Of a stretch of 64,000 nt of DNA, positions 1 to 64,000 are shown in pieces. The number at the start of each line of letters is the position of its first letter. Within the stretch, counting starts at the first letter, position 1. This DNA is from Clostridiales bacterium. Lineage in GTDB: Bacteria; Bacillota; Clostridia; Oscillospirales; Oscillospiraceae. Both the position numbers and the translations under genes were made by a program. The notes beneath the pieces are model-generated. The model saw only the letters and a program-made list of their open reading frames with translations, was not told where the DNA came from and did not search any database. Location: positions 1,288 through 65,287 of the forward strand of contig JAHZGF010000003.1 in assembly GCA_019420945.1 (NCBI GenBank), read 5' to 3'.

Positions 1-1
1 T

Positions 2-202
2 TATCCCGCCGGTGTGTCCTTCCAATTCTCCGATTTCTATCATTATATCAAGGAGCGGGGCTACGCCATCTATCCCGGCAAGCTCACCGAACTGGACACC
101 TTCCGCATCGGCAACATCGGAGAGATTTACCCGGAGGACATTGAAAAGCTCACCGGCATTATTGCCGCCTTCCTGAAGGAGAGAAAGGAGCAGATCGCAT
201 GA
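2..202 (+). CDS. phnW: 2-aminoethylphosphonate--pyruvate transaminase, C-terminal fragment (gene runs off the 5' edge)
   Basis: The open frame reaches the window edge. The C-terminal peptide IYPGKLTELDTFRIGNIGEIYPEDIEKL resembles the PhnW/class V aminotransferase C-terminus. Its stop overlaps the start of the downstream phosphonatase gene by 4 nt. Confidence 0.6.
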   Translation, partial: YPAGVSFQFSDFYHYIKERGYAIYPGKLTELDTFRIGNIGEIYPEDIEKLTGIIAAFLKERKEQIA

Positions 203-984
203 TGGAAGCGGTGATTCTTGACTGGGCGGGGACTACGGTAGACTATGGCTGTTTTGCCCCGGTGCAGGCCTTTATGGAGGCCTTCGCCCACTACGGCGTG
301 TCCGTCACCATGGAAGAGACCCGCAAGCCCATGGGAATGCTGAAGCGGGACCACATCCGCACCATGCTGCAGATGCAGCGCATCGCCGGGGAGTGGAAGC
401 GGGTCCACGGCCATGAGCCCGGAGAGCAGGACGTGGATGCGGTGTACGGCCAGTTTGAGCCCAAGCTGTTCTCCATTTTGGACCGATACGCGGCCCCCAA
501 GCCCTTCGCGGTGGAGACTGCCGCCAGACTGCGGGAAATGGGACTGAAGATCGGCTCCACCACCGGCTATACCGACGCCATGATGGACATTGTAGTCTCC
601 AAAGCGGCGGAGCAGGGCTATGCCCCGGATTGCTGGATCAGCCCCGATGGGGTGGACGGCGTGGGCCGGCCTGCCCCCTATATGATCTTTGCCAATCTGA
701 AAGCCTTGGGAATCTCCTCCGTCCGGAATGTGATCAAGGTGGGAGATACCATCTCCGACATCAAAGAGGGACTCAACGCCGGCGTCTGGACCGTGGGCGT
801 GGTGGAAGGCAGCTCCGAGCTGGGGCTGAGTCAGCAGGAGTATGAGGCCCTGTCCCCGGAGGAGCGGGAGGCGGCCTGCCGCAAGGTGGAGCGCAGCTTC
901 CGTGAGGCGGGGGCCCAGTTTGTCATACAGAATCTGTCCCAGCTGCCGGACTTGGTTTCCGCGCTGGGGTGCGGAACCCTGTAA
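199..984 (+). CDS. phnX: Phosphonoacetaldehyde hydrolase (phosphonatase), HAD superfamily
   Basis: The N-terminal HAD motif I (VILDWAGTTVDYG) and the overall PhnX-like sequence (KPMGMLKRDHIR, STTGYT, VKVGDTISDI) support the call. The gene is coupled to the phnW fragment. Confidence 0.85.
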   Translation: MMEAVILDWAGTTVDYGCFAPVQAFMEAFAHYGVSVTMEETRKPMGMLKRDHIRTMLQMQRIAGEWKRVHGHEPGEQDVDAVYGQFEPKLFSILDRYAAPKPFAVETAARLREMGLKIGSTTGYTDAMMDIVVSKAAEQGYAPDCWISPDGVDGVGRPAPYMIFANLKALGISSVRNVIKVGDTISDIKEGLNAGVWTVGVVEGSSELGLSQQEYEALSPEEREAACRKVERSFREAGAQFVIQNLSQLPDLVSALGCGTL

Positions 985-1027
985 ACCGGGGAATGGAATA
1001 CCTGTTTGCAGATTGATGACGCAGAAC

Positions 1028-1065
1028 AAAAAACCGCCGATTTCGCAAGAAATCGGCGGTTTTTT
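1028..1065. terminator. Bidirectional rho-independent terminator
   Basis: An A-tract is followed by an 11-bp perfect stem (ccgccgatttc / gaaatcggcgg) with a 4-nt loop and then a T-tract. It lies between the convergent phnX and LysR genes. Confidence 0.8.
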
Positions 1066-1103
1066 GGCTGCAGGGACAAAATTTGAACCTGTCGCCTCCG
1101 GAT

Positions 1104-1141
1104 AAGACACCCCCGACCCTTCACCGGGCCGGGGGTGTCTT
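1104..1141. terminator. Long GC-rich hairpin, possible second terminator
   Basis: A 12-bp perfect stem (aagacacccccg / cgggggtgtctt) is present. The flanking T-tract is weak (attt). Confidence 0.4.
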
Positions 1142-1284
1142 ATTTAGCGCATGCAAGCTATTTTGAAAAATAATTGTTGCAATTCTCGTATGGGCAGATA
1201 CGGAATCTCAATTGGACACCCTGCCGGATGCTCCAGTATAATGTGGGCATAATCACTAAAACCAGCGGTTTTATACAGGGGAAT

Positions 1285-2190
1285 TCAGTCTGAATTGATT
1301 AAGCTTTCCAGGTCTTTGATCAAAGTCTTTTGTACCGGGGTTCTGTAGGCCACGATTTTGGAATAGTTAGGCCCGTCCAAAATAGGGATCATCCGGATAT
1401 TGGGGTCGATGGCCATAATGGATGTCAGGTTGCTCACCGCAACCCCCAGTCCGGCGGCGACGTACAGCGACAGGGAGGCCAGCTGCTTGATTTTGACCAC
1501 ATGGGTGAGCGGCCGGGAAAACCCCATATTACGCTGAAAATCTTCCACAGGATTTTCCGTGGGGGGAGCAAACCCTTCTCCGTCCGGCATAATCAACGGG
1601 ACACGGTGGAGCAGTGCTTCCAACTCTGCTCCGGTCATCTGGCTGGGCAGCTGTTCCGCCTGCTGCCGGCATACCGCCAGGCAATATGGTTCGTGGGACA
1701 GGACGCGGTAGGTCATGCCGCTGGAATAGGTGGGCTCTGGACAGTACAGGCCATTGATGAGATCCAGTGTGCCATCCAGCAGTCCGCTGCGGAGCTGATC
1801 GTATCGGCACTGAAAAATGTTGATCTGGACCTGGGGGCGCAGGGCGTGATAGGTGCGGATGGCTTTGAGCAGCTCCGGGCTGATCTGCTGATCCATGGCC
1901 AGACCGATGCGCAGATCCCCAACCCGATTTTGCCCCAACACCTCTACCTGCTGGGTGAGGTCCAGAAAGTCACCGTAGATGTCCTTCAGCCCCTGGTAGA
2001 GCTTTTCGCCTGCGGGCGTCAGATAGACGCTGTTGTGTTTCCGGACAAACAGCTGGGCGCCCAGTTCGTTTTCCATATTGCCGATCTGCCGGGATAGGGT
2101 GGGCTGGGTGATAAAAAAGCGCTCGGCCACTTCGGAAAAGTTCAGCTTTTCGGCCAGGGCCAGAAAGTATTCCATCTGCTGGGTTGTCAT
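1285..2190 (-). CDS. LysR-family transcriptional regulator
   Basis: The N-terminal HTH is MTTQQMEYFLALAEKLNFSEVAERFFITQPTLSRQIGNMENELG. The start was chosen at the ATG preceded by AGGAGG. The gene is divergent from a transporter/reductase operon. Confidence 0.9.
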   Translation of the reverse strand: MTTQQMEYFLALAEKLNFSEVAERFFITQPTLSRQIGNMENELGAQLFVRKHNSVYLTPAGEKLYQGLKDIYGDFLDLTQQVEVLGQNRVGDLRIGLAMDQQISPELLKAIRTYHALRPQVQINIFQCRYDQLRSGLLDGTLDLINGLYCPEPTYSSGMTYRVLSHEPYCLAVCRQQAEQLPSQMTGAELEALLHRVPLIMPDGEGFAPPTENPVEDFQRNMGFSRPLTHVVKIKQLASLSLYVAAGLGVAVSNLTSIMAIDPNIRMIPILDGPNYSKIVAYRTPVQKTLIKDLESLINSD

Positions 2191-2257
2191 ACTGTGATTC
2201 CTCCTGTGTGATACCAGATCCCAATACGTATTAGATATATTGTAGTCCATTTTCGAC

Positions 2258-2271
2258 ATTGAAACAACAAT
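2258..2271. promoter_or_regulatory. Candidate LysR box (ATTG-N6-CAAT, T-N11-A type)
   Basis: The dyad attgaaacaacaat lies in the divergent intergenic region between the LysR gene and the permease gene. Confidence 0.25.
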
Positions 2272-2409
2272 TGACTTATTTCGTGCGCGCGGTTATCCGC
2301 ATATCCAATGACTCGAGAGACGGGGAAGGGGGGAGAGGTCACAGAAGGAAGCTCTGCGGACCGGGCGCGTTTAAAAAGAAAAGGAAAAGAAAAGGGAGGT
2401 ATTACTTTC

Positions 2410-3765
2410 ATGTTACCCACTGACATCATTGGCCTGATTGGTATCCTGGTGGCCTTCTTTGTGGTCATTTTCTTCACCTATAAGGGATTCCATCTGGCCT
2501 ATGTCGTGATGGCGGCCTGTCTCATTGTGCTGGTCACCAACGGCATGCCCATTATTCAAACCTTCAACGAGACCGTTATGCCCCAGGTGGGCACTCAGGC
2601 GGCCACGTTGCTGCCGCTGTATCTGTTCGGCGCCATCTTTGGAAAGATGTTTATCGACTCGGGCGCGGCCAACTCCTTGTCTAAGTTTTTGCTGAATCTG
2701 CTGGGCAAGAACGCCACAGCTCAGCGCAAGCGGATGATTGGCTTCACCTGCATCGTCATTATGAACGTGATCTTCAACTATGTGGGCGTGGACCCCTTCG
2801 CGTCCCTGTTCACCATGATCGGTATTGCCACCGGCGTCATGTATGAGGCGGATATTCCCCGCAAGTACATGCCTGTGACGCTGGTGCTGGGTTCCACTCT
2901 GGGCAATGTCATGCCGGGTTCCCTGGCGGCCCCCAACATCATGTGCCAGGGCATCCTGGGCATGGACACGGTCAACTCCTGGTCCAGCGCCACCGGCGGC
3001 TTTGTGTTCGTCATCTTTGTGTTCCTGGCCTCCTTCTTCTACATCAACAAGATGATGAAGAAAGATGTGAATGACGGCATGAAGTTCGAGTATGGCCCCC
3101 TGGAGCCCCCTGCCGCCGATATGCAGCGTCTGCCCCCGGTCATCCTGGCCATTATTCCTCTGGTGGTAATCCCCCTGAGCTACAACCTGTTCTTCAGCAA
3201 TGCCGCCTGGGTGTCCATGGCCGTGGGCTGCGTGGCAGGCATCATCTGCTATGGCGTGTACATCCCCAAGCACAACGGCACCAGCCGGATCATGACTGTG
3301 GTCAACAGCATGAACGACGGCGTGACCATCGCCGGCATCCCCGCCATCATTCTGCTGAACTACACCCTGGGCTATGCCATTGAGGCCGTGCCCTCTTTCC
3401 AGATCATTCAGAACGCCTTCATCAATATGCCGGGCCCGGCCCTGCTGGCCCTGTCCCTGATGGCCATCCTGCTGTTGGGTGCCGCCGCCTCCGCAGCCGG
3501 CATGCTGATTGCCGCCGTGGCCGCCGCCAACACCTTCATCCCGGTGCTGGGCGTCAATCCCGACGCGGCCTTCCGTGTGCTGCTGCTGTCCACCACCGTG
3601 CTGGATTCCCTGCCCTTCGCAGGCGCCATTGTGGCCATGATGAGCATCACCGGCATCAAGTACAAGGAGGGCTATGGCCCCATTGCTATGACCACCGTGC
3701 TGTTCACGTTCCTGGGCAATATGCTGGTCGCAGTGTTGCTCTCCATCTTCCCCATGCTGCCCTGA
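2410..3765 (+). CDS. Polytopic membrane permease, GntP-family-like (organic anion:H+ symporter)
   Basis: The protein is about 451 aa and highly hydrophobic. The N-terminal pattern (IGLIGILVAFFVVIFF...LYLFGAIFGKMFIDSGAANSL) resembles GntP permeases. The start was chosen at the ATG after GGGAGG. Confidence 0.55.
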   Translation: MLPTDIIGLIGILVAFFVVIFFTYKGFHLAYVVMAACLIVLVTNGMPIIQTFNETVMPQVGTQAATLLPLYLFGAIFGKMFIDSGAANSLSKFLLNLLGKNATAQRKRMIGFTCIVIMNVIFNYVGVDPFASLFTMIGIATGVMYEADIPRKYMPVTLVLGSTLGNVMPGSLAAPNIMCQGILGMDTVNSWSSATGGFVFVIFVFLASFFYINKMMKKDVNDGMKFEYGPLEPPAADMQRLPPVILAIIPLVVIPLSYNLFFSNAAWVSMAVGCVAGIICYGVYIPKHNGTSRIMTVVNSMNDGVTIAGIPAIILLNYTLGYAIEAVPSFQIIQNAFINMPGPALLALSLMAILLLGAAASAAGMLIAAVAAANTFIPVLGVNPDAAFRVLLLSTTVLDSLPFAGAIVAMMSITGIKYKEGYGPIAMTTVLFTFLGNMLVAVLLSIFPMLP

Positions 3766-3810
3766 GGCAGTGCCCCCGTTAAGCTAACACCCATAAAGGA
3801 GTGACTTACT

Positions 3811-5799
3811 TTGTCTCAGCCCTATTCACACCTGCTCTCCCCGATTCAGCGGGGAAAATTCATTCTGAAAAACCGGATGCAGTCCTCCAACTCGCTGCCC
3901 CACTTTTCCCAGGGGCCGGAGAAGTATCCGGCCGACGCCACCATTGCCCACTTTTTAGGGCGGGCAAAGTCCGGTGCCGCCTTTATCACCCTGGCTGGTT
4001 TTGAAGATTCCATCAACGCCCCCCAGTTCCCCGACACCCTGGACATGTCCCACTTCCCGGAATTTGACCTGCGCAACCCCCTGTGCCAGAACTACATGGT
4101 GGAGCTCATTGAGGCCATGCACTATGAGGGGTCTCTGGTCTCCGGCTCCCTGTTCTCCGCCAATAAGACCTTCCGCTATGAAAACGAGAAGGGCGAGGTG
4201 GAGATCATTGACGCCAATCCGCCCATCAACATGAGCCTGGGCGCCACCTCCATGATCATCCAGCAGGTGGGAGACGAGGTGTCTGCCGAGGATCTGGTGA
4301 AGATTGCCAAGAGCTACGGCCAGAAAACCGCGTTCTACAAGCGCCTGGGCTTTGATGCGGTGACCATCCACATGAGCTACCGGGCCCAGCTGCCCGGCCA
4401 GCTGCTCTCCCCCCTGTCCAACAAGCGCACCGACGAGTACGGCGGCAGTTTTGAAAACCGCTGCCGCTTCCCGCTGATGATGCTGGAGGAGGTCAAGAAG
4501 GCCGCCGGCAACGACATGCTGGTGGAGATCCAATTCTCCGCGGAGGAACCCGAGGGAGGCTACACCGTGGAGGAGGGCCTGGAGTTTTTGAAGCTGGCCC
4601 AGCCCTATGTGGACATTGTCCAGGTCCGCTCCGCCGAAGGCGATCCCAACCACCCCATTCCCTTTGAGCTCAAGCACACCCCCTTCCTGGATCTGGCGGC
4701 CCGGATCAAGGCCGCAGGGCTGGATTTCCTGGTGAGCAACGTGGGCGGCTTTTTCTATCCGGAAGACGCAGACCGGGCCATTGCTGAGGGCAAGCTGGAT
4801 CTGGTGGCTATGGCCCGGGCCTGGATCTCCAACCCGGACTACGGCAAGATGCTCTATGAGGATCGGGCGGATGACCTGGTGCCCTGCCTGCGGTGCAACA
4901 AGTGCCACGGCCGGGGCAAGCACGACATCATGACCACCACCTGCTCGGTCAACCCCAAGTTCGGCTTTGAGGCGGTGGACCGCTACCTGGCCGACCCGGT
5001 GGACAAGGTCAAGGACATCGCCATCATCGGCGGCGGCCCTGGCGGTATGCGCACGGCCATCTATCTGGCCGATCGGGGTCACAAGGTCACCATCTTTGAG
5101 GCGGAAAGTGAGCTGGGCGGCGCCATTCGTCACGCCGACTACATCCCCTTCAAGTGGACGCTGAAGGACTATAAGGACTACCTGATCCATCAGGTGGGCA
5201 AGCGGGACATCAAGGTGGTGCTGAACACCCGGGTTACCCCCGACATGGTGGAGGGCCGCTACGACGCAGTCATCGCCGCCGTGGGCGCTGAGCCCGTCAT
5301 CCCCAAGATTCCCGGTGTGGAAGGGGCCAACGTCACGGTGGCCACCGATGCCATTATGCACGCCGACAAGATCGGCGACCAGGTGGTGGTCATCGGCGGC
5401 GGCGAAGTCGGCGTGGAGACCGGTATGTTCTTCGCCCAGATGGGCAAGGAGGTCACCGTGGTGGAGATGCGGGACGAGCTGGCCGCAGATACCACTGTGA
5501 TGCACTATCGCTCCATGTTCCAGGCCGCCTGGGAGACCATCCCCACCTTCCACTATGTCCTGAACGCCACGGCCAAGGCCATTACCCCGGATCATGTGAC
5601 CTATACGGACAAGGACGGGGTGGACCACGATCTGCCCGCCCAGTCGGTGATCCTGTCGGTGGGCATGCGGGCCAAGAAGGACGAGGCCCTGGCCTTCTAT
5701 GGCGCCGGCGACCACTTCTATATGGTGGGCGACTGCTATAAGCCCGGCACCATCCAGACCACCAACCGCAGCGCTTACGTCACGGCTGTCCGCATCTGA
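3811..5799 (+). CDS. 2-enoate reductase / 2,4-dienoyl-CoA reductase family flavoprotein (OYE-like TIM barrel, 4Fe-4S motif, FAD/NAD(P) domain)
   Basis: Supporting motifs are RTDEYGGSFENRCRF (OYE family), the cysteine cluster CLRCNKCH...TTCSVNP, and two Rossmann motifs (IIGGGPGGMRTA and VIGGGEVGVE). The start is TTG after AAGGAG. Confidence 0.8.
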   Translation: MSQPYSHLLSPIQRGKFILKNRMQSSNSLPHFSQGPEKYPADATIAHFLGRAKSGAAFITLAGFEDSINAPQFPDTLDMSHFPEFDLRNPLCQNYMVELIEAMHYEGSLVSGSLFSANKTFRYENEKGEVEIIDANPPINMSLGATSMIIQQVGDEVSAEDLVKIAKSYGQKTAFYKRLGFDAVTIHMSYRAQLPGQLLSPLSNKRTDEYGGSFENRCRFPLMMLEEVKKAAGNDMLVEIQFSAEEPEGGYTVEEGLEFLKLAQPYVDIVQVRSAEGDPNHPIPFELKHTPFLDLAARIKAAGLDFLVSNVGGFFYPEDADRAIAEGKLDLVAMARAWISNPDYGKMLYEDRADDLVPCLRCNKCHGRGKHDIMTTTCSVNPKFGFEAVDRYLADPVDKVKDIAIIGGGPGGMRTAIYLADRGHKVTIFEAESELGGAIRHADYIPFKWTLKDYKDYLIHQVGKRDIKVVLNTRVTPDMVEGRYDAVIAAVGAEPVIPKIPGVEGANVTVATDAIMHADKIGDQVVVIGGGEVGVETGMFFAQMGKEVTVVEMRDELAADTTVMHYRSMFQAAWETIPTFHYVLNATAKAITPDHVTYTDKDGVDHDLPAQSVILSVGMRAKKDEALAFYGAGDHFYMVGDCYKPGTIQTTNRSAYVTAVRI

Positions 5800-5900
5800 G
5801 TCGGAGGCGTGCCGGAGACAGCGCAACGCAGACACAGAAAACAGGAGGCTGGCCAAAGGGCCGGCCTCCTGCAGTTTCAATCTGCCTGTCAGAACCAAGA

Positions 5901-5939
5901 AAGCCCTGTAATCGCAATGATTACAGGGCTTCTTTTTTT
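5901..5939 (+). terminator. Rho-independent terminator
   Basis: A 13-bp stem (aagccctgtaatc / gattacagggctt) is followed by a T7 tract. Confidence 0.85.
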
Positions 5940-6296
5940 GTCGGTCAGCGGGGCATCGGGTTCACAGAGGCGGTTGCAGTGGGGTTGCAGCCGTTCCCTT
6001 TTGGCCACCGCATCATGCTAGCCGCCGAGGGGAGGGGAGGATGGTTCCGGACAGAACATTAAAATTCGGAAAAAGTTTGATTAAAGTAAAATGCGCTGCA
6101 TTAAATGGCATTAAAAGCCCTGAAATGTTCCGTTAAAAAGGGCCGAAACCTCTTGATTTTTTTACATTCCGCATTACTATGGGTACCACAGAAGGCGCTT
6201 TCCCATTCCGGCAAGACCTTCTGTCATCCATTTCAATCACTCCCGGAAGCGGGGACGCCCCGCTGTATGGGAGAACAGTAAAGGGAGGTTTTTGTT

Positions 6297-8702
6297 TTGA
6301 AGCAGAGATGGATATCCATTTTGACAGCAATCGCTTTGGTGGTCGCCATGATCCCATGCGCTTCGCTGGCAGCGGAACCGGAGACGGCTTCCGGAGCGGC
6401 ATACGCCGCCGCCGGAGAGGCCGGGGAGCCGGAGGCAGCTTCGGAGGCGGAACAGCCTGCGGATCAGCCTGCGGCCCCCAGCGGTCAGGAGAGCGGTTCC
6501 GGAGAGACCGGGGAACCGGAGACGGACCCGGAACAGCAGACGGAAGAGGAACTCCAGCTGCCTGAAGGCCAGGAGGGCCAGGCTGGAGCCCAGGAACAGG
6601 AAGAACCCCAGCCTTCCGAGCCCCAGGAGTCCGACGCTGACCAGCCCCAGGAGTCCGACGCTGACCAGGGCCAGGAGTCCGACGCTGACCAGGGCCAGGA
6701 GCCGGAGGCAGCACAGGACCAGCAGCCGGCAGAGGAGCCCCAGCTGTCCCAGCCCCAGGAGAGCCCCGCCGGTGAGACCGGAGCGCCGGAGCTGTCCCAG
6801 CAGCAGGATCAGCAGCCGGAAGATCAGCGGCAAGCCCCCTATGAAGCCGGTTACAACAGCGCCAACCAGACCGTTGAAGTACCCTATGAAGTCTTGGGAA
6901 GCGCCATGAACGGCAAGGACATTTTCCTGGCCCAGGTGCTGGATGATCAGGGCAGAACGCTGGCAGAGCTGAAGGGCAAAAAGGACAAAGCCCAGTCCAT
7001 GATGGTGTTCACCATGCCCTATGACGTGAACCTGACGGCGGGCACCTATTCCTTCCGCATTACCCTGCGGCAGTCCTGGACGGGGACGGAAGTGGTGCTG
7101 GAAGATCAGGTGGTGCTGAAGCTGGATCAGGGGATTCAGGGCATCCATCTCATCAACACCGAGATCCGCTATAACGGTACCGACCAGGGTACCTTTACCC
7201 TGAAATTCCAGAACGGCACCGGATCCAACCGGATCACCTCCATTGATAAGGTCCTGTTCGCCACCCGGCAGGAGGGCGGCAGCGTCACCACCATGAATCT
7301 GACCCAGAGCACCAGCGGCTACACCTATGATCTGGACAAGGGTGAGCTGTATATTCCCAACGCCTATTTCGCCGACCGGACCCTGGACCCGGTGGTCTAT
7401 CTCGTGGGGATGGACTTCACCCTGGCCAACGGCCAGAAGATCACCTGCAACCCCCTGGAACTGACCCCGGACCATTCGGTGCCGGTGGAAGGGTTTGTCA
7501 ACCCCGGGGATCAGGCCTGGTACTTCATGTACGAGCCCAAGACCCAGCCGGAGGAGCCCTATGACGTCAGCTACCCCGGCCCCAACAAAACCGTGGAAAT
7601 CCCCTTTGACGTCTTTGGAGACGCCCTGACCAACCGGGACCAGGTGTCCGCCCTGGTGCTGGATGAACTGGGAAATCCGGTGGCCCAGCTGGATGGCAAG
7701 AAGGACAATTTCCGGGACGTGGTGGTGCTGACCATGCCCTATGACCTGGATCTGGCGGCGGGCACCTACGACCTGCGCTTCCAGCTGCGCTGGTCCGAGA
7801 GCGGGGAGGAATCCCAGCTGGACGGCTATGCAACCCTGACCCTGGATCAGGCCATTCAGGGCATTCATCTCATCAACACCGAGGTCCGCTATGACGGCAC
7901 CGACGAAGGCAGCTATGTCCTGAAATTCCAGAATGGCACCGGGGACAACCGGATCACCGACATCAGCGAAGTCCAGTTCATGACCCGGATGGAGGACGGC
8001 TCCACTGAGGGCTTCGGCCTGCGGGCCGGCACCGACTCCTTCACCTGGGACCCGGATCGGGGGGAGATCACCATTCCCGCTGCCAGCTTTGCCCGGCAGG
8101 AGCTGGCTCCGGTGGTCTACTTCGGTATGATGGACTTCACCCTGGCCAACGGTGAGACCATCACCGCCAACAGCCTGGAGGTGGTGCCGGATGAGGCCGT
8201 GCTGCCCGGGGATTTCGTCAACGACGGCAGCAATAACTGGTTTTTGATCAATGAGATTGGCGTGGAGCTCAGCGGCTCCGTCAAGACCTGGGGCGAGGCG
8301 GAACCTGTCACCCTCACCCTGACCAAGGAAGGGGAAGGCCAGGTGGGCGAGCCCCTGACCCTGGAGCCGGAGGTGCAGCAATATGTGTTTTCCAACCTGC
8401 TGCCCGGCACCTATACCCTGACCGCCAGCAAGCACAATCATGTCACCCGGACTTACACCATTGAGGTGGGTGACAGCCCGCTGGAGCAGAACATTGAACT
8501 TTGTCTGTTGGGGGACGTCAACGGCGACGGCAAGGTCACCACGTTGGACGCCGCCCTGGTGAATGCCTGCGCCCAGCAGGTGACCCAACTGAACGAATAT
8601 GCGTACGCCTGCGCTGATGTGACCGGCGACGGGATCGTGTCCACCTTTGACGCGGCCCGGATCAACGCCCACGCTCAGAAAGTGTCGTCGCTGTGGAACT
8701 AA
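6297..8702 (+). CDS. Secreted dockerin-containing protein with an acidic linker and two tandem ~240-aa repeat modules
   Basis: The signal peptide is MKQRWISILTAIALVVAMIPCASLAA. An E/Q/P/D-rich linker follows. Modules are duplicated (TVEVPYEVLG...MPYDVNLTAGTY versus TVEIPFDVFG...MPYDLDLAAGTY). The C-terminus carries dockerin Ca-binding repeats GDVNGDGKVTTLDAALV and ADVTGDGIVSTFDAARI. Confidence 0.8.
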   Translation: MKQRWISILTAIALVVAMIPCASLAAEPETASGAAYAAAGEAGEPEAASEAEQPADQPAAPSGQESGSGETGEPETDPEQQTEEELQLPEGQEGQAGAQEQEEPQPSEPQESDADQPQESDADQGQESDADQGQEPEAAQDQQPAEEPQLSQPQESPAGETGAPELSQQQDQQPEDQRQAPYEAGYNSANQTVEVPYEVLGSAMNGKDIFLAQVLDDQGRTLAELKGKKDKAQSMMVFTMPYDVNLTAGTYSFRITLRQSWTGTEVVLEDQVVLKLDQGIQGIHLINTEIRYNGTDQGTFTLKFQNGTGSNRITSIDKVLFATRQEGGSVTTMNLTQSTSGYTYDLDKGELYIPNAYFADRTLDPVVYLVGMDFTLANGQKITCNPLELTPDHSVPVEGFVNPGDQAWYFMYEPKTQPEEPYDVSYPGPNKTVEIPFDVFGDALTNRDQVSALVLDELGNPVAQLDGKKDNFRDVVVLTMPYDLDLAAGTYDLRFQLRWSESGEESQLDGYATLTLDQAIQGIHLINTEVRYDGTDEGSYVLKFQNGTGDNRITDISEVQFMTRMEDGSTEGFGLRAGTDSFTWDPDRGEITIPAASFARQELAPVVYFGMMDFTLANGETITANSLEVVPDEAVLPGDFVNDGSNNWFLINEIGVELSGSVKTWGEAEPVTLTLTKEGEGQVGEPLTLEPEVQQYVFSNLLPGTYTLTASKHNHVTRTYTIEVGDSPLEQNIELCLLGDVNGDGKVTTLDAALVNACAQQVTQLNEYAYACADVTGDGIVSTFDAARINAHAQKVSSLWN
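6621..6692 (+). repeat. Three tandem 24-bp in-frame repeats (ccccaggagtccgacgctgaccag) encoding PQESDADQ
   Basis: This was read directly from the sequence. Units 1 and 2 are identical, unit 3 differs at 2 nt, and a partial fourth unit follows. Confidence 0.9.
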
Positions 8703-8717
8703 AAGGAGGAAGATTTC

Positions 8718-10856
8718 ATGAAGAGACGAATGCTGGCAACAGTGCTGTCGCTGATGATGCTGCTGGGACTGATGATCCCGGCGGCCTCCGCCAAGGACGG
8801 CACAGGACCCAGCCTGACGGTGACTGCCTCGGAGACCACGGTTCACCCCGGGGATGTGGTCACCTACACCATTACCATGGGGCCGGTCAGTGAGCTGCTG
8901 AGCATGCAGCTGCAGGTAGATCTGCCTGAGGGCCTGACCTATGTGGAGAAATCCGGCAAGCTGGATGACCAGCTCAGCGATAAGCTGCAGTTTGACGGTC
9001 TGCCCATCACCTGGACGGAAAAGAGCCTTGTCATCAACGGCGCTGGCCTGTACAACAACTACACCAGCGATCAGGACACGGTGCTGGCCACCTTCCAGTG
9101 CCGGGTGGATGAGGACGCCTCCGGTGAGCTGGCCGTAGGTCTGACCTATCTGGAATTTGTCTGCGGCACGTTCGTAAACAACGATTATTACGATGTGACG
9201 GACTCTGTCCAGGTGGTTCCCGCCCAGATGAATGTGGTGGTGCCGGTCACCGGCATCACCCTGACCCCGGACACCCTCACCCTGGAGCAGGGCGAGACCG
9301 AAACCCTGACCGCCAACGTGCTGCCGGCCACCGCCAGCAACCAGGGGGTCAACTACACCACCAGCAACCCTGACGTGGCCACCGTGGATCCTGATGGCAC
9401 CGTTCACGCGGTGGGCGAGGGCCAGGCCACCATTACCGCCACCACCGCTGACGGGGGCTTCAGCGCCACCTGCGCCGTGACCGTGCCCCATCAGCACAGC
9501 TTCGGCCAGGATTGGGCCCATGATGACCAGAACCACTGGCATGAGTGTGTCTCCGGCGACGGCGCCACCGACAGCGTGGCCCCCCACACCGGCGGCACCG
9601 CCACCTGTGAGCAGCAGGCGGTCTGCGAGGTCTGCGGCGCCCCCTACGGCGAGCTGGCCGACCACACCCTGAACCATGTGGAGCGGGTGGATGCCACCCA
9701 CTTCGCCCCCGGCCACATCGAGTACTGGGAGTGCTCCGTGTGCCACAAGCTGTTCCAGGACGCTGACGGCAAGGTGGAGATCAGCCAGGAGGACACCGTG
9801 CTGCCCCAGATCCCCCACGACTACGGCACCGACTGGGTCACCGACGCCGACAACCACTGGCATGCCTGCGGCTGCGGCAACATCATTGACGTGGGCCAGC
9901 ACAGCTTTACCTGGGTGGTGGACCAGGAAGCCACCGAGGAGACCACCGGTCTGAAGCACGAGGAGTGCACCATCTGCGGCTACCGCCGCAATGAAGGCAC
10001 CGTCATCGACAAGCTGGACCATGAGCTGACCTTCCACCCCATGGTGGAGGCCACCTGTGTCCAGGAGGGCAACGTGGCCTATTACAGCTGCGCCAACTGC
10101 AGCCGGAACTTTGCCGATGAAGATGCCACCCAGGTGCTGACCGACGTGGTGATCCCGAAGAATCCCGACCACCACACCGGCAAGACCCTGGTAAAGGACG
10201 CTGAGGAGGCCACCTGCACCGAGGATGGCTACACCGGCGATACCTACTGCGCCGACTGCGGCGTAATGCTCCAGTCCGGCACCGTGATTTACGCCACCGG
10301 CCACAGCCTGGAGCATGTGGCCCGGCTGGAGCCCACCCACGCCGCCCCCGGTCACATGGAGTACTGGCAGTGCACCACCTGCCAGGCCCTGTTCGCCGAT
10401 GAGGAGGGCATGGAGCCCGTGAGCGCTGAGGATGTGGTGCTGGCTCAGATCCCCCACAGCTTCGGCGAGGCCTGGGTGTCTGATGGCACCGGCCACTGGC
10501 ATGTGTGCTCCTGCGGCGCCAAGAGCCAGGCAGAGGCCCATACCTTTGGCGACTGGAAGACCACCCAGGAGGCCACCGAGACCGCTGCCGGCAGCCGCGA
10601 GCGGGTTTGCGCCCAGTGCGGCTATGTGGAGACCCAGGTGGTTGCCCCTCTGGCCCCCAGCGGCGGTGACTCCGACGCCAACGGCGGCAGCCAGAACACC
10701 GGCGACCAGACCAGTCAGGACAGCCAGTCCAAGGGCGATTCCCCCAAGACCGGGGATGAGAGCCTGATGGGCGTCTGCCTGGTGGCCGTGGTGCTGGCCG
10801 GCGGAGGGCTGGTTACCCTCACCCTGATGAGCAAAAAGCGGCGGGAGAACCGCTAA
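8718..10856 (+). CDS. Cell-wall-anchored surface protein: cohesin-like domain, Big_2 domain, Cys/His-rich repeats and an SPKTG sorting signal
   Basis: A signal peptide is present. The cohesin-like segment is TVTASETTVHPGDVVTYTI...VLATFQCRVDEDASGELAVGL. The Big_2 segment is ITLTPDTLTLEQGETETLTANVLP...ATITATT. HWH-x-C-x-CG modules are repeated. The C-terminus has SPKTGD, a hydrophobic helix and KKRRENR. Confidence 0.75.
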   Translation: MKRRMLATVLSLMMLLGLMIPAASAKDGTGPSLTVTASETTVHPGDVVTYTITMGPVSELLSMQLQVDLPEGLTYVEKSGKLDDQLSDKLQFDGLPITWTEKSLVINGAGLYNNYTSDQDTVLATFQCRVDEDASGELAVGLTYLEFVCGTFVNNDYYDVTDSVQVVPAQMNVVVPVTGITLTPDTLTLEQGETETLTANVLPATASNQGVNYTTSNPDVATVDPDGTVHAVGEGQATITATTADGGFSATCAVTVPHQHSFGQDWAHDDQNHWHECVSGDGATDSVAPHTGGTATCEQQAVCEVCGAPYGELADHTLNHVERVDATHFAPGHIEYWECSVCHKLFQDADGKVEISQEDTVLPQIPHDYGTDWVTDADNHWHACGCGNIIDVGQHSFTWVVDQEATEETTGLKHEECTICGYRRNEGTVIDKLDHELTFHPMVEATCVQEGNVAYYSCANCSRNFADEDATQVLTDVVIPKNPDHHTGKTLVKDAEEATCTEDGYTGDTYCADCGVMLQSGTVIYATGHSLEHVARLEPTHAAPGHMEYWQCTTCQALFADEEGMEPVSAEDVVLAQIPHSFGEAWVSDGTGHWHVCSCGAKSQAEAHTFGDWKTTQEATETAAGSRERVCAQCGYVETQVVAPLAPSGGDSDANGGSQNTGDQTSQDSQSKGDSPKTGDESLMGVCLVAVVLAGGGLVTLTLMSKKRRENR

Positions 10857-10987
10857 ATTCTGCGGCATCAGTGAGTAACAAGCGGCGCGGAAACCGCTAA
10901 ATTCCGCATCGTCCCCCAACAGAGGAAAGGCGGCAGCGGATGAAAATCCGCTGCCGCCGAATTTATCGTTCAACAGGGAGGTAACCC

Positions 10988-11422
10988 ATGACAGAGCAAG
11001 GCAAAAGGATGCGCCGGCAACCCCAAAAGCGGCCCCGGGCCGGAGGGAGCAGAAAGCGTTTGATCCTCGGGGCCTGCGGGGCGGTCATCATTGCCGGGGC
11101 GGCGGGGCTTTTTTGCTGGCTGGGCCCGCTCTCCGGCGGAGCAGTTCCCGAAAGCGGGACCGGGGAAACGCTGACCGGGTCCTGGAGCTATGGTGCCTAC
11201 ACCCGCTACACCTTTGACCCGGACGGCACCGGCAGCATGTGGCTGGAGGAGATGGAATTTCCCTATCAGTACCGGCTGGAGGGAGATCAGCTGTATCTGG
11301 ACTTTGAGAGCGACAAACTGATGGATGCCGCCTACACCTGTACCATGGAAGGGGATACCCTGACCATCCAGGGCGGGCAGGGCACCACCGGGGGCACCTA
11401 TGAACTGTCCCGGACGCCATAA
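10988..11422 (+). CDS. Hypothetical membrane-anchored protein
   Basis: The ORF has a basic N-terminus, one TM helix (LILGACGAVIIAGAAGLFCWL) and a GGAGG-like RBS. No family was recognised. Confidence 0.5.
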   Translation: MTEQGKRMRRQPQKRPRAGGSRKRLILGACGAVIIAGAAGLFCWLGPLSGGAVPESGTGETLTGSWSYGAYTRYTFDPDGTGSMWLEEMEFPYQYRLEGDQLYLDFESDKLMDAAYTCTMEGDTLTIQGGQGTTGGTYELSRTP

Positions 11423-11424
11423 GG

Positions 11425-11460
11425 GCCGGGGGCCGACCGCAGGTCGGCCCCCGGCTTGTC
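11425..11460 (+). terminator. GC-rich hairpin terminator
   Basis: A 14-bp stem (gccgggggccgacc / ggtcggcccccggc) has a 3-nt loop. The T-tract is weak. Confidence 0.55.
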
Positions 11461-11580
11461 TGTATGTGAAAAGGACGGCCCGGGATAGGGCGCAGATTTG
11501 TGGAAAAACCCTCTAGGCATTGGGAGGACAGATGACTATAATAATACGGCTGTAAAAATCTGTGTTTGGAGAGGTGCTGT

Positions 11581-12993
11581 ATGACAAAAGATCTGACGGT
11601 TGGCAGCCCCATGAAGCTGATCCTGCGCTTCGCGCTGCCCACCCTGTTTGGAATGCTGTTCCAGCAGTTTTATAACTTAGTGGACACCATGATCGTGGGC
11701 AAGCTGCTGGGGGCCCAGGCTCTGGCGGCGGTGGGCTCCACCGGCTCCATCAACTTCTTTGTCATCGGCTTCTGTATGGGGGTGTGCAACGGCTTTGCCA
11801 TCCCGGTGGCCCAGCGGATGGGGGCCGGGGAACACTCCAAGATGCGCCGCTATGTGGCCAACGCCGCCTATCTGTCGGTGGTCTTTGCCCTGGTGCTGAC
11901 GGTGGCCACCGGGGTGCTGTGCCGCAGCATCCTGACGGTGATGCGCACGCCTTCCGACATCTTTGCCGACGCCAACGCCTACATCTTCATCATCTTCATG
12001 GGCATCCCCGCCACCTTCCTCTATAATCTGCTGGCGGGCATCATCCGCTCCCTGGGGGACAGCAAGACCCCGGTGTATTTCCTGGCCCTGTCCTCCTTCC
12101 TGAACATCGGCCTGGACTTCGCCCTGATCCTCTGGTTCCGGGCCGGAGTGGCCGGGGCCGCCATCGCCACGGTGGTGTCTCAGGCCATCTCCGGGGTGGC
12201 CTGCCTGGTGTATATGCGCCGGGCCTATCCCATCCTGCGGATGAGCCGGGAGGAGCGGCGGCTGGACGGCCGGTCCTGCAAGGTGCTCTGCGGCATGGGC
12301 ATCCCCATGGGGCTCCAGTACTCCGTCACCGCCATCGGCTCCATCGTCCTCCAGTCCTCCGTCAACGCCCTGGGCAGCCTCTATGTGGCGGCAGTGGCCG
12401 CCGGAGCCAAGCTCTTTCAGCTCTTCGCCTGCCCCTTTGACGCCATGGGGGCCACCATGGCCACCTATTGCGGCCAGAATGTGGGGGCCTGCAAGCTGGA
12501 CCGGCTGGGTCAGGGGGTCCGGGCCTGCGCGCTGCTGGGACTGATCTACTCCCTGGCGGCCCTGGTGGCCATGCTGTTCTTCGCCCCCCAGTTCGCCATG
12601 TTCTTCCTGAACCCCGGCGAGGCCCAGCTGGAGCAGCTGGTAACCCTCACCAGCCGGTATGTCATCGCCTTCACCGCCTTTTTCTTCCCCCTGGCCCTGG
12701 TGAATATCGTCCGGTTCTCCATCCAGGGCATGGGCTTCAGCACCTTCGCCATCCTGGCCGGAGTGCTGGAGATGATTGCCCGGACCGGGGTGGGCTTGTT
12801 CCTGGTGCCCATGTTTGGTTTCACCGCCGCCTGCTTCTCCTCCCCGGCGGCCTGGATCTGCGCCGACCTGTTCCTGATCCCCGCCTGCATGGGCTGCATC
12901 CGCCGTCTGCGGAAAATGTTCCCCAGCAAACCCGATGAGACTCCGGCGGAGCAGGAGGAGGATCAGGTATCTCTGCAACAGGCCCACTGCTGA
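11581..12993 (+). CDS. MATE-family efflux transporter
   Basis: The N-terminal MATE signature is LILRFALPTLFGMLFQQFYNLVDTMIVGKLLG and the protein is polytopic. The start was chosen at MTKDL. Confidence 0.85.
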   Translation: MTKDLTVGSPMKLILRFALPTLFGMLFQQFYNLVDTMIVGKLLGAQALAAVGSTGSINFFVIGFCMGVCNGFAIPVAQRMGAGEHSKMRRYVANAAYLSVVFALVLTVATGVLCRSILTVMRTPSDIFADANAYIFIIFMGIPATFLYNLLAGIIRSLGDSKTPVYFLALSSFLNIGLDFALILWFRAGVAGAAIATVVSQAISGVACLVYMRRAYPILRMSREERRLDGRSCKVLCGMGIPMGLQYSVTAIGSIVLQSSVNALGSLYVAAVAAGAKLFQLFACPFDAMGATMATYCGQNVGACKLDRLGQGVRACALLGLIYSLAALVAMLFFAPQFAMFFLNPGEAQLEQLVTLTSRYVIAFTAFFFPLALVNIVRFSIQGMGFSTFAILAGVLEMIARTGVGLFLVPMFGFTAACFSSPAAWICADLFLIPACMGCIRRLRKMFPSKPDETPAEQEEDQVSLQQAHC

Positions 12994-13017
12994 CCCATCC
13001 TGGATACAACGGATAGT

Positions 13018-13062
13018 AAAACGCCCCGGAGCGGCTTTTCTTTGCCGCTCCGGGGCGTTTTT
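13018..13062 (+). terminator. Rho-independent terminator
   Basis: The stem is aaaacgccccggagcggc / gccgctccggggcgtttt, followed by a T-tract. Confidence 0.85.
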
Positions 13063-13284
13063 GCGGCCGTTTTGGAGGGGGGGCAGCTACGGGAAAAACG
13101 GGGTTTTATTTCGAAATTCGAAGAAATGGAAGGGTTTTTCAGAGACACAGTGCAAAAAAAGTTTACAAAGAGTTCAAATACAAGATATAGACGATGACGT
13201 CTGTAAAGACTATACTTGCAGTTGTGTCCTCGGAGCCCCTTGGGGCGCCCCGGACCCAGACGGAACCAGAAAGAAGGCGGAGAC

Positions 13285-13962
13285 ATGACCCAAGAGGAGC
13301 GCAAGCGCCGCAGCCGGGAGGAGATTTACCAGGTGGCCCTGGAGGAGTTCGGCACCAACGGCTACGAAAAGGTGACCATGGAACGGATCTGTACCGGGCA
13401 CGGCATTTCCAAAGGGATGATGTACCATTACTATGCCAACAAGGACCAGCTGTTTTTGCTGTGTGTGGAGCGGACCTATGGGGATTTGAAAGACTACCTG
13501 GAGCGGGAGTCGGCGCACCTGTCCCGGAAAAATCCGGTGGAGGCCATCAAGGGCTTTTTCCAGCTCCGGGAGGGATTTTTTCAGCGCAACCCCCTCCAAC
13601 AGGGGATCTTTGAGGCGGCGGCCTTCCGGCCTCCCAACCACCTGCTGGAGCAGATCCGGCAATTGCAGGCCCCGGTCCGGGCCCTGAACATCCAGTTCTT
13701 ACAGGGGCTTATGGAGCGCTGTCAGCTCCGGCCCGGGCTGGAGCAGGAGCAGGTGGCCCGGTATCTGGAGGTGGCTGAGGCCATCTTTCGCCACAGCTGG
13801 CAAAGCTGCGGACAGGGGGCGGGGCAGCCCGACCTCCACCGGGCCATGGAGCGGGCCGGGGAGCTGACGGATTTTATTCTCTTCGGCGTGCTGCGGCAGC
13901 CGGCGGAGGAAACCGCCCTGGCCCCCGCACCGGAAAAGATCACAGAGGACAAGGAGTGCTGA
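13285..13962 (+). CDS. TetR/AcrR-family transcriptional regulator
   Basis: The N-terminal HTH is IYQVALEEFGTNGYEKVTMERICTGHGISKGMMYHYYANKDQLF. The gene sits directly upstream of an ABC exporter pair. Confidence 0.85.
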   Translation: MTQEERKRRSREEIYQVALEEFGTNGYEKVTMERICTGHGISKGMMYHYYANKDQLFLLCVERTYGDLKDYLERESAHLSRKNPVEAIKGFFQLREGFFQRNPLQQGIFEAAAFRPPNHLLEQIRQLQAPVRALNIQFLQGLMERCQLRPGLEQEQVARYLEVAEAIFRHSWQSCGQGAGQPDLHRAMERAGELTDFILFGVLRQPAEETALAPAPEKITEDKEC

Positions 13963-13963
13963 T

Positions 13964-15724
13964 ATGCTGAAATTACTTCGTACCATGCGGCGGCGGGAGT
14001 GGCTCATGGCCCTCGTCTGCAGTCTGCTGATTCTGGGCCAGATCTACTTTGACCTGTCCCTGCCCGACTATATGAGCGATTTGACGGTGCTGATCAAGAC
14101 CCCGGGCAGCACCCTCTCCGACGTGCTGCACACCGGGGCCCAGATGCTGGGCTGCGCCCTGGGCAGCGCCGTGCTGTGCATCATCTGCGGATTTCTCACC
14201 GCCAAGGTGGCCGCCGGATTCAGCTATTCCATCCGGCAGCGGGTATTTCGGAAGATCGCGGACTTTGGACAGCAGGAGATGATGTCCTTCTCGGTGCCCA
14301 GCCTCATCAACCGCACCACCAACGATATCACCCAGATTCAGATGCTGGTGTCCATGGGCCTTCAGATTCTGGTGAAGTCCCCCATCATGGCGGTGTGGGC
14401 CATCATCAAGATTGTGGGCAAGAGCTGGACCCTCTCCGCCATCACCGCAGGATTTGTGGTGGCCCTGCTGGCCATGATGGCGGTGATCATCCGGGTTGTG
14501 GTGCCCAGATTCCGCCGGGTTCAGAAGCTGATGGACCACATCAACCTGGTGGCCCGGGAGAACCTGAACGGCATCAACGTGGTTCACGCCTACAATGCCG
14601 AGGACTATCAGAACGAGAAGTTCCGGAAGGGCAATGAGACCCTGAAAAACACCCAGCTGTTCAACCAGCGGGCCTTTGCCTTCCTGATGCCCGGGGTGAC
14701 CCTGGCCATGAACGCCCTGTCTCTGGTGATCTACTGGGTGGGGGCTGCCATTGTCAATGCGGTGCCCGCCGCCGACCCGGCGGCCCGGCTGGCCACCTTC
14801 AGCGACATCGTGGTCTTTGGCACCTATGCCACCTATGTCATCATGACCATTATGATGATGGTCATGATCATCATGCTGATGCCCGCCGCCCAGGTGTCCG
14901 CCCAGCGGATCAATGAGGTGCTGAGCACCACCGTCTCCCTGGAGCAGGGGGAGAAAACCCAGTCCCCGGAGACCGGCACCGTGGAGTTCCGGGATGTCAG
15001 CTTCCACTATCCCACCTCGGAAAAGGATGTGCTGGAGCACATCAGCTTCCGGGCCCGGAAGGGGGAGACGGTGGCCTTTATCGGCGCCACCGGCAGCGGC
15101 AAGACCACCCTGGTGAGCCTGGTGGCCCGGTTCTATGACGCCACCCAGGGCCAGGTGCTGGTGGACGGGGTGGACGTGAAGGACTACACCTTCGACGCCC
15201 TCTATGACCGCATCGGCTATGTGACCCAGAAGGCCATTCTGTTCTCCGGCGACATCCAGGAAAATGTGCTCTTTGGCGAGAGCCGGGGCGGCGGCACCGA
15301 GGAAGAGGTGCGCCAGGCCCTGGAGCTGGCCCAGGCCAGCGAGTTTGTGGACAAGCTGCCCCTGGGGATCCACGCCCCCATTGCCGAGGGGGGCACCAAC
15401 GTCTCCGGCGGCCAGAAGCAGCGGCTGTCCATCGCCCGGGCCCTGGCCCGGAAGCCGGAGATCCTGGTGTTTGACGACTCCTTCTCCGCCCTGGACTACC
15501 GCACCGACGCCCAGCTTCGGGCGGGGCTGGCCCGGGAGCTGAAGGACACCACCTGTCTCATCGTGGCCCAGCGGATCGGCACCATCCGGAACGCGGACCG
15601 GATCATCGTACTGGACGAGGGCAAGATGGTGGGTATGGGCACCCACCAGGAGCTGATGCAGTCCTGCCCCGTCTATCAGGAAATCGCCCGCTCTCAGCTC
15701 TCTCAGGAAGAGCTGGGGGCTTAA
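13964..15724 (+). CDS. ABC transporter permease/ATP-binding protein (type I exporter half-transporter)
   Basis: An N-terminal 6-TM domain is followed by Walker A GATGSGKTT, the signature VSGGQKQRLSIARAL and Walker B ILVFDDS. Confidence 0.9.
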   Translation: MLKLLRTMRRREWLMALVCSLLILGQIYFDLSLPDYMSDLTVLIKTPGSTLSDVLHTGAQMLGCALGSAVLCIICGFLTAKVAAGFSYSIRQRVFRKIADFGQQEMMSFSVPSLINRTTNDITQIQMLVSMGLQILVKSPIMAVWAIIKIVGKSWTLSAITAGFVVALLAMMAVIIRVVVPRFRRVQKLMDHINLVARENLNGINVVHAYNAEDYQNEKFRKGNETLKNTQLFNQRAFAFLMPGVTLAMNALSLVIYWVGAAIVNAVPAADPAARLATFSDIVVFGTYATYVIMTIMMMVMIIMLMPAAQVSAQRINEVLSTTVSLEQGEKTQSPETGTVEFRDVSFHYPTSEKDVLEHISFRARKGETVAFIGATGSGKTTLVSLVARFYDATQGQVLVDGVDVKDYTFDALYDRIGYVTQKAILFSGDIQENVLFGESRGGGTEEEVRQALELAQASEFVDKLPLGIHAPIAEGGTNVSGGQKQRLSIARALARKPEILVFDDSFSALDYRTDAQLRAGLARELKDTTCLIVAQRIGTIRNADRIIVLDEGKMVGMGTHQELMQSCPVYQEIARSQLSQEELGA

Positions 15725-15736
15725 GGAGGGATCGCT

Positions 15737-17536
15737 ATGGCAAATATGATGCACGGCCGGATGGCGCCGGCCCAGAGGAGTAAGCGGGGCGTCATGGGAA
15801 TGCTCCGGGAACTGTTCAACTACTCCAGCAAGCTGAAACTGCCCACGGTGATCTCCCTGATCTTCGCGGCGGTGGGGGCCATCCTCACCATTCTGGGGCC
15901 CAATCTGCTGAGCCGGATCACCGACCTGATCTCCAACGCCCTTTTTGGCCAGATCGACCTGGCCGCCATCGGAAAGCTGGGAGGCGTGCTGCTGGCCATC
16001 TATGTGGTCAGCGCCATCTTCACCTATGTGGAGCACTATATCATGGCCACCGTCACCCTGGACCTGTCCCGGGATCTGCGGCAGGACCTGTCCCGGAAGA
16101 TCAACCGGGTGCCCATGAGCTATTTCAACAAGGTGTCCTACGGCGACATTTTGAGCCGGGTCACCAACGACGTCAGCACCCTGCAGCAGGCCATGGCCAA
16201 CAGCCTGCCCTCCATCATCAGTGCCGGGGCCCAGTTTGTGGGCTGCCTGGTGATGATGTTTCTCACCGAGTGGCGGATGGCCCTGGCCGCCATCGGGGTC
16301 ACCTTCCTGGGCTTTTTGGCCATGGCTCTGGTCATGCGCCGGTCCCAGAAGTACTTTGTCCAGCGGCAGCGGAACCTGAGCACCCTGAACGGCTACATTG
16401 AGGAGATGTACTCCGGCCACGACGTGGTGCGTATCTCCCGGGCCAATGAGAAGATCAAGGACACCTTCGGCCAGATGAACGATAAGCTCTACGACGCCGA
16501 GTGGCGCAGCCAGTTCCTCTCGGGCATCATGCAGCCCCTGATGACGGTGGTGGGCAACCTGGGCTATGTGGTGGTCTGTGTGCTGGGCTCCGCCCTGGCC
16601 ATGGAGGGCCAGATCTCCTTTGGCGTCATCGTGGCCTTCATCCTCTACGTCCGGCTGTTCACCTCCCCCCTGAGCACCCTGGCCCAGGGCATGACCCAGA
16701 TGCAGACCGCCGCCGCCGCCGGAGACCACATCTTCGATTTCCTGCAGGAGGAGGAGCTCTCCGACGAGACCGGCAAGGGCTCTGCGCCGGAACACATCCG
16801 GGGCGAGGTGGAGTTCGATCACGTCCGCTTCAGCTATCCGGACACCCCGGATAAGGTCATCATCAAGGACTTTTCCGCCCACATCCAGCCCGGCCAGAAG
16901 GTGGCCATCGTGGGCCCCACCGGCGCCGGCAAGACCACCCTGGTGAACCTGCTGATGCGGTTCTTCGAGATCAACAGCGGCAGCATCAAGATCGACGGGG
17001 TTTCCACCGCCGAGATGACCCGGGAGAGCGTCCACGACCTGTTCAGCATGGTGCTCCAGGACACCTGGCTTTTTGAGGGCACGGTGCGGGAAAACCTGGT
17101 CTACAACAAGGCCGGAGTCACCGACCAGCAGCTGGAGGAGGCCTGCCGGGCCTGCGGTATCTACCACTTTATTGAGACCCTGCCCCAGGGCTTCGACACG
17201 GTGCTGGATGACAGCATTGCCATCTCCGCCGGCCAGAAACAGCTGCTGACCATCGCCCGGGCCATGATTCAGGATAACCCCATGCTGATCCTGGACGAGG
17301 CCACCTCCTCGGTGGACACCCGCACCGAGATGATCACCCAGAGGGCCATGGACCGGCTGACGGAGCACCGCACCAGCTTTGTCATCGCCCACCGGCTCTC
17401 CACCATCAAGAACGCCGATTTGATCCTGGTGCTGAAGGACGGCGACATCATCGAGCAGGGCAGTCATGATCAACTGCTGGCTCAGGGGGGCTTCTATGCC
17501 GACCTCTATAACAGCCAGTTTGATCAGGCCTCCTGA
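15737..17536 (+). CDS. ABC transporter permease/ATP-binding protein (heterodimer partner)
   Basis: A TM domain is followed by Walker A GPTGAGKTT, the signature SAGQKQLLTIARAM and Walker B LILDEATS. Confidence 0.9.
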   Translation: MANMMHGRMAPAQRSKRGVMGMLRELFNYSSKLKLPTVISLIFAAVGAILTILGPNLLSRITDLISNALFGQIDLAAIGKLGGVLLAIYVVSAIFTYVEHYIMATVTLDLSRDLRQDLSRKINRVPMSYFNKVSYGDILSRVTNDVSTLQQAMANSLPSIISAGAQFVGCLVMMFLTEWRMALAAIGVTFLGFLAMALVMRRSQKYFVQRQRNLSTLNGYIEEMYSGHDVVRISRANEKIKDTFGQMNDKLYDAEWRSQFLSGIMQPLMTVVGNLGYVVVCVLGSALAMEGQISFGVIVAFILYVRLFTSPLSTLAQGMTQMQTAAAAGDHIFDFLQEEELSDETGKGSAPEHIRGEVEFDHVRFSYPDTPDKVIIKDFSAHIQPGQKVAIVGPTGAGKTTLVNLLMRFFEINSGSIKIDGVSTAEMTRESVHDLFSMVLQDTWLFEGTVRENLVYNKAGVTDQQLEEACRACGIYHFIETLPQGFDTVLDDSIAISAGQKQLLTIARAMIQDNPMLILDEATSSVDTRTEMITQRAMDRLTEHRTSFVIAHRLSTIKNADLILVLKDGDIIEQGSHDQLLAQGGFYADLYNSQFDQAS

Positions 17537-17593
17537 GGGGAAACCGGAATACCGAAGAAGAAACAGCGGGTGGCCTGTTTTCATTGGGCACAG

Positions 17594-17633
17594 AAAAAGC
17601 GGTGGGATTGATTTATTATCCCACCGCTTTTTT
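17594..17633. terminator. Bidirectional rho-independent terminator at the G+C composition break
   Basis: The structure is aaaaagcggtggga / tcccaccgctttttt. It lies between the convergent ABC and GNAT genes. Confidence 0.85.
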
Positions 17634-17667
17634 GAGGTTAAAAGAAGTCCAATTTATTAGAGATTGC

Positions 17668-18198
17668 TCACTCGTTCCATTCGTGGCTGAGAATTCGCAT
17701 CATAATAAAATCGCTGTACTCATTGTTATAGTAATATGCCTCTTCCAAAATGCCTTCCTGCTTAAAACCGATTTTCTTATAGAATTCCAGCGCATCTGTA
17801 TTTAATCCCACGACTCCAATTGAGACACGATGCATTTCATACTCATGGAAGGCCATATCAAGCATGATGCGAATTGCCTCTGTCCCGTATCCTTTATGCT
17901 GCATCTTGGGGTCGGGAATGATAATCGTCAGATCGGTTTGATGCCATGCAGGGAACATACGCAGCAGACCAGTCTCACCAATGATATTGCCCTCCAGGTC
18001 TGTAATGGTGAACCAGACCGAGTCTTGCGATCTATGGTTGACGTTAATACAAGTTTTCATCTCTTCTTCATTGGTGGGTTTCTCAAAACCGCATTGAAAC
18101 ATGACTTGCGGCTGATTGAACCAATAGGCATAAAATGGCGCATCTTCTTCTCGCTGCTCACGCAAAATAATGTTTTTTCCTCTGATTTCTTGATTCAT
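17668..18198 (-). CDS. GNAT-family N-acetyltransferase (RimJ/RimL-like)
   Basis: The acetyl-CoA binding region is KGYGTEAIRIMLDMAFHEYEMHRVSIGVVGLNTDALEFYKKIGF. This is the first A+T-rich gene after the composition break. Confidence 0.8.
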   Translation of the reverse strand: MNQEIRGKNIILREQREEDAPFYAYWFNQPQVMFQCGFEKPTNEEEMKTCINVNHRSQDSVWFTITDLEGNIIGETGLLRMFPAWHQTDLTIIIPDPKMQHKGYGTEAIRIMLDMAFHEYEMHRVSIGVVGLNTDALEFYKKIGFKQEGILEEAYYYNNEYSDFIMMRILSHEWNE

Positions 18199-18334
18199 AT
18201 CGTTCCGTAAACCTTTCTTTTATCCCTAAAATGTCGTGATTTGTATGTTGATTTCATATTATAGCATAGAAAGCTGGGAAAAGAAAACGATCTGCCTATG
18301 GACAATCTCACAGCTGTTTGTCAGATGAAAAAAG

Positions 18335-18369
18335 AAAACCGCTGATTTCTTGCGAAATCAGCGGTTTTT
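18335..18369. terminator. Hairpin terminator, a near-copy of the 1028-1065 hairpin
   Basis: The stem is ccgctgatttc / gaaatcagcgg with A- and T-tracts. Relative to the 1034-1059 hairpin it differs by a compensatory C>T / G>A pair. Confidence 0.7.
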
Positions 18370-18583
18370 ATGGCATACCTACCGCTCGTGGATACAATGC
18401 ACCATGTTTTGAAAACGTGGTGCATAATTTTGTGGGGTCGGTTTTGATGCGCTGGGACAATGAGGACAGAAAGGACAAAATGCGGAATGCTCTCCCAGAA
18501 GTCTTCTCTCTGCCGTTCCGGAAGCTTTCTGTCGGCAGATTATATCTGGGATGTTTCTTGAAAATGTACGGAAGCAAAGCACC

Positions 18584-18604
18584 AAAACGCACGCGTGCGT
18601 TTTT
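18584..18604 (-). terminator. Palindrome aaaacgcacgcgtgcgtttt downstream of the AlbA_2 gene (terminator and/or operator)
   Basis: The 20-bp core is perfectly self-complementary with flanking A/T tracts. It starts about 20 nt after the stop codon of the minus-strand gene. Confidence 0.5.
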
Positions 18605-18624
18605 AACACACGCGTGCGTTTTCG

Positions 18625-20271
18625 TTATTTTGTTGTGTGATACTTGGCTCCCGCACCTTTTCCATCCAAAGACAGTTGCCCCGCGTTTTTTAGCTTTTGC
18701 AGAATTCTGTATGCTTGGGGGGGCGTCACATGTAGAAGCTCCACCACATCTGCGCGTGTAACTTCGCCTTTTGCTTGTACCAACTGCATTACCAATTCCT
18801 GATGCCGGAGCGCATCGATATCTCGATTTCGCACATATCCAACGGTACTGTTTGTTTCTTTGGAGTACCTCGAGCTCATGATATAGTATCGTCCGCGGCC
18901 ATTGCCCAAGCGCTCTACTAATCCTGATTCCACAAGGTTTTCAAGAACGACACGTACCCGGCTCTCATCGGTATGAGTTCTTTCGGCCACATCCTGTACC
19001 GAGGCACGATGCAATTGTTTTACCGCATCTAGTGCAAGCAGCAGATGAATCGGCAGCGACCGTCCAAGGCGTTGCTGTTCTTCGGAAACCATGCAAATGA
19101 ATGCTTTGTCAGTCGGCCCTTTGGGAATAAACAGTTTCACACTGGATTGCGTGGAACTTGAGTAGTCCGGAAGCAATCGACCGTACAGCAAGGAGCCTTC
19201 AAAAATGCGGTCAATTCCTCTTCCCGTACGCTCGGCCAGACCAATACGCTTCATTGCATCAGCCAATGCCGGATTTCTTCCATGAGGTTCTGCATCCAGC
19301 AAATTGTCGACTCGGATGCCTTCGATAAATCCTCCGGGGTTGCTGATGGTCATGCCTTCATCATTTATTTGAACTAGAACGCGGCCAAGAACAGAATAGT
19401 CTCTGTGGCAGAATGCGTTGACCAGAGCTTCACGGAAGGCCCTGGGATCATAATCAGGAATCGTGATGCGGAACAGTCCCTGCTCCATTTCCTCGCTGTG
19501 ATTCCACGCAGAAAAAGCATCCGATATTTTTTCAAACGCCGCAAGAATGGGCAAATAGAAGGACTCATTCACTTTTATATCCGTGCCCACAAGAACTTGT
19601 ATGGATGCTTCCGCTGTTGGCATATGGCGTTTTAGTGCTTCTTTTCTACCAATCAGCAACATACCGCAAAATGTGGGAACGATAGCCCCATCCTGAATTG
19701 TGACCAACTGTAATGCCTTGTCCAACTCCTCGTCATTCAGTTCCAGCAGGGCTACTTCTCCGCGATAGGAACGGATGATGTTCCGTAACCGTTCACGTTC
19801 CACAGGATCAAGATCCTGATAGGTAGCATCTGGAACAGGCTGTGCGGAATAATCAAGCAAACTCAAAGATGAAAGCCGGGCGGTTATTTCGTATGGATAC
19901 ATGGGCACATTTTCGGGTTCGCCATTCGGCTTGAGTCGGCGTCGCTGAATCTTGCCATCAGAGGAAGCTACCACGCTGGTGCGCTTAGGAACAGAGATCC
20001 TCAACACCGGCGGATCGAATTCCAAAATTTCTGTACGAACAGAAACCGGAGGCACTGTTCGGTTGGCAATAAACGCCGCAAGCTGTGTGATGTCTTTATG
20101 CCTGTTGTGCAGTCCAGTAATTTCCCCATCATTTTCAACGCCCAAATATAAGTCGCCGCCATCGGTGTTGGCAAAGGCAACAACCGCGTCGATGATGTCA
20201 CCATCAGGCAAACAAGTTCTGTCACTTTTAAACTCATTCACGAGGTTTTCTTTGAAACCGATATTGGACAC
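18625..20271 (-). CDS. AlbA_2 (Schlafen-like) domain / ATPase-like / C-terminal winged-helix protein, putative regulator
   Basis: The N-terminus NEFKSDRTCLPDGDIIDAVVAFANTDGGDLYLGVENDG is typical of the AlbA_2 'divergent AAA' domain. The middle segment REALVNAFCHRDY and two C-terminal wHTH-like segments also fit. The start was chosen at the GTG 7 nt after GGAGG; the longest ORF would start at 20304. Confidence 0.7.
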   Translation of the reverse strand: MSNIGFKENLVNEFKSDRTCLPDGDIIDAVVAFANTDGGDLYLGVENDGEITGLHNRHKDITQLAAFIANRTVPPVSVRTEILEFDPPVLRISVPKRTSVVASSDGKIQRRRLKPNGEPENVPMYPYEITARLSSLSLLDYSAQPVPDATYQDLDPVERERLRNIIRSYRGEVALLELNDEELDKALQLVTIQDGAIVPTFCGMLLIGRKEALKRHMPTAEASIQVLVGTDIKVNESFYLPILAAFEKISDAFSAWNHSEEMEQGLFRITIPDYDPRAFREALVNAFCHRDYSVLGRVLVQINDEGMTISNPGGFIEGIRVDNLLDAEPHGRNPALADAMKRIGLAERTGRGIDRIFEGSLLYGRLLPDYSSSTQSSVKLFIPKGPTDKAFICMVSEEQQRLGRSLPIHLLLALDAVKQLHRASVQDVAERTHTDESRVRVVLENLVESGLVERLGNGRGRYYIMSSRYSKETNSTVGYVRNRDIDALRHQELVMQLVQAKGEVTRADVVELLHVTPPQAYRILQKLKNAGQLSLDGKGAGAKYHTTK

Positions 20272-20720
20272 AATCTCACCTCCAACGCGATCATTATAAC
20301 ACACGCGTGTGTTTAGCGCAACAGAAAACGCACGAATTATGTTGCATTATTTTCGTGCGCTCCTTTTTGTTTCTGCCAGACTATTTTATAGTATATCGGA
20401 TAAACAGGTTGTATCGCTCTTATTTGCTAATTTTGTCCATTCTTTGATTAACAAGAGGACTTGGCCTTTCATTATTCAAATTTCAGCAAAGGGAGTTTAC
20501 TAATTCAAACAAATTTTGCTGAATAAGCAAAGAGTGTTTGAATATTTCATCAAAATCAAACCGTAACAACCCACAATTATGGGTAGGGGCTGTTAAGTTT
20601 CCGCATGCTTTCGTTTTGTGCGGAAACTTCGTAAATGATAACTTTCCGATAACTCTCCGTCCCTGTCATTGACTATCCCGAATCCGGCAATATACTGTCG
20701 TTTCTGTAGGAGGTGTCGCT

Positions 20721-20915
20721 ATGACCCAGTCAGAATACGAGGCGGAGTTGCACTTTCGGCTCTGTAAAAGCATCTTCGCCACTCTGGCAACCAGGGGCAT
20801 CATCTCAAAAAATGATGTGCACATTTTACTCCGTGCCGCTGCGGAAAAATACCATGCACCAATTGGCGAATTGGAGGTGAACAGCATTGCCGGAGAAAAG
20901 AATTACACGGGTTGA
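20721..20915 (+). CDS. Small recombinase-associated protein (hypothetical)
   Basis: The 64-aa ORF follows an AGGAGG RBS and overlaps the recombinase start. It resembles the small ORF ahead of recombinase 2 (TQSEYE...L... versus TQEDLIRYRIL...). Confidence 0.5.
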   Translation: MTQSEYEAELHFRLCKSIFATLATRGIISKNDVHILLRAAAEKYHAPIGELEVNSIAGEKNYTG

Positions 20916-22410
20916 GTTCCCGGCCAGGACATTCTCCCCGGAACAGCCGCCGCCCACAAAACGGGTTGCAGCCTATGCCAGAGTATCCACCATGAAGGAT
21001 GCTCAGGAGAACAGTCTCCAAGCCCAGCAGGAGTATTTCACGGAATACATCCAACGCCATCCGGGCTGGGGCTTTGCCGGGATGTACTCCGATGATGGTA
21101 TCTCCGGGCTGTCGATCCGCGAGCGTGACGGTTTCAACAGTATGGTAACGGATGCCCTGGACGGTAAAATCGATTTGATTCTCACTAAGTCTTTGTCCCG
21201 TTTCGCCAGAAACACTGTGGATGCCCTCACCACTATCCGTAGCTTGAAAGCTGCTGGAGTGGCAGTCTATTTTCAAAAAGAGAATATCAACACAATGGAC
21301 AGCACCGGCGAGTTCCTCATCACCCTGATGAGTTCCTTTGCCGAAGAAGAGAGTCGATCCATCTCCGAGAATGTCACCTGGGCCGTCCGCCATCGATACG
21401 CCCAAGGAATCTATCATCTCCCCGGACTGCTTTTGGGGTATCAGCGCAGCCCGGTTGGCGAAATTCATGTCGATGAAGCCGGGGCCAGAGTCGTGCGGTT
21501 CATCTACCTGCTTGCCCTGGCTGGGAAAAGCAGCACAGATATCTGCCGTATTCTTATGGACTATGGAATTCTCTCCCCGGGACAGAGTCAGAGGTGGGAA
21601 CCGCACACAGTACGCAGCATTCTGAAAAACGAGAAATATATGGGTGATGCTATCCTCCAAAAAGAGATTACCGTGGATTTCCTGACAAAAACCAGAAAAC
21701 CAAACGAGGGCGAAGCGCCGCAATACTATGTGGAGAACGGACATCCCTGTATCGTCAGCAAGTCTGTGTGGCAGGAAGTGCAAGCCACATGGACGGACGC
21801 CATCCGCCGGAATTGCACCTTCTCACCCATTGCCAACAAAGTCATCTGCGGCGGCTGTGGCGGTCGGTATGGTCGAAAGACCTGGCACTCCACCACCTAC
21901 CGGGATGCCGTCTGGGAGTGCAATAGCAAGAAGGCTGGCCGCACAAAATGTAAATGCCGCCACATTTACGCCGAGGAACTGGACACCGCCATTCGCCGCT
22001 CCATGCATCATCTGCTGAAGATCCATAAAAACATCATCCCTGACTGCGCGGATCTGTTGTCACAGACTCCGGGAGAGATTTCATCAGATGCTCGATCCGT
22101 TCTGAATGATATAGCCCGTGGGAAACTGGATATCCGGATTGACGGTCTGATGATTGGTATCCTTATCCGAAAAATGGTGGTCACGCCAAAGCAAACCCTA
22201 GTAATTCACTTTCTGGACGGCACCACCTACCGCCACCGCTTGGGCGCTACCCCCAGAGGAACTCGGCTGTATAGCACGAAGCGAGATCACAGTCAGATAC
22301 TGGCCTTATACGCCGAGGGATGCTCCGCAAAGGAAATATCGCAGAGGTTGGGGATCAGTGTAAATACGGTGCGGTCGTTTTTGCGGCGGCACCATAGAAG
22401 CGATACTTAA
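20887..22410 (+). CDS. Large serine recombinase with a C-terminal sigma-70-region-4/LuxR-like HTH
   Basis: The resolvase catalytic domain is VAAYARVSTMKD...DLILTKSLSRFARNTVDALTTIRSLK. A recombinase domain and a Cys-rich zinc ribbon (CGGCGG...WECNSKKAGRTKCKC) follow. The C-terminal HTH is CSAKEISQRLGISVNTVRSFLRRH. The start is TTG after GGAGGTGA. Confidence 0.9.
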   Translation: MPEKRITRVEFPARTFSPEQPPPTKRVAAYARVSTMKDAQENSLQAQQEYFTEYIQRHPGWGFAGMYSDDGISGLSIRERDGFNSMVTDALDGKIDLILTKSLSRFARNTVDALTTIRSLKAAGVAVYFQKENINTMDSTGEFLITLMSSFAEEESRSISENVTWAVRHRYAQGIYHLPGLLLGYQRSPVGEIHVDEAGARVVRFIYLLALAGKSSTDICRILMDYGILSPGQSQRWEPHTVRSILKNEKYMGDAILQKEITVDFLTKTRKPNEGEAPQYYVENGHPCIVSKSVWQEVQATWTDAIRRNCTFSPIANKVICGGCGGRYGRKTWHSTTYRDAVWECNSKKAGRTKCKCRHIYAEELDTAIRRSMHHLLKIHKNIIPDCADLLSQTPGEISSDARSVLNDIARGKLDIRIDGLMIGILIRKMVVTPKQTLVIHFLDGTTYRHRLGATPRGTRLYSTKRDHSQILALYAEGCSAKEISQRLGISVNTVRSFLRRHHRSDT

Positions 22411-22525
22411 ACGAAGGATGTTATGCACGGGTTGTCCACCCATGCATGGCACCTAATTGCTTGTTCAGCTAAGCCAATCAGATAAAACCGTCACAACCAA
22501 CATTGTAAATACAAAATTTACCAAA

Positions 22526-22942
22526 TCAGCCAATAATCTGAAGGACTAGGTTTTGTAGGGTGTTATCTACTACAGATTTCATCAATTGGCATTCCCAAAT
22601 CTCGATTACACGCCACCCTTGGTTGGCAAGAAGCTGGTGATTATGCTTGTCCCGCTGAATATTTCCGGTAATCTTTTCTTTCCAGAATTCCGCATTATTC
22701 TTTGGCCATACAAAATAGCGGCAACCTTCATGACCATGCCAAAAGCAACCATTCACAAAGATGACTGCTTTGTATTTGGGCAACACGATATCCGGTTTTC
22801 CCGGTAGCTTGGCGTCATTTTTCCGATACCGGAACCCCTGTGAAAACAGGAACTTTCTCACCAATTCTTCAGGTTTTGTGTTTTTGCTGTGAATCCGGGA
22901 CATATTGTAGCTTCGTTGTTCCGGAGTATGCACATCGGCCAC
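22526..22942 (-). CDS. vsr: Very-short-patch repair endonuclease
   Basis: The sequence RSYNMSRIHSKNTKPEELVRKFLFSQGFRYRKN...GKPDIVLPKYKAVIFVNGCFWHGH matches the Vsr family. This is the last gene of the operon, 22 nt after dcm. Confidence 0.9.
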   Translation of the reverse strand: MADVHTPEQRSYNMSRIHSKNTKPEELVRKFLFSQGFRYRKNDAKLPGKPDIVLPKYKAVIFVNGCFWHGHEGCRYFVWPKNNAEFWKEKITGNIQRDKHNHQLLANQGWRVIEIWECQLMKSVVDNTLQNLVLQIIG

Positions 22943-22964
22943 AACAATCCCTCCTCCCTAAAGG

Positions 22965-24239
22965 TTAATCATGTTCATCAAATCTGTCCAGCAAAGCCAT
23001 GGCAACATGATATGCCAAGCACACTGGTACTGCATTTCCAATTTGTTTGAACGCCAATGTTCGTGAGGGAATACCCTTTTTTGATTCGAAATAATAATTA
23101 TCCGGGAATGTCTGTATTCTGGCAGCTTCACGTGGCGTGATTGAACGATTTTGCTCAATATCCGGATGGATAAAATAGTGCCCATCCCGAGCGATATGGG
23201 CAACAATCGTTTGTGCATGCGGCAGATCTCCGGCGACGACTTTAAATCGGTCCAGGAAAGATGTAGTATTTTGATGTGTCCGGAGATTCGCTGGCAAATC
23301 TATATATGACACCCGGGTGCCAGTTCTGTTCCATGTATCCACAACAATCCGATAAATCTCCAGGTCTTGGTCTATGTGCGGTCTCGCTTGGTGGAATGTT
23401 ACTGGTTCAGTATCGTACTCCTTGATTCCGGACTCATACAGATATTGACCGTCGTAGTGTGCTGTAGGAACCGGCTCGGTCGTTCCGCCACCAGCAGGTA
23501 TAGCAGGCAAATCGCCAAATACCTCACTTACCAAATATTGATTTGGTATAGCCGGAATGTCAGGATAAAAGCCTTCATGATTTCCTCTGATGCCAATGAG
23601 AATGATCCTTTTCCGGTTCTGGAGAACTCCGTAATCTGATGCGTTGAGTGGTCGGAATTCAGTGGAGTACCCACATTCGCGGAACAGTGCCCTCATATTA
23701 TCAAAGTGAAGCGTCTCATCTTCGTCCTTGGCCGATAGCAGCCCAAGAACATTTTCAAACACAAAATATGCAGGCTGATATCTTCTCAGAAATTCAGCAT
23801 AGTGTCTGTAGAGATAGTTGCGCTGATCGCCTACCATTCGTGTTTCAGATCGGGATCGGCCTGCAAGGGAATAGGCCTGACACGGAGGCCCGCCAATAAT
23901 CAAGTCCAACGGTTCTTCACCAACCAATGCGTCAACTTCTTCGAAAATAGCCGGCAGCGTTTCCGTAGAAATCTCATAATTCAATACCGAATCCAAAACT
24001 CCCTGCGGAATGTGATCATAAAACTGATTGCGGCTAATTTCCCGATTGAGATATTGATTATATATATCCAACTGGTCATGCTCCCGCAACCAATGGTATG
24101 CCATACGTGTTTTCAACGTATAGCACGCAGCTACATCCATTTCCACATGTCCTACGGCCTCATACCCTGCCCTTAGGAAGCCTTCGGATAAACCTCCAGC
24201 TCCTGCAAACAGGTCCAAAAATCTGGGCATATACATCAC
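22965..24239 (-). CDS. dcm: DNA (cytosine-5)-methyltransferase (DrmMII-like position)
   Basis: Motif I is FLDLFAGAGGLSEGF, motif IV is GGPPCQAYS, motif VI is ENV and motif X is QIGNAVP. Confidence 0.92.
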   Translation of the reverse strand: MMYMPRFLDLFAGAGGLSEGFLRAGYEAVGHVEMDVAACYTLKTRMAYHWLREHDQLDIYNQYLNREISRNQFYDHIPQGVLDSVLNYEISTETLPAIFEEVDALVGEEPLDLIIGGPPCQAYSLAGRSRSETRMVGDQRNYLYRHYAEFLRRYQPAYFVFENVLGLLSAKDEDETLHFDNMRALFRECGYSTEFRPLNASDYGVLQNRKRIILIGIRGNHEGFYPDIPAIPNQYLVSEVFGDLPAIPAGGGTTEPVPTAHYDGQYLYESGIKEYDTEPVTFHQARPHIDQDLEIYRIVVDTWNRTGTRVSYIDLPANLRTHQNTTSFLDRFKVVAGDLPHAQTIVAHIARDGHYFIHPDIEQNRSITPREAARIQTFPDNYYFESKKGIPSRTLAFKQIGNAVPVCLAYHVAMALLDRFDEHD

Positions 24240-24277
24240 CCCGTCCTAACTTACATTTGGTTTGATGTCTGACCACC

Positions 24278-26011
24278 TTATGTACCAACTTGCGTAAAAC
24301 CAGACAGAATCATATTTTGGCGTTCCTGCTCGGCATTGCAATCATAAAGAACATAGAGCATCGCGCATGCACGGGAAGCTGCCACATAATTCAGCAACCG
24401 GGTTTCCTCATCAGAAAAATGGTCTATATCAATCATAATTACAATTTTCGATTCCAAACCTTTGAAACCGGAAATTGTAGAAAATCTCACATCGTTCTTT
24501 TTGGCTTTCCACAGTGGCCCTGTTGTCTTCAATGTTCCAAGGTCTTTATCCAGTCCTGTGAGACCCAGTCCATTCAGGGGATTTGCCAGCGTGTAGCGGG
24601 AAAGAATTATAAAATCGCTGCCAATCGCACCGCTGTCCTTAATTTTCCGGACAATCGCATTGATTTTTTTCCGTTCATCATCTTTTCCGTTATAGCTGCC
24701 ATACTCGACCTGTGGGCCTGACACCGTGGGTTTTCCCTGATTGGGAATGTTGGTCATCAGAATATTGGCATTTGCAATCTGCTTGGTGTTTCTGCAATTC
24801 GCATGTAATTTCCAACTCATTGCATACGCTTCTTTGCGAAGTTTCTTTATCATCGCATCAAGCTGAGCATAGGAATTGAAGATATTCTGGTTCGGATCAT
24901 AATAAATTGCCCATGATCCGTCGCCCAATCCATCCCGTACAATTCTGTCAATGCACTCCAGGTAGGTATCAGTGAGCAAATCCTGTCCTTCATCAATGAT
25001 TACCAAATCATACGCAGGAACATCTTCTGCCACAATAAAAGTTGCTGGCAATTCTTTCTCATAAAAATGCTGACTCAGATCCGAAGACCACTCAATACCG
25101 CAGGTACGCATCATGAATGCATGAAGTGTAACCGCTTCAATATAGACTCTGTCTTTTTCGAACTGGTACTGCACATACTGGGCAATATTGTGGTTATAGC
25201 AAAGGTACAGTACACTTTTTCCTTCCCAATATGCCCTGCGGGCCTGCTCCATTGCAATCAATGTTTTGCCTGCACCCGCAACGCCGGAAACCATCGTCCG
25301 AGGATTTTCAAAAAGCGATTCCAACACTTCATATTGCTCAGCGGTTAGCGCACACAACTCCTTCACTGTACGTTCCACCGTATCCTTCATAGAAGGAACA
25401 AAATAAAAATCACCGCGAAGCAGATTAGCCAGCTTATCGATTTCGGCATCAGTCAGCCGCCCACCCTCAAAGCCGTGCTTGTTCAGACAGGCCTGTCTCC
25501 AATATCCAAATGCCTGATTGGCAATGCTGTCCAAATTCCAGGACTGTTTTGCATCGACCAAGATCTCTGGAACAACATCGATACCGACACCCGTTGCTTC
25601 AAAACGGCAATCTGGCATAGCAACAGCACATGCATACTGGCAACGCACCAGTGGATCATAATTTCCAAGCCTGCGAACCATATACTGTCTTAAAGACTGC
25701 ATATTACCCTGCACTTGCTGGAATGGTCCTTCATTCTTACGAGAGATTTTGCCGTAGCGATTTGTAAATTCCCATACGCCATTTCTGCGGGAAACCTGCC
25801 CACCCTTAACTTCAAGACACAGTACACCCTCATTGCACAGAATTACAAAATCAATCTCACCGAAAATATTGTTGGCATGCTCTGCAATTCCCAATGAATG
25901 CAGAACAATATATTTTTTATTCGTTCTATGGTCCCGGAATTCGATAAACAGTCGCTTTTCAGCAGGACTCTTGATTTCCGGTGACAGAACATCTGGAATT
26001 AATTGAACCAT
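24278..26011 (-). CDS. NERD-domain nuclease fused to a UvrD/AAA_19-type SF1 helicase
   Basis: The NERD core is FGEIDFVILCNEGVLCLEVKGG. Walker A is SGVAGAGKT, Walker B is VIIDEGQDL, and the C-terminal UvrD_C-like segment is ISGFKGLESKIVIMIDID...YVAASRA. Confidence 0.8.
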   Translation of the reverse strand: MVQLIPDVLSPEIKSPAEKRLFIEFRDHRTNKKYIVLHSLGIAEHANNIFGEIDFVILCNEGVLCLEVKGGQVSRRNGVWEFTNRYGKISRKNEGPFQQVQGNMQSLRQYMVRRLGNYDPLVRCQYACAVAMPDCRFEATGVGIDVVPEILVDAKQSWNLDSIANQAFGYWRQACLNKHGFEGGRLTDAEIDKLANLLRGDFYFVPSMKDTVERTVKELCALTAEQYEVLESLFENPRTMVSGVAGAGKTLIAMEQARRAYWEGKSVLYLCYNHNIAQYVQYQFEKDRVYIEAVTLHAFMMRTCGIEWSSDLSQHFYEKELPATFIVAEDVPAYDLVIIDEGQDLLTDTYLECIDRIVRDGLGDGSWAIYYDPNQNIFNSYAQLDAMIKKLRKEAYAMSWKLHANCRNTKQIANANILMTNIPNQGKPTVSGPQVEYGSYNGKDDERKKINAIVRKIKDSGAIGSDFIILSRYTLANPLNGLGLTGLDKDLGTLKTTGPLWKAKKNDVRFSTISGFKGLESKIVIMIDIDHFSDEETRLLNYVAASRACAMLYVLYDCNAEQERQNMILSGFTQVGT

Positions 26012-26023
26012 ATTTTTCTCCTG

Positions 26024-27871
26024 TTATTCCAGCAAGGCTCCAAAGAATCCCCGTTCTCTGTCTTTTATAGTACCAACTACAGCAGCTCGATCCAACAAGC
26101 AGTTTCGCATTTCACAGCTGGTTTCAGGCAAAAGCGAACAAGCGTGGCACGCTGCGTAATTTAGAGAGTCATATCCCTGTGCATGAGATTCGATGCAAAT
26201 AGGATCGGAGGAACACCAAGACGCTTCCTGGAGCATATTTCTGAAAATCATTTCAAAAGACTCCGGGAGTCCTTTTCTCACCAATCCGCCCAAGCTACCA
26301 TCAGAGTCAGAAGAAGAAGTATATAACAGAATACCTGCCATTTTTACATCAGATTCCGGATAGGTGCTGTAAATCCGTTCCTTAATGGAAGCACCGGAAT
26401 AACCGCACTCCAATGACAACTGACGGATCAGCAGATGAGAAAGCGTGTGCAGCAGTACATACCGGGCGGAGAAATTCTCGCAGCCCACATTACTGTGTTC
26501 CAGACGGTCCCGCATGGGCAGATACTCATCCTCAAAAGCCGCTTCCCATTCTTCCAATGCATCTTCTCTTAGCTTGATGAACAAACCTTCTCCCAGCATT
26601 ACAATGGCAGGAAGCCAGTTCAACTCCACATCACTGAGCGGGACACAATCTCCGGACAAGTGGTATCCTTTGAATCTGTCGTCATCAGCATTGGGTTGCT
26701 CTGGAGTAATCCGGCGGAAGCCGCGCAACGCAAGTACCTCACGCAGGCGCTTTGCCAATACGACATCTTCGATATAGTCCTCGAGGAATTCCGGAACCGT
26801 TGCTCGTGCAATTCTGAACTGCACATCTTCCGGATCATCGTAATCACCCATGCAGAAAACACGATACTCATCTTCAAGCAGGTTCTGCTTGGTATACTCA
26901 CCTCCATCGCCGTCATTATAACGTTTCTTAATCTCAGATATTAACTCATCAATTGTACAAATCTGCATCGCCAATAACGAATGGAATACACCTTGTACAA
27001 CGGCTCTCAGGACATATTCATCTGGGTTGCTCGCCAGAATATCTTCAATTTGCTCCCATCGTACCGCAATTTCCTGCTGAACCTTACTGCTCCAAGGTGG
27101 AATAGTTAACGCACTTGCTGTCATAGAAAAATAAACATTGGAAGCCCCACGCTGGAGTGCCCGCAGCTGTGCTGTGCAGGACACCGGATCATTATATTCC
27201 TTTTTGCTGCCCAGCCAGGGACGTTTTCCGTGACAGGAGTAGCCCCGGAGGGCATCCTTAGCCATACTGCCAGCCATTGTGCGACTCTTTCCACAAGCAG
27301 TACACTTGATAACAACGCTGTCCAGTCCACCGGTTTCATCGGAGAAACTGATGCGAAGGGCACCGTTGCGTTTATCAGAAGGACATTCACTAAAGTTCCC
27401 GTAATGGACCCACCATTCATAGGGGAAGTCCTCCAGGTGGCCATTGGTACATGCGGCAATAAAACGGGAGGGAACAATATTTCTCTTAGGATGACCGTTA
27501 GAACAACTGCGGTCTGTCACATCGCCAAAGCCCCAGTACGGCATCAGCCTCCCGCAATTGGGATCAGGGCAGAAATGATAGTAGGGAAAGCGGAATGCCG
27601 GAACATCCGGAGTCATTTCGTCATCTTGGGAATTGGACACATAAGGCTCTTTGAAATGTGAGACTTTCAACAGTTTTTCAAGATTTGGTTCGTGCAGAAC
27701 CGGACTGTTATCCTTCCAGTAATTGGCACCCGCCATAATGACAGAATAATCCGGCATATCTACAATAGAACCGTTGCCGAAAGTGGTAATCAACTGCGTT
27801 TTGCGCAATCTGCCCACCACTTTCTTAGGCTTGGCTTGATCTCTGTTTGAACCAAAGTGTAGTCTTGCCAT
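26024..27871 (-). CDS. DUF1998-domain protein (DrmB-like)
   Basis: Several Cys clusters are present (HFCPDPNCGR, IKCTACGK). The C-terminal DUF1998/MrfA-type zinc motif is YAACHACSLLPETSCEMRNCLLDR. The start lies 2 nt after the stop of the helicase gene. Confidence 0.8.
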   Translation of the reverse strand: MARLHFGSNRDQAKPKKVVGRLRKTQLITTFGNGSIVDMPDYSVIMAGANYWKDNSPVLHEPNLEKLLKVSHFKEPYVSNSQDDEMTPDVPAFRFPYYHFCPDPNCGRLMPYWGFGDVTDRSCSNGHPKRNIVPSRFIAACTNGHLEDFPYEWWVHYGNFSECPSDKRNGALRISFSDETGGLDSVVIKCTACGKSRTMAGSMAKDALRGYSCHGKRPWLGSKKEYNDPVSCTAQLRALQRGASNVYFSMTASALTIPPWSSKVQQEIAVRWEQIEDILASNPDEYVLRAVVQGVFHSLLAMQICTIDELISEIKKRYNDGDGGEYTKQNLLEDEYRVFCMGDYDDPEDVQFRIARATVPEFLEDYIEDVVLAKRLREVLALRGFRRITPEQPNADDDRFKGYHLSGDCVPLSDVELNWLPAIVMLGEGLFIKLREDALEEWEAAFEDEYLPMRDRLEHSNVGCENFSARYVLLHTLSHLLIRQLSLECGYSGASIKERIYSTYPESDVKMAGILLYTSSSDSDGSLGGLVRKGLPESFEMIFRNMLQEASWCSSDPICIESHAQGYDSLNYAACHACSLLPETSCEMRNCLLDRAAVVGTIKDRERGFFGALLE

Positions 27872-27873
27872 AA

Positions 27874-30800
27874 TTACAGTCCTCCCAACAGGTAAATACC
27901 AGACTGGCCATCCACATTACGCATACTGTTCATCGTACGGAAACGGTCATTTTCAGTATCACCTTTCAGCAATTCTTTCTCATTTTTCCTGCCTTTATAT
28001 ACGAGGGAACCGGTCGCTGCAATATCCCACGCATCCTGAATATCTTTGAGTTCATCCATGACTGCCGACAATTCATCGGGGTCAACTCTTCTTACATAGT
28101 CTATAATGATTTTCTCAACCTTTTGAATTTCAGGATTGTCAGAGCGGTAATTGATTGCCTGACTGTTTCCTCTGAGGTTCTCGATCAGATAACGGCACAG
28201 GGAAACATATAATGCGTGCAGGCCACGATCTCTTGCACGGTCAGAGAAGGGGGTAAGACTTGTCGCTTCCACATAGCGGTACAACGCAGAATGATACTTC
28301 AGGAACTGCTCATAGTGTGAGCGGTCACGGGAACGGGATGCGTTGTACACAGCAATAACCAATCCGGGATTATCACGGCCCACACGGCTGGTTGCCTGAA
28401 TATACTCTGCATTGGTTTTCGGCTGACCTGCAACAACCATTGCACCCAAACGGCCCACGTCAACACCAACAGAAATCATATTGGATGCCAGCAGATAGTC
28501 AAATACATCCGCATGGTTATCCTTGGTATAGCCGCGTTTTAGCTTGACCTGAATAATCTCTGTGATTTCGGAATTACTCATGCGGCTTGTCAGTTCTTCC
28601 GTATATGTATACCCCTTGGAAGTATCTACACCAGGGTAGACAGACACAAATTTCGTTTTCGCAAGGTAATCCAAACGGCTCTGAACGTCGTCAAGGATCT
28701 GCGTACTTGCACCGCCCAATTCCCGCAAGCTGTTGAAATAACCCGTAATAGTCCAGAAATTATCTACAACTGCATCAGGATATCCCAATGTTGCCAGATA
28801 GCGCGTGGCAAACAGCATGGCTGCATTCACTCTGATCAATGTCGTGGTTGCAGTCGTTCCGATACCCATCACTCCAAAATACTGACGGGCAGGTCTTTCT
28901 TCAGGCGTGGACTGTATAGCAAAGAACGAATCCTTCGCAGAAAGGCCCTGCGGTGGAAACTGCGTGTGACCACGTCCATACAATGCCATGATTTGATTTG
29001 CTGCATTCCGGATGGTTGCGGTGGACGCAATTACTTTTGCGCAAACACCATCGCGCTCACAGAGCTTCGAGATGGCCGCCTCATAGATACCGGTCATCGT
29101 GCCGAGGGGACCGGAAATCAAATGCAGCTCGTCCTGGATAATAAGTTCCGGAGGCTTTTTGTTGTTCGCAATACCAAACAGTGCCGCCGGTTTGTCATTA
29201 AGAGGGATCTGAGCAAATTTATCTACAGTTGCCACAACAAAAGTAGGCAGATGCTGGTAAATAGCATCGTCAATAATATGAATAGGGAGACCGCCCGGCG
29301 CAGAATGGAAATGACAATGCTGATTCGGGCATTTGATTGTCATTCTGTTTTGAACAAGATCAACATCATAATGTTGTGCATAGAGCTTTTCACCGCACCA
29401 GGGACAAACCTTGATTTGCACAGGGTTTGACTTTTCATCAACACCGCCCTGTTTTTGCTTGTTGATGCTGGTTCTTGCATCTTTCAAATGATTGGGGGTA
29501 AGGTTGCCACCAACCCACAATCCAATGGAAATCTCATTTCCACCCAAACCATACTTTTTTCGCAGCAGTTCACATGCAAAAATCAGAATACTGGCTCGTT
29601 CAAACTGCTGGAGCGTCAAAAGCCTAAGTGTATATCGCATAATTACGGTAACCCCATCTGCGTTTGCATCACGAAGTCTGCGCAAAAAGATTACAAAGGC
29701 AGTAATACCTAAATATGCCTCTGTTTTACCACCGCCGGTGGGGAACCACAGCAGATCGACCATCTGTCGATCCGGAACATCCTGTCCGGGATGACCCTTT
29801 GGTTCAATAAAAGAGGTCAGCTCATGCAATACAAATGCCAGCTGGAAAGGATACCAGCTTACTTTGGCAGGGTCAAAAGATTTGCCGTTTTTCAGCAGTG
29901 TTTGCCTCCGTTGGAGCAGCATCGCCTCATTGGCAAGCTGGAAGGCACGGAAAACCTTTCCATCGCCAGCCGCACTGTCTTTCAGCAACTTGATAGCATA
30001 GTTTATTCTGTTGCATGCATCTTGACATTTTTGGATATTACCTTTAGCAACATCCTGCAAACTGTCTTTAACTCCAGACAGGAGATCGCCCTGATCCGTA
30101 ATCCACTTCTGATACTTAGCAGCAAATGCACTCAATTCACGAACGACCTCTTCAACAGATGCGGTAGCCAGAAATTGCATTGACAATACATTTCCACTGA
30201 CCACTTCTGCGGCTTTCATCTGACGGAGATTGAATGTTGGGAAAAATGCAGACTCTACCCATTCAGGCTCGGCATTATCCATATCCCACATAACAGAGCA
30301 TCCGTGTCCCTGCGCATAGCAATGGACATCAGAATACAGCATATCCAATTCCAGAAGTTCCGGATCGGTAGTCAAATATGCCTGCCGGTTTACACTGGTG
30401 AAAACAGCTGTTCCATCACTGCTGCTTACTCTGATGTCGGGCTGAAAAGCACAACACCTGGAGGTGGAGGTCATATCATTTTCGGACTGGTTCTCGTTAA
30501 CCAGTGCAATCGTAATTACACGCTCACCGGAATCCATAATAGAGTGTGTATAAACCTGCAGCTGGAGTCCGTTGGGTAAGTCTGCGTACTCCACCCGTTC
30601 GCCAGTAAATATAACTTTTTCGGCATAAGAATACTCGTTGCGTCGCCAAATTTCTTTGGGCTTCTTTTCTAGATATTCCCATCTGGAGGTATCAATTCCA
30701 CACTCCTTTGCATCATCAAAGGAAATCGGCTCATAGAAGGCATAGCTGCCAGAAATACAAATTGCACCGACACCTGCTTTCAGTGTAACCGTAATACCCA

Positions 30801-31053
30801 TAGAAGAAGGATTATTCTGATTACTCAGAGAAATGGATGCATCATAGGTTTCAATCTCATTTTCCAACAAGGGATTCCGCGCCAGATCCAATGCCTCCAC
30901 AGTATCCTTTTGCGGATACAGTTTGCCCATGATGTAATACTGAACCGGAACTTCAGCAAGGCATTCATCTTTTGTGACAGGTCCAATAAAATCCTGCTCC
31001 AGAATGCAGGATACAACCTCTCTGGCTTCATAGTATTTTGAATAGTCAGCCAT
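27874..31053 (-). CDS. Large SF2 helicase (DrmA-like)
   Basis: A roughly 430-aa N-terminal region of unknown fold is followed by motif I FPTGGGKTEAYLG, motif II IIQDELHLISGPLGT and motif VI QATSRVGRDNPG. The gene immediately precedes the DUF1998 gene. Confidence 0.8.
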   Translation of the reverse strand: MADYSKYYEAREVVSCILEQDFIGPVTKDECLAEVPVQYYIMGKLYPQKDTVEALDLARNPLLENEIETYDASISLSNQNNPSSMGITVTLKAGVGAICISGSYAFYEPISFDDAKECGIDTSRWEYLEKKPKEIWRRNEYSYAEKVIFTGERVEYADLPNGLQLQVYTHSIMDSGERVITIALVNENQSENDMTSTSRCCAFQPDIRVSSSDGTAVFTSVNRQAYLTTDPELLELDMLYSDVHCYAQGHGCSVMWDMDNAEPEWVESAFFPTFNLRQMKAAEVVSGNVLSMQFLATASVEEVVRELSAFAAKYQKWITDQGDLLSGVKDSLQDVAKGNIQKCQDACNRINYAIKLLKDSAAGDGKVFRAFQLANEAMLLQRRQTLLKNGKSFDPAKVSWYPFQLAFVLHELTSFIEPKGHPGQDVPDRQMVDLLWFPTGGGKTEAYLGITAFVIFLRRLRDANADGVTVIMRYTLRLLTLQQFERASILIFACELLRKKYGLGGNEISIGLWVGGNLTPNHLKDARTSINKQKQGGVDEKSNPVQIKVCPWCGEKLYAQHYDVDLVQNRMTIKCPNQHCHFHSAPGGLPIHIIDDAIYQHLPTFVVATVDKFAQIPLNDKPAALFGIANNKKPPELIIQDELHLISGPLGTMTGIYEAAISKLCERDGVCAKVIASTATIRNAANQIMALYGRGHTQFPPQGLSAKDSFFAIQSTPEERPARQYFGVMGIGTTATTTLIRVNAAMLFATRYLATLGYPDAVVDNFWTITGYFNSLRELGGASTQILDDVQSRLDYLAKTKFVSVYPGVDTSKGYTYTEELTSRMSNSEITEIIQVKLKRGYTKDNHADVFDYLLASNMISVGVDVGRLGAMVVAGQPKTNAEYIQATSRVGRDNPGLVIAVYNASRSRDRSHYEQFLKYHSALYRYVEATSLTPFSDRARDRGLHALYVSLCRYLIENLRGNSQAINYRSDNPEIQKVEKIIIDYVRRVDPDELSAVMDELKDIQDAWDIAATGSLVYKGRKNEKELLKGDTENDRFRTMNSMRNVDGQSGIYLLGGL

Positions 31054-31077
31054 AGCAAAACCTCCGGTTCTGTATAA

Positions 31078-33546
31078 TTAGTATGTGTCTTTGTCAACTG
31101 CTGCAAACCCTGTGATGGTTATGCCAGACCAAATACTGACATCTCCAAAGGTCTTTGCACCTGCGGGAACAGGGGCTATTCCAGACACACACGTTGTAAT
31201 GTTGTGGACATACACATCACAAAATGCATGAGGATATACCTCATAATACACCGAGCAATTCATATTTTTTATATGCTGAATTGCCTTTTCCAGTTCATGC
31301 GCAAAAGATTTGCTGGTATAGCCCAGTACAAGCTTTTCGTTGTCTTCCAGCACAATTCGATAAACAACATAGGGTTTTGTTCCTTCCGGACATTTAAGCA
31401 GTTTCAATCTCATTCCAGAATGAACACTCTTCCGGATATACTGCTGAAGCCTATTGTCGGCAGCGAAAGAGCGCAGATCCAGGTCGGCATCACTGCCAAC
31501 CTCGAAATGAGAAATATACCTTTTAAAGCCACCGGCTTTCGCACATCGTTTGCTCTGATCGTCATTCCTTGTAATGTAGATCTGTTTATCCTTCTTGGAT
31601 ATCTCGGCTCTTTCTACCTTTTTCTTTGGCCGTGTCAATGCAACATAACATACCTTATGTTCCAAAAGGTCTTCTGTATCGGGATCTGCCATTGCCTCAA
31701 TCACATCGTCAATGACAATCACAGAGTCAAATTCCTTGCCCTTTGCCCGATGAATGTTACTGACCGTAATAGAGTACTTGGCCCCCGTTCCGGATTCATA
31801 CAGCATTGGCTCCTTGGCATTCCTCAAGAGGCCTTTCAGCAGATCTGCAACCTCATATCTCTTCCGCGCTTCACCACGCTGTGTTGAAACAAGAGCCGTC
31901 CACCGCATATGTGCCATTTCGTATCCAGCCTCCGGAAACAAAGCAAGATGGTTTGACACAAAGGCAGTTTCATCAATAGATTCGTTTTCGTAGCCACAGA
32001 ATATACGGGCAATCCAGTCGCCCAGCGTCGGAGACCCCAGGCCACGGTGCAGAGTATGCGGAACATCCGCATTTTGGAGCCATGCAGAGATCTGCAATGC
32101 CTGTCCATTTGTGCGGGTAAGAATACCCAATGTCTCACCCTGACCGACATATCGCAGTGCATCGTCCCTTGAAAACTTGGTCAGTTTTACAGGCATCCGG
32201 GGAATGTGTGTCAACAAATCTTTCGCTGCAGAAACCCGTTCCGTGGTGGAACCAGTAAGGATTGCCTTCCGGTATGGGACAGTCAACTGCCCAAAGGTAT
32301 CACCCTGGCGGTGATTCTCTGTTAGTGCGTAATAATTGGCACTGGGGAAACTTTCGAAAATGTCTTGATAGAATTGCTCAGAGGACATAATCGCAGGATC
32401 GCCTTCTGCCATATAGTCGTACAAAGCCTGGCAAGAATCACCCAAAATCGTAAAACCACAAGTGTCAGGGAGGCCTTTCAGCATTGCCAGAACCAACTCT
32501 GCCCGGCTACCAACAAGATCTTGAACCTCGTCGACGATGATATGCTCATAATCAGCCAGCATATCTTTTTTCTTTTTGAAAATAGATGTTGCAACTTTTA
32601 TGCGCTGATCATAGTCATATGCTTCCAGAAGAAAATGTTTGGGAAGCAAATCCGTATGATTGTCCTGCACCCATGCCAGCATATATGTAGAGAAGGAGTC
32701 AAATGTACGAACATCTACATCCTGCCACTCATAACCGATGCGCCCATTCTCGGCAGCATCAGAGAGTCTGCTTCGTACAACCTCCACAGCGGAGCGAGAG
32801 AAACACAGAACCAGGATATTCTCTGCATTAGCCTGCTCCTCGTTGATCATATGGATGATTTTTTCAATCAAGGTCCATGTCTTGCCCGTGCCGGGGCCAG
32901 CATTTACGATGCTGCGCTCTGCAGGTTCCGCTTCAATGATTTCGTCCTGTGTGGTTTCTTTAAAGGAACTGAAATCGATTTTCTTGACTTCCGCAGGCTG
33001 GGACACCGGCTGAACGGGTTTCCGGACAACGAACGGAGCGTCCGGTTTTTTCTCCGCAGGAGTTGGAGTCCCCGATTCTCCAGCATGCTTCTGTTCCGGG
33101 GTGTCTCCTGCAAACAGTTTCGCTGCCGCTCCGGCATCTCCATCTTCTGGTGCACGCTTCTTTCGTGCAGCTTCTTCAAATTCAAAAATTGCCGGTTGAG
33201 CCCTTTTGTTCTCCTCATGTATTGCTAACTCGGAAGGATCAAAATCGGGACGGCAACTATGAAAGTGGCCGCATTTCGTGTTAAGGCACCTGCAGACGAC
33301 CTGCTCATGCCCCTGCTGGTCTCTAATTGTTCCCCAGGGATAGTCATTATTTGCAGCGTATGCGCAGTGAACCGATGCATAATCGTATTCTTTCTTCTGA
33401 AGGCTCGTCAATGCACATTGTTTTTTGAGAATCTCCAGCGAAAATGGGTCATGTATTTTGGAGCGGAACGTAGAGTCCTCATAAAAACTCTTTTCTACAG
33501 GATACAAATTGCTTCGGAACGCTACAGTACTGATATTACTCTCCAT
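31078..33546 (-). CDS. UvrD-like SF1 helicase with an N-terminal Cys/His cluster and an extra C-terminal domain
   Basis: The N-terminal cluster is CRCLNTKCGHFHSC. Walker A is NAGPGTGKT, Walker B is IIVDEVQDL, and ENHRQ and HRAKGKEFDSVIVID...VALTRPKK are also present. The start overlaps the Hsp70-like gene stop by 11 nt. Confidence 0.8.
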   Translation of the reverse strand: MESNISTVAFRSNLYPVEKSFYEDSTFRSKIHDPFSLEILKKQCALTSLQKKEYDYASVHCAYAANNDYPWGTIRDQQGHEQVVCRCLNTKCGHFHSCRPDFDPSELAIHEENKRAQPAIFEFEEAARKKRAPEDGDAGAAAKLFAGDTPEQKHAGESGTPTPAEKKPDAPFVVRKPVQPVSQPAEVKKIDFSSFKETTQDEIIEAEPAERSIVNAGPGTGKTWTLIEKIIHMINEEQANAENILVLCFSRSAVEVVRSRLSDAAENGRIGYEWQDVDVRTFDSFSTYMLAWVQDNHTDLLPKHFLLEAYDYDQRIKVATSIFKKKKDMLADYEHIIVDEVQDLVGSRAELVLAMLKGLPDTCGFTILGDSCQALYDYMAEGDPAIMSSEQFYQDIFESFPSANYYALTENHRQGDTFGQLTVPYRKAILTGSTTERVSAAKDLLTHIPRMPVKLTKFSRDDALRYVGQGETLGILTRTNGQALQISAWLQNADVPHTLHRGLGSPTLGDWIARIFCGYENESIDETAFVSNHLALFPEAGYEMAHMRWTALVSTQRGEARKRYEVADLLKGLLRNAKEPMLYESGTGAKYSITVSNIHRAKGKEFDSVIVIDDVIEAMADPDTEDLLEHKVCYVALTRPKKKVERAEISKKDKQIYITRNDDQSKRCAKAGGFKRYISHFEVGSDADLDLRSFAADNRLQQYIRKSVHSGMRLKLLKCPEGTKPYVVYRIVLEDNEKLVLGYTSKSFAHELEKAIQHIKNMNCSVYYEVYPHAFCDVYVHNITTCVSGIAPVPAGAKTFGDVSIWSGITITGFAAVDKDTY

Positions 33547-35002
33547 GCTGCACCTGCTTTCCAGGCAGCTTATAATAGCACTTCAACTGTGTGTATTCCC
33601 ACAGCCGCCGGAACTCTGCGGGCTGCATATTACTTCCGGCAACAACGGTGAACACCATATTCTGATCAACAGAAGCATTGAGTACAATCTGCTCCTGAAG
33701 GAAACGATACGCAGGGACCGAAAGTGTCTTATATCTTTCCGGAGAGGCCTCGATATCAGGACTTCCACCAAAAACAAAACGGGCTTCCTTGCTGGAATCC
33801 ACGATTCCGAAATGGCATGTATGCTCCCATCCACGAATTGGAGTATCCGGCTTCAGAATTTCGTAGTATGCATTGTCACTCAGAACGATACCAATAGACT
33901 GATTGGCATAATAACCACCGGGAGTCATTGCCAGCATAGCAGCACCCTGGCCGACATTCCACATGGTTTCTTCCGGGAAAAACAGCTTGTCTCCATACTT
34001 GTCATCCATCTTCTCCAACAGAGGACGCAAATTGCTGCTACCGCCCACCATAACGATCCGATCAATATTGGCAAGTCCAACTCCCGACTGACGGATAGCT
34101 TCCTCCAGACAGTCCATCGCCATCGTGACTTCTGGATCTACAATGTCAGCAAACCAGTCATATTCCAATGTTTCACGGCAGGCACCATACACGCCATAAT
34201 TATTGATAGAAATCGTGGCGGTATCATCATCGCCCAGCATGCGTTTTGCACGCTCGGCACGAACCCGCATCATATCCTGGGCGCTGGACGGCATATCTGC
34301 GAATGCCATCTCAACACCATTTTTACGGGCAATTTTTGCATGAATTCGCTTGGCAATTTTATCATCGATATAGTCACCGGCAATGCCTCTTCCGACTGTT
34401 GCCAATTCAGATACTTTTCCATTGACATGCTGAAGAATGGATACATCCAGCGTGCCACCGCCCCAGTCAAAAATCGCAACAACAGAAGAACTTTTCAGTT
34501 CATCATAGTTTGCAAAAAAGGCCGCAGTGGGTTCACTGATAAAAGAACTAATATGAATACCGGCTTTCTTTGCTGCTTCACGCAGTTTGGCACGCTTTGA
34601 TGCGCTGAAGCCAACGGGGATCGCAACAGTTGCCTCTTCCATGTCAATTCCGGTACGATTATGGACATTGGCTTTCAGATGCTTAAAAACCTCGCTGGCC
34701 ACATCGACAGCAGTCCATTCACGGCCTGCAATTGTTTTTATCCGCTCAGAATCCAGAATGGTCTTAACCGATGAGATATACTCACAGGATTCGCTCAGCT
34801 CCATCTTTTTATCCCATGCATCCCGGCCAGCGAATACAACGCCTGTGGTTTTATCAATCGCAACAACGGACGGGATCGGACGTCCTTCTCCATCGCCGTA
34901 TTTAACGGCTTCCGGCTTTTGATCCATCACCACATATCCAACAGTTGCACTGTTGGTTGTGCCGAAGTCAATGCCAAAATAATATTTCAATCCTGTTGCC
35001 AC
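33536..35002 (-). CDS. Hsp70-family ATPase (DnaK-like nucleotide-binding domain with a short divergent C-terminal domain)
   Basis: Phosphate-1 is YFGIDFGTTNSA, phosphate-2 is IFDWGGGTLDVSI and the adenosine motif is IVMVGGSSNLRP. At 488 aa the protein is shorter than canonical DnaK. The start is GTG after GAGGTGA. Confidence 0.85.
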   Translation of the reverse strand: MATGLKYYFGIDFGTTNSATVGYVVMDQKPEAVKYGDGEGRPIPSVVAIDKTTGVVFAGRDAWDKKMELSESCEYISSVKTILDSERIKTIAGREWTAVDVASEVFKHLKANVHNRTGIDMEEATVAIPVGFSASKRAKLREAAKKAGIHISSFISEPTAAFFANYDELKSSSVVAIFDWGGGTLDVSILQHVNGKVSELATVGRGIAGDYIDDKIAKRIHAKIARKNGVEMAFADMPSSAQDMMRVRAERAKRMLGDDDTATISINNYGVYGACRETLEYDWFADIVDPEVTMAMDCLEEAIRQSGVGLANIDRIVMVGGSSNLRPLLEKMDDKYGDKLFFPEETMWNVGQGAAMLAMTPGGYYANQSIGIVLSDNAYYEILKPDTPIRGWEHTCHFGIVDSSKEARFVFGGSPDIEASPERYKTLSVPAYRFLQEQIVLNASVDQNMVFTVVAGSNMQPAEFRRLWEYTQLKCYYKLPGKQVQHGE

Positions 35003-35013
35003 GGTTTTTCACC

Positions 35014-36300
35014 TCACTTAATTTTCATGCCGCCTTTTTCCAGTATATCGAAGATACTCTGAAGCTGGAGCCTCAGGTTCTCACCCAAATCACAGCTCAT
35101 AGGCACATCCAACGCATCCACAAAATCCCGATATTCGATGCGAATCTTGGATGCCAGTTTTTGAAGCAACTCGTCAGCCTGTTTACTTCTGTCCCGACTG
35201 AGAACCTCTGCCATTTTAACTCTTTCTGCTATTTCTGCATCTTTTTCGGCGATAACTGCATCTTTTTGCTTCACCGCCTGTCTCAGCGCAAAGATATCAC
35301 CTTCAGTGGCAGACAGTTTCTTCCTTAATTCAGTGATAGTATCCTGTAGATCTGCTATCTGTTGATTAGCTCCCTGAAGTTTATTTTGTTCTCCTTCCAG
35401 AGCTTGGGTCAGTGCATCAATTTTAACCCTCTGCTGTGTACTCTCGGCCTTGACAACGGTTGTAACTTTAGCAGCTTTCCCAAGCAACTCAGTAAGATAT
35501 GCTATCATGTCTGCGGGAACCTTTTCCTCAGGCTGAGCAACGACCACTCTCGGTGTTTGAACTTTCTCTTCCTGGGAATTGTCTGCAACAGATATGGTCT
35601 TCGCTTTTTCTTCTGTAATTGTTGTTGCCTCAGGGATTACTTGATCAGTCTTTGTGTCTGCACTGACCCTTTGGGAAATATCATAATCAGCAAACCACTT
35701 GCGAATCTTCGCAATATTTTTTACAACAACCCCTTTTGCTGAACCAGCATTTTCAATGCCATCCATTATGGAAGAAACAAGCGCTACAAACTCGTTAATG
35801 AATACCGGTTTGGTTCCAATATCTGCAAGAGGACATAGCTCCGCATCCGGTCGCAGTTCCGCCAGGAAATACTTCTCCAATGTTTTCTCAGCCGTGCCGA
35901 GCCGTTTTTTATCTTTATTAACACATGCACCCGGCAACCGCTTAATTATGGGCGCCAGTATATTCCTGGGAGCATTGTTATTAAGCATCAACGCAAGCAA
36001 ATGTGTCACCAAGCGGAAAGATACATTGCTGTCAATACCGTAGTATTTTCCGCTGAACATTGTTGCCAGTGTTGCATTTTGATCTTCCGTTTGAATCAAA
36101 TAGGCATAGAAAGGTTCTGCTCCACAGAAAGCAAATCCTTCATACAAAAACTGTTCGGCGCGACCGACCAAACCTGTATCCGCCACAAGGCTAAGCCATG
36201 CGCTGCGAAAAGCTTCTTTTTCCTTAATTGTAGGCTCTTTCTTTTTCTTTTCTTTTTTTACCTTCATCAACGCATCAAGCGTTTCAACGTATTTATCCAT
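35014..36300 (-). CDS. Hypothetical protein with a long C-terminal coiled coil (possible GrpE-like tail)
   Basis: The ORF has a GGAGG RBS at the chosen ATG (MDKYVETL); the longest ORF starts at 36345. The C-terminal ~130 aa are heptad-rich (QNKLQGANQQIADLQDTITELRKKL...) and end in GENLRLQLQSIFDILEKGGMKI. No family was recognised for the N-terminal half. Confidence 0.6.
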   Translation of the reverse strand: MDKYVETLDALMKVKKEKKKKEPTIKEKEAFRSAWLSLVADTGLVGRAEQFLYEGFAFCGAEPFYAYLIQTEDQNATLATMFSGKYYGIDSNVSFRLVTHLLALMLNNNAPRNILAPIIKRLPGACVNKDKKRLGTAEKTLEKYFLAELRPDAELCPLADIGTKPVFINEFVALVSSIMDGIENAGSAKGVVVKNIAKIRKWFADYDISQRVSADTKTDQVIPEATTITEEKAKTISVADNSQEEKVQTPRVVVAQPEEKVPADMIAYLTELLGKAAKVTTVVKAESTQQRVKIDALTQALEGEQNKLQGANQQIADLQDTITELRKKLSATEGDIFALRQAVKQKDAVIAEKDAEIAERVKMAEVLSRDRSKQADELLQKLASKIRIEYRDFVDALDVPMSCDLGENLRLQLQSIFDILEKGGMKIK

Positions 36301-36359
36301 GATGATTCCTCCATCAATTATCATTTTATTGCATTTTCTGTCCAATAAACCATCTATAT

Positions 36360-36572
36360 TCAGACTTCCGAATTCTTTATATACTCCACAATATCCCCAA
36401 AATCCGTATCCAGAGTGTCGCAGATTTTTTCCAGCACACCCATGGCCACAGGTTCGTCCCTGCGGAGTTTTGTCATGGTATTGGGGGCCAGTCCGGCAGC
36501 CTTGCGCAAATCGGCTTTGCTCATCTTTCTGTCAATCAACAACTTCCACAGTCTGTTATACGAAACGGCCAT
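36360..36572 (-). CDS. XRE-family HTH regulator (COG3655/YozG-like), first gene of the defence operon
   Basis: The sequence SYNRLWKLLIDRKMSKADLRKAAGLAPNTMTKLRRDEPVAMGVLEKICDTLDTDFGDIVEY fits the family. An AGGAGG RBS lies 8 nt upstream. Confidence 0.8.
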   Translation of the reverse strand: MAVSYNRLWKLLIDRKMSKADLRKAAGLAPNTMTKLRRDEPVAMGVLEKICDTLDTDFGDIVEYIKNSEV

Positions 36573-36603
36573 ATAGGAAACCTCCTGACAACATTACAAG
36601 TAT

Positions 36604-36640
36604 ACAAAATAATTATATCACATTTTGTCAGAGTTTTCAA
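36604..36640 (-). promoter_or_regulatory. Sigma-A-type promoter with a palindromic operator for the defence operon
   Basis: On the minus strand the promoter reads TTGAAA-17 nt-TATAAT with TGn extended -10. The -10 sits inside the dyad ACAAAAT-N11-ATTTTGT (36604-36628). A second dyad, CTGACAA/TTGTCAG (36585-36591 / 36625-36631), brackets the start region. Confidence 0.5.
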
Positions 36641-36943
36641 GATACTGTCGCAAGAACGTGCGATTATATAACGAAATAGTTGAACTCATGCTTGCGGCAA
36701 GGTACAGAAATCGCAGCATTTCGCCTTTCAACTCTGTGCCAATCATGCACATATCCAAGTGTGATTTCGTTACCTTTTGGCATATCCACTCCGATAATTT
36801 GCTTGTACAGTCAGCCGTTTCCCGTTTTTGGGGTATCCCCCCTTGCGAATTACGCAAAAATTTGCGTGAAGCCCCGCGCCGGTCTTTATACAAATTGAGC
36901 GTAGGGATTTTGACCCCCCCTTGGGGCCACCGCATGACAGCAA

Positions 36944-37846
36944 TTATTTTGTACCTCTTTTTGCCCTTTCCCGGTAGTAATACTCCTTTGATTTGAGTTT
37001 ATTCCTCACACTCTGGCATTCCAGCGTTCCGCAGTATTTCTGCCGGTTTCCCCGTTTTATGAACGCCTTACCGCAAGCCTGGCAGAACGCAATATTGGTT
37101 TTACCGCCGTAGTCATCCAGGGCGTTGGCATTCACCGCCATAAATCTGGCAAGACCGAAATAGGCTGCGTCTACCACGGATTTGACGGAGGGTTGCAGCT
37201 GGATCTGCCCGGTGGCGAGGTCATATTCCAGACCCATATTCAGTTTTGGTATCTTGTCAATAAACCGCTGCAGCACCAGAGGGCGGCGGGCGCTGTCCGT
37301 CCGATACCACTCCCGGATCAGATTCTCACGTTCGGGTACACGGACTTCATCATAAATTCTTTGGGCATTGCTTTCTTTGCCCTCTATCAGACTACGGATG
37401 GCGAAGGCTGTCATGGTGTCGGTATAGAGCTGCTCCAAATCCCGTACCATATCCTCCACGCAGATACGATAGCCCTCCAACACATTCACCAAGAAATCCC
37501 AAAAGTCATTCGGATCATCGTCATTCATTCCCAGGTGTACCATTTCGTCTCCGTAAAAATAGTAGGGATGGATATTTTCCATACTCCACCGAATCAGAAT
37601 CCGTGCGCATTCCTCCATGGACTTGTCCCGCAGTTCCAGATGGAGGTTACACAAATCAATCAGCAGTTCCTGACCCGCTGGATACCCCTTAAACACTTCG
37701 GGCGGCTTTTCCGGTTTATATACCGCATAGATCACCGATTTCCCACTCTCTGTTCCGATTCTGTATGAATGGAACCGGAGGGTGTGTTTTTTTATGTCTC
37801 CGATTCCGCCGATCTCATAATCCGTCAGTTCTCGTTTCAGATCCAT
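36944..37846 (-). CDS. Hypothetical element-encoded protein with a C-terminal zinc ribbon
   Basis: The start was chosen at MDLKREL after AAGGAGAG; the longest ORF starts at 37903. The C-terminus is FCQACGKAFIKRGNRQKYCGTLECQ. No family was recognised for the rest. Confidence 0.55.
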   Translation of the reverse strand: MDLKRELTDYEIGGIGDIKKHTLRFHSYRIGTESGKSVIYAVYKPEKPPEVFKGYPAGQELLIDLCNLHLELRDKSMEECARILIRWSMENIHPYYFYGDEMVHLGMNDDDPNDFWDFLVNVLEGYRICVEDMVRDLEQLYTDTMTAFAIRSLIEGKESNAQRIYDEVRVPERENLIREWYRTDSARRPLVLQRFIDKIPKLNMGLEYDLATGQIQLQPSVKSVVDAAYFGLARFMAVNANALDDYGGKTNIAFCQACGKAFIKRGNRQKYCGTLECQSVRNKLKSKEYYYRERAKRGTK

Positions 37847-37984
37847 AGAGTCACTCTCCTTTATCACCGAAAATCTTACCGTTAGAGTCGCGTATTTCAT
37901 CATTGTTCTTACCGATAGGACAAAGATTTATGCTCCTATTATATGCGATAATACAGCCAAACACAAGAGAAGGGAGTGAAATAT

Positions 37985-38164
37985 ATGAAAACGAGTTCTC
38001 ACAAGTCCGTATTCAATCTCAAGGAAGCGGCAGCTTACCTGGGAATCAGCGTACCCACACTGGTGCGGCTGCTGGGGAGCGGAGCCATTCCTTATCGCCG
38101 CGTGGGGCAGCGGTGGCTCATCGCGCGGGCTGCGCTGGATGATTGGCTGAACAAGAAAAACTAA
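37985..38164 (+). CDS. Excisionase-family / MerR-like HTH DNA-binding protein
   Basis: The sequence FNLKEAAAYLGISVPTLVRLLGSGAIPYRRVGQRWLIARAALDDWL is typical of Xis/AlpA-type HTH proteins. Confidence 0.75.
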   Translation: MKTSSHKSVFNLKEAAAYLGISVPTLVRLLGSGAIPYRRVGQRWLIARAALDDWLNKKN

Positions 38165-38180
38165 GGAAGGAGTGATCACC

Positions 38181-40439
38181 ATGGCCGAAAATACACCAAT
38201 CACCATATACACGGCAGATTGCATCGGCAACGCAGCCAACTGCCTGTATCCCAATGAAGTCAAAATCACGGATGACTTCTCCGCGAAGCTGGCCTTTTCC
38301 ACAGACATGGTCTGTGCCCGGTACAAAAACAACTATCGAAACACCGCAAACTTTGAGGTTGCCAACGCCCTGCCCGGGGACTGCGACAACGACCACTCCG
38401 AGATAGCAGCGGACTGGGTCACCCCGGAGGACATTGCAGACCTCTTTGCCGATGTTTCTTATGTGCTGCACTACAGCCGCCATCACATGAAGCCCAAAGG
38501 CGAGAAAAGCGCCCGTCCCCGGTTTCATATTGTTTTCCTCATTGACCCGGAGCAGGATGCAGACCGCTATACGGCGCTGAAGCAACGCCTGTTTGCGGCA
38601 TTCCCTTTTTTCGATGCCAACGCCATGGACGCCGCCCGGTTCCTGTTCGGCACGGAAGATCCCCAGGTCATCTATCACCCCGGCACGATTACCCTGAATG
38701 CCTTTCTGGATGACCTGGAGAACGAACAGGCTTTTGCCAACATGGGACACACCATTCCTGAGGGGAGCCGTAACAGCACCATGTCCCGGATCGGAGCCAG
38801 GATCATCAAGCGATACGGCGATACCCCGGAGGCAAAAGAGCTGTTCCTCCAGGCTGCTGGGCAATGCTCCCCACCCCTGGAGGAGCGGGAGTTGGAAAGC
38901 ATCTGGGTAGGAAAGCAACGGCTCTATGCCAAAATCTGCAAGCAGCCCGGGTATGTCCCACCGGATGCTTACAACAGTGCCGGCTCCGTAGTCTGGGACA
39001 CGCCCATTCCCTTTGACGAATATGACCTTCCCACATTTCCCGTGGACGCATTACCGGAGGTCATTCGCCGCTATGTGCTGGCGGTGGCAGAGTCCACCCA
39101 GACCACCGTGGATATGGCTGCGGTGGAGGCTTTGGGCGTTGTGTCCCTGTGCAGCCAGGGAAAATACTTCATCCGGGGCAATGCGGACTGGGCAGAACCC
39201 CTCAACACCTACACAGTCGTCATCCTTCCCCCGGCAGAGCGAAAATCCTCGGTGCTGTCCATGATGATCCGCCCGGTGGAAGTATTTGAAAAATTGGAAA
39301 ACGAACGGCGCAGCCCGGAAATCGTCAAAAGCCAAATGGAACTGAGCAAGCTGGAAAAGGAGAAGCGCAGTCTGGTGGAGCGGGCATCCAAGGGTAAAGC
39401 AACCGAGGAAGATATCAAGAACAAGGCCAAAGAAATAGCCGAATACGAACCGGTGAAACCGCTCCGACTCTTCGTGGACGATGTGACCTCCGAAAAGCTG
39501 ACTTCCGTTCTGGCCGAGAACAACGGTTGTGCGGCGGTGGTTTCCGCAGAGGGCGGTATCTTCGATATCATCAGCGGCCTGTACAGCCGCAACGTGAATA
39601 TCGATGTATTCCTCAAAGGCCACAGCGGCGATACCATCCGGGTTGACCGGATCGGCAGAGCCAGCGAGAGCATCATCCACCCGGCATTGACCATGGTACT
39701 GGCGGTACAGCCGGAAGTGCTGAACGGGCTGATGAGCAACAGCACCTTCCGTGGTCGCGGCCTTACGGCACGGTTCCTGTACGCCATGCCCAAGTCCACC
39801 GTTGGCAGCCGTTCTTTCTCCACGAAGCCAATCCCGGAGGGAGTCAGAGCCAGGTATCAGGCCTTGATTGAAACCATCCTGTCCGGTGACAATGAGCAGG
39901 AGCCGATCAGTCTGGACGATGGCGCCCGGGAAGTGCTGGAAACCTTGTTCAACGAGGTGGAAGGCAGACTGAAGGGTGACCTGGCGGAGATCCCCGACTG
40001 GGCAGGCAAATTTGTGGGAGCGGTTCTGCGTATCAGCGGGATTCTGCACGTCATGAAATACCCAAAGGACTCCATGTTCGATCCCGTCAGCAGAGAAACC
40101 ATGGAGAGTGCTGTTACCATCGGCAGATACTTTCTGGAACACGCCAAAGCCGCATATTCCCTCATGGGTGCCGATGCCGTAAACAAGAACGCCCAGTATC
40201 TGCTCTCCGCCATCAGGCGGGAGCGGCTTGAGGAGTTTTCCCGCCGGGATGCCATGCGGCTGTGCCGCCGTTTCAAGACCGCCGAGAGTCTGCAGCCTGT
40301 GCTGGATCGGCTGTGCGAATACGGCTATCTTGCCGCCAAGCCGCTGCCACCCGCCCACGGAGCGGGAAGAAAGCCCTCGGAAGTTTACCTGACCAATCCG
40401 GCTGTGCTGGAGGATTTCGCCGGGGAGGGGCGGTCATAA
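38181..40439 (+). CDS. Primase-C-terminal (PriCT)-like plus DUF3987 replication protein of an integrative element
   Basis: The PriCT-like segment is IPEGSRNSTMSRIGARIIKRYGD...CSPPLEERELESIW. The DUF3987-like core is FPVDALPEVIRRYVLAVAESTQT. The start was chosen at the ATG after AAGGAAGGAG. Confidence 0.65.
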   Translation: MAENTPITIYTADCIGNAANCLYPNEVKITDDFSAKLAFSTDMVCARYKNNYRNTANFEVANALPGDCDNDHSEIAADWVTPEDIADLFADVSYVLHYSRHHMKPKGEKSARPRFHIVFLIDPEQDADRYTALKQRLFAAFPFFDANAMDAARFLFGTEDPQVIYHPGTITLNAFLDDLENEQAFANMGHTIPEGSRNSTMSRIGARIIKRYGDTPEAKELFLQAAGQCSPPLEERELESIWVGKQRLYAKICKQPGYVPPDAYNSAGSVVWDTPIPFDEYDLPTFPVDALPEVIRRYVLAVAESTQTTVDMAAVEALGVVSLCSQGKYFIRGNADWAEPLNTYTVVILPPAERKSSVLSMMIRPVEVFEKLENERRSPEIVKSQMELSKLEKEKRSLVERASKGKATEEDIKNKAKEIAEYEPVKPLRLFVDDVTSEKLTSVLAENNGCAAVVSAEGGIFDIISGLYSRNVNIDVFLKGHSGDTIRVDRIGRASESIIHPALTMVLAVQPEVLNGLMSNSTFRGRGLTARFLYAMPKSTVGSRSFSTKPIPEGVRARYQALIETILSGDNEQEPISLDDGAREVLETLFNEVEGRLKGDLAEIPDWAGKFVGAVLRISGILHVMKYPKDSMFDPVSRETMESAVTIGRYFLEHAKAAYSLMGADAVNKNAQYLLSAIRRERLEEFSRRDAMRLCRRFKTAESLQPVLDRLCEYGYLAAKPLPPAHGAGRKPSEVYLTNPAVLEDFAGEGRS

Positions 40440-40541
40440 TCTCCGGGGCTTCTTGTCCGGACAACGGGCGTGGGGTCTCACGCACAAAATCGCAAATTCA
40501 AAAGGGGAATTACCCAAAAATCAAACCCGGGAGGTTTCAAT

Positions 40542-40949
40542 ATGACCAAACATGAAATCGAAATTCTGAATGTCATGCGCAGCCGTGGCAAGACCGCCAT
40601 GGACATTGCGCTCGCCCTTCAGATCTCCGTCAATACCGTTCGTTCTTACATCCGCCGCCACCCGCCGGAAGATGCTGTCCGGGTCGAATGCCGCCAGTGC
40701 GGAAAGCCCATTCTCCAGGTGAAAGGCAGAAAGGCCAAATGCTTCTGCTCTGACAAGTGCCGGAACGCCTGGTGGAACGCCCACCCGGAGAAGGTGCAGC
40801 GAAAAGCCTATTACCATCTGACCTGCGAATACTGTGGAAAGGAGTTTATCAGCTATGGCAACCGGAAACGTAAATACTGCTCCCGTCCCTGTTACGCCGA
40901 CGCAAGAAGATCTCATTCGGTATCGGATACTCTGCGCAATGCTGGATAA
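40542..40949 (+). CDS. Sigma-70-region-4-like HTH plus double zinc-ribbon protein
   Basis: The HTH is KTAMDIALALQISVNTVRSYIRRH. Two zinc-ribbon units follow: CRQCGKP...CFCSDKC and CEYCGKEF...KYCSRPC. A GGGAGG RBS is present. Confidence 0.65.
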   Translation: MTKHEIEILNVMRSRGKTAMDIALALQISVNTVRSYIRRHPPEDAVRVECRQCGKPILQVKGRKAKCFCSDKCRNAWWNAHPEKVQRKAYYHLTCEYCGKEFISYGNRKRKYCSRPCYADARRSHSVSDTLRNAG

Positions 40950-41049
40950 TCTCTGCCGGGAGGGAGAGCTGGATGCCCAAACCCGCGACCGGGCAAACGC
41001 CGTTCTCGCCATGAAAACCGGCCTGAAACAGGACAGTATATTCATTTGA
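40855..41049 (+). CDS. Small recombinase-associated protein (hypothetical), overlapping the upstream gene
   Basis: The ORF is out of frame with the 3' end of 40542-40949. AAGGAG lies 10 nt before the ATG. It resembles the ORF at 20721-20915. The start is uncertain. Confidence 0.35.
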   Translation: MATGNVNTAPVPVTPTQEDLIRYRILCAMLDNLCREGELDAQTRDRANAVLAMKTGLKQDSIFI

Positions 41050-41132
41050 AATTCGTCACTATATGGACTTGCTATATCCTCCGAAACGAGCAATATATGT
41101 AGCTGACGATACTTGATACAAAGGAGGATACC

Positions 41133-42410
41133 ATGTCAAGAACCGTAGAACAAATCCAATTTGCACCCCGGATGCCCAAGCCCCTCCGGGTGGCGGCATA
41201 CGCCAGAGTGTCCAGCGGCAAGGATGCCATGCTTCACTCCCTGGCGGCCCAGGTGGATCATTACAGCACCTTTATCCGCCACCATCACGGCTGGGAGTAT
41301 GTGGGCGTTTACGCCGACGAAGCCAAGACCGGCACCAGAGACAGCCGGGAGAACTTCCAGCGGATGCTCACCGACTGCCGTGCCGGAAAGATCGATCACA
41401 TTATCACCAAGTCCATATCCCGGTTTTCCCGGAATACCGTGACTCTTCTGGAAACGGTACGGGAGCTGAAAGAACTGGGCATCAGCGTTTATTTTGAAGA
41501 ACAGTCCATCGACACCGCCACCGCTGACGGAGAGTTGATGCTTTCCATCCTGGCAAGCTATGCCCAGGAGGAAAGTCTCTCCGCCAGCGAAAACCAGAAG
41601 TGGCGGGTGAAACGGAACTTTGAAGAAGGCATCCCCTGGCGATTCTTCATGCTGGGCTACCGCCGGGAGAACGGGAAGCTGGCCATTGTCCCGGAAGAAG
41701 CGGAGATCGTCAGAAGCATCTTCGATGACTACTTGGCTGGAAAGGGTGTCACCGCCATCGCCAAACGGCTGAACGAAAGCGGATACGCCACCCAGAGCGG
41801 CTGCGTGTTCCACAAGAGTGCCGTGGAACGAATTCTCCGCAACTATGCCTATACCGGGAATCTCCTGCTCCAGACCAAATTCCGGGAGAACCATCTGACC
41901 AAAGTCACCCGGAAAAACCAGGGCGAACTGCCCCGGTATCACGCGACGGACACCCACGAAGCCATCATTCCGCCGGAAACTTTCAATGCCGTCCAGGCGG
42001 AGATCCGGCGGAGAAAAGAGAAGTATGCCCCCACCAAGCCACAGCAACCATCCCCCTTCACGGGGCTTATCACCTGCGCCATATGCGGCAAACACTACCG
42101 CCGCAAAACCACCGCTACGGGGCCGGTCTGGATCTGCTCCACCTACAATTCCTACGGCAAATCCTACTGCCCCTCCAAAGCCATCCCGGAGGAAAAGCTG
42201 ATGCAGACCGTCGCCCTGGTTGGGCATACGGGCGAAATAACGGCGATTACCGCCCACAACGATAATCTTCTGGAGTTCACCCTCAAGGACGGAACCAACG
42301 CCGTGAAGCGGTGGCAGGACCGCTCCCGTGCCGAGAGTTGGACAGTGGAAATGCGCCGGGCCGCCGGAGAGAAAACACGGGAAAGGAAGCAGCACCATGC
42401 CGAAAGCTAA
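41133..42410 (+). CDS. Large serine recombinase
   Basis: Supporting segments are VAAYARVSSGKDAMLHSLAAQ, IITKSISRFSRNTVTLLETVRELK, a recombinase domain and the Cys cluster CAICGKHY...WICSTY. Confidence 0.9.
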   Translation: MSRTVEQIQFAPRMPKPLRVAAYARVSSGKDAMLHSLAAQVDHYSTFIRHHHGWEYVGVYADEAKTGTRDSRENFQRMLTDCRAGKIDHIITKSISRFSRNTVTLLETVRELKELGISVYFEEQSIDTATADGELMLSILASYAQEESLSASENQKWRVKRNFEEGIPWRFFMLGYRRENGKLAIVPEEAEIVRSIFDDYLAGKGVTAIAKRLNESGYATQSGCVFHKSAVERILRNYAYTGNLLLQTKFRENHLTKVTRKNQGELPRYHATDTHEAIIPPETFNAVQAEIRRRKEKYAPTKPQQPSPFTGLITCAICGKHYRRKTTATGPVWICSTYNSYGKSYCPSKAIPEEKLMQTVALVGHTGEITAITAHNDNLLEFTLKDGTNAVKRWQDRSRAESWTVEMRRAAGEKTRERKQHHAES

Positions 42411-43986
42411 AAATGTCACCGTCATCCCCGCCACACTGAATATCCATACCAAAACACCCACCAAGGAGCGGGTTCGCCGCCGGGTAGCCGCTTACGCCCG
42501 TGTCTCCACGGACAGCGAAGAACAGCTCACCTCCTATGAGGCCCAGGTGGATTACTACACCAGGTTCATTCAGGAGAACCCCGACTGGGACTTCGTGGAG
42601 GTCTACACCGACGAGGGCATCAGCGCCGTCAACACCAAGCGCCGGGACGGCTTCAACCGCATGATCCGGGATGCCCTGGCTGGAAAAATCGACCTGATTG
42701 TGACCAAGAGTGTGAGCCGATTCGCGCGAAATACCGTGGACAGCCTGACCACCATCCGCAAGTTGAAGGAGGCCGGCTGTGAGTGCTTCTTCCAGAAAGA
42801 AAACATCATGACCTTCGACTCCAAGGGGGAATTGCTCATCACCATCATGTCCAGTCTGGCTCAGGAGGAAAGCCGCAGCATCTCCGAAAACGTCACCTGG
42901 GGGCAGCGGAAACGGTTCTCCGACGGTAAAGTCAGCATCCCTTACGGCCAGTTCCTGGGCTACCGCAAAGGTGCTGACGGACTGCCGGAGATCGTCCCGG
43001 AGGAAGCGGAGATCGTCAAACGCATCTACCGTGAGTTCCTTCAGGGGAAATCCACCAATGCCATCGCCGCCATGCTGACGGAGGAGTGTATCCCTACTCC
43101 CGGAAAAAAGGCCGTCTGGCAGAGAGCCACCGTGGAGAGCATCCTGCGGAACGAAAAGTACAAGGGCTCCGCACTGCTTCAGAAGTCTTTCACGGTGGAT
43201 TTTCTCACCAAGAAAACCAAGATCAACGAGGGAGAGGTTCCCCAGTACTATGTGGAGGACAGCCACCCCGCCATCATCGAATCCTGGGAATGGGAGCAGG
43301 TTCAGGTGGAGCTGGAACGGCGCAAAAACAGCCGCAACCGTCACCATCAGACCAGCCCCTTCTCCGGGAAGATCATCTGTGCCGACTGCGGAGATATTTT
43401 CGGAGCAAAGACCTGGCACTCCACCGACCGCTACCGCCGTGTTATCTGGCAATGCAACGGCAAGTTCAAAGGGGAACGCAAATGCGAAACACCCCACCTG
43501 ACCGAGGATCGGCTGAAAGAACTATACCTAACCGCCCTTGGGGAGTATCTTTCCGACCGGGACGCCGCCATCGACCGGCTCCGCTATGCCCAGCGGATGC
43601 TCACGGACACGGACTTCATTGATGCGGATATTCAGGCTTTGGAAGAGGAACTCACCACCATCACCGGGATGCTGCGCCTGTGCATTGCAGAAAATGCTGC
43701 CAACACCATGACCGAAGAAACCTACCGTACCACCCACGCCGAACTGTGCAACCGCTTTGAAGAAACCGAAGCCAAGCTGGCAGCACTGCAAAAACAGCGG
43801 GACAAGATGAAAGCGGACGCCATCACCATCGGCGGCATGATGTTCGAACTGGGTGAGTTGGACACCCTGCCCGTAGTCTTCGACGAAAAACTCTGGCACG
43901 GCACTATCGACCACGTCACCGCCCACGCCGATGAACGGGTGGTGTTTCACTTCAAGGACGGGAAGGAAATCGTAACGAGGCTATGA
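42397..43986 (+). CDS. Large serine recombinase (second of a tandem pair)
   Basis: Supporting segments are VAAYARVSTDSEEQLTSYEAQ, LIVTKSVSRFARNTVDSLTTIRKLK, the zinc ribbon CADCGDIFGAKTWHS...WQCNGKFKGERKC and a C-terminal coiled coil. The start overlaps the upstream stop by 14 nt. Confidence 0.9.
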   Translation: MPKAKNVTVIPATLNIHTKTPTKERVRRRVAAYARVSTDSEEQLTSYEAQVDYYTRFIQENPDWDFVEVYTDEGISAVNTKRRDGFNRMIRDALAGKIDLIVTKSVSRFARNTVDSLTTIRKLKEAGCECFFQKENIMTFDSKGELLITIMSSLAQEESRSISENVTWGQRKRFSDGKVSIPYGQFLGYRKGADGLPEIVPEEAEIVKRIYREFLQGKSTNAIAAMLTEECIPTPGKKAVWQRATVESILRNEKYKGSALLQKSFTVDFLTKKTKINEGEVPQYYVEDSHPAIIESWEWEQVQVELERRKNSRNRHHQTSPFSGKIICADCGDIFGAKTWHSTDRYRRVIWQCNGKFKGERKCETPHLTEDRLKELYLTALGEYLSDRDAAIDRLRYAQRMLTDTDFIDADIQALEEELTTITGMLRLCIAENAANTMTEETYRTTHAELCNRFEETEAKLAALQKQRDKMKADAITIGGMMFELGELDTLPVVFDEKLWHGTIDHVTAHADERVVFHFKDGKEIVTRL

Positions 43987-44073
43987 AATATTACAGAAAC
44001 AGGCCCAGGCTGGTAGGGAAAATCCTGCTGACCTGGGTCCTCTTCAGATGTTCCAGATGTAGTTTTCCTCCAC

Positions 44074-44352
44074 TCATTCATTCCCGGTGGCACTTCTCAT
44101 CACTTCCAGCATCATTCTTCCACCCAAACGGAAGCTGTTTTGGAACAGCAGACATTCTGCCAAAACCTGATATTCTCTGACGCAATCTGCATACTTGGTA
44201 AACAATTCCTTCTGTTCTTCAGTCATGGTTGCCAGCAGCTTGTCCTCATTCCGGCTGATCAGCTGGAGCAGTTCCTTGTACTCCTTACCGGAAGAAGTAT
44301 CATATTCCGCCGGTTCGATGTTGCCATACCAGAATTCTTCCAAAATATTCAT
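44074..44352 (-). CDS. Small MGE-associated protein (DUF6809-like)
   Basis: The sequence MNILEEFWYGNIEPAEYD...TEEQKELFTKYADCVREYQ resembles a small conserved family seen on Firmicute mobile elements. The family name is from memory. Confidence 0.45.
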   Translation of the reverse strand: MNILEEFWYGNIEPAEYDTSSGKEYKELLQLISRNEDKLLATMTEEQKELFTKYADCVREYQVLAECLLFQNSFRLGGRMMLEVMRSATGNE

Positions 44353-44690
44353 AACATCACCCTCCGCAAAAAGTGTGTGTGATGTTAACTCCGGCGGCGG
44401 CAAATTACAAGCAGGTGATCTGCCAGAATTACAACTGTCCTTTTTGTCCTTTCTGTCCCATGGGTATCAATAAAAAACGCCCATATCCGGGGGATACTCC
44501 CAGCCATGGACGGTTTCATATGTATAGAAAATAATAATTTATCGTTTATATTCTTATAACGATTACCATTTTACCAACCCCTGTCTTTTCAGACCATGGC
44601 CGCATCAAATCCGGGCGTACAATGTGCTTATGGCCGAAAATATTCGAAATATTCCCGGTTTCCTTCCAAAAACATCCCCAGAACGGCAAT

Positions 44691-44733
44691 AAATAAAAAG
44701 TTACCGTTGTTGAAATTGTATCAACAACGGTAA
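44691..44733 (-). terminator. Rho-independent terminator (minus strand)
   Basis: A 13-bp perfect stem (ttaccgttgttga / tcaacaacggtaa) is followed on the minus strand by cttttTattT. Confidence 0.7.
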
Positions 44734-44957
44734 CTGATTTGAAAGTAAAGACCTATTTTGATACCAAATGCACACGGTACTAACCTTTTATTAAAAAGTT
44801 TACCCATTGTTAAAAGGTGCACCGGGAAATCGCCGCCGACATAGCGTTTTCCTTCCACATTCATAGCATTTCAGAAATACGCGAAATCAGCAGTTTGTAC
44901 CGCTTGGCAGTATCGGCATTTTTGCCGCAGTATTGTCTGAGCATTTCCTCATTCGGC

Positions 44958-45251
44958 TCATATAGCCGTAATAGCTTGGCGGTGGATGTGGGCTTTTTGA
45001 GTGCTATTTATCGGGTGGATTGGCGTAAATACAAAAGGACACAGCGATACTCCATTGAAACCGCCATGTCCTAAAAAGATTTCACTTATCACACTCTTCG
45101 ATACATTGATTAGCGTTTCTGTTTTACAATTCGGACAAAAGAGTGAGAATTTCTTGAACTCTGTATCAGGGTGCACCTTAATTCGGGTTTTGTTCTTACA
45201 GTTTGGGAATAGCAACCAGCTTTCCTCTTCCAAGATATCTCCTTCTTCCAA
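44958..45251 (-). CDS. Cysteine-rich KTR-type small protein (with an unusual C-terminal extension)
   Basis: The segment FPNCKNKTRIKVHPDTEFKKFSLFCPNCKTETLINV matches the Cys-rich KTR pattern. About 45 additional residues may be read-through. Confidence 0.5.
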   Translation of the reverse strand: MEEGDILEEESWLLFPNCKNKTRIKVHPDTEFKKFSLFCPNCKTETLINVSKSVISEIFLGHGGFNGVSLCPFVFTPIHPINSTQKAHIHRQAITAI

Positions 45252-45312
45252 TATGAATAATCCTCAATTGAAGAAGCTATAGACATAAAGGTGCATCCAT
45301 TTCCTAAAAACT

Positions 45313-46701
45313 TCATCCACTCAATTTCCAACTAAAATCACAGCAGACCTGAATCAGTTCCTCATCATGGGTGATCACCAATATGGTTTTCCCTTCGGAC
45401 GCGGCCTGCACCAGCGAGGAGGCGATTTTCCGCATGTTCCCGCCATCCAGTCCCGACGTCGGCTCGTCGAGCAGCAAAATCTCCCTGCCGGATAAAAGCC
45501 CGCAGGCAATGGAAAGGCGCTGTTTCTGCCCGCCAGACAGAACGGCCGGGTGTGCGTCCTTGTAAGGATAAAGGGCAAATTTCTTCAGCAAATTTCTGGC
45601 CTTCTCCAAACGCTCCTCCGTTCTGGAACCCCCTAAAAGCAGTTCTTCGGTTACGCTGTTTGTAAAAAATTGCGTGCCGGTGTCGTTGGAGCTGTACCAG
45701 CAGCATTTCCGCCGCTGCGCCGAGCCAGCATTCCGGCCGTGCAGGAAAATGTTGCCCTTAGACGGGCGTTCCAAGCCGGCGACGATTTTTGCCAATGTTG
45801 TTTTTCCCGCCCCGTTGTGTCCAGTGATAGCGATGATCTGCCCTGACCAAGCCGCAAGGTTTAAATTTTCCCAAATTGTATGATTCCTTCGCTTGCAGGA
45901 AAGGCCCCGCAGGGAAAGAATAGGTGTACCTATGCCGATGGGTGGGGAAAGCCTTGTAGACCTATACTGCCGCACAGCGCGAAGCTCCAGCTGCTCCAGA
46001 GTTTCGGAAGAGAGGCGCCTCATTTGTTCGGGCGTGCGCTCCCACTGAACAGATCCATCCCGGATATAGACAAACCGATCCGCCAAATCCATCAACCAGT
46101 AAAGCCGGTGTTCCGCAATCAACAGGGTGCAACCCTCCTGCTTTAACCCTTGCAGAGTTTCACGCAGTTCCGCAACGCCTTGTTCGTCCAGATTGGCGGT
46201 AGGCTCGTCGCAGACATAAATGGGAGGATTCATGGCATAAACAGCGGCCACGGCTGTACGCTGTTTTTCCCCGCTGGAAAGCACGTCGAGGGAACGGCTA
46301 CTCAATCGTTCCAAATGAAACCGCCGGATAGCTGTATCAGTCCGCAGAATAATTTTTTCATGAGGGAAGCCGTAATTTTCACAACCGAAAGCAACTTCTC
46401 CCGGCATTTCAGAGGAGAAAAATTGGCTTCCTGGATCCTGGAACACACTGCCCACCGTTTTTCCCCGTTTCCAAAGGGGTTCACCACTTCTGTCCTTTCC
46501 ATCAATCTGAATACAGCCGGAAAACTGACCTGTATAAAAAGCGGGAGCAAGACCATTTACCAGACGGATCAAGGTGGTTTTTCCATTCCCCGAAGGGCCG
46601 GTCAATACTATGCATTCACCTTTTCGGACATGCAGACAAATATCGGTCACACCTGTTTCGGAGCCAGCATATTGAAAATTAACATGTTCAAACCGGATCA
46701 C
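45313..46701 (-). CDS. ECF transporter fused double ATPase (EcfA-EcfA')
   Basis: Two ABC cassettes are present: GPSGNGKTT/LSSGEKQR/VCDEPT and GHNGAGKTT/LSGGQKQR/LLDEPT. The GTG start overlaps the EcfT stop as GTGA; the longest ORF starts at 46746. Confidence 0.85.
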   Translation of the reverse strand: MIRFEHVNFQYAGSETGVTDICLHVRKGECIVLTGPSGNGKTTLIRLVNGLAPAFYTGQFSGCIQIDGKDRSGEPLWKRGKTVGSVFQDPGSQFFSSEMPGEVAFGCENYGFPHEKIILRTDTAIRRFHLERLSSRSLDVLSSGEKQRTAVAAVYAMNPPIYVCDEPTANLDEQGVAELRETLQGLKQEGCTLLIAEHRLYWLMDLADRFVYIRDGSVQWERTPEQMRRLSSETLEQLELRAVRQYRSTRLSPPIGIGTPILSLRGLSCKRRNHTIWENLNLAAWSGQIIAITGHNGAGKTTLAKIVAGLERPSKGNIFLHGRNAGSAQRRKCCWYSSNDTGTQFFTNSVTEELLLGGSRTEERLEKARNLLKKFALYPYKDAHPAVLSGGQKQRLSIACGLLSGREILLLDEPTSGLDGGNMRKIASSLVQAASEGKTILVITHDEELIQVCCDFSWKLSG

Positions 46702-47390
46702 TTTATCCCCCCTAACAGTAAAAACAGGATGGTTCCAGCCGTCCATATCCCTAGCCAGAGGAAATCAGCCGGCTGCATCCCTCTGGCATAGTAGCTTCCC
46801 CGCACGCCCGGCGCCTGGGCACCCCGCGCTATGGCCGATACGGAAAGCTGGTCCGCAATTTGCAGGCAGCGCAGCAGCAGAGGCACCAGCACATACTCGC
46901 AGGTAACGGCAGGATGGCGGAGCACCTGCACGGGTTCGGTCAACCTTCGGTTCTTCATGGACTGCCGAACTCCCTTCAGCTCTGCCTTCATGGTTGGGAA
47001 AAACCGAAACACCACCAACAGCCCCAGGATAACCGGGGTGGGGGTATGGATTTTCGACAGAGCGGCCGAAAGCTGTCCCGGCGGCGTGGTAATGAGATTC
47101 CACGCCACCAGGAATATCGGCATGAGATTGTAAAACATCAGTACATAGAACTCTGAGAAAACCACCATATGCAGGCCGTGAAAGCGGATGAGATACAGCA
47201 GCAGCGCCAGTACCAGATAAAAAGCGCCGAAAGTCAGGCAAAGCCTCCACCGTCTTTCAAAAACCAACTGGCAGAAAGCAAGCAGCGCAAGAAGACAGGT
47301 GAGCAAAGTGTTTGCGGTAAGTGATACCCCAAGGATAGCGCATGCCACCGCCCACGCTTTTACCGGAACGGATAAGGCTGTTTCCCGCAT
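46698..47390 (-). CDS. ECF transporter transmembrane component (EcfT/CbiQ family)
   Basis: The protein is a 230-aa polytopic membrane protein located between the S-component and ATPase genes. Its start abuts the upstream stop (TAAATG). Confidence 0.75.
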   Translation of the reverse strand: MRETALSVPVKAWAVACAILGVSLTANTLLTCLLALLAFCQLVFERRWRLCLTFGAFYLVLALLLYLIRFHGLHMVVFSEFYVLMFYNLMPIFLVAWNLITTPPGQLSAALSKIHTPTPVILGLLVVFRFFPTMKAELKGVRQSMKNRRLTEPVQVLRHPAVTCEYVLVPLLLRCLQIADQLSVSAIARGAQAPGVRGSYYARGMQPADFLWLGIWTAGTILFLLLGGIK

Positions 47391-47984
47391 TTACAGAACC
47401 CCCGCTTTTTTGAAATGCTTTTGAATCAGTTTCCGTCCGACAAGGCTGCCCAGGAACCCGCAGAGCATGGTAAAAATCAGGATAAAAACTACCCAGCCCG
47501 GCGCTGTATAATACTGAACGTAAGCGTCGATGTAGCTCTTCTCCATCCCACTGGCAACCGCAAAGCTGTAATAGGTATCCCAAAAAAACCAGATGGGAAG
47601 CAGGTTTACTCCGTTGTATAACAGGCTGGAAACCGTCCAGGAGACAGTCAAACGGTTTGGCGTAATCCCTTTCCACAGGATGAGTTCCGCAAGGATTCCC
47701 ACCACGATAAACCACGGGAGCAAAAACCAGTTGCCCATAATCAGAAAGACAAGGCCCAGCAGCGTCATGTATACCAGCGAAACAAACCGTTTATGGATGC
47801 GGTTTACCATCAAAAAATAAACAGGCCCGCAGACAAGCATGGTGATGCCTACGGAAAGCACCATGCTGACAAAATCGTTTAGCATGCAGATCATGTTGAT
47901 TCCCAGCTGGATGACAATGAGCAGCACAGTCATCAGCACCAGGGTGATAACGTCTTTTACAGACCATTTCTTTGTGTTTTCCAT
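47391..47984 (-). CDS. ECF transporter S component (MptD-like)
   Basis: The 197-aa membrane protein has the C-terminal tail GRKLIQKHFKKAGVL, shared with the paralog at 53658-54254. Confidence 0.65.
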   Translation of the reverse strand: MENTKKWSVKDVITLVLMTVLLIVIQLGINMICMLNDFVSMVLSVGITMLVCGPVYFLMVNRIHKRFVSLVYMTLLGLVFLIMGNWFLLPWFIVVGILAELILWKGITPNRLTVSWTVSSLLYNGVNLLPIWFFWDTYYSFAVASGMEKSYIDAYVQYYTAPGWVVFILIFTMLCGFLGSLVGRKLIQKHFKKAGVL

Positions 47985-48005
47985 TTTGATTCTCCTTTAT
48001 ACTTT

Positions 48006-49757
48006 TCAAAGTTCTTGAAGTTTCCAACCTAATGCCTGTTCACGCAGTCCGACAAAACGCCGGTACAGGCCATTCTGCGTCATGAGTTCATGATGCGTTC
48101 CGCGCTGTACAATCCGCCCCCGCTCCAGTACAATAATTTGGTCTGCATGCCGGACCGTGGAAAGCCGGTGGGCAATCATGATAATGGTCTTATCCTTTGT
48201 CAACTCGGAGATGGCAGACTGCAGTTCCCGTTCATTTTCGGGATCTACCGATGCGGTGGCCTCATCTAAAATGATGATAGGCGCGTTCTTTAGGATGGCG
48301 CGGGCGATGGAAATACGCTGTTTCTCACCGCCAGAGAGGGAAGCGCCTCCTTCTCCCACCGGCGTTTCATAACCGTCTGGCAGCTTGGAGATGAAATCAT
48401 GGCACTGGGCCTTTTTTGCCGCTTCCACCACCTGTTCATGAGTTGCTTCCGGGCAACCGAACTTGATGTTGTTTTCCACTGTATCTTCAAAGAGGTATAC
48501 ATTCTGAAAAACAATGGAAAAATTTTTTAACAGGCTGTCGCAGGTGTAATCCCGTACATCATGCCCACCTATGCTGATTTTTCCTTCACGCACATCCCAG
48601 AAGCGCGCAATAAGGCTTGCCAGCGTGGTCTTGCCGGAACCGGACGGCCCAACCACGGCGCAGGTCGCCTTCTCTGGAACGGTCATTGTGATGTCATGCA
48701 GCACGTCCTCCTGCCCATAGGCGAACGAGACATTCTGCAGTTCAATATCAAAGCGTTCCGGGGTAAGATCTGAGCCGTGCTCATCCAGCACGGGGGTATC
48801 CATAACGGCTTCCATTCGGTCAAGGGAAGCGTCGATTACCCTGGCAACCGACGCCATGCTGCCCACCAACTCCACACTAGAATAGATCATAAAACTGGAT
48901 ACCAGCAGGAGCAGGCATTTGACCGGCGTAATATCTCCGCCCAGAAGCAAGTAAGGCGCGACAACGAGAATGGCGGCTCTGCTCAGCCTGAATACGGTTT
49001 GATAAACGCCGGTCAACGAGGAAAACGTGCTCTCCAAAGCGATATTGGCCTCCGCGCTTTCATGAATCGCCTGATTGACTGCCTTGCCGGAACGTTCCCC
49101 CAAGCCGAAAGCTTTCACAACGCCCATGCCCTGTATGTATTCCAAAAAGCAGGTCACAAGATTTGCCTGTGCCGCCTGCCTCCGGGGGGAAAGGCGTTTG
49201 GCGGCTCTTTGGATGCCGGCATAAACCAGCATGGACACGGCAAGGCCCGCAAACATCAGCAGACCAATATGCCATTCATAAAACAGTAGCCATACCCCGA
49301 TCACAATGGCGTGGATAAATCCGCCGGCCACCCGTTCCAATACGGTGACCGCATTGTTTTCAATGTCTCCAAGGGTGGTAGTTGCGGCGGCAGCGATTTC
49401 GCCCAGCCGGTTTTCGCTGAAATATCCCATGGGGACGCGCTTCATATGTTCGCCAATCTCCAACCGCTTCTGAGAGCACATGGCAAAACTGCCCAGTGTC
49501 CGCTTGACACAGGACAGGTTGTTAAAGAAAATGCGCCCTGCAATGCTGATGATCATAATACCCAATGAAATCCAAATGACAGATGCCGACATGACACCGC
49601 CCTCCGTTGTGGTAAGAAGACCGGAAAGGACGGTCAGGATCGCCATAATCGGCAGCATCTCAAAGACAGAATCCAGAAGGCTGAACACAAAGGAGGCCAG
49701 CAGGTCGTTTCTCTTGCAGCCGGAAAACTTCAGTAACCGTTTTATCATCTCAATCAT
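48006..49757 (-). CDS. ABC exporter permease/ATP-binding protein
   Basis: A TM domain is followed by GPSGSGKTT, LSGGEKQRISIARAI and IILDEATA. The start was chosen at MIEMIKRL after AAAGGAGG, giving an ATGA overlap with the upstream gene. Confidence 0.88.
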   Translation of the reverse strand: MIEMIKRLLKFSGCKRNDLLASFVFSLLDSVFEMLPIMAILTVLSGLLTTTEGGVMSASVIWISLGIMIISIAGRIFFNNLSCVKRTLGSFAMCSQKRLEIGEHMKRVPMGYFSENRLGEIAAAATTTLGDIENNAVTVLERVAGGFIHAIVIGVWLLFYEWHIGLLMFAGLAVSMLVYAGIQRAAKRLSPRRQAAQANLVTCFLEYIQGMGVVKAFGLGERSGKAVNQAIHESAEANIALESTFSSLTGVYQTVFRLSRAAILVVAPYLLLGGDITPVKCLLLLVSSFMIYSSVELVGSMASVARVIDASLDRMEAVMDTPVLDEHGSDLTPERFDIELQNVSFAYGQEDVLHDITMTVPEKATCAVVGPSGSGKTTLASLIARFWDVREGKISIGGHDVRDYTCDSLLKNFSIVFQNVYLFEDTVENNIKFGCPEATHEQVVEAAKKAQCHDFISKLPDGYETPVGEGGASLSGGEKQRISIARAILKNAPIIILDEATASVDPENERELQSAISELTKDKTIIMIAHRLSTVRHADQIIVLERGRIVQRGTHHELMTQNGLYRRFVGLREQALGWKLQEL

Positions 49758-51511
49758 ACCGCCGCCTCCTTTGTATCCTTCGCGCTGATGTGCGCCTCCC
49801 ACAATTCCCGATAGAGCGGGCAGTCTTTCAAAAGCGCATCGTGGGTTCCCTCCGCTTTTATCAACCCATTGTCCATCACCAAGATCTTATCCGCCGCTGT
49901 AATGGTGGACAGGCGGTGCGCGATTACAATCAATGTTTTTCCCCGTACCAATTCATTGATGGAAGCTTGAATGACCGCTTCATTCTCCGGGTCGGTGAAG
50001 GCTGTGGCCTCATCCAGGATTACCACAGGGCTGTTCTTCAAAATGGCGCGTGCAATCGCAACACGCTGCCGTTCGCCGCCTGACAGGTTGCTTCCGCCTT
50101 CCCCCGCCAGGGTGTCGTAGCCCTGGGGCAGCGCGGAGATAAAATCGTGACAGCTTGCCTGTTTCGCTGCGGCTGTGACCTCCTCGTCTGATGCGCCCGG
50201 CCTGCCCATGCGAATGTTCTCCTTTACAGAAAGATGGAAGAGAAAATTGTCCTGCGATACATAGGACACAATATCCATCACCTGCTTTAGAGGCAGCCTG
50301 CGCACATCTACGCCTCCGATCTGCACCTCGCCGCTGTCCGCTTCCCAGAAGGAAGCGATCAGGCGCGCTACCGTGGACTTGCCGGAACCGGAGGGTCCCA
50401 CAATCGCAGTCATACCGCAGGGGGCCGCATCGAAGCTGATCCGGTGCAGCACCTCGGTGTCCCCGTAGCCAAAGGAGACTTCCCGGAAGGAGATATTGCC
50501 GTTTTCCAACGGCGCCGGTTCCAGAGGGCGTTTCATCTCTTTTTCCTCCAACATGCCGGCAATCTCCTGGACAGTGGAATCCACCATCGCAAGACTGTCC
50601 GTGTATTGCAGCGCCTGAATGAGCGGCTTCACAAGCCCTAGTGCAAGAATGATGCAGGCGATAAAAACAGGCGCAGTCAGGCTGCCGCTTTGAAAAAGCC
50701 ACGTTCCTAAAGGGAGCACTCCCAAAAGGCAGGAGGGCATGATGGAAATACCCGCCACATAAAACCCATTGGTCTGTTTGAACCATGTAGCTTTGGCCGC
50801 TTCATTCTCTTTTACAGCGTCGGCGTATTTTCCATAGGAGGAACTGCTCTGGTTGAACGCCTTGATGACTTCGATTCCTCCGATATACTCCACAATCGCC
50901 GCATCCATGTTCTTTCCTGCCGTTAGAACCCGACTGTACCGCTTTTCATAGTCCTTCATCATCCCCATATAGCAGAACAGCCCGATGGGAATGGTGATAA
51001 GAGAAATCAGGGCAAGTCTCCAGTCCAGTACAAACATATACAGGAGCATCAGCGCCGGAATTAAGATATTGGCGGTCAGCTCCGGGATCATGTGCGCCAG
51101 CGGAAGCTCCAGTTTTTCCACGGTATCTACCAGCAACGTCTTAAACTTTCCGGAAGGCGTGTCCAAAATGGTTCCCATCGGCACACGGGAAAGCTTTGCA
51201 GTCAGCTCTGTACGAATATTCTTCAGGATTGTAAACGCCGAGCGGTGGCTGAGCATGGTGGAGGCTGTGTTCAGCCAGGTGCCGCCCAGATAGCCCAACA
51301 GCGCATAGAGCGCCAGCAGTCCAATCGGCGCCGGTTCGTAGTTTTTTCCAAGAATTCGGATGATGATTTGCGTCACTGCCAGATAGGGGACAACACCGCA
51401 GGCAGAACCCAGTACGGCCAGCAGCACCGAAGCGGTCAGCCGTCCCCGGCATTGTCCTGCAAAGCGTAAAATCCAGCGGAGCACATTATTTTTCTTCTGT
51501 TCCATAGTCAA
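49754..51511 (-). CDS. ABC exporter permease/ATP-binding protein (partner)
   Basis: A TM domain is followed by [24 protein letters not shown] and VILDEATA. Confidence 0.88.
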
Positions 51512-52958
51512 CTCCCATCATTTCCTCCAGGCGGCAAAGCGGTGATGCGCCTGGCTGCGTTTCTGTAATTCCTCCGTCCCGCAGCACCAGAACCCGGCTA
51601 CAGACGGTTTGGATAAACTCATAATCGTGCGTGATGATGAGCAGGATTTTCCCGCGTGCCGACAGTTCTCTCGCCAACCGACCAACCTCCAACATACTTT
51701 TCAGATCAAGTCCGCTGGTGGGTTCGTCAAAGATCAACAGGTCTTTTTCACAAACCAGACTGACTGCAACGGCAAGCCGCTGCTTCTGTCCCCCCGACAG
51801 GGAAAGAGGATGCCGATCTTTGTAAGGCGTCAAGTCCAGCCATTCCAGCGCTTGATTGACAGCATTGTTATCCGCCTTTTTCATACCTAGCTGGCATTCT
51901 GTCTCTACGTTGTCGGTAAACAGCTGATGGCCTACGTCCTGCATAACCATATACGACCGCTCTTTTCGCTGCTTCTCCGAAAGCGGGCGTCCGTTTAAAG
52001 AGATCGTTCCCGCACCGCACTTTTGCAGACCGCAGATGGTGCGGGCCAGTGTTGTCTTGCCGACACCGTTTTGACCGGTAACCGCTATGATTTCACCGCC
52101 ATAAGCGGTAAAATTTACTTCCTTCAATATCTCTTTGCCTCCCAGCTGTACCCTGAGCCCTTTCACTGCCAACGTATTACCGCCCGTCTTTATCCCGGTT
52201 CCCAGCTGCATGACCTGCGGCAATGTACAGCTGCGGAGCCCCATAGAGGAAACCTCCTGCTCTGTGAGTGCTCGAAATGCAGAAGCAGGCATATCGCGCA
52301 CTATTCGGCCATCCTTCATATAAAGCACCCTGTCAGCCACTTCCATCAAATACCATAGCCGGTGTTCCGCAACAATGATCGTCTTACCCTGTGACTTGAC
52401 CATCCGGAGCAGCCGTTTCAGTTCCCGGATTCCCTTCAAATCCAGGTTGGAGGACGGTTCATCCAGCACAATAATTTCCGGCTGTGTGGCGTAAACAGAT
52501 GCAAAGGCAATTTTTTGTTTTTCGCCGCCGGAAAGCTCAAAGATATTCCGGCGGCGGAGGCTGGACAGGTGTAGTTCGCTGCAGGTTTCTTCCAGCCGCT
52601 TCTTTAACTGTTCCTGCGGAAGCGCACGGTTTTCCAACCCAAAAACAATTTCACTATCCGTGTCCGTATTGAAAAACTGAGTACGCGGGTTTTGGAACAC
52701 AGATCCCACATGGTCGGACAGTTCTACAATTTCCGAATTTGGCACTTCCAACCCGCAGACCGATATTATGCCGGTTAGTTCGCCGCTGAAAAAATGAGGA
52801 ATGAGGCCATTGATGAGACGAGTAACTGTCGTTTTCCCGCAGCCGCTTTCCCCGCAGAGGAGGACGCACTGGCCGTCCGGGATTTCCACACTGACATGAT
52901 GCAATCCGTTCTCCTCCTGTCCATCGTAGGAGAAAGAAACATCGTTCAGCCTGACCAT
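51486..52958 (-). CDS. ECF transporter fused double ATPase (second copy)
   Basis: The cassette motifs are GESGCGKTT/LSGGEKQK/VLDEPS and GQNGVGKTT/LSGGQKQR/IFDEPT. The ATG start overlaps the EcfT stop (TGATG). Confidence 0.85.
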   Translation of the reverse strand: MVRLNDVSFSYDGQEENGLHHVSVEIPDGQCVLLCGESGCGKTTVTRLINGLIPHFFSGELTGIISVCGLEVPNSEIVELSDHVGSVFQNPRTQFFNTDTDSEIVFGLENRALPQEQLKKRLEETCSELHLSSLRRRNIFELSGGEKQKIAFASVYATQPEIIVLDEPSSNLDLKGIRELKRLLRMVKSQGKTIIVAEHRLWYLMEVADRVLYMKDGRIVRDMPASAFRALTEQEVSSMGLRSCTLPQVMQLGTGIKTGGNTLAVKGLRVQLGGKEILKEVNFTAYGGEIIAVTGQNGVGKTTLARTICGLQKCGAGTISLNGRPLSEKQRKERSYMVMQDVGHQLFTDNVETECQLGMKKADNNAVNQALEWLDLTPYKDRHPLSLSGGQKQRLAVAVSLVCEKDLLIFDEPTSGLDLKSMLEVGRLARELSARGKILLIITHDYEFIQTVCSRVLVLRDGGITETQPGASPLCRLEEMMGVDYGTEEK

Positions 52959-53656
52959 CAAGCCCACCCCCTAACCGCAGCTAAAACTGCGAATAGAACC
53001 ATACCGATGTAACATGCCAGGACTACTCCGTCCCATATATGGAAACGCACATTTTCTATACAGGTACGGCGCTGCACATGATCAATTCCTCTTGTGATTG
53101 CCGCCTGGGTAATTTCATCGGAAATTTTAGAGGCGGAAACCAGCATTGGCACATAGACATATTCCATTGTCCGCATAGGGTGGCGGAGAAAACCGCCTGC
53201 TGTAACCGGAATCCCACGCAGCGCCATAGCGTCCTTAACAGCGTTCCATTCCTCCTTCATGGTAGGAAAATACCGCAGCGTAATGGAAAGCGAAATGGTA
53301 AATCCTTTTGGCAGGAGAAACCGTCCCACCGCCGCCAAAAATTTGCTGACTCGTGTAGTGGAAATCAGAAAACTCCCCAGCATAAAACAGGGAATGAGCT
53401 TGCGTATGTAGACGGCAAACATATAGACAATCCCTCCGGCACTGACAGGCAGGACAGGAACGAGCCACAATTGAACCGCCAGCAGCACGAGAAAAAGAGC
53501 ACCATATTTTACAGCGCTGTGGAATCTTCCCGCGCTGAAAAGAAGCAATAGCGGCAGCCCCACAAAGACGCATTCCACAATTATGCTCCCATTCAGAAAA
53601 ACAGACACGCTTGTAATGGCGAGAATTAACAGTTTGGTACGAGGATCCAGTTTCAT
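52958..53656 (-). CDS. ECF transporter transmembrane component (second copy)
   Basis: The protein is polytopic. The start was chosen at MKLDPRTKLL, 1 nt after the S-component stop; the longest ORF starts at 53680. Confidence 0.75.
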   Translation of the reverse strand: MKLDPRTKLLILAITSVSVFLNGSIIVECVFVGLPLLLLFSAGRFHSAVKYGALFLVLLAVQLWLVPVLPVSAGGIVYMFAVYIRKLIPCFMLGSFLISTTRVSKFLAAVGRFLLPKGFTISLSITLRYFPTMKEEWNAVKDAMALRGIPVTAGGFLRHPMRTMEYVYVPMLVSASKISDEITQAAITRGIDHVQRRTCIENVRFHIWDGVVLACYIGMVLFAVLAAVRGWA

Positions 53657-53657
53657 T

Positions 53658-54254
53658 TTAAACAATCCCCGCTTTTTCAAAATGCTTTTTCAGCAGCTTT
53701 TTGCCGATATATCCGCCGGCCAAGGCGCAGAGGACCGTGCCCAGCAGCATCAGTGGAATTACCCACCATTGGGCGCCGATGGCATCAATAACGCCTGCAA
53801 AAGAGGATATGTCGCCTTTTTTATTCATAAACTCGGCAAACTGTGCGGGCATGACCGCCATGGGAACATACGCCCCCATCGGAGACAGGGCAAACAGGCA
53901 GTAGGCTGCCATATTCTTTTTGAAGGATTTGAATTGACCGGACGCGCAGATAAAATCAGCGATTATACCCAACACAATAAAGAAAGCAGACATCATCCAG
54001 AACATTCCTGTAATTAATAGAAGAATCCCCGCAATGATCCCCAGAATTATGATTGCCCCGCGCTTCGGGATCTTCGCCACATAGAGCATGAACACTGTCC
54101 CTGTAAACAAGGCGACAACCATTGGCATAAAGGGAAAGGTGATTGGCGTCATTTGAGCTAGGCCTCCAACAACAAAGGCAACCGCCGCATAAATCAACGA
54201 AAAAATGCCTACGGAAATAAAGTCTCTGGTCTGTAACTTATTGATCTGCTTCAT
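53658..54254 (-). CDS. ECF transporter S component (MptD-like, second copy)
   Basis: The 198-aa membrane protein has the C-terminal tail GKKLLKKHFEKAGIV. Confidence 0.65.
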   Translation of the reverse strand: MKQINKLQTRDFISVGIFSLIYAAVAFVVGGLAQMTPITFPFMPMVVALFTGTVFMLYVAKIPKRGAIIILGIIAGILLLITGMFWMMSAFFIVLGIIADFICASGQFKSFKKNMAAYCLFALSPMGAYVPMAVMPAQFAEFMNKKGDISSFAGVIDAIGAQWWVIPLMLLGTVLCALAGGYIGKKLLKKHFEKAGIV

Positions 54255-54311
54255 GATAAAAGCTCCTTTCGCGAGTTAGTCTTTGCTAACCAAAGTGCAA
54301 AAATTTAAGGT

Positions 54312-54926
54312 TCATTTGAACCTTAAAAGGCCGTTCCAGCCGTAGTTGAAAAAGGCTGCCAGTTCATTCACATAGTCAATCGCCTGTTCCCGGGTCATGT
54401 CATGGGCGACTGTTTCAAAAACGGCGGTAAAATAGGCGCTTGTGATCATATGGTGAAGGTCCCGGCTGACCGCGCCCTCCAATTTCCCGAGTTGCCGGAG
54501 CTGCTCATAGTAATCCTCTGTCTGATCGACCTCAAGTTCCACCAGTTCATGAATATAGTTAGCGTACTGGGTTCCTTCGGAACAGCAGATCACCAGCTTG
54601 AACGCATCGAAATGATCGTAGATGTAATTGATAAAGTAATTCAGGTAACTGGTCGATAAATCACGGCTCTGTTCCGCTTTATCCTCCGGAATCAATTCAT
54701 AATGCGCTTGTTGTGCTTGTTTGAATTGAGTGATCAATCCGTCGGCCGCCGGAGAGACCAGAGCGTCAAACAATGCTTCCTTGCTGTTGTAGTACCCATA
54801 AAAGGCTCCTTTGGTAAATCCGGCTTCCTTTACAATGGCTCGCAGGGAAGCGTCTTTAAAGCCCTTCTCTAAAAATTCCCGTTTTCCAACCTCAAGAATG
54901 CGCTTTTGCGTATCAGTTAGTTCCAC
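54312..54926 (-). CDS. TetR/AcrR-family transcriptional regulator
   Basis: The HTH region is ILEVGKREFLEKGFKDASLRAIVKEAGFTKGAFYGYYNSKEALF. The start is GTG after AAGGAGAG. Confidence 0.88.
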   Translation of the reverse strand: MELTDTQKRILEVGKREFLEKGFKDASLRAIVKEAGFTKGAFYGYYNSKEALFDALVSPAADGLITQFKQAQQAHYELIPEDKAEQSRDLSTSYLNYFINYIYDHFDAFKLVICCSEGTQYANYIHELVELEVDQTEDYYEQLRQLGKLEGAVSRDLHHMITSAYFTAVFETVAHDMTREQAIDYVNELAAFFNYGWNGLLRFK

Positions 54927-54942
54927 GTTTTACTCTCCTTTT

Positions 54943-54972
54943 ATATACCAGTGGTATATACCACTGGTATAT
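54943..54972. promoter_or_regulatory. Perfect 30-bp palindrome, candidate TetR operator
   Basis: The sequence atataccagtggtatataccactggtatat is exactly self-complementary. It lies 17 nt upstream of the TetR start and is followed by tataat. Confidence 0.6.
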
Positions 54973-55133
54973 TATAATATAAGCAGTATGGTTTGTCAAT
55001 AGGTTTTCACAAAAAATTGATGATTTCCTTCAACCGCTTCCGGATTATATCTCCGTCCCATCCTTAAAGGTCCCCTGGATGTCCTCCTCACTGTATACCG
55101 TCACGGAATCTACAAGGCTCGACCATAACCGCC

Positions 55134-55220
55134 GTCAAATTGCTTTCAGTGTCTTATGGTTTTCTTCGTGCTCTCTGATGATGGTAATCTTTTCTTCGTA
55201 ACAGAACTGATATTTTCCCA
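55134..55220 (-). pseudogene. 28-codon ORF, possible truncated remnant of an IS-type transposase OrfA/HTH gene
   Basis: The peptide MGKYQFCYEEKITIIREHEENHKTLKAI follows AAGGAG and stops abruptly. The downstream frames carry only short coding-like fragments. Confidence 0.25.
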
Positions 55221-55279
55221 TTTTCTTTTCAACTCCTTGACTCTTCTACTATACATCAAGGTGTCCATTATTTTTATGT

Positions 55280-55501
55280 CTACTTTTTAGGTATCATATC
55301 ATCGTCTACCGTCTCCATAATATCATCCAGATGACAGTCCATTGCTTCGCATATTCGCAAAAGCACATCCGTTGTAATATTGTCTCCCTTGCCCAATTTT
55401 GCAACAGAAGCGGAGCTAATCCCAGCCTTTTCTTTTAGGTCGCTCTTTTTCATATTTTTGTCAATAAGCATCTTCCAAAGTTTGTTGTAGCTGATACGCA
55501 T
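55280..55501 (-). CDS. XRE-family HTH regulator (paralog of 36360-36572)
   Basis: The sequence SYNKLWKMLIDKNMKKSDLKEKAGISSASVAKLGKGDNITTDVLLRICEAMDCHLDDIME fits the family. The gene lies 13 nt downstream of the ATPase gene. Confidence 0.8.
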   Translation of the reverse strand: MRISYNKLWKMLIDKNMKKSDLKEKAGISSASVAKLGKGDNITTDVLLRICEAMDCHLDDIMETVDDDMIPKK

Positions 55502-55514
55502 GGTTATAACTCCT

Positions 55515-57797
55515 TTACTGATTTCCCATCATCATATCGTAATGCTGCTTTTGCTCCATAGCGTCAAATATCATTTCAAAGATATTCCGACACTCCTCGG
55601 CATTCAGGCAGTCCTCAACAAAGTCCTTTCCATCGCTCATGCCGATTGAGCTTGCGTTGATATACGAAAGCATAGCTGCAGCAAGCTGAAACTTTTCTTC
55701 GTCATCGTTACCGTCGGCATCTTTAAATCGGCCTTCTGCTTTTCCCTGGACTAAAATTACCTGTCGTAACTGCGAGCCCTCGTAACCGCACAACTGAAGA
55801 AAGTAATACTCCAGAATGCGCCGAATCACATTCATCAAGGGAACAGCTGATTTTACTTCTTTGTACTCATCCCATAGCGCCGCATAGGAATTTTTGACAG
55901 GGTTAATATTTATCCGTTCCGTCGGAGCATTCGGATTGACATCGTCACACATCTTTATGGTGGATTTCGTTCCGATTTTACGGATTAAGTAAAATGACGC
56001 ATAATCATATTTTGACACATAGCTGTAAGAAACCTCACGGTGAAAGTAAGCGTTGTGGGTAAGGATAAAAATCTGCTTGATGAAATTGCCCTTGGCAGTT
56101 CTATTTCGGTTGTCCGCGTTATTTCGACATATTTCAACCATTTGCCGAACAAGGGTACTTACGATAAACAGAGAACCGCTATCCATGCTGGAAACAGGAT
56201 CGTCAATGACAATGATTTTCTCTCTGGTTTCTCCATCAGCTGAGTCACTGCCCTGCACAAGGTGATAAAAATACAGAAACGCTATAAAGTTCTTTTCGCC
56301 CTCACTTAAATTATCGGCTATGGAATTGTCGGAACGGCGAACCTCATAGACATTATCCACTCCGGGTTTCGGCTGAAGACTGAAGCCGCGCATACCGGAA
56401 TCCCGCAGCATTTGATTGATGCTGTCCTTCGCAGTGTCCGTTTCTACCGTTTTTGTGCGAAGGGTCTTTAGCTGTGCTTTAATTCTTTCGAGTGTTGCAT
56501 TCTGCGCTTCAATGTCTGTATCAAGGGCATCCAATTCAGTTTGCATAGCAGCATCCGCTTTTCTGTGAGCATCAATGACATCCTTCAGCATAAAAGCAAG
56601 CAGGCTGAACACCACATTTGTGCATTCCACTCTCTTGGTAGGTCTGGCTGCCACAACAGCGTTATTGGCATCGATCAGTGAATTAAAAGCGTTAATAATG
56701 ACAGCTACTTCGTCGAGGATTGGAGCAATATCCGTTAGTTCTACCACGGATGCAGGGTTCTCCACTTTAGCCTTTATTTTTTCTATATTATTCTGAATCA
56801 CCGCCTTAAGGACGGCAAGTTTATCCGAATACGGTTTGATGTCAATTTGCAGGTACAGTTCGGCGGGCGTAGCCTGCAGGGGTACAAACAAATCGTTTGC
56901 GGCCTTTTTGTACCGAGTCAAAAACTCGTCCAAAAGGCGAAGATTGTCTTGGTATCTGTTATCAAAACTGTCTATAAAGGTCTGTTCAAAATTTCCGCGA
57001 AGGACTTCTCCGCAATAAGGGCATCTTCCTTTTGCGTCATGGGAATACGCATCGTGACCCTGCCGCATCCATTCCGTTGCTCCAATATCGCGCAAAAATC
57101 CGGCGAGTTCTGTGTCTGCGCTGTTCACGATTGGATTGCAGAGAATATCTTTTCCTTCCACAGAGTCAACAGCATCGGGATCAGAAATGCCATTAAATCT
57201 TTGGTAGTGCTTTGCGGTCTCAGAATATGCCGACTCATACAGCCTGCGAAGTTTATCCATATCCGCATCTGCCGGTGCGTGTTTCATGATTTCACGAACA
57301 AACGGATCGGATTTACCTTTTTTATCCATCGTACCCGGAAACATTTCACGGATAGCCTTGCCGCGGTCCCAGCATTCCTTCAAAAAATCTTTGTACAACT
57401 TATCCTTTGCCGCCGCAGTCTTGTCGCGTTTATCGCTCGCCTCGGCCAGCATCTTCTTTACACGGGAGCGTTCTTCTGAAGCCTCATCAATTTGCTGCTG
57501 AATTTCAGCATTTTTTGCATTAAGGGTGAAAACACCCCTTAAATTGCGATAACTGCGAAAGTTCTCATCAATAAAATCCTGGTTATAAACGAGCGGAAGA
57601 TAATCTGCCGCTGTTCTTCCGGGAGCGTATGTTACGCCAGCTCCACTTTTTATTGCTTTTGCTATCGTAGACTTGCCGGCACCGTTATTGCCAAAGAAAA
57701 AGTTTACATAGGTAGGCTCGATATAGGCGTGGCTGTCCTTATAACTTGCGTCCGTCAAATCTATGCGGATAATTTCTGATTTGATTTTCTCGGCCAT
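55515..57797 (-). CDS. AAA_13-type ABC ATPase with a coiled-coil/zinc-hook insert (RloC/PrrC-like or ABC-3C-type)
   Basis: Walker A is FFGNNGAGKST. Long coiled-coil stretches are present. The CxxC hook is GRCPYCGE, the signature-like segment is LSEGEKNFIA and Walker B is IIVIDDPVSSMD. The C-terminal domain contains NVIRRILEYYF. Confidence 0.75.
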   Translation of the reverse strand: MAEKIKSEIIRIDLTDASYKDSHAYIEPTYVNFFFGNNGAGKSTIAKAIKSGAGVTYAPGRTAADYLPLVYNQDFIDENFRSYRNLRGVFTLNAKNAEIQQQIDEASEERSRVKKMLAEASDKRDKTAAAKDKLYKDFLKECWDRGKAIREMFPGTMDKKGKSDPFVREIMKHAPADADMDKLRRLYESAYSETAKHYQRFNGISDPDAVDSVEGKDILCNPIVNSADTELAGFLRDIGATEWMRQGHDAYSHDAKGRCPYCGEVLRGNFEQTFIDSFDNRYQDNLRLLDEFLTRYKKAANDLFVPLQATPAELYLQIDIKPYSDKLAVLKAVIQNNIEKIKAKVENPASVVELTDIAPILDEVAVIINAFNSLIDANNAVVAARPTKRVECTNVVFSLLAFMLKDVIDAHRKADAAMQTELDALDTDIEAQNATLERIKAQLKTLRTKTVETDTAKDSINQMLRDSGMRGFSLQPKPGVDNVYEVRRSDNSIADNLSEGEKNFIAFLYFYHLVQGSDSADGETREKIIVIDDPVSSMDSGSLFIVSTLVRQMVEICRNNADNRNRTAKGNFIKQIFILTHNAYFHREVSYSYVSKYDYASFYLIRKIGTKSTIKMCDDVNPNAPTERININPVKNSYAALWDEYKEVKSAVPLMNVIRRILEYYFLQLCGYEGSQLRQVILVQGKAEGRFKDADGNDDEEKFQLAAAMLSYINASSIGMSDGKDFVEDCLNAEECRNIFEMIFDAMEQKQHYDMMMGNQ

Positions 57798-57809
57798 AAA
57801 GACATCTCC

Positions 57810-58463
57810 TTACACAGGCATCGGCATTCCGGGGATTCCGGCTTCCTTAAACGCCTCGAATACATTTACTTTGTGAACAGACCATGCGCTTTGATTCAGA
57901 TCCGTAATGGCGCAGTCCATGTTTAATCCAAAAAAGACAGCATTTCGCTTGTCACACAGTTTTACCTGTTGTATCGGTGCAATTGGCTTAAATGCAATCT
58001 TGATATTTTTCCCTGCTACCATAATTTTCTGTATGTAGCAAAGCATACAATACTGGCTTGGTGACGTTACGCCTTTCAGCTCGGTATTCTCATGGCAGAT
58101 AATCGCTGGAAAACGCTTCAATTCCGCAATGCCCGCATCTGTAAGAGTAGAGCATCTCTCAAAAATCTCCGGCGGGACATTATACTTTGTCAAAGCACGG
58201 GATGCTATAACCGAAACGACACCATCCTTGAAAACATCATCATCGCAGGTGACTATAAGCTGATAATACTCCGTGCTAAAGGATTGAACGGCAATCATCA
58301 TTTCTGCCGAGGAATCTGCCGATTGAGGATAATTGATATTGTATGTGAAATTAACCGTAGCTCCCGGCTGATTGGCTACTGTCACATTGTTTGTGCCGGT
58401 CTGCTGTAAGGCAGGAACAGCCGACTGGTCAGCCATCTGCTTAATTATCAGATCCTTGCTCAT
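57810..58463 (-). CDS. Hypothetical protein (candidate middle/effector component)
   Basis: The 217-aa ORF is tightly packed between its neighbours: 11 nt after the upstream stop and 12 nt before the ATPase start. No family was recognised. Confidence 0.55.
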   Translation of the reverse strand: MSKDLIIKQMADQSAVPALQQTGTNNVTVANQPGATVNFTYNINYPQSADSSAEMMIAVQSFSTEYYQLIVTCDDDVFKDGVVSVIASRALTKYNVPPEIFERCSTLTDAGIAELKRFPAIICHENTELKGVTSPSQYCMLCYIQKIMVAGKNIKIAFKPIAPIQQVKLCDKRNAVFFGLNMDCAITDLNQSAWSVHKVNVFEAFKEAGIPGMPMPV

Positions 58464-58474
58464 GATACACCGCC

Positions 58475-59038
58475 CTAAAAGTTAAAATTTATCGTACCGT
58501 TATTTGTCAGGTTCAGATTCTTTTCTCCGTTTTGGATGACATTGATCTGCTGTTGAATAACGGTTGTATTTTTCTCTTCTTCAGTGGCACCTGATGTTTT
58601 TTCCCCATCCACGACCTCCACTTCTTCCGGCTCAGCATCGTCTTTTGATGATGCTGGGCTTTTTCTTTTTGTTTCAGCTGCGGTTTTCAAGATAGAGAGG
58701 AACAGATCGGCCAACTGTCTTCCTGCGTTAAAGCCGTCAATTGCGGGTAGGTATTTCCGAAAGCTGTCACAGAGACTTGAAACCGTCTCATCTGAAAATT
58801 CATGAATATATGACACAAAATTCTCTGTTTCGATGTATGGGCTGATTTTTTTGGCAATTCTGGAGATGCCTGTTTGCCCATTGAAATAAGAACGGTAGGT
58901 AGTCTCGGTTGGTTCATCTACTGCACTCTGACCATCTTCTGTTACAAGCACATCAAAGAGAGTCTTGGTAAATGCAGCCTGGCTGCTTGAACCGCCGATT
59001 ATCGGATGCAGAATTTGCACAAAGTCCTTGAATTCCAT
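58475..59038 (-). CDS. Hypothetical protein (helical N-domain with an acidic, N/Q-rich tail)
   Basis: The start was chosen at MEFKDFVQ, 9 nt after AAGGAG; the longest ORF starts with TTG at 59068. No family was recognised. Confidence 0.5.
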   Translation of the reverse strand: MEFKDFVQILHPIIGGSSSQAAFTKTLFDVLVTEDGQSAVDEPTETTYRSYFNGQTGISRIAKKISPYIETENFVSYIHEFSDETVSSLCDSFRKYLPAIDGFNAGRQLADLFLSILKTAAETKRKSPASSKDDAEPEEVEVVDGEKTSGATEEEKNTTVIQQQINVIQNGEKNLNLTNNGTINFNF

Positions 59039-59060
59039 ATTTTCCATCTCCTTGACGAAA

Positions 59061-59100
59061 CCTATCAAAGCCTATCAACGGCTATCTAATCCTATCAGCT
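59061..59100. repeat. Four phased 10-bp direct repeats (cctatcaaag / cctatcaacg / gctatctaat / cctatcagct)
   Basis: This was read directly from the sequence. The period is exactly 10 bp. The repeats lie 23-62 nt upstream of the chosen start of the first gene of the minus-strand operon. Confidence 0.8.
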
Positions 59101-59488
59101 CGATTTTCTATAATTAAGACAGAAGCTGACAGAAAACCTGTTGCTTCGACAGAGCAGCTTTCGCAATTGTGCTGTTAGAAACTATTATAGCACAGATTTT
59201 TGAATTTTTCTACCCCTTTCGCTAATTTTGCATCTGCGTTTGCAAATTGTAAATCGGCAATTGCAAATCTGCTCTTTCAATCCGCCAGATAACGCATCGG
59301 TCGATCACCGGTGGCTCAACGGTACCTGACGGTTACAAGTAAATATCATCAGCTGCCTATTGAGCGGGTTAGCTGCAGACCGGAACGGAGGATTCTCCGT
59401 CGGGACTGTAGTTGGATTTCTATACCCATTTTGCAGCTGACCATAAGAGTTTCCTTCGTTCCATGCAAATCGAACGGAGGAAATTTTT

Positions 59489-59989
59489 ATGTCAAACGAA
59501 GCAAAGAAATTCTTTATCCCTGTTGAAGGACAAGCCATTGAGGTCAGCGAGGAAGTCTACCGGGCGTATTACCGCCCAATCTGGAATACCCGCTACCATG
59601 CCCAGAAGAACGGCGAGTGCCGCTGCCCCAAGACTCAGATCTGGAAATGCGACGGTGTTTGCCCCGGCTGCCCGTTCTACGCCGCCGGGAAGAAAGTGTC
59701 TCTCGAAACGGCCATCGGCGGCGAGGACGACGATCTGACTCTCGGAGATACGCTGGCGGACGATGCGCCGACTGCGGATTCTATCCTTATGGACGAAGAA
59801 CTGCTCAAGGCGCTGTATGACGAGCTCGACCGTCTTGACCCGGAGGGCAAGCGCATCTGCGCGCTGATGATGCACCACTCGGAGCGGGAGGCCGCTGCAA
59901 TCATGGACATGGCGCGTTCCACCTTCAAGCGTCACTGGGCAAAAATCCGTGCGGAACTGCAGGACAGGCTCAAGGATTATTACATCTAA
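59489..59989 (+). CDS. Sigma-70-region-4-like DNA-binding protein of a phage-like element
   Basis: The C-terminal HTH-like segment is EGKRICALMMHHSEREAAAIMDMARSTFKRHWAKI. The central Cys cluster is CRCPK...CDGVCPGCPF. A GGAGG RBS is present. Confidence 0.5.
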   Translation: MSNEAKKFFIPVEGQAIEVSEEVYRAYYRPIWNTRYHAQKNGECRCPKTQIWKCDGVCPGCPFYAAGKKVSLETAIGGEDDDLTLGDTLADDAPTADSILMDEELLKALYDELDRLDPEGKRICALMMHHSEREAAAIMDMARSTFKRHWAKIRAELQDRLKDYYI

Positions 59990-59999
59990 CATTTCCCTT

Positions 60000-60047
60000 T
60001 ATCCCTTCGGCTGCAACTCTGCGGTCGAAGGGATAAATCTTTTTTTG
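60000..60047 (+). terminator. Rho-independent terminator
   Basis: The stem tatcccttcg...cgaagggata is followed by aatcttttttt. Confidence 0.75.
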
Positions 60048-60135
60048 GCAAAATGCGGACCGCTTCGACGGCTTCCCTCCAGTGGGTACTGAGGACAGTA
60101 AGACAACTCAGCACCTCGGAAAGGAGGAACCGCCA

Positions 60136-60345
60136 ATGAACGAGTCCAAATGCACCAAGCCCGTGAGCGATGAGGAACTGATCGGTGTGCTTACGGCAAT
60201 CAGCGTAGTGTCAAAGCGTCTGGCAAAAAAGCTGATTCAGCTGAACCAGACAAGTCAATCAGAGGAAGGAGGTAAACACGATGAGCAAAATGAGCGAAAT
60301 GGAAGCGACCATCCGAGAGTTACGGGATATTGCATCTTCTATTAA
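60136..60345 (+). CDS. Hypothetical small protein
   Basis: The ORF starts MNESK after AAGGAGGA. It overlaps the next well-supported gene by 65 nt, so its 3' end is doubtful. Confidence 0.3.
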   Translation: MNESKCTKPVSDEELIGVLTAISVVSKRLAKKLIQLNQTSQSEEGGKHDEQNERNGSDHPRVTGYCIFY

Positions 60346-60589
60346 CGACATCGCCAACTGGCTGACCGATGCGTTCGGTAACACCGACAGTGCGGAAGCT
60401 GCACCCACCCCGGAAAAGACATATTCGCTCGAAGAAGTCAGAGCAATTCTGGCAGAAAAGTCAAGAGATGGCTTCACCGCTCAGATTCGTGACCTTCTTC
60501 AGAAGTATGGAGCAACCAAGCTCTCCGAGGTGAACCCCGCCCGATACAGGGACCTTGTGGCGGATGTGGAGGTGCTGGGCAATGGGTAA
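60281..60589 (+). CDS. Hypothetical phage-type protein
   Basis: The 102-aa ORF follows AGGAAGGAGG. Its C-terminal half (YSLEEVRAILAEKSRDGFTAQIRDLLQKYGATKLSEV) looks like small conserved proteins of phage replication modules. Confidence 0.5.
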   Translation: MSKMSEMEATIRELRDIASSINDIANWLTDAFGNTDSAEAAPTPEKTYSLEEVRAILAEKSRDGFTAQIRDLLQKYGATKLSEVNPARYRDLVADVEVLGNG

Positions 60590-61706
60590 TCACGCTCTGC
60601 TTTCCGCATCCTCATCCCACAGGTGGCTCAACTGCCCGCCTTCGGCAAGGCTGTGCGAAAGCTACGATGATAAGGGCAGCGATTTCGCCGCCGAGGGTAC
60701 CGACGCCCATGCGCTCTGCGAGTATAAGCTGCGAAAAGCACTCGGTATGGCGGCGCAGAACCCGACCGAAAGCCTTACCTGGTACAGCGCCGAAATGGAG
60801 GACTGCGCTAACGGCTATGTTGCCTTTGTAATGGAACTGGTCGCAGAAGCCAAGAAGGTCTGCACTGACCCTGTCGTGCTGATCGAGCAGCGGCTTGACT
60901 ACTCCAAATATGTAAAAGAGGGCTTCGGCACCGGCGACTGCGTCATCATCGCAGACGGTACGCTGCACATTGTGGATTACAAACATGGGCGCGGAGTCCT
61001 GGTGGAAGCCGACGATAATCCGCAAATGAAGCTGTACGCCCTCGGCGCACTGGAGCTGTTCGACTGCATCTACGATATCGACACCGTCAGCATGACGATC
61101 TACCAGCCAAGGCGCTCCAATGTCAGCACCTTCACCATTCCAAAACAGGAGCTTTGCGAATGGGCGGACAAGGTTTTGACGCCGACTGCAGAGCTGGCCT
61201 TCAACGGCAGCGGTGAATATCACTGCGGTGAATGGTGCCAGTTCTGCAAGGCAAAAGCGGATTGCCGCGAGAGAGCCAAGGCCAATATGGAGCTTGCCCG
61301 ATATGAGTTTCGGCAGCCGCCTCTGCTCACGGATGAGGAGGTCGAGGAAATCCTCGGTCAAATCGACGGGCTGACCACCTGGGCGTCCGACATCAAGGAC
61401 TATGCGCTGCAGGCAGCTATCAGCGGAAAACAATGGCCCGGCTACAAGCTGGTCGAGGGTCGCTCCAACCGAAAGTACACAGACGAACACGCCGTCATCG
61501 CTGCCGTGACCGCCGCAGGGTACGACCCTTACGAGCACAAGGTTCTCGGCATTACCGCTATGACCGCGATGCTCGGGAAGAAGCAATTCAATGCAATCCT
61601 CGGTGACTTGATCACCAAGCCGCAAGGCAAACCCACGCTTGTGCCGGAAAGCGATAAAAGACCGGCAATGACAACCATTATCGATGATTTTAAGGAGGAC
61701 AACTGA
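60582..61706 (+). CDS. DUF2800-family PD-(D/E)XK (Cas4-like) nuclease
   Basis: The N-terminus is HALLSASSSHRWLNCPPSARL. Also present are GTGDCVIIADGTLHIVDYKHG and the C-terminal Cys cluster CGEWCQFCKAKADC. Confidence 0.8.
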   Translation: MGNHALLSASSSHRWLNCPPSARLCESYDDKGSDFAAEGTDAHALCEYKLRKALGMAAQNPTESLTWYSAEMEDCANGYVAFVMELVAEAKKVCTDPVVLIEQRLDYSKYVKEGFGTGDCVIIADGTLHIVDYKHGRGVLVEADDNPQMKLYALGALELFDCIYDIDTVSMTIYQPRRSNVSTFTIPKQELCEWADKVLTPTAELAFNGSGEYHCGEWCQFCKAKADCRERAKANMELARYEFRQPPLLTDEEVEEILGQIDGLTTWASDIKDYALQAAISGKQWPGYKLVEGRSNRKYTDEHAVIAAVTAAGYDPYEHKVLGITAMTAMLGKKQFNAILGDLITKPQGKPTLVPESDKRPAMTTIIDDFKEDN

Positions 61707-61707
61707 T

Positions 61708-62283
61708 ATGTCGAATTCTACTACTAAGCTCGTAAACCCCATGAAGGTCATTACCGGCAAAGATACCCGCTGGTCCTACGCCAATGTCTGGGAAGCGAAA
61801 TCCATCAACGGCGGTACGCCGAAGTTCAGCGTCAGCCTCATTATTCCGAAGTCTGACACCGTGACCGTACAGAAAATCAAGGCGGCTATCCAGGCAGCCT
61901 ATGAGGAGGGGCAGGCAAAGCTCAAGGGCAACGGTCGCTCCGTTCCGCCTTTGACTGCCATTAAAACGCCGCTCCGCGACGGAGATACCGAGCGCCCGGA
62001 TGATCCCACCTATGCCAACAGCTACTTTATCAACGCCAACTCCGCCACCGCTCCCGGCATCGTGGACGCCGACTGCAACCCGATCCTGACCCGCTCCGAG
62101 GTTTACTCCGGCGTGTACGGTCGCGCCAGCATCAACTTCTACGCCTTCAACAGCAATGGCAACAAAGGCATCGCCTGCGGACTGAACAACCTGCAGAAGA
62201 TCCGTGACGGTGAGCCTCTCGGCGGCAAGTCCAGCGCGGCATCCGATTTCGCCACCGATGTGGACGAAGATTTCCTGTCTTGA
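61708..62283 (+). CDS. DUF2815-family protein (phage ssDNA-binding-like)
   Basis: The segments VITGKDTRWSYANVWEAKSINGGTPKFSVSLIIPKSD and SGVYGRASINFYAFNSNGNKGIACGLNN fit the family. The start follows AAGGAGGA. Confidence 0.75.
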   Translation: MSNSTTKLVNPMKVITGKDTRWSYANVWEAKSINGGTPKFSVSLIIPKSDTVTVQKIKAAIQAAYEEGQAKLKGNGRSVPPLTAIKTPLRDGDTERPDDPTYANSYFINANSATAPGIVDADCNPILTRSEVYSGVYGRASINFYAFNSNGNKGIACGLNNLQKIRDGEPLGGKSSAASDFATDVDEDFLS

Positions 62284-62296
62284 GGAGGTGCGCAGC

Positions 62297-62515
62297 ATGA
62301 GTATTACCACGATTCTCTGCATTCTGCTGCTGTCCCTGTATCTGCTCCTGGCGGTGTTTTGGATCGTCAGATCCATCATTGACACCGTCGATGACCGTAA
62401 GCGCGACAAGCGTAATGCGGCATGGGAGGAAGAACGCCGACAGCTTGAAAAGGAACACGCCCTTCGTGAGGTGGAATATCACGAAGCCCGTATGAAAGAA
62501 CTCAACAAAGAGTAA
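62297..62515 (+). CDS. Small single-pass membrane protein
   Basis: The protein starts MSITTILCILLLSLYLLLAVFWIV and continues with a charged helix. A GAGGAGG RBS is present. Confidence 0.5.
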   Translation: MSITTILCILLLSLYLLLAVFWIVRSIIDTVDDRKRDKRNAAWEEERRQLEKEHALREVEYHEARMKELNKE

Positions 62516-62581
62516 TCTCCGGCCTGTGGGCGGTGGGAATGTTCCTGCCGCCCATTCGGGCTATGGAAAGGATTCCTGTTT

Positions 62582-64000
62582 ATGAAAACACTCAGTATCG
62601 ATATTGAAACATACAGCAGCGTCGACCTTGCCAAGTGCGGCGTCTACAAATACACCGAAGCGCCGGATTTCGACATTCTTCTCCTCGGATATTCTGTTGA
62701 CGGCAGTCCCGTGCAGGTAGTCGATCTTGCCTGCGGTGAGACGATCCCTTCAGAGATTATAGCTGCCCTGACGGATACCTCTGTCACAAAGTGGGCGTTC
62801 AATGCGCAGTTTGAGCGGATATGCCTCTCACGCTGGCTTAGGAAAAATGGAAACTTTGATAACACCGGCTACAGCATCCCGGAGGATACCGTGGGAAGCT
62901 ATCTCGACCCTGCCTCCTGGAAATGCACCATGATCTGGTCTGCATATATGGGGCTTCCGCTTTCGCTGGAAGGTGTCGGCACCGTGCTGGGACTTGGAAA
63001 GCAAAAGCTGACCGAAGGCAAGGAACTTATCAAATACTTCTGCCAGCCTTGTGCGCCAACAAAGGCCAATGGCGGCCGCAGTCGCAATCTGCCGGGAAAT
63101 GCGCCGGACAAATGGGCTGCCTTCAAACGGTATAACAGCCGGGACGTTGAAGTCGAAATGTCCATTCAGGAAAAACTCGCCAAGTTTCCTGTGCCGGAGA
63201 TGGTCTGGGAGCAGTATCACCTCGACCAGGGGATCAACGACAGAGGTGTTGCACTGGATATGGAGCTAGTGCGCCAGGCGATTGCCATGGACACCCGCTC
63301 ACGCAGAGAGCTTACCGATGCTATGAAGAAGCTGACCGCTTTGGATAACCCCAACTCGGTACAGCAGATGAAGCAGTGGCTTTCGGATAACGGCTTGGCG
63401 GTCGATTCCCTCGGCAAGAAGGAAGTTGCGGAAATGCTCAAGACTGCGCCGACAGAGCTACAAAAGGTTCTCCTTCTCCGGCAGCAGCTTGCAAAATCCT
63501 CCGTCCGTAAATATCAGGCGATGGAGAAAGCTGTATGCGCAGACGGCCGTGCCCGCGGAATGTTTCAGTTCTACGGGGCCAACAGAACCGGCCGCTGGGC
63601 AGGACGCATTATTCAAATGCAAAATCTGCCGCAGAACCATCTTCCCGATCTGGCCGAGGCTCGCAGTCTTGTCCGCTCCGGCGACTTTGACGCCGTACAG
63701 CTATTGTACGAAGATGTGCCGGATACCTTGTCGCAGCTGATCCGCACCGCGTTTGTGCCGAAAAGCGGCTGCAAGTTCATCGTTGCCGACTTTTCCGCCA
63801 TTGAAGCCAGAGTGCTGGCATGGTTTGCGGGAGAAACCTGGCGTCAGGAAGTTTTTGAAAAAGGCGGCGACATCTACTGCGCATCCGCATCGCAGATGTT
63901 CAAGGTTCCTGTGGAAAAGCACGGTGTAAACGGTCACCTGCGGCAGAAAGGCAAAATCGCAGAATTGGCACTGGGCTATGGCGGCTCTGTCGGCGCGCTC
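62582..64000 (+). CDS. Family A DNA polymerase with an N-terminal 3'-5' exonuclease domain, partial (runs off the 3' edge)
   Basis: This ORF is not in the supplied track. I translated it by hand and the frame stays open for 473 codons to the window end. The Exo I motif is LSIDIETYS, pol motif A is FIVADFSAIEARVLAW and motif B is RQKGKIAELALGYGGS. Confidence 0.85.
   Translation, partial: MKTLSIDIETYSSVDLAKCGVYKYTEAPDFDILLLGYSVDGSPVQVVDLACGETIPSEIIAALTDTSVTKWAFNAQFERICLSRWLRKNGNFDNTGYSIPEDTVGSYLDPASWKCTMIWSAYMGLPLSLEGVGTVLGLGKQKLTEGKELIKYFCQPCAPTKANGGRSRNLPGNAPDKWAAFKRYNSRDVEVEMSIQEKLAKFPVPEMVWEQYHLDQGINDRGVALDMELVRQAIAMDTRSRRELTDAMKKLTALDNPNSVQQMKQWLSDNGLAVDSLGKKEVAEMLKTAPTELQKVLLLRQQLAKSSVRKYQAMEKAVCADGRARGMFQFYGANRTGRWAGRIIQMQNLPQNHLPDLAEARSLVRSGDFDAVQLLYEDVPDTLSQLIRTAFVPKSGCKFIVADFSAIEARVLAWFAGETWRQEVFEKGGDIYCASASQMFKVPVEKHGVNGHLRQKGKIAELALGYGGSVGAL

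Follow-up and report, generated by a model that had tools for sequence, protein, structure and literature searches.

Does the nine-gene operon on this clostridial contig encode one defence system, and what is the role of an Hsp70-type ATPase beside a DISARM-like helicase core? The window, that is, the whole stretch of 64,000 nucleotides analysed, holds nine intact minus-strand genes at 22526-36572, with no interrupted open reading frame. From the HTH regulator to Vsr, the gaps computed from coordinates are 59, 11, -11, 24, 2, 12, 38 and 22 nt. Gene content is shown directly, as are the catalytic motifs, which were found intact in every enzyme by motif inspection. The first-pass annotation, made from sequence alone, had described this single-strand block with exactly this spacing, and recomputed ORF coordinates confirmed it. 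Its gene and domain identifications all held in Pfam, PADLOC and NCBIfam searches, as did the setting beside serine recombinases (Table 1). The operon lies within a stretch of ~46% G+C (18-38 kb) with flanks of 57-62%. The single good promoter that had been claimed is present as a consensus match only. This site, ~40 nt upstream of the HTH gene, matches 11/12 positions and is the best of 31 consensus matches within 22-37.2 kb, a total not above that of shuffled sequences; a second, weaker site precedes the partner gene. The HTH protein, with an NCBIfam VanU-like match (5e-22) below cut-off, would be a local transcriptional regulator. Its gene, a clade-specific accessory, is confined to the closest relatives (94% identity, loci L091-L117) and locus L020.

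Table 1. Features of the operon and its surroundings, in positions of the window.
Feature	Position	Strand	Size	Basis
Large serine recombinase	20887-22410			
Vsr very-short-patch-repair endonuclease	22526-22942	-	138 aa	Pfam Vsr 1.5e-37; TIGR00632 155.7 bits (cut-off 97.85)
Cytosine-5 DNA methyltransferase, DrmMII type	22965-24239	-	424 aa	PADLOC, TIGR00675
NERD (PD-(D/E)xK) nuclease domain fused to SF1 helicase	24278-26011	-	577 aa	Pfam NERD 2e-11, AAA_30, UvrD_C_2
DrmB, DUF1998/MZB zinc-binding partner of DrmA	26024-27871	-	615 aa	NCBIfam, PADLOC, Pfam
DrmA, YprA-family SF2 helicase	27874-31053	-	1059 aa	NCBIfam, PADLOC
UvrD/GajB-like SF1 helicase	31078-33546	-	822 aa	Pfam UvrD-helicase 4.6e-24, UvrD_C
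N-terminal domain of the UvrD-like protein	33232-33546	-	~100 residues	alignments
Lid-less Hsp70-like ATPase	33536-35002	-	488 aa	Pfam HSP70 4.1e-36
Partner protein	35014-36300	-	428 aa	no Pfam family; ATG with GGAGG ribosome-binding site
Weaker promoter-like site	36344-36317			
HTH regulator, small Cro/C1-type	36360-36572	-	70 aa	Pfam HTH_26 6e-22
Promoter-like site, TTGAAA-17 nt-TATAAT, extended TG	36612-36640	-		consensus match only
DUF3987 protein	38172-40439			
Large serine recombinase	42328-43986			

The core had been called DISARM-class-2-like, which held. DrmA exceeded the cut-off of the NCBI DISARM equivalog NF038325 DISARM_DrmAS (982.6 bits, cut-off 950), matched PADLOC DrmA at 4e-235 and contains the motifs GGGKT and DELH. 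DrmB, with many invariant Cys residues, was supported by NCBIfam DrmB_fam (501.5 bits, cut-off 240), PADLOC DrmB (1e-79) and Pfam MZB (4.8e-9). The methylase matched PADLOC DrmMII PDLC02649 over its full length (1.7e-162), scored above the TIGR00675 dcm cut-off and has the motifs FAGAG, PCQ, ENV and QNRKR. Class 2 DISARM is reported to have the order drmE-drmA-drmB-drmC-drmMII (Ofir et al. 2018). The operon shares with it the split YprA-type helicase DrmA plus DrmB, followed by a DrmMII-type cytosine-5 methylase, and the mobile, defence-island setting. It is set apart from class 2 DISARM by its UvrD-like helicase, its NERD-helicase, Vsr and a trio, defined here as the partner, the Hsp70 and the N-terminal domain of the gene after Hsp70; the methylase is dispensable in some clades of the present family. 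None of the nine proteins gave a match to a PADLOC model for DrmE or DrmC, the PLD nuclease, and the ends of the UvrD-like protein that lie outside the helicase gave none either. The absence of DrmC, with the NERD and UvrD-like helicases in the vacant slots, had been pointed out before and held. Because DrmE and DrmC are absent, the operon is not canonical class 2 DISARM.

It could still be read as an ordinary class 2 DISARM with a few passengers and nothing beyond Ofir et al. (2018). The DrmA score above the equivalog cut-off, the strong DrmB and DrmMII matches and PADLOC HMMs evidently built with close relatives speak for this. The reading is nevertheless highly improbable: the PADLOC definition of DISARM type II requires both undetected proteins (PMC9252829), the supposed passengers are tied to DrmAB more tightly than the methylase is, and the DISARM-like clade contains many uncharacterised classes (Bell et al. 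2025, 10.1101/2025.09.15.676423).

The remaining genes are variable. The NERD helicase (PADLOC RTasNERD-Hel 7.6e-43; motifs D..EVK, GVAGAGKT and VIIDE) occurs in nearer clades and in Rhizobium/Azospirillum relatives and is absent from the L023/L024/L030/L031 clades. It occupies the DrmC slot and may be the nuclease effector. Relatives have the m5C methylase swapped for unrelated m5C methylases, shifted upstream or missing. Vsr co-varies with the methylase and is likely its companion.

The Hsp70 consists of a nucleotide-binding domain (NBD, ~1-365) and SBD-beta (~366-480); the helical lid is absent. The family profile aligns with DnaK residues 1-467. The fold is shown by an AF2 model (pLDDT 83, pTM 0.81), which superimposed on lid-truncated DnaK 7krv with a Foldseek TM of 0.82. 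GIDFGTT, K80, E157, DWGGGTLD and GGSS are invariant across 70 diverse family members, some of which have N-terminal TPR repeats. Scores were far under the NCBIfam DnaK/HscA cut-offs, and homologues formed 218 clusters at 50% identity (E<=1e-30). The protein belongs to a distinct lid-less family of NBD and SBD-beta with invariant ATPase motifs. No J-domain or GrpE was detected beside this dedicated Hsp70 in the operon.

The partner, whose longest ORF extends to 36345, has an all-alpha N-domain (1-204), a disordered linker, a ~134-residue single helix or coiled coil (263-396) and a conserved C-terminal helix with the motif Y.DF...DLGENLR...IF..L.K.GI. No Pfam or PADLOC family was found past coiled-coil noise. 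The AF2 model (pLDDT 69) is of moderate confidence only, and Foldseek gave no significant match, also for the N-domain; the top entries were helical-repeat proteins (E 0.04). In each family locus where the contig extends far enough, the gene directly upstream of Hsp70 encodes a homologue of the partner.

The third element of the trio is a previously unnoticed Cys-rich N-terminal domain. It combines an SN(I/V)xxxSN(V/I)(Y/F) motif with a putative Zn-binding module (C61, C87, C92, C98) and has no PDB relative and no PADLOC match. Its profile matches only the N-terminus of the gene directly 3' of the Hsp70 gene. The domain is borne by a UvrD-like helicase or by another protein (L017, L020, L022), or it forms a protein of 113-190 aa by itself (L021, L032, L025). 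The domain starts a median of 4 nt after the Hsp70 stop (n=70, range -14 to +51), a spacing that would fit translational coupling; here the two genes overlap by 11 nt. The UvrD-like helicase has the Walker A GPGTGKT, and its PADLOC matches are restricted to GajB-type models. The earlier label of an 'extra' SF1 helicase failed: orthologues sit before DrmA in Hsp70-less relatives, where UvrD-DrmA-DrmB(-NERD helicase) recurs as a cassette. The front ends of these relatives are McrB-like plus DUF2357, RelA/SpoT-like or a long N-terminal extension.

The 73 Hsp70-family loci recovered represent 44, 31 and 12 clusters at 90, 70 and 50% Hsp70 identity and at least eight phyla. Many are gut-metagenome contigs of common ancestry, and raw locus counts exaggerate independence. 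The partner and the N-terminal domain were found in all 73 loci wherever the contig reaches; no family-type Hsp70 without both was found where the contig allowed. The trio precedes UvrD-DrmA-DrmB in 22 of 26 informative lineages and lies inside Druantia-like operons in two. Seven genes, partner-Hsp70-UvrD-DrmA-DrmB-NERD helicase-methylase, form a block that is found again in unrelated genomic settings: beside BREX in Butyricicoccus (L001), within a Synergistes chromosome and on an element with a relaxase. The five genes partner-Hsp70-UvrD-DrmA-DrmB stay together in loci with Hsp70 identity as low as 30%, from Eubacterium, Acutalibacteraceae, Gastranaerophilales, Clostridium, Synergistaceae and Ruminococcus. 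When the search was run the other way, starting from DrmB, nearly all loci with DrmB >=56% identity and sufficient DNA had the trio upstream. The nine-gene unit proposed by the first-pass annotation held in part: these five genes are conserved, and HTH, NERD helicase, methylase and Vsr are variable.

A chance juxtaposition of independent units, partner-Hsp70(-UvrD), DrmAB(-NERD helicase) and Dcm-Vsr, packed in a defence island is very unlikely. In its favour, unrelated systems do stack in such islands, as the BREX next to L001 illustrates, methylase and Vsr vary in position and identity, and the trio is also found with non-DrmAB partners. Against it, order and abutment are kept over 31 lineages (70% identity), the third element is physically fused to a UvrD helicase that is integral to the cassette in Hsp70-less relatives, and the Hsp70 was never found without its two companions. 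The possibility raised at the outset, that Hsp70, coiled-coil and UvrD genes never accompany DrmA/DrmB in other genomes, is refuted by dozens of independent loci in which they do. The Hsp70 gene does not stand here by chance; the three-way linkage of the trio is strict, and the trio is linked to YprA-type helicases.

PADLOC v2 has no model for Hsp70, partner or N-terminal domain, and DrmC and DrmE are required by its DISARM type II definition, which leaves the earlier claim of novelty unrefuted on that count. The statement that no characterised defence system with an Hsp70-family ATPase in such a context was known held only partly. No description of a dedicated Hsp70 plus coiled-coil add-on to DISARM-like systems was found in the literature searched, and it is new for DISARM/YprA systems, but not for defence overall. 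Hsp70-like ATPases were predicted earlier in conflict systems, as CnuD of type III CoCoNuTs (PMC11090510) and in GTPase-centric systems (PMC7159879). CnuD resembles the present protein in that it has an Hsp70-like NBD/SBD architecture, is a dedicated part of a restriction-type system and is combined with an SF1 helicase, helical repeats and long coiled-coil proteins; this likeness rests on no homology comparison of the two Hsp70s. CoCoNuTs are based on the McrB-like GTPase CnuB and the McrC-like CnuC, both absent here; in CnuD the Walker A-like motif is degenerate and RNA binding is predicted, in contrast to the invariant motifs of the present family.

Among the closest known systems are unnamed plasmid cassettes of UvrD-DrmA-like-DUF1998(-NERD helicase) in Rhizobium rhizogenes pC5.7d (NZ_MK318970.1), Azospirillum ramasamyi (NZ_CP029836.1) and Tsukamurella (NZ_LR134452.1). 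The order is identical, with 35-39% identity for DrmA and DrmB, and the Rhizobium cassette also has an m5C methylase, Vsr and a NERD-domain protein. The trio is replaced by an McrB-like GTPase with DUF2357 (McrC-like), a RelA/SpoT-like protein or a long UvrD N-extension, and PGAP does not name their helicase DrmA. Druantia, centred on DruE, has a YprA-family helicase with DUF1998; its types I/II are counted as type IV CoCoNuTs. The trio lies in one Druantia II/IV-like operon, DruF-trio-DruL-DruE (DruE2 model 1828 bits), where its N-terminal domain is a separate protein of 113-190 aa, and it also precedes a DruE1/3-like helicase of 1616 aa. The operon here differs in its split DrmA/DrmB and the lack of DruF/G/H/L. 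ARMADA type II (Bell et al. 2025) likewise combines a YprA-like helicase, a GajB/UvrD-like helicase with a special N-terminal domain and a methylase. It differs in a BrxHII-like helicase, a PglX-like N6 methylase, a RelE-like N-domain, the lack of Hsp70 and a YprA clade closer to Druantia.

A DNA-repair or mobile-element maintenance module is considered extremely unlikely. That reading starts from the repair roles of YprA/MrfA, UvrD and Vsr and takes the Hsp70 as a possible helper in element replication or transfer. The repair helicase MrfA does belong to the YprA family (10.1101/2025.09.15.676423), and integrative or mobilisable elements carry the operon. However, DrmA falls in the DISARM equivalog and not in the MrfA branch, the distribution is patchy and horizontally transferred, and methylases, NERD/PLD nucleases, Druantia genes, BREX and type I R-M are linked or neighbouring.

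The operon likely represents one coherent, horizontally mobile DISARM-lineage defence-type system of three modules; its anti-phage activity is inferred. The core engine would comprise the UvrD-like helicase, DrmA and DrmB, with the NERD-helicase as the likely DNA cutter instead of DrmC. By analogy with class 1 DrmAB, for which the complex structure is solved (PMC9142583), DrmAB would load on invading DNA and be restrained on modified self DNA. The DrmMII-type methylase would mark self DNA, a methylation dependence that is inferred, and Vsr may repair T:G mismatches from 5-methylcytosine deamination, as in Dcm-Vsr. At the front end, the lid-less Hsp70, catalytically intact by its motifs, and its helical-repeat/coiled-coil partner are predicted to act on the peptide and Cys-rich domain of the UvrD-like protein; this physical interaction is inferred. 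The SN..SNVY peptide is a possible SBD-beta client, judged from position and conservation only. The Hsp70 module may be an ATP-driven clamp or remodelling switch that keeps the helicase-nuclease machinery inactive, or assembles it, until a trigger; the direction of regulation is inferred. The partner may dimerise or scaffold and substitute for the missing lid and co-chaperones. DnaK/DnaJ/GrpE activates DnaB at ori-lambda, with release of lambda P from DnaB. This is a well-established precedent for an Hsp70 ATPase that switches a helicase complex through the remodelling of a protein bound to it, by analogy only: the DnaK system is housekeeping and has a lid, J-protein and GrpE, unlike the dedicated, lid-less Hsp70 with its coiled-coil partner.

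Instead of an internal switch, the Hsp70 module might be an infection sensor or targeting device, either a decoy capturing DnaK-hijacking phage proteins or a CnuD-style RNA-binding unit guiding the system to viral nucleic acid. SBD-beta is kept without a lid, which would leave client access open, and the TPR repeats of some members are typical ligand-sensing domains. Precedents are chaperone-mediated phage sensing by DnaJ-bNACHT25 (PMC12169576) and the RNA-binding proposal for CnuD. This alternative is considered unlikely. The invariant ATPase motifs contrast with those of CnuD, the N-terminal domain encoded by the next gene, inherited strictly together with the Hsp70, offers an obvious internal client, and neither variant has direct evidence.

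Some findings tell against the proposed mode of action. L017 and L020 have the trio tied to systems without a detectable YprA helicase, and therefore its target may be the fused effector and not DrmAB. In some five-gene-core clades (L172, L174, L023), the methylase is not within reach, so methylation-based self-recognition cannot be universal for the family, and it may not be the means of discrimination of the core. This family is probably best read as a helicase-nuclease system related to DISARM, with an exchangeable ATP-driven module for regulation or sensing; its defence activity and the Hsp70 mechanism are inferred.

The nine minus-strand open reading frames of the operon are uninterrupted, with intergenic gaps of 59, 11, -11, 24, 2, 12, 38 and 22 nt. 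The first-pass annotation had placed and spaced all nine exactly so, and its gene assignments were all confirmed by Pfam, PADLOC and NCBIfam. These collections back Vsr, the NERD and SF1 helicase, the UvrD/GajB-like helicase, the Hsp70-like protein and the HTH_26 regulator. For the coiled-coil protein encoded between regulator and Hsp70, here called the partner, they gave no family match beyond coiled-coil noise. Its start at 36300 is preceded by a GGAGG ribosome-binding site. Every catalytic motif of the operon enzymes is intact. Among the sigma-70-like sites of the region, the strongest is TTGAAA-17-TATAAT with a TG, some 40 nt ahead of the HTH gene; it may be the promoter, a consensus match being no proof. 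The operon block lies in a stretch of 46% G+C between flanks of 57-62%. Two large serine recombinases and a DUF3987 protein bracket it, as would suit cargo carried by an integrative element. A search of the window for tRNA genes was negative.

The surroundings of the operon contain further features. No T-rich terminator was found after Vsr, only an imperfect 9-bp hairpin without a T-run in the 115-nt convergent gap to a serine recombinase gene; a bidirectional terminator is possible. The operon's recombinase is adjoined by the gene of a Schlafen AlbA_2, HATPase_c_4 and wHTH protein with weak PADLOC matches to pAgo-associated proteins. A homologous type of gene is located just downstream of DrmB in a related locus, L031 (L-numbers denote loci recovered from other genomes, metagenomes and plasmids). 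Two large ORFs in the high-G+C flank had no PADLOC match; the Pfam scan, which did not include the longer one, found nothing for the shorter. A minus-strand gene array at about 45.3-59.1 kb has further low-G+C stretches at 44-46 and 54-60 kb, and its sole scanned ORF encodes a double ABC ATPase.

Three DISARM class 2 proteins are present. DrmA scored 982.6 bits with the NCBIfam equivalog NF038325 (DISARM_DrmAS, cut-off 950) and 4e-235 with the PADLOC model. DrmB (DUF1998) follows after 2 nt, with 501.5 bits for NF038324 (DrmB_fam, cut-off 240) and 1e-79 in PADLOC. The cytosine-5 methylase matches PADLOC DrmMII over its full length (1.7e-162) and has all m5C motifs. With Vsr it forms a Dcm-Vsr-type pair, separated by 22 nt and both above NCBIfam cut-offs. 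DrmE was not matched by PADLOC models in any of the nine proteins, and the N- and C-terminal portions of the UvrD-like helicase were equally negative. Pfam and PADLOC detected no PLD domain or DrmC in the operon; the NERD-helicase occupies the slot of DrmC. The PADLOC definition of DISARM type II demands DrmA, B, C, E and MII (PMC9252829). Without DrmE and DrmC, the operon therefore falls outside this definition, and current annotation tools would at most call its family an incomplete DISARM. The first reading as a DISARM-class-2-like core with an Hsp70 add-on was essentially right: the operon is most likely a variant within the DISARM/YprA lineage, not a canonical class 2 system, with a conserved accessory module. 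Phage protection and methylation-dependent self-sparing are inferred.

The Hsp70-like protein is a lid-less Hsp70 with intact ATPase motifs, as shown by profile and predicted model. Across 70 aligned, diverse members, the nucleotide-binding domain (NBD) motifs GIDFGTT, K80, E157, DWGGGTLD and GGSS are invariant. The family profile matches DnaK from residue 1 to about 467, which covers NBD, linker and SBD-beta. The AlphaFold model (AF2; pLDDT 83, pTM 0.81) has the beta strands of the SBD-beta at 363-478. Foldseek matched it to DnaK/Hsc70 with E values of 1e-31 to 1e-34. The best superposition was with lid-truncated DnaK in the docked state (7krv, TM 0.82), and other NBD plus SBD-beta structures also superimposed. 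The helical lid (SBD-alpha) is absent; the protein stops at residue 488, right behind the beta domain. It is not a DnaK or HscA orthologue, scoring 128-140 bits against NCBIfam cut-offs of 620-820. Some family members (L019 and the proteins P0262, P0274 and P0290) have N-terminal TPR repeats of 200-320 residues fused to the NBD.

The partner has the same architecture in all clades. Its N-domain of about 200 residues is all-alpha; then come a disordered, variable linker, a single helix some 134 residues long and, at the C-terminus, a conserved helix (model pLDDT 69). An initial search found only relatives of at least 93% identity, and a profile of divergent members retrieved just 22 proteins of one clade, so the alignment for the structure was shallow. 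Foldseek gave nothing significant, the weak best matches being helical-repeat proteins; the profile found only coiled-coil noise in the PDB, and no P-loop was found. Directly upstream of the partner, L016, L021 and L032 encode conserved unknown proteins of 1016-1075 aa and L171-L174, L023 and L024 others of 226-373 aa, all without Pfam or PADLOC match.

Residues 1 to about 100 of the UvrD-like protein are a separate conserved domain. An SN(I/V)xxxSN(V/I)(Y/F) motif at the extreme N-terminus is followed by a Cys-rich module in which C61, G72, C87 and C92 are invariant and C98 nearly so. The module presumably binds zinc. The domain has no relative in PDB or PADLOC. Neither it nor the partner could be assigned as J-domain or GrpE-like: Pfam, NCBIfam and PDB matches and an HPD motif were lacking. 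In every family locus with available sequence, its profile matches solely the N-terminus of the gene directly after Hsp70 (L015 was counted as positive after reading a masked ORF by eye). Since it tracks the Hsp70 gene at all these loci, partner, Hsp70 and N-terminal domain are considered one conserved module, the trio. The domain starts a median of 4 nt behind the Hsp70 stop codon (range -14 to +51, n=70). It is mostly fused to the UvrD-like helicase, is a free protein of 113-190 aa in L021, L032 and L025, and in L017, L020 and L022 other proteins carry it as a fusion.

The Hsp70 gene could be a chance neighbour of the helicases. The conserved linkage across loci rejects this. Three exact-protein look-ups of Hsp70 relatives with 73-87% identity found the same block of partner, Hsp70, UvrD, DrmA, DrmB, NERD helicase and methylase in unrelated settings: beside BREX in Butyricicoccus pullicaecorum, between metabolic genes on a Synergistes chromosome, and on a mobilisable element, where a relaxase lies upstream. 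An exhaustive phmmer search revealed a distinct family of 218 clusters at 50% identity (E<=1e-30), mostly of 475-495 aa and aligned end to end. Scanning one genome per species with the family alignment detected members in Lachnospiraceae, Atopobiaceae, Eubacterium coprostanoligenes, Acutalibacteraceae, Treponemataceae, Thermosyntropha, Cloacimonadota, Gastranaerophilales, Desulfomonile, Acidobacteriaceae, Synergistaceae, Clostridium and Ruminococcus. The 73 family loci form 44, 31 and 12 clusters at 90, 70 and 50% Hsp70 identity. BLAST and profile searches of all ORFs in the loci from the species scan showed that the order partner-Hsp70-UvrD-DrmA-DrmB holds down to 30% Hsp70 identity. In a reverse scan of metagenomes with a DrmB alignment, the trio was upstream in nearly all loci with at least 56% DrmB identity and enough DNA. 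The first-pass annotation would have been refuted had the Hsp70, coiled-coil and UvrD genes never co-occurred with the DrmAB-like pair; their co-occurrence is recurrent. Generic DnaK-like genes from the species scan reached at most 302 bits with the family profile, compared with at least 420 bits for the family. None had an N-terminal-domain gene downstream, and only L034 and L035 had a weak, coiled-coil-type match to the partner profile upstream. A tblastn search of plasmids with Hsp70 gave no match. One locus, L108, is a decayed copy with an intact partner, a 102-aa Hsp70 remnant running into a DrmA without its first 120 or so residues, and a deleted UvrD gene.

The downstream context of the trio was tallied over 26 lineages (70% level) with sufficient downstream DNA. 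UvrD-DrmA-DrmB follows in 22 of them. Two lineages are Druantia-like. L025 has the order DruF-partner-Hsp70-N-domain-DruL-DruE (DruE2 model, 1828 bits), and L021/L032 encode a DruE1/3-like YprA helicase of 1616 aa with an MZB domain. The Druantia of L025 resembles types II/IV; its free N-terminal domain has 190 aa, and the opposite strand encodes a fusion of DruM methylase and Vsr-like nicking endonuclease. The remaining two lineages are L017, which combines a PLD nuclease with an unknown protein of 1019 aa, a UvrD helicase and BrxP, and L020, with an SNF2+NOV_C helicase and DUF1156 methylases. A profile search rejected the 1019-aa protein as a DrmA relative. The NERD-helicase is confined to nearer clades and the HTH gene to the window's own clade. 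The methylase is replaced by unrelated m5C enzymes, shifted upstream or missing; L172, L174 and L023 have none within reach. Because some clades lack it, methylation may not be the discrimination principle of the core.

Relatives without Hsp70 are informative for the core. In a sister class from gut metagenomes (DrmB about 55% identical; L136, L147, L148, L152, L153, L156-L159, L163, L165 and L170), a UvrD-like protein of 1136-1616 aa precedes DrmA-DrmB-NERD helicase, without a trio. Its N-terminal 500-960 residues matched nothing in Pfam or PADLOC, and profile searches detected no degenerate Hsp70, partner or N-terminal domain hidden in these long proteins. The closest DrmA/DrmB relatives on plasmids (35-39% identity) are again downstream of a UvrD helicase. 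Rhizobium rhizogenes pC5.7d has m5C methylase-McrB-like ATPase-DUF2357-Vsr-UvrD-DrmA-like-DUF1998-NERD; the McrB-like protein, without a sequence match in the PDB, was assigned by Walker A/B motifs and the neighbouring DUF2357 annotation. Azospirillum has a 929-aa UvrD-DrmA-like-DUF1998-NERD/helicase, and Tsukamurella an m5C methylase-RelA/SpoT-like protein (464 aa)-UvrD-DrmA-like-DUF1998. Since UvrD is kept before DrmA/DrmB in these relatives, the UvrD-like helicase is a core member and the front end the variable part. Canonical DISARM loci of Microvirga, Oscillatoria and Bacillus cereus plasmids are about as distant, or more so, and have no UvrD gene. The class 1 DISARM of Oscillatoria nigro-viridis has plasmid-borne dnaN, dnaX and holA (sliding clamp and clamp-loader genes) directly after DrmB.

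Coordinates of features in the window and in related loci
Source	Positions (strand)	Feature
Window	22526-36572 (-)	Nine-gene operon
Window	33536-35002 (-)	Hsp70-like ATPase, 488 aa
Window	35014-36300 (-)	Partner, 428 aa
Window	22420-22470	Hairpin
Window	18625-20304 (-)	AlbA_2 + HATPase_c_4 + wHTH protein
Window	6237-10973 (-)	ORF, 1578 aa
Window	13973-17584 (-)	ORF, 1203 aa
Window	44000-60000	Region of minus-strand gene array
Window	45313-46746	Double ABC ATPase
L016	5647-8697	Unknown gene upstream of partner
L021	5409-8540	Unknown gene upstream of partner
L032	5313-8540	Unknown gene upstream of partner
L019	1830-4175	TPR-Hsp70 fusion
L025 (Acidobacteriaceae MAG PNAR01000267.1)	827-15182	Trio between DruF and DruL-DruE
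L031	19577-21010	AlbA_2-type gene
L108	5597-9998	Decayed copy
L157	2052-13567	Example of sister class
L175 (Rhizobium rhizogenes pC5.7d, NZ_MK318970.1)	1-13422	McrB-like ATPase + DUF2357 front end
L177 (Tsukamurella, NZ_LR134452.1)	1631-10725	RelA/SpoT-like front end
L180 (Oscillatoria nigro-viridis plasmid NC_019763.1)	10611-16536	Class 1 DISARM

Known systems differ from the operon. Type III CoCoNuTs contain CnuD, a protein with Hsp70-like NBD/SBD and HEAT repeats whose Walker A-like motif is degenerate and which is predicted to bind RNA; it acts together with CnuB, which is McrB-like and coiled-coil, and with the SF1 helicase CnuH (PMC11090510). The operon has an Hsp70-like NBD/SBD protein and a coiled-coil partner, a resemblance in domain make-up alone. 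In contrast to CnuD, the ATPase motifs of the operon's Hsp70 family are invariant, and no operon protein matches AAA_5/McrB or DUF2357 (Pfam, PADLOC, NCBIfam), the latter the mark of the McrC-like CnuC that accompanies the GTPase CnuB. Druantia requires a single large DruE with DruA-D, DruF/G or DruH; the window helicase matches DrmA models, and DruE models at just 1.7e-3. Druantia genes were seen only in L025 and L021. The 2025 survey of YprA helicases names ARMADA, BRIGADE and TALON and describes a DISARM-like clade of many uncharacterised classes; it does not mention Hsp70 (10.1101/2025.09.15.676423). Full-text searches on Hsp70 in defence turned up just three relevant sources: the CoCoNuT study, Kaur et al. 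2020 (PMC7159879), who describe Hsp70 in conflict systems centred on GTPases, and the work on DnaJ-bNACHT25 (PMC12169576). Beyond these, no prior description of the operon class or the trio was found in the limited literature searched. With the trio, prokaryotic conflict systems have recruited Hsp70 a third, independent time.

The composition, the intact active sites, the Hsp70 fold, the strict linkage of the trio and its linkage to YprA/UvrD engines are shown. The mechanism is inferred. DrmAB and the UvrD-like helicase would translocate on foreign DNA, which the NERD-helicase may cut. Self DNA would be marked by the m5C methylase, with Vsr limiting the mutagenic cost. Hsp70, with ATP and an open SBD-beta, may hold or remodel the N-terminal peptide or Cys-rich domain of the helicase; in Druantia-like loci, its putative target is the free adaptor form. 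The long coiled-coil partner may be a dimeric scaffold and surrogate co-chaperone. Hsp70 action could license or restrain the engine, or instead sense phage proteins or RNA; the evidence leaves the choice undecided.

A bolder reading, for which the odds seem a little below even, sees the trio as a portable ATP-driven chaperone-type switch or sensor that bacteria plug onto various helicase-nuclease immune engines, namely DISARM-like UvrD-DrmAB, Druantia DruE, SNF2/DUF1156 or PLD systems and interchangeable with McrBC-like and RelA/SpoT-like front ends. A general design of sensor module and YprA/UvrD engine is suggested because one core cassette takes Hsp70, McrBC-like or RelA/SpoT-like front ends. 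If the portable switch is true, it would be the first Hsp70 machine dedicated to the control of an immune helicase that targets DNA, and a new, widespread class of DISARM-related systems would be defined. The Hsp70 family is abundant on mobile elements of human and animal gut Bacillota, which gives it a bearing on phage therapy and on microbiome gene flow. Both DISARM and Druantia occur widely, but their activation is poorly understood. The co-inherited Hsp70-type ATPase and the putative docking domain on the neighbouring helicase offer a mutable handle on the on/off switching of a helicase engine.

Follow-up and report, generated by a model that had tools for sequence, protein, structure and literature searches.

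The Hsp70-like ATPase encoded in the 64,000-nt window (the whole stretch of DNA analysed) belongs to a distinct family of ~480-aa proteins with a complete ATPase domain and SBD-beta, and without the helical lid. Together with a coiled-coil protein encoded upstream and a cysteine-rich domain, here called X, encoded downstream, it makes up an accessory module on a class-2-like variant of the DISARM system (DrmA, DrmB and DrmMII), while most related DISARM operons have no Hsp70. The reading we favour, to which we give roughly even chances, is that this dedicated, J-domain-independent, lid-less Hsp70 lies at the centre of a portable module of three parts, which gates the DISARM helicase/nuclease. 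Such an Hsp70 add-on in a DISARM operon suggests a chaperone-style switch on a bacterial immune helicase. No description of the module was found in PADLOC, NCBIfam or the searchable literature, and it is reported here as new, the nearest precedent being CnuD of the CoCoNuT systems.

Table 1 Features of the operon and its surroundings in the window
Feature	Position	Strand	Characteristics
DrmMII C5-cytosine DNA methyltransferase, 424 aa	22965..24239	-	PADLOC DrmMII 1.7e-162; Pfam DNA_methylase 1e-54
NERD nuclease-related domain fused to SF1 helicase, 577 aa	24278..26011	-	Pfam NERD 2.2e-11, AAA_30, UvrD_C_2; PADLOC RTasNERD-Hel 7.6e-43
DrmB, DUF1998/MZB protein, 615 aa	26024..27871	-	PADLOC DrmB 1e-79; Pfam MZB 4.8e-9
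DrmA, YprA-family SF2 helicase, 1059 aa	27874..31053	-	PADLOC DrmA 4.2e-235
UvrD-like SF1 helicase, 822 aa, X domain at N-terminus	31078..33546	-	Pfam UvrD-helicase 4.6e-24, AAA_19, UvrD_C
X domain, first ~105 aa of UvrD-like protein	33232..33546	-	N-terminal strand motif STVAFRSNLYPV and Cys cluster
Lid-less Hsp70-like ATPase, 488 aa	33536..35002	-	NBD ~1-360, SBD-beta ~363-478, no alpha-helical lid
Coiled-coil partner, 428 aa from ATG at 36300	35014..36300	-	variable helical N-domain, ~100-aa coiled coil, conserved C-terminal motif
Candidate operon promoter, sigma-70-like TTGAAA-17-TATAAT with TG	36612..36640	-	consensus match, 11/12 positions
319-aa protein, doubtful operon member	36944..37903	-	no family match in Pfam, PADLOC, NCBIfam

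A distinct family of lid-less Hsp70-like proteins

The Hsp70-family ORF reported in the initial annotation, which gave no strand, is present on the minus strand; the plus-strand translation of the same interval is riddled with stops. The gene starts with GTG, with GGTGA 7 nt 5' of the start, and all three Hsp70 signatures quoted earlier (YYFGIDFGTTNSATV, FDWGGGTLDVSIL and IVMVGGSSNLRPL) occur in the 488-aa product. As this product matches Pfam HSP70 with an E-value of 4.1e-36, its Hsp70 identity is far beyond chance. The family comprises ~218 clusters (50% identity) with E<1e-30, nearly all of ~480 aa and aligned over their full length; in an alignment of its profile with DnaK, the match spans residues 1-466/501 and takes in the IEVTFDIDANGI strands. 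The AF2 model of the protein (pLDDT 90.9) superposes on lid-truncated DnaK (7kru, TMq 0.78), and identity to DnaK structures is ~20-22%. The substrate-binding domain had been described as truncated or divergent and the lid as absent: the lid is truly missing, but profile alignment and AF2 superposition show SBD-beta to be present, intact and homologous.

Among 35 diverse family members, the residues for ATP hydrolysis and allostery, namely the equivalents of DnaK D8, K70, P143, R151, E171, D194, T199 and D201, are conserved to at least 97%. At the J-docking position, DnaK R167, the family carries S/A/G/Q/T, the arginine being lost. In agreement with the earlier statement that no J-domain partner is visible, no operon protein has a DnaJ/J-domain match in Pfam, although the HPD tripeptide, said to be absent, does occur once, in the C5 methylase (residue 358). 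Pfam searches of the operon proteins also revealed no GrpE neighbour, HEAT repeats, HEPN or McrB/McrC domains. The SBD-beta pocket is mostly hydrophobic as in DnaK (F426 to F/L, I438 to I/V, I472 to I/L), but the position aligned to pocket residue V436 is R/N/H in the family and the arch residues differ too, so that binding of classical hydrophobic peptides is not assured.

Scores against the NCBIfam equivalogs fall far under their cut-offs, namely 140 versus 708 for HscA (the best NCBIfam score of the protein), 129 versus 822 for DnaK and 46 versus 331 for the YegD-type PRK11678, in line with the non-housekeeping character proposed in the initial annotation. The phylogenetic placement that it had recommended gave the same picture: the family forms its own clade, with E. 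coli DnaK, HscA, HscC and YegD outside. The tree is a rough, distance-based one affected by saturation, and family monophyly has a bootstrap of only 66/100.

Synteny and partners of the Hsp70-like gene

In ~25 informative loci, the Hsp70-like gene always has the coiled-coil protein upstream and X downstream, and none of these loci has the trio by itself. From 77% down to 30% identity, and in several phyla, the genes follow one order: coiled-coil, Hsp70-like, X/UvrD-like, DrmA and DrmB. In Druantia II/IV-type operons (L021, L088-L090), the trio lies between DruF and DruL, overlapping by 1-8 nt, and in a further kind of host system it adjoins SNF2 and DUF1156-methylase genes; its synteny is strict across these three kinds of host system. 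The 11-nt overlap noted earlier between the Hsp70-like and UvrD-like genes is real (...CAGCATGGAGAGTAA; Hsp70-like TAA ending at 33536, UvrD-like ATG starting at 33546), and tight coupling to the next gene was seen in every locus examined, all module gene junctions being overlaps or gaps of at most 31 nt. In the window, 11 nt separate the stop of the coiled-coil gene from the Hsp70-like start. Of the 10 DrmA relatives with ≥44% identity, 8 have the trio, but only 1 of the 47 at 30-44% does, a distribution that points to an add-on regulator rather than core machinery. Related DISARM operons carry a plain UvrD-like helicase at the same position, without X.

The most constant partner of the Hsp70-like gene is the upstream coiled-coil protein, which the initial annotation had named merely as a member of a complex to be predicted. 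In 17 of 18 aligned loci, the ORF directly 5' of the Hsp70-like gene is a homolog of 350-510 aa, the exception being L018, where the upstream ORF aligns poorly. Homologs of 428 aa show 100% identity. Across the family, the N-domain evolves fast (12-48% identity), and the C-terminal motif reads YxDFxEA..M..DLGENLR.Q...IF..L.K.GI. Searches of Pfam, PADLOC and NCBIfam returned no family beyond coiled-coil noise, and the PDB returned generic coiled coils only; the protein resembles no known co-chaperone.

The downstream partner that is conserved is the ~110-aa cysteine-rich N-terminal X domain and not the UvrD helicase core, whose translation shows the motifs Walker A (GPGTGKT) and Walker B (DEVQD). 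In DISARM-type loci, X forms the N-terminal part of the UvrD-like helicase; it is a free protein in Druantia-II/IV-type loci, where the census found standalone X proteins of 185-200 aa with no enzyme attached. An HMM trained on DISARM-type N-termini alone and searched against 4,794 ORFs recovered the ORF directly 3' of the Hsp70-like gene in the non-DISARM loci (E 1e-29 to 6e-12; next match 0.06), and the homology of X between the two groups of loci is robust. Conservation within X is highest in the N-terminal tail. X carries the family motif SNIxxxSNVY and the Cys cluster C..CRC....C.....C. The pattern SNxxxxSN has 19 matches in 949,214 ORF residues, 17 of them in the first 37 residues of the ORF right after the Hsp70-like gene. 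X has no homolog in the PDB and its AF2 model is poor (pLDDT 48), the tail alone being modelled as unstructured (pLDDT 31-38); the N-terminal strand could simply be part of a zinc-binding fold missed by AF2.

Proposed function and alternative explanations

From these patterns we infer that the module proteins form a complex and that the module plugs into defence systems built on YprA-family helicases. The exposed tail at the N-terminus of X may be clamped in the SBD-beta groove, and the Hsp70-like protein would hold, release or remodel the helicase in an ATP-dependent cycle, with the coiled-coil partner possibly acting as a substitute J-protein, an exchange factor or the input signal. Tail clamping combined with an ATP cycle would let the module gate the timing of DISARM helicase/nuclease activity. 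Action on a helicase complex rather than general folding, as anticipated in the initial annotation, agrees with the strict conservation of the defence-operon context. There are precedents among known Hsp70s: HscA binds its single client IscU through one motif, LPPVK, and the DnaB helicase is freed from lambda P by DnaK.

Clearly less probable is an infection sensor working by titration in the style of BiP-IRE1, in which phage-derived or phage-induced unfolded proteins would compete with the X tail or the coiled-coil partner for the SBD, releasing and activating the helicase/nuclease system. This reading overlaps the gating module that we favour, with the key client placed outside the operon. 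The hydrophobic character kept at most pocket positions speaks for it, as do the fast evolution of the coiled-coil N-domain, expected under phage counter-evolution, the dependence of phage sensing by bNACHT25 on the DnaJ/DnaK cycle, and the quick client binding and release established for lid-less Hsp70s (cited in PMC12642450). Lid-less DnaK-like domains on EACC1-protease defence modules have been proposed as sensors of misfolded proteins (bioRxiv 2025.11.14.688446 / PMC12642450); they share the missing lid, the anti-phage context and the proposed role as sensor rather than foldase, but their identity to DnaK is ~50% and they are joined to a protease/pore-forming effector, whereas the protein studied here is far more divergent from DnaK and is a stand-alone protein linked to helicase systems. 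However, no external client is identifiable from sequence, the V436 position is polar, and the strictly conserved internal motif in the X tail argues for an operon-encoded main client. It is rather unlikely that the Hsp70-like protein and its partner are purely an assembly chaperone that folds or assembles the Cys-rich X/helicase or the large multi-helicase complex without regulation, comparable to HscA/HscB acting on IscU. The conserved Cys cluster, the translational coupling of three genes, which suggests co-assembly, and the best NCBIfam score, for HscA, agree with this. HscA likewise is a specialised Hsp70 whose gene adjoins that of its client, a protein binding metal through cysteines and recognised by a short motif (LPPVK, versus the candidate SNxxxxSN in X), but it has a lid, a J-protein (HscB) and ~616 aa, and with 140 bits against a cut-off of 708 the protein studied here is not an HscA. 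Moreover, the plain UvrD-like helicase of related DISARM operons needs no such chaperone, and X, which appears together with the Hsp70 and is a free, enzyme-less protein in Druantia-type loci, looks like an adaptor or switch and not like a hard-to-fold enzyme.

The coiled-coil, Hsp70-like and UvrD-like genes might also be a self-contained defence system beside DISARM in a defence island, which we regard as improbable: the trio is portable, as it also occurs with Druantia-type and SNF2/DUF1156 systems, and UvrD-like helicases work in other systems, e.g. GajB, but it stood alone in 0 of the ~25 informative loci, is inserted with overlaps between DruF and DruL, has X fused onto a helicase already present at the same position in related DISARM operons, and lies 24 nt from DrmA in the window. 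There is little probability that the NBD/SBD unit is a nucleic-acid-binding adaptor, binding RNA or ssDNA to target the system with little ATP turnover, as proposed for CnuD/CnuCD of the McrBC-related Type III CoCoNuTs (Bell et al., eLife 2024, PMC11090510). RNA binding is predicted for CnuD, Druantia I/II are now placed together with the CoCoNuTs, and Druantia-II/IV-type loci are among those that carry the module; CnuD likewise has no J-protein and a function that is predicted only, and some CoCoNuT operons are linked to YprA/DUF1998 helicases. The argument for CnuD, however, rests on degenerate Walker-A-like motifs. CnuD also has HEAT-like repeats and a coiled coil of its own and partners McrB/McrC homologs and HEPN RNases. 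By these descriptions, the present family is set apart by its full catalytic residues, its separate coiled-coil partner, its X partner and its DISARM/Druantia-type DNA-targeting operons, and the operon has no HEAT repeats, HEPN or McrB/McrC domains. A displaced housekeeping dnaK, hscA, hscC or yegD paralog carried by a mobile element would explain the Hsp70 Pfam match and the names of relatives ('Hsp70 family protein' or 'molecular chaperone DnaK'). This candidate was rejected as having next to no probability, given equivalog scores 5-7 fold under cut-off, the separate clade, the lack of a lid and of a J-domain or GrpE neighbour, and the invariable location of the gene in defence operons, across unrelated genomic backgrounds. 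YegD (E. coli, 450 aa) is similar as a short Hsp70-family protein that has no lid and is no general chaperone, but the protein studied here scores only 46 bits against the PRK11678 cut-off of 331, and YegD falls outside the clade and has another genomic context.

The host operon and its relation to DISARM and Druantia

What the initial annotation had called a helicase/methylase operon is identified by PADLOC as a DISARM-type system through DrmA (4e-235), DrmB (1e-79) and DrmMII (2e-162). Class 2 DISARM, in the account of Ofir et al. 2018 as relayed in 10.1101/2021.12.28.474362 and PMC9142583, consists of drmA, drmB, drmC, drmMII and sometimes drmE. The operon in the window has DrmA, DrmB and DrmMII in the usual order on one strand, but differs in having neither PLD DrmC nor a DrmE match. 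No HxKx4D motif is present in any frame of the window, no PLD was found by Pfam, and the NERD-SF1 helicase gene sits where PLD DrmC would be; the UvrD-like helicase had only generic GajB-type matches in PADLOC, and the best 25 did not include DrmE. The operon further differs in its two SF1 helicases, a UvrD-like one encoded upstream of DrmA and a NERD-SF1 one downstream of DrmB, a layout that many DrmA relatives share, whereas the coiled-coil/Hsp70-like/X module on top is confined to one sub-clade. With Druantia II/IV (DruM, DruF, DruL, DruE), the likeness lies in the trio within the operons and in the YprA family, to which both DruE and DrmA/B belong, but the window has no DruE, DruF or DruL, and Druantia X is a free protein. 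The PADLOC Druantia models do not include the trio.

The 319-aa protein is conserved in the closest relatives only, being encoded upstream in L095, L096 and L098. The candidate promoter, a consensus match only, is the best one in positions 22000-38500 and lies in the stretch of ~640 nt that precedes the coiled-coil gene.

Operon architecture and assignment to DISARM

Seven close-packed genes on the minus strand, separated by gaps of -11 to 38 nt, make up the defence operon, and the best promoter-like site, a consensus match only, lies in the 640-nt gap upstream of it. DISARM systems comprise drmA, drmB and the PLD gene drmC, with drmMII, and in some cases drmE, as further genes in class 2 (10.1101/2021.12.28.474362; PMC9142583). 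Compared with class 2 systems, the operon contains drmA, drmB and drmMII, whereas a NERD-SF1 helicase gene stands in the drmC position. The PLD nuclease DrmC is a member of the core triplet, though experimentally dispensable; no PLD Pfam hit was found in the operon, and no HxKx4D motif occurs in open frames of at least 100 aa in the 64-kb window. PADLOC gave no DrmE match for the operon proteins either; for the UvrD-like helicase this refers to the best 25 of its 49 hits, which are of GajB type or RTasHel. In related loci, the short UvrD-like proteins encoded upstream of DrmA were also considered as DrmE and rejected, as they had no DrmE hits at E<=1e-12. Because drmC is absent and DrmE is unmatched, the operon is assigned to a variant of DISARM rather than to textbook class 2. 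It also differs from Gabija in that the UvrD-like helicase matches GajB only across generic helicase motifs (~1e-22) and that GajA hit none of the operon proteins.

Upstream of the operon lies the gene for a 319-aa protein that matches no family and has a Cys cluster near its C-terminus. This gene is conserved only in the closest relatives (loci L095, L096 and L098), and therefore probably lies outside the module formed by the coiled-coil protein, the Hsp70-like protein and X, the cysteine-rich N-terminal domain of the helicase.

Features in the window and in the loci compared with it.
Sequence	Feature	Coordinates	Strand	Remark
Window	Schlafen AlbA_2 + HATPase_c_4 + winged-helix protein	18625-20304	-	
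Window	Three large serine recombinases and a DUF3987 protein	20887-22410, 38172-40439, 41133-42410, 42328-43986	+	flank the defence operon
Window	DrmMII C5 methylase	22965-24239	-	PADLOC 1.7e-162
Window	NERD + SF1 helicase	24278-26011	-	
Window	DrmB (DUF1998 protein)	26024-27871	-	PADLOC 1e-79; Pfam MZB
Window	DrmA	27874-31053	-	PADLOC 4.2e-235
Window	UvrD-like SF1 helicase	31078-33546	-	
Window	Hsp70-like protein	33536-35002	-	488 aa
Window	Coiled-coil protein	35014-36300	-	
Window	319-aa protein	36944-37903	-	
Window	AAA_13 ATPase	55515-57797	-	760 aa; PF13166, 6e-115
L012	~1,000-aa protein	5647-8697		
L017	~1,000-aa protein	5409-8540		
L028	~1,000-aa protein	5313-8540		
L031	Small ORF after distant Hsp70-like gene	11472-11762		
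L032	Small ORF after distant Hsp70-like gene	4431-4652		
L033	Small ORF after distant Hsp70-like gene	9162-9398		
L087	Decayed Druantia-type locus	9312-17315		
L094	yegD region of E. coli K-12	2675-8129		
L100	Giant protein	4252-8988		
L101	Giant protein	4139-8989		

Fold and family of the Hsp70-like protein

The Hsp70-like gene is read on the minus strand from a GTG start preceded by GGTGA, and all three Hsp70/actin-fold motifs quoted in the initial annotation are present in its product. A plus-strand reading of the same interval was rejected, since its translation is riddled with stops. The coiled-coil gene ends 11 nt upstream of the GTG, and the previously noted 11-nt overlap with the helicase gene was confirmed, the Hsp70-like stop codon ending at 33536 and the next ATG lying at 33546.

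Pfam HSP70 matched residues 88-358 (E 4.1e-36), with a weaker match to MreB. The nucleotide-binding domain (NBD) carries the phosphate-1, phosphate-2 and adenosine motifs together with the catalytic Lys, Glu and Asp. In 34-35 of 35 family members, the equivalents of DnaK D8, K70, E171, D194, T199 and D201 are retained, as are those of the allosteric residues P143 and R151. The equivalent of DnaK R167, which serves in J-domain docking, is S, A, G, Q, T or K. The initial annotation had found no HPD motif in the operon and hence no J-domain partner; nine neighbouring proteins indeed gave no DnaJ Pfam hit, but one HPD tripeptide does occur, inside the cytosine methylase. The operon contains no GrpE-like gene or J-protein gene; a J-protein might be encoded at another place in the genome.

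In a confident AF2 model from 35 diverse members (pLDDT 90.9, pTM 0.88), the actin-fold NBD precedes a C-terminal domain that is all beta. In Foldseek, the whole chain aligns to DnaK, Hsc70 and BiP, the best match being a lid-truncated DnaK (7kru, TMq 0.78). Alignment of the family profile with DnaK reaches DnaK residues ~466-501 and covers the strands of the beta-sandwich substrate-binding domain (SBD-beta), after which the protein ends. The chain stops ~10 residues past the last beta strand, so that the alpha-helical lid (SBD-alpha) and the C-terminal tail are missing. Taken together, the model, the superposition and the profile alignment indicate an NBD plus SBD-beta without a helical lid. 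The earlier view of a truncated or divergent substrate-binding domain lacking a lid thus holds for the lid, but not for SBD-beta, which is present by all three approaches. Most hydrophobic pocket positions of SBD-beta remain hydrophobic across the family, whereas the arch and the V436-aligned position differ from DnaK; the polar residue at the latter is uncertain, and the two aligners used to map the DnaK pocket disagree on the register at strand beta-1.

When 1.84 billion cluster representatives were searched exhaustively, ~218 clusters scored E<1e-30, nearly all ~480 aa in length and aligned end to end. The possibility that the gene is a displaced housekeeping paralog was rejected on two grounds. 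NCBIfam equivalog scores are 5-7 fold under their cut-offs (HscA, 140.3 vs 708.55; DnaK, 129 vs 822.55; YegD-type PRK11678, 46 vs 331). In a distance tree of 112 Hsp70-type sequences, rough because of a bootstrap of only 66/100 and saturated distances, 50 family members form one group, and E. coli DnaK, HscA, HscC and YegD fall outside it, in agreement with the non-housekeeping status proposed initially. Plasmid collections gave no match, and phage collections gave three weak, DnaK-like matches (25-29% identity) in unannotated records.

No fusions with module partners were found among the longer family representatives. In some of these (P0142, P0154 and P0170), 190-320 aa of N-terminal TPR repeats are fused to the Hsp70-like protein, and more distant ones (P0250, P0259 and P0261) contain two NBDs in tandem. 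In E. coli K-12 (L094), yegD, which encodes a short Hsp70, adjoins the yegI kinase, pphC phosphatase and yegL vWA genes, a kinase/phosphatase/vWA trio.

Synteny, the X domain and distribution of the module

A scan of one genome per species for full-length family members returned ~24 loci with 30-77% identity from Clostridia, Treponemataceae, Synergistaceae, Gastranaerophilales, Cloacimonadota, Desulfomonile and Acidobacteriaceae. Mapping of the window proteins showed that most loci with enough sequence keep the order coiled-coil, Hsp70-like, UvrD-like, DrmA, DrmB, with the NERD-helicase next in order only in closer loci. A 350-510-aa ORF always lies directly upstream of the Hsp70-like gene. 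These ORFs are homologous in 17 of the 18 aligned loci, where they have in common a coiled coil, a conserved motif at the C-terminus and an N-domain that varies; the ORF of L018 aligns poorly. Compared with PDB sequences, the coiled-coil partner matched generic coiled coils only.

In the Desulfomonile and Acidobacteriaceae loci, the coiled-coil/Hsp70-like pair lies within Druantia-type operons. One of these loci, L021, encodes DruF (1e-145), DruL (9e-66) and DruE (E=0), with DruM on the opposite strand, and in L017 the pair adjoins a DruE-like helicase (3.5e-218). Elsewhere, the pair adjoins an SNF2 helicase and DUF1156 methylases in one locus, and PLD, UvrD and PAPS-reductase genes in another. 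None of these loci gave a PADLOC model for the pair.

A ~1,000-aa protein without Pfam or PADLOC hit is encoded directly upstream of the coiled-coil gene in L012, L017 and L028, which are one DISARM-type and two DruE-type loci. Its copies are homologous (E ~1e-60), and a second group of this type occurs in L019, L020, L026 and L027; the protein may be a fourth, optional part of the module. In L087, a decayed Druantia-type locus, a 229-aa gene without Pfam hit occupies the expected Hsp70-like position and is followed by an intact X, and the DruE-like helicase is broken into several ORFs.

X makes up the N-terminal ~110 residues of the UvrD-like protein, ahead of the helicase motifs, and is homologous to the small ORF directly after the Hsp70-like gene in non-DISARM loci. 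An HMM built from DISARM-type N-termini only and run against 4,794 ORFs recovered these small ORFs at E 1e-29 to 6e-12, the next match being at 0.06. The domain opens with the strand motif SN(I/V)x(I/V)xSN(V/I)(Y/F) and bears a Cys cluster. Database searching revealed a family of standalone 185-200-aa X proteins in the context DruF, coiled-coil, Hsp70-like, X, DruL, DruE. As a regular expression, the motif has 19 matches in 949,214 ORF residues; 17 of them fall in the N-terminal 37 residues of an ORF that directly follows an Hsp70-like gene, which in three cases is a far more distant one (L031-L033). AF2 of X alone gave a pLDDT of 48, too low for a fold search (31-38 for the tail), and no solved homolog was found in the PDB.

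The ORFs after the distant Hsp70-like genes, from Verrucomicrobia, Elusimicrobia (two tandem copies) and Chloroflexia, are 73-96 aa long and start with (S/T)N-x-x-x-x-SN. Those of L032 and L033 contain Cys clusters, and C2H2-like zinc-finger proteins are encoded upstream in L031 and L033. These pairs hint at a wider class of Hsp70-plus-tail modules.

In a metagenome scan anchored on DrmA, the module was present in 8 of the 10 loci that combine a DrmA at least 44% identical with enough upstream sequence, and in only one of 47 with DrmA 30-44% identical, as a divergent version. At the same position, 19 of these 47 loci have a plain UvrD-like gene of 570-640 aa without X, a count that includes a few of other lengths (for example L131 and L171). 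The module is thus an add-on: X was grafted onto a helicase already present in this DISARM lineage, and came together with the Hsp70-like and coiled-coil genes. In L100 and L101, whose DrmA is 53-55% identical, a giant protein of 1578-1616 aa with a UvrD-like C-terminal part replaces the coiled-coil, Hsp70-like and X-helicase genes.

Relation to known systems, possible mechanism and mobile context

Hsp70-like proteins are already known in defence. The closest described case is CnuD from Type III CoCoNuT systems, an Hsp70-like protein with NBD and SBD for which RNA binding is predicted from a degenerate Walker-A-like motif (PMC11090510). By its description, CnuD is set apart from the protein studied here: the catalytic motifs of the latter are intact, and CnuD is associated with the GTPase CnuB/McrB, CnuC/McrC (DUF2357) and HEAT-like repeats, whereas the operon gave no McrB, McrC, HEPN or HEAT Pfam hits. 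Druantia I/II were lately regrouped as Type IV CoCoNuTs in a paper that makes no mention of Hsp70. Literature searches for Hsp70/DnaK with DISARM, Druantia, DUF1998 or anti-phage returned only the CoCoNuT work, lid-less DnaK-like domains fused to EACC1-protease modules (bioRxiv 2025.11.14.688446 / PMC12642450) and bNACHT25, whose sensing requires host DnaJ/DnaK; apart from the CoCoNuT work, none linked Hsp70/DnaK to DrmA/DrmB or Druantia components. PADLOC 2.0 and NCBIfam 20 do not recognise the module, and searches of PADLOC, NCBIfam and Pfam assigned none of the Hsp70-like, coiled-coil, X and 319-aa proteins to a named family. The system in the window is a variant of the DISARM/Druantia kinds that carries a three-part Hsp70 module not described before.

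These findings argue for a dedicated Hsp70 machine whose flanking genes encode its client and its cofactor. Precedents exist: HscA acts on the LPPVK motif of IscU, DnaK frees DnaB from lambda P, and BiP holds IRE1. As the most economical model, we infer that SBD-beta would bind the exposed N-terminal tail of X, and that ATP hydrolysis and exchange would set the binding state. The coiled-coil partner possibly controls this cycle, as the operon has no J-protein or GrpE-like gene and the J-domain docking residue is lost. The cycle would then hold back, release or remodel the UvrD-like helicase and thereby the DrmAB/NERD-helicase machinery. Less likely readings considered beside this model are a titration sensor, a pure assembly chaperone, a separate system that merely adjoins DISARM, a nucleic-acid binder and the housekeeping paralog. 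What is established computationally comprises fold, residue conservation, synteny, fusion and distribution. The initial observation is confirmed, and the interpretation given with it is partly supported. It is conceivable, if rather unlikely, that the trio represents an unrecognised class of portable J-independent Hsp70 switch in prokaryotic immunity, in which a degron-like tail would be held and then freed on infection as in a bacterial counterpart of BiP-IRE1 or Hsp70-HSF1, the same logic reaching the L031-L033 pairs.

The activation of DISARM and Druantia, and their restraint from attacking the host, are only partly understood, the known control of DISARM being the DrmA trigger loop (PMC9142583). 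With its catalytically intact Hsp70 and a candidate built-in client motif, the accessory module offers a concrete handle (K80, E157 and D186; S12/N13 of the X tail). If the proposal is true, this would be a rare example of an Hsp70 that dispenses with a J-protein and has a single dedicated partner. It is unexpected for a catalytically intact, seemingly J-independent Hsp70 with a candidate client motif to recur in two major immune systems built on helicases.

The serine recombinases and DUF3987 protein bracket the operon, which is thus carried as cargo by an integrative mobile element. The same cassette lies beside a relaxase in L004-L006 and amid metabolic genes of a chromosome in L001. In close relatives (73-77% identity), on a Synergistes chromosome and conjugative elements, the same seven genes are found in otherwise unrelated surroundings. 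Since the module occurs commonly among Clostridia of the human and animal gut and is carried on mobile elements, it may affect phage and plasmid traffic in the microbiome.

Just outside an operon-flanking recombinase lies the gene for the Schlafen AlbA_2 protein; a similar 477-aa protein is encoded in L027 ~0.9 kb downstream of DrmB, beyond a 204-aa ORF. A second defence gene of the window may be that of the AAA_13 ATPase, whose family is typical of genes of the anticodon-nuclease or abortive-infection type.
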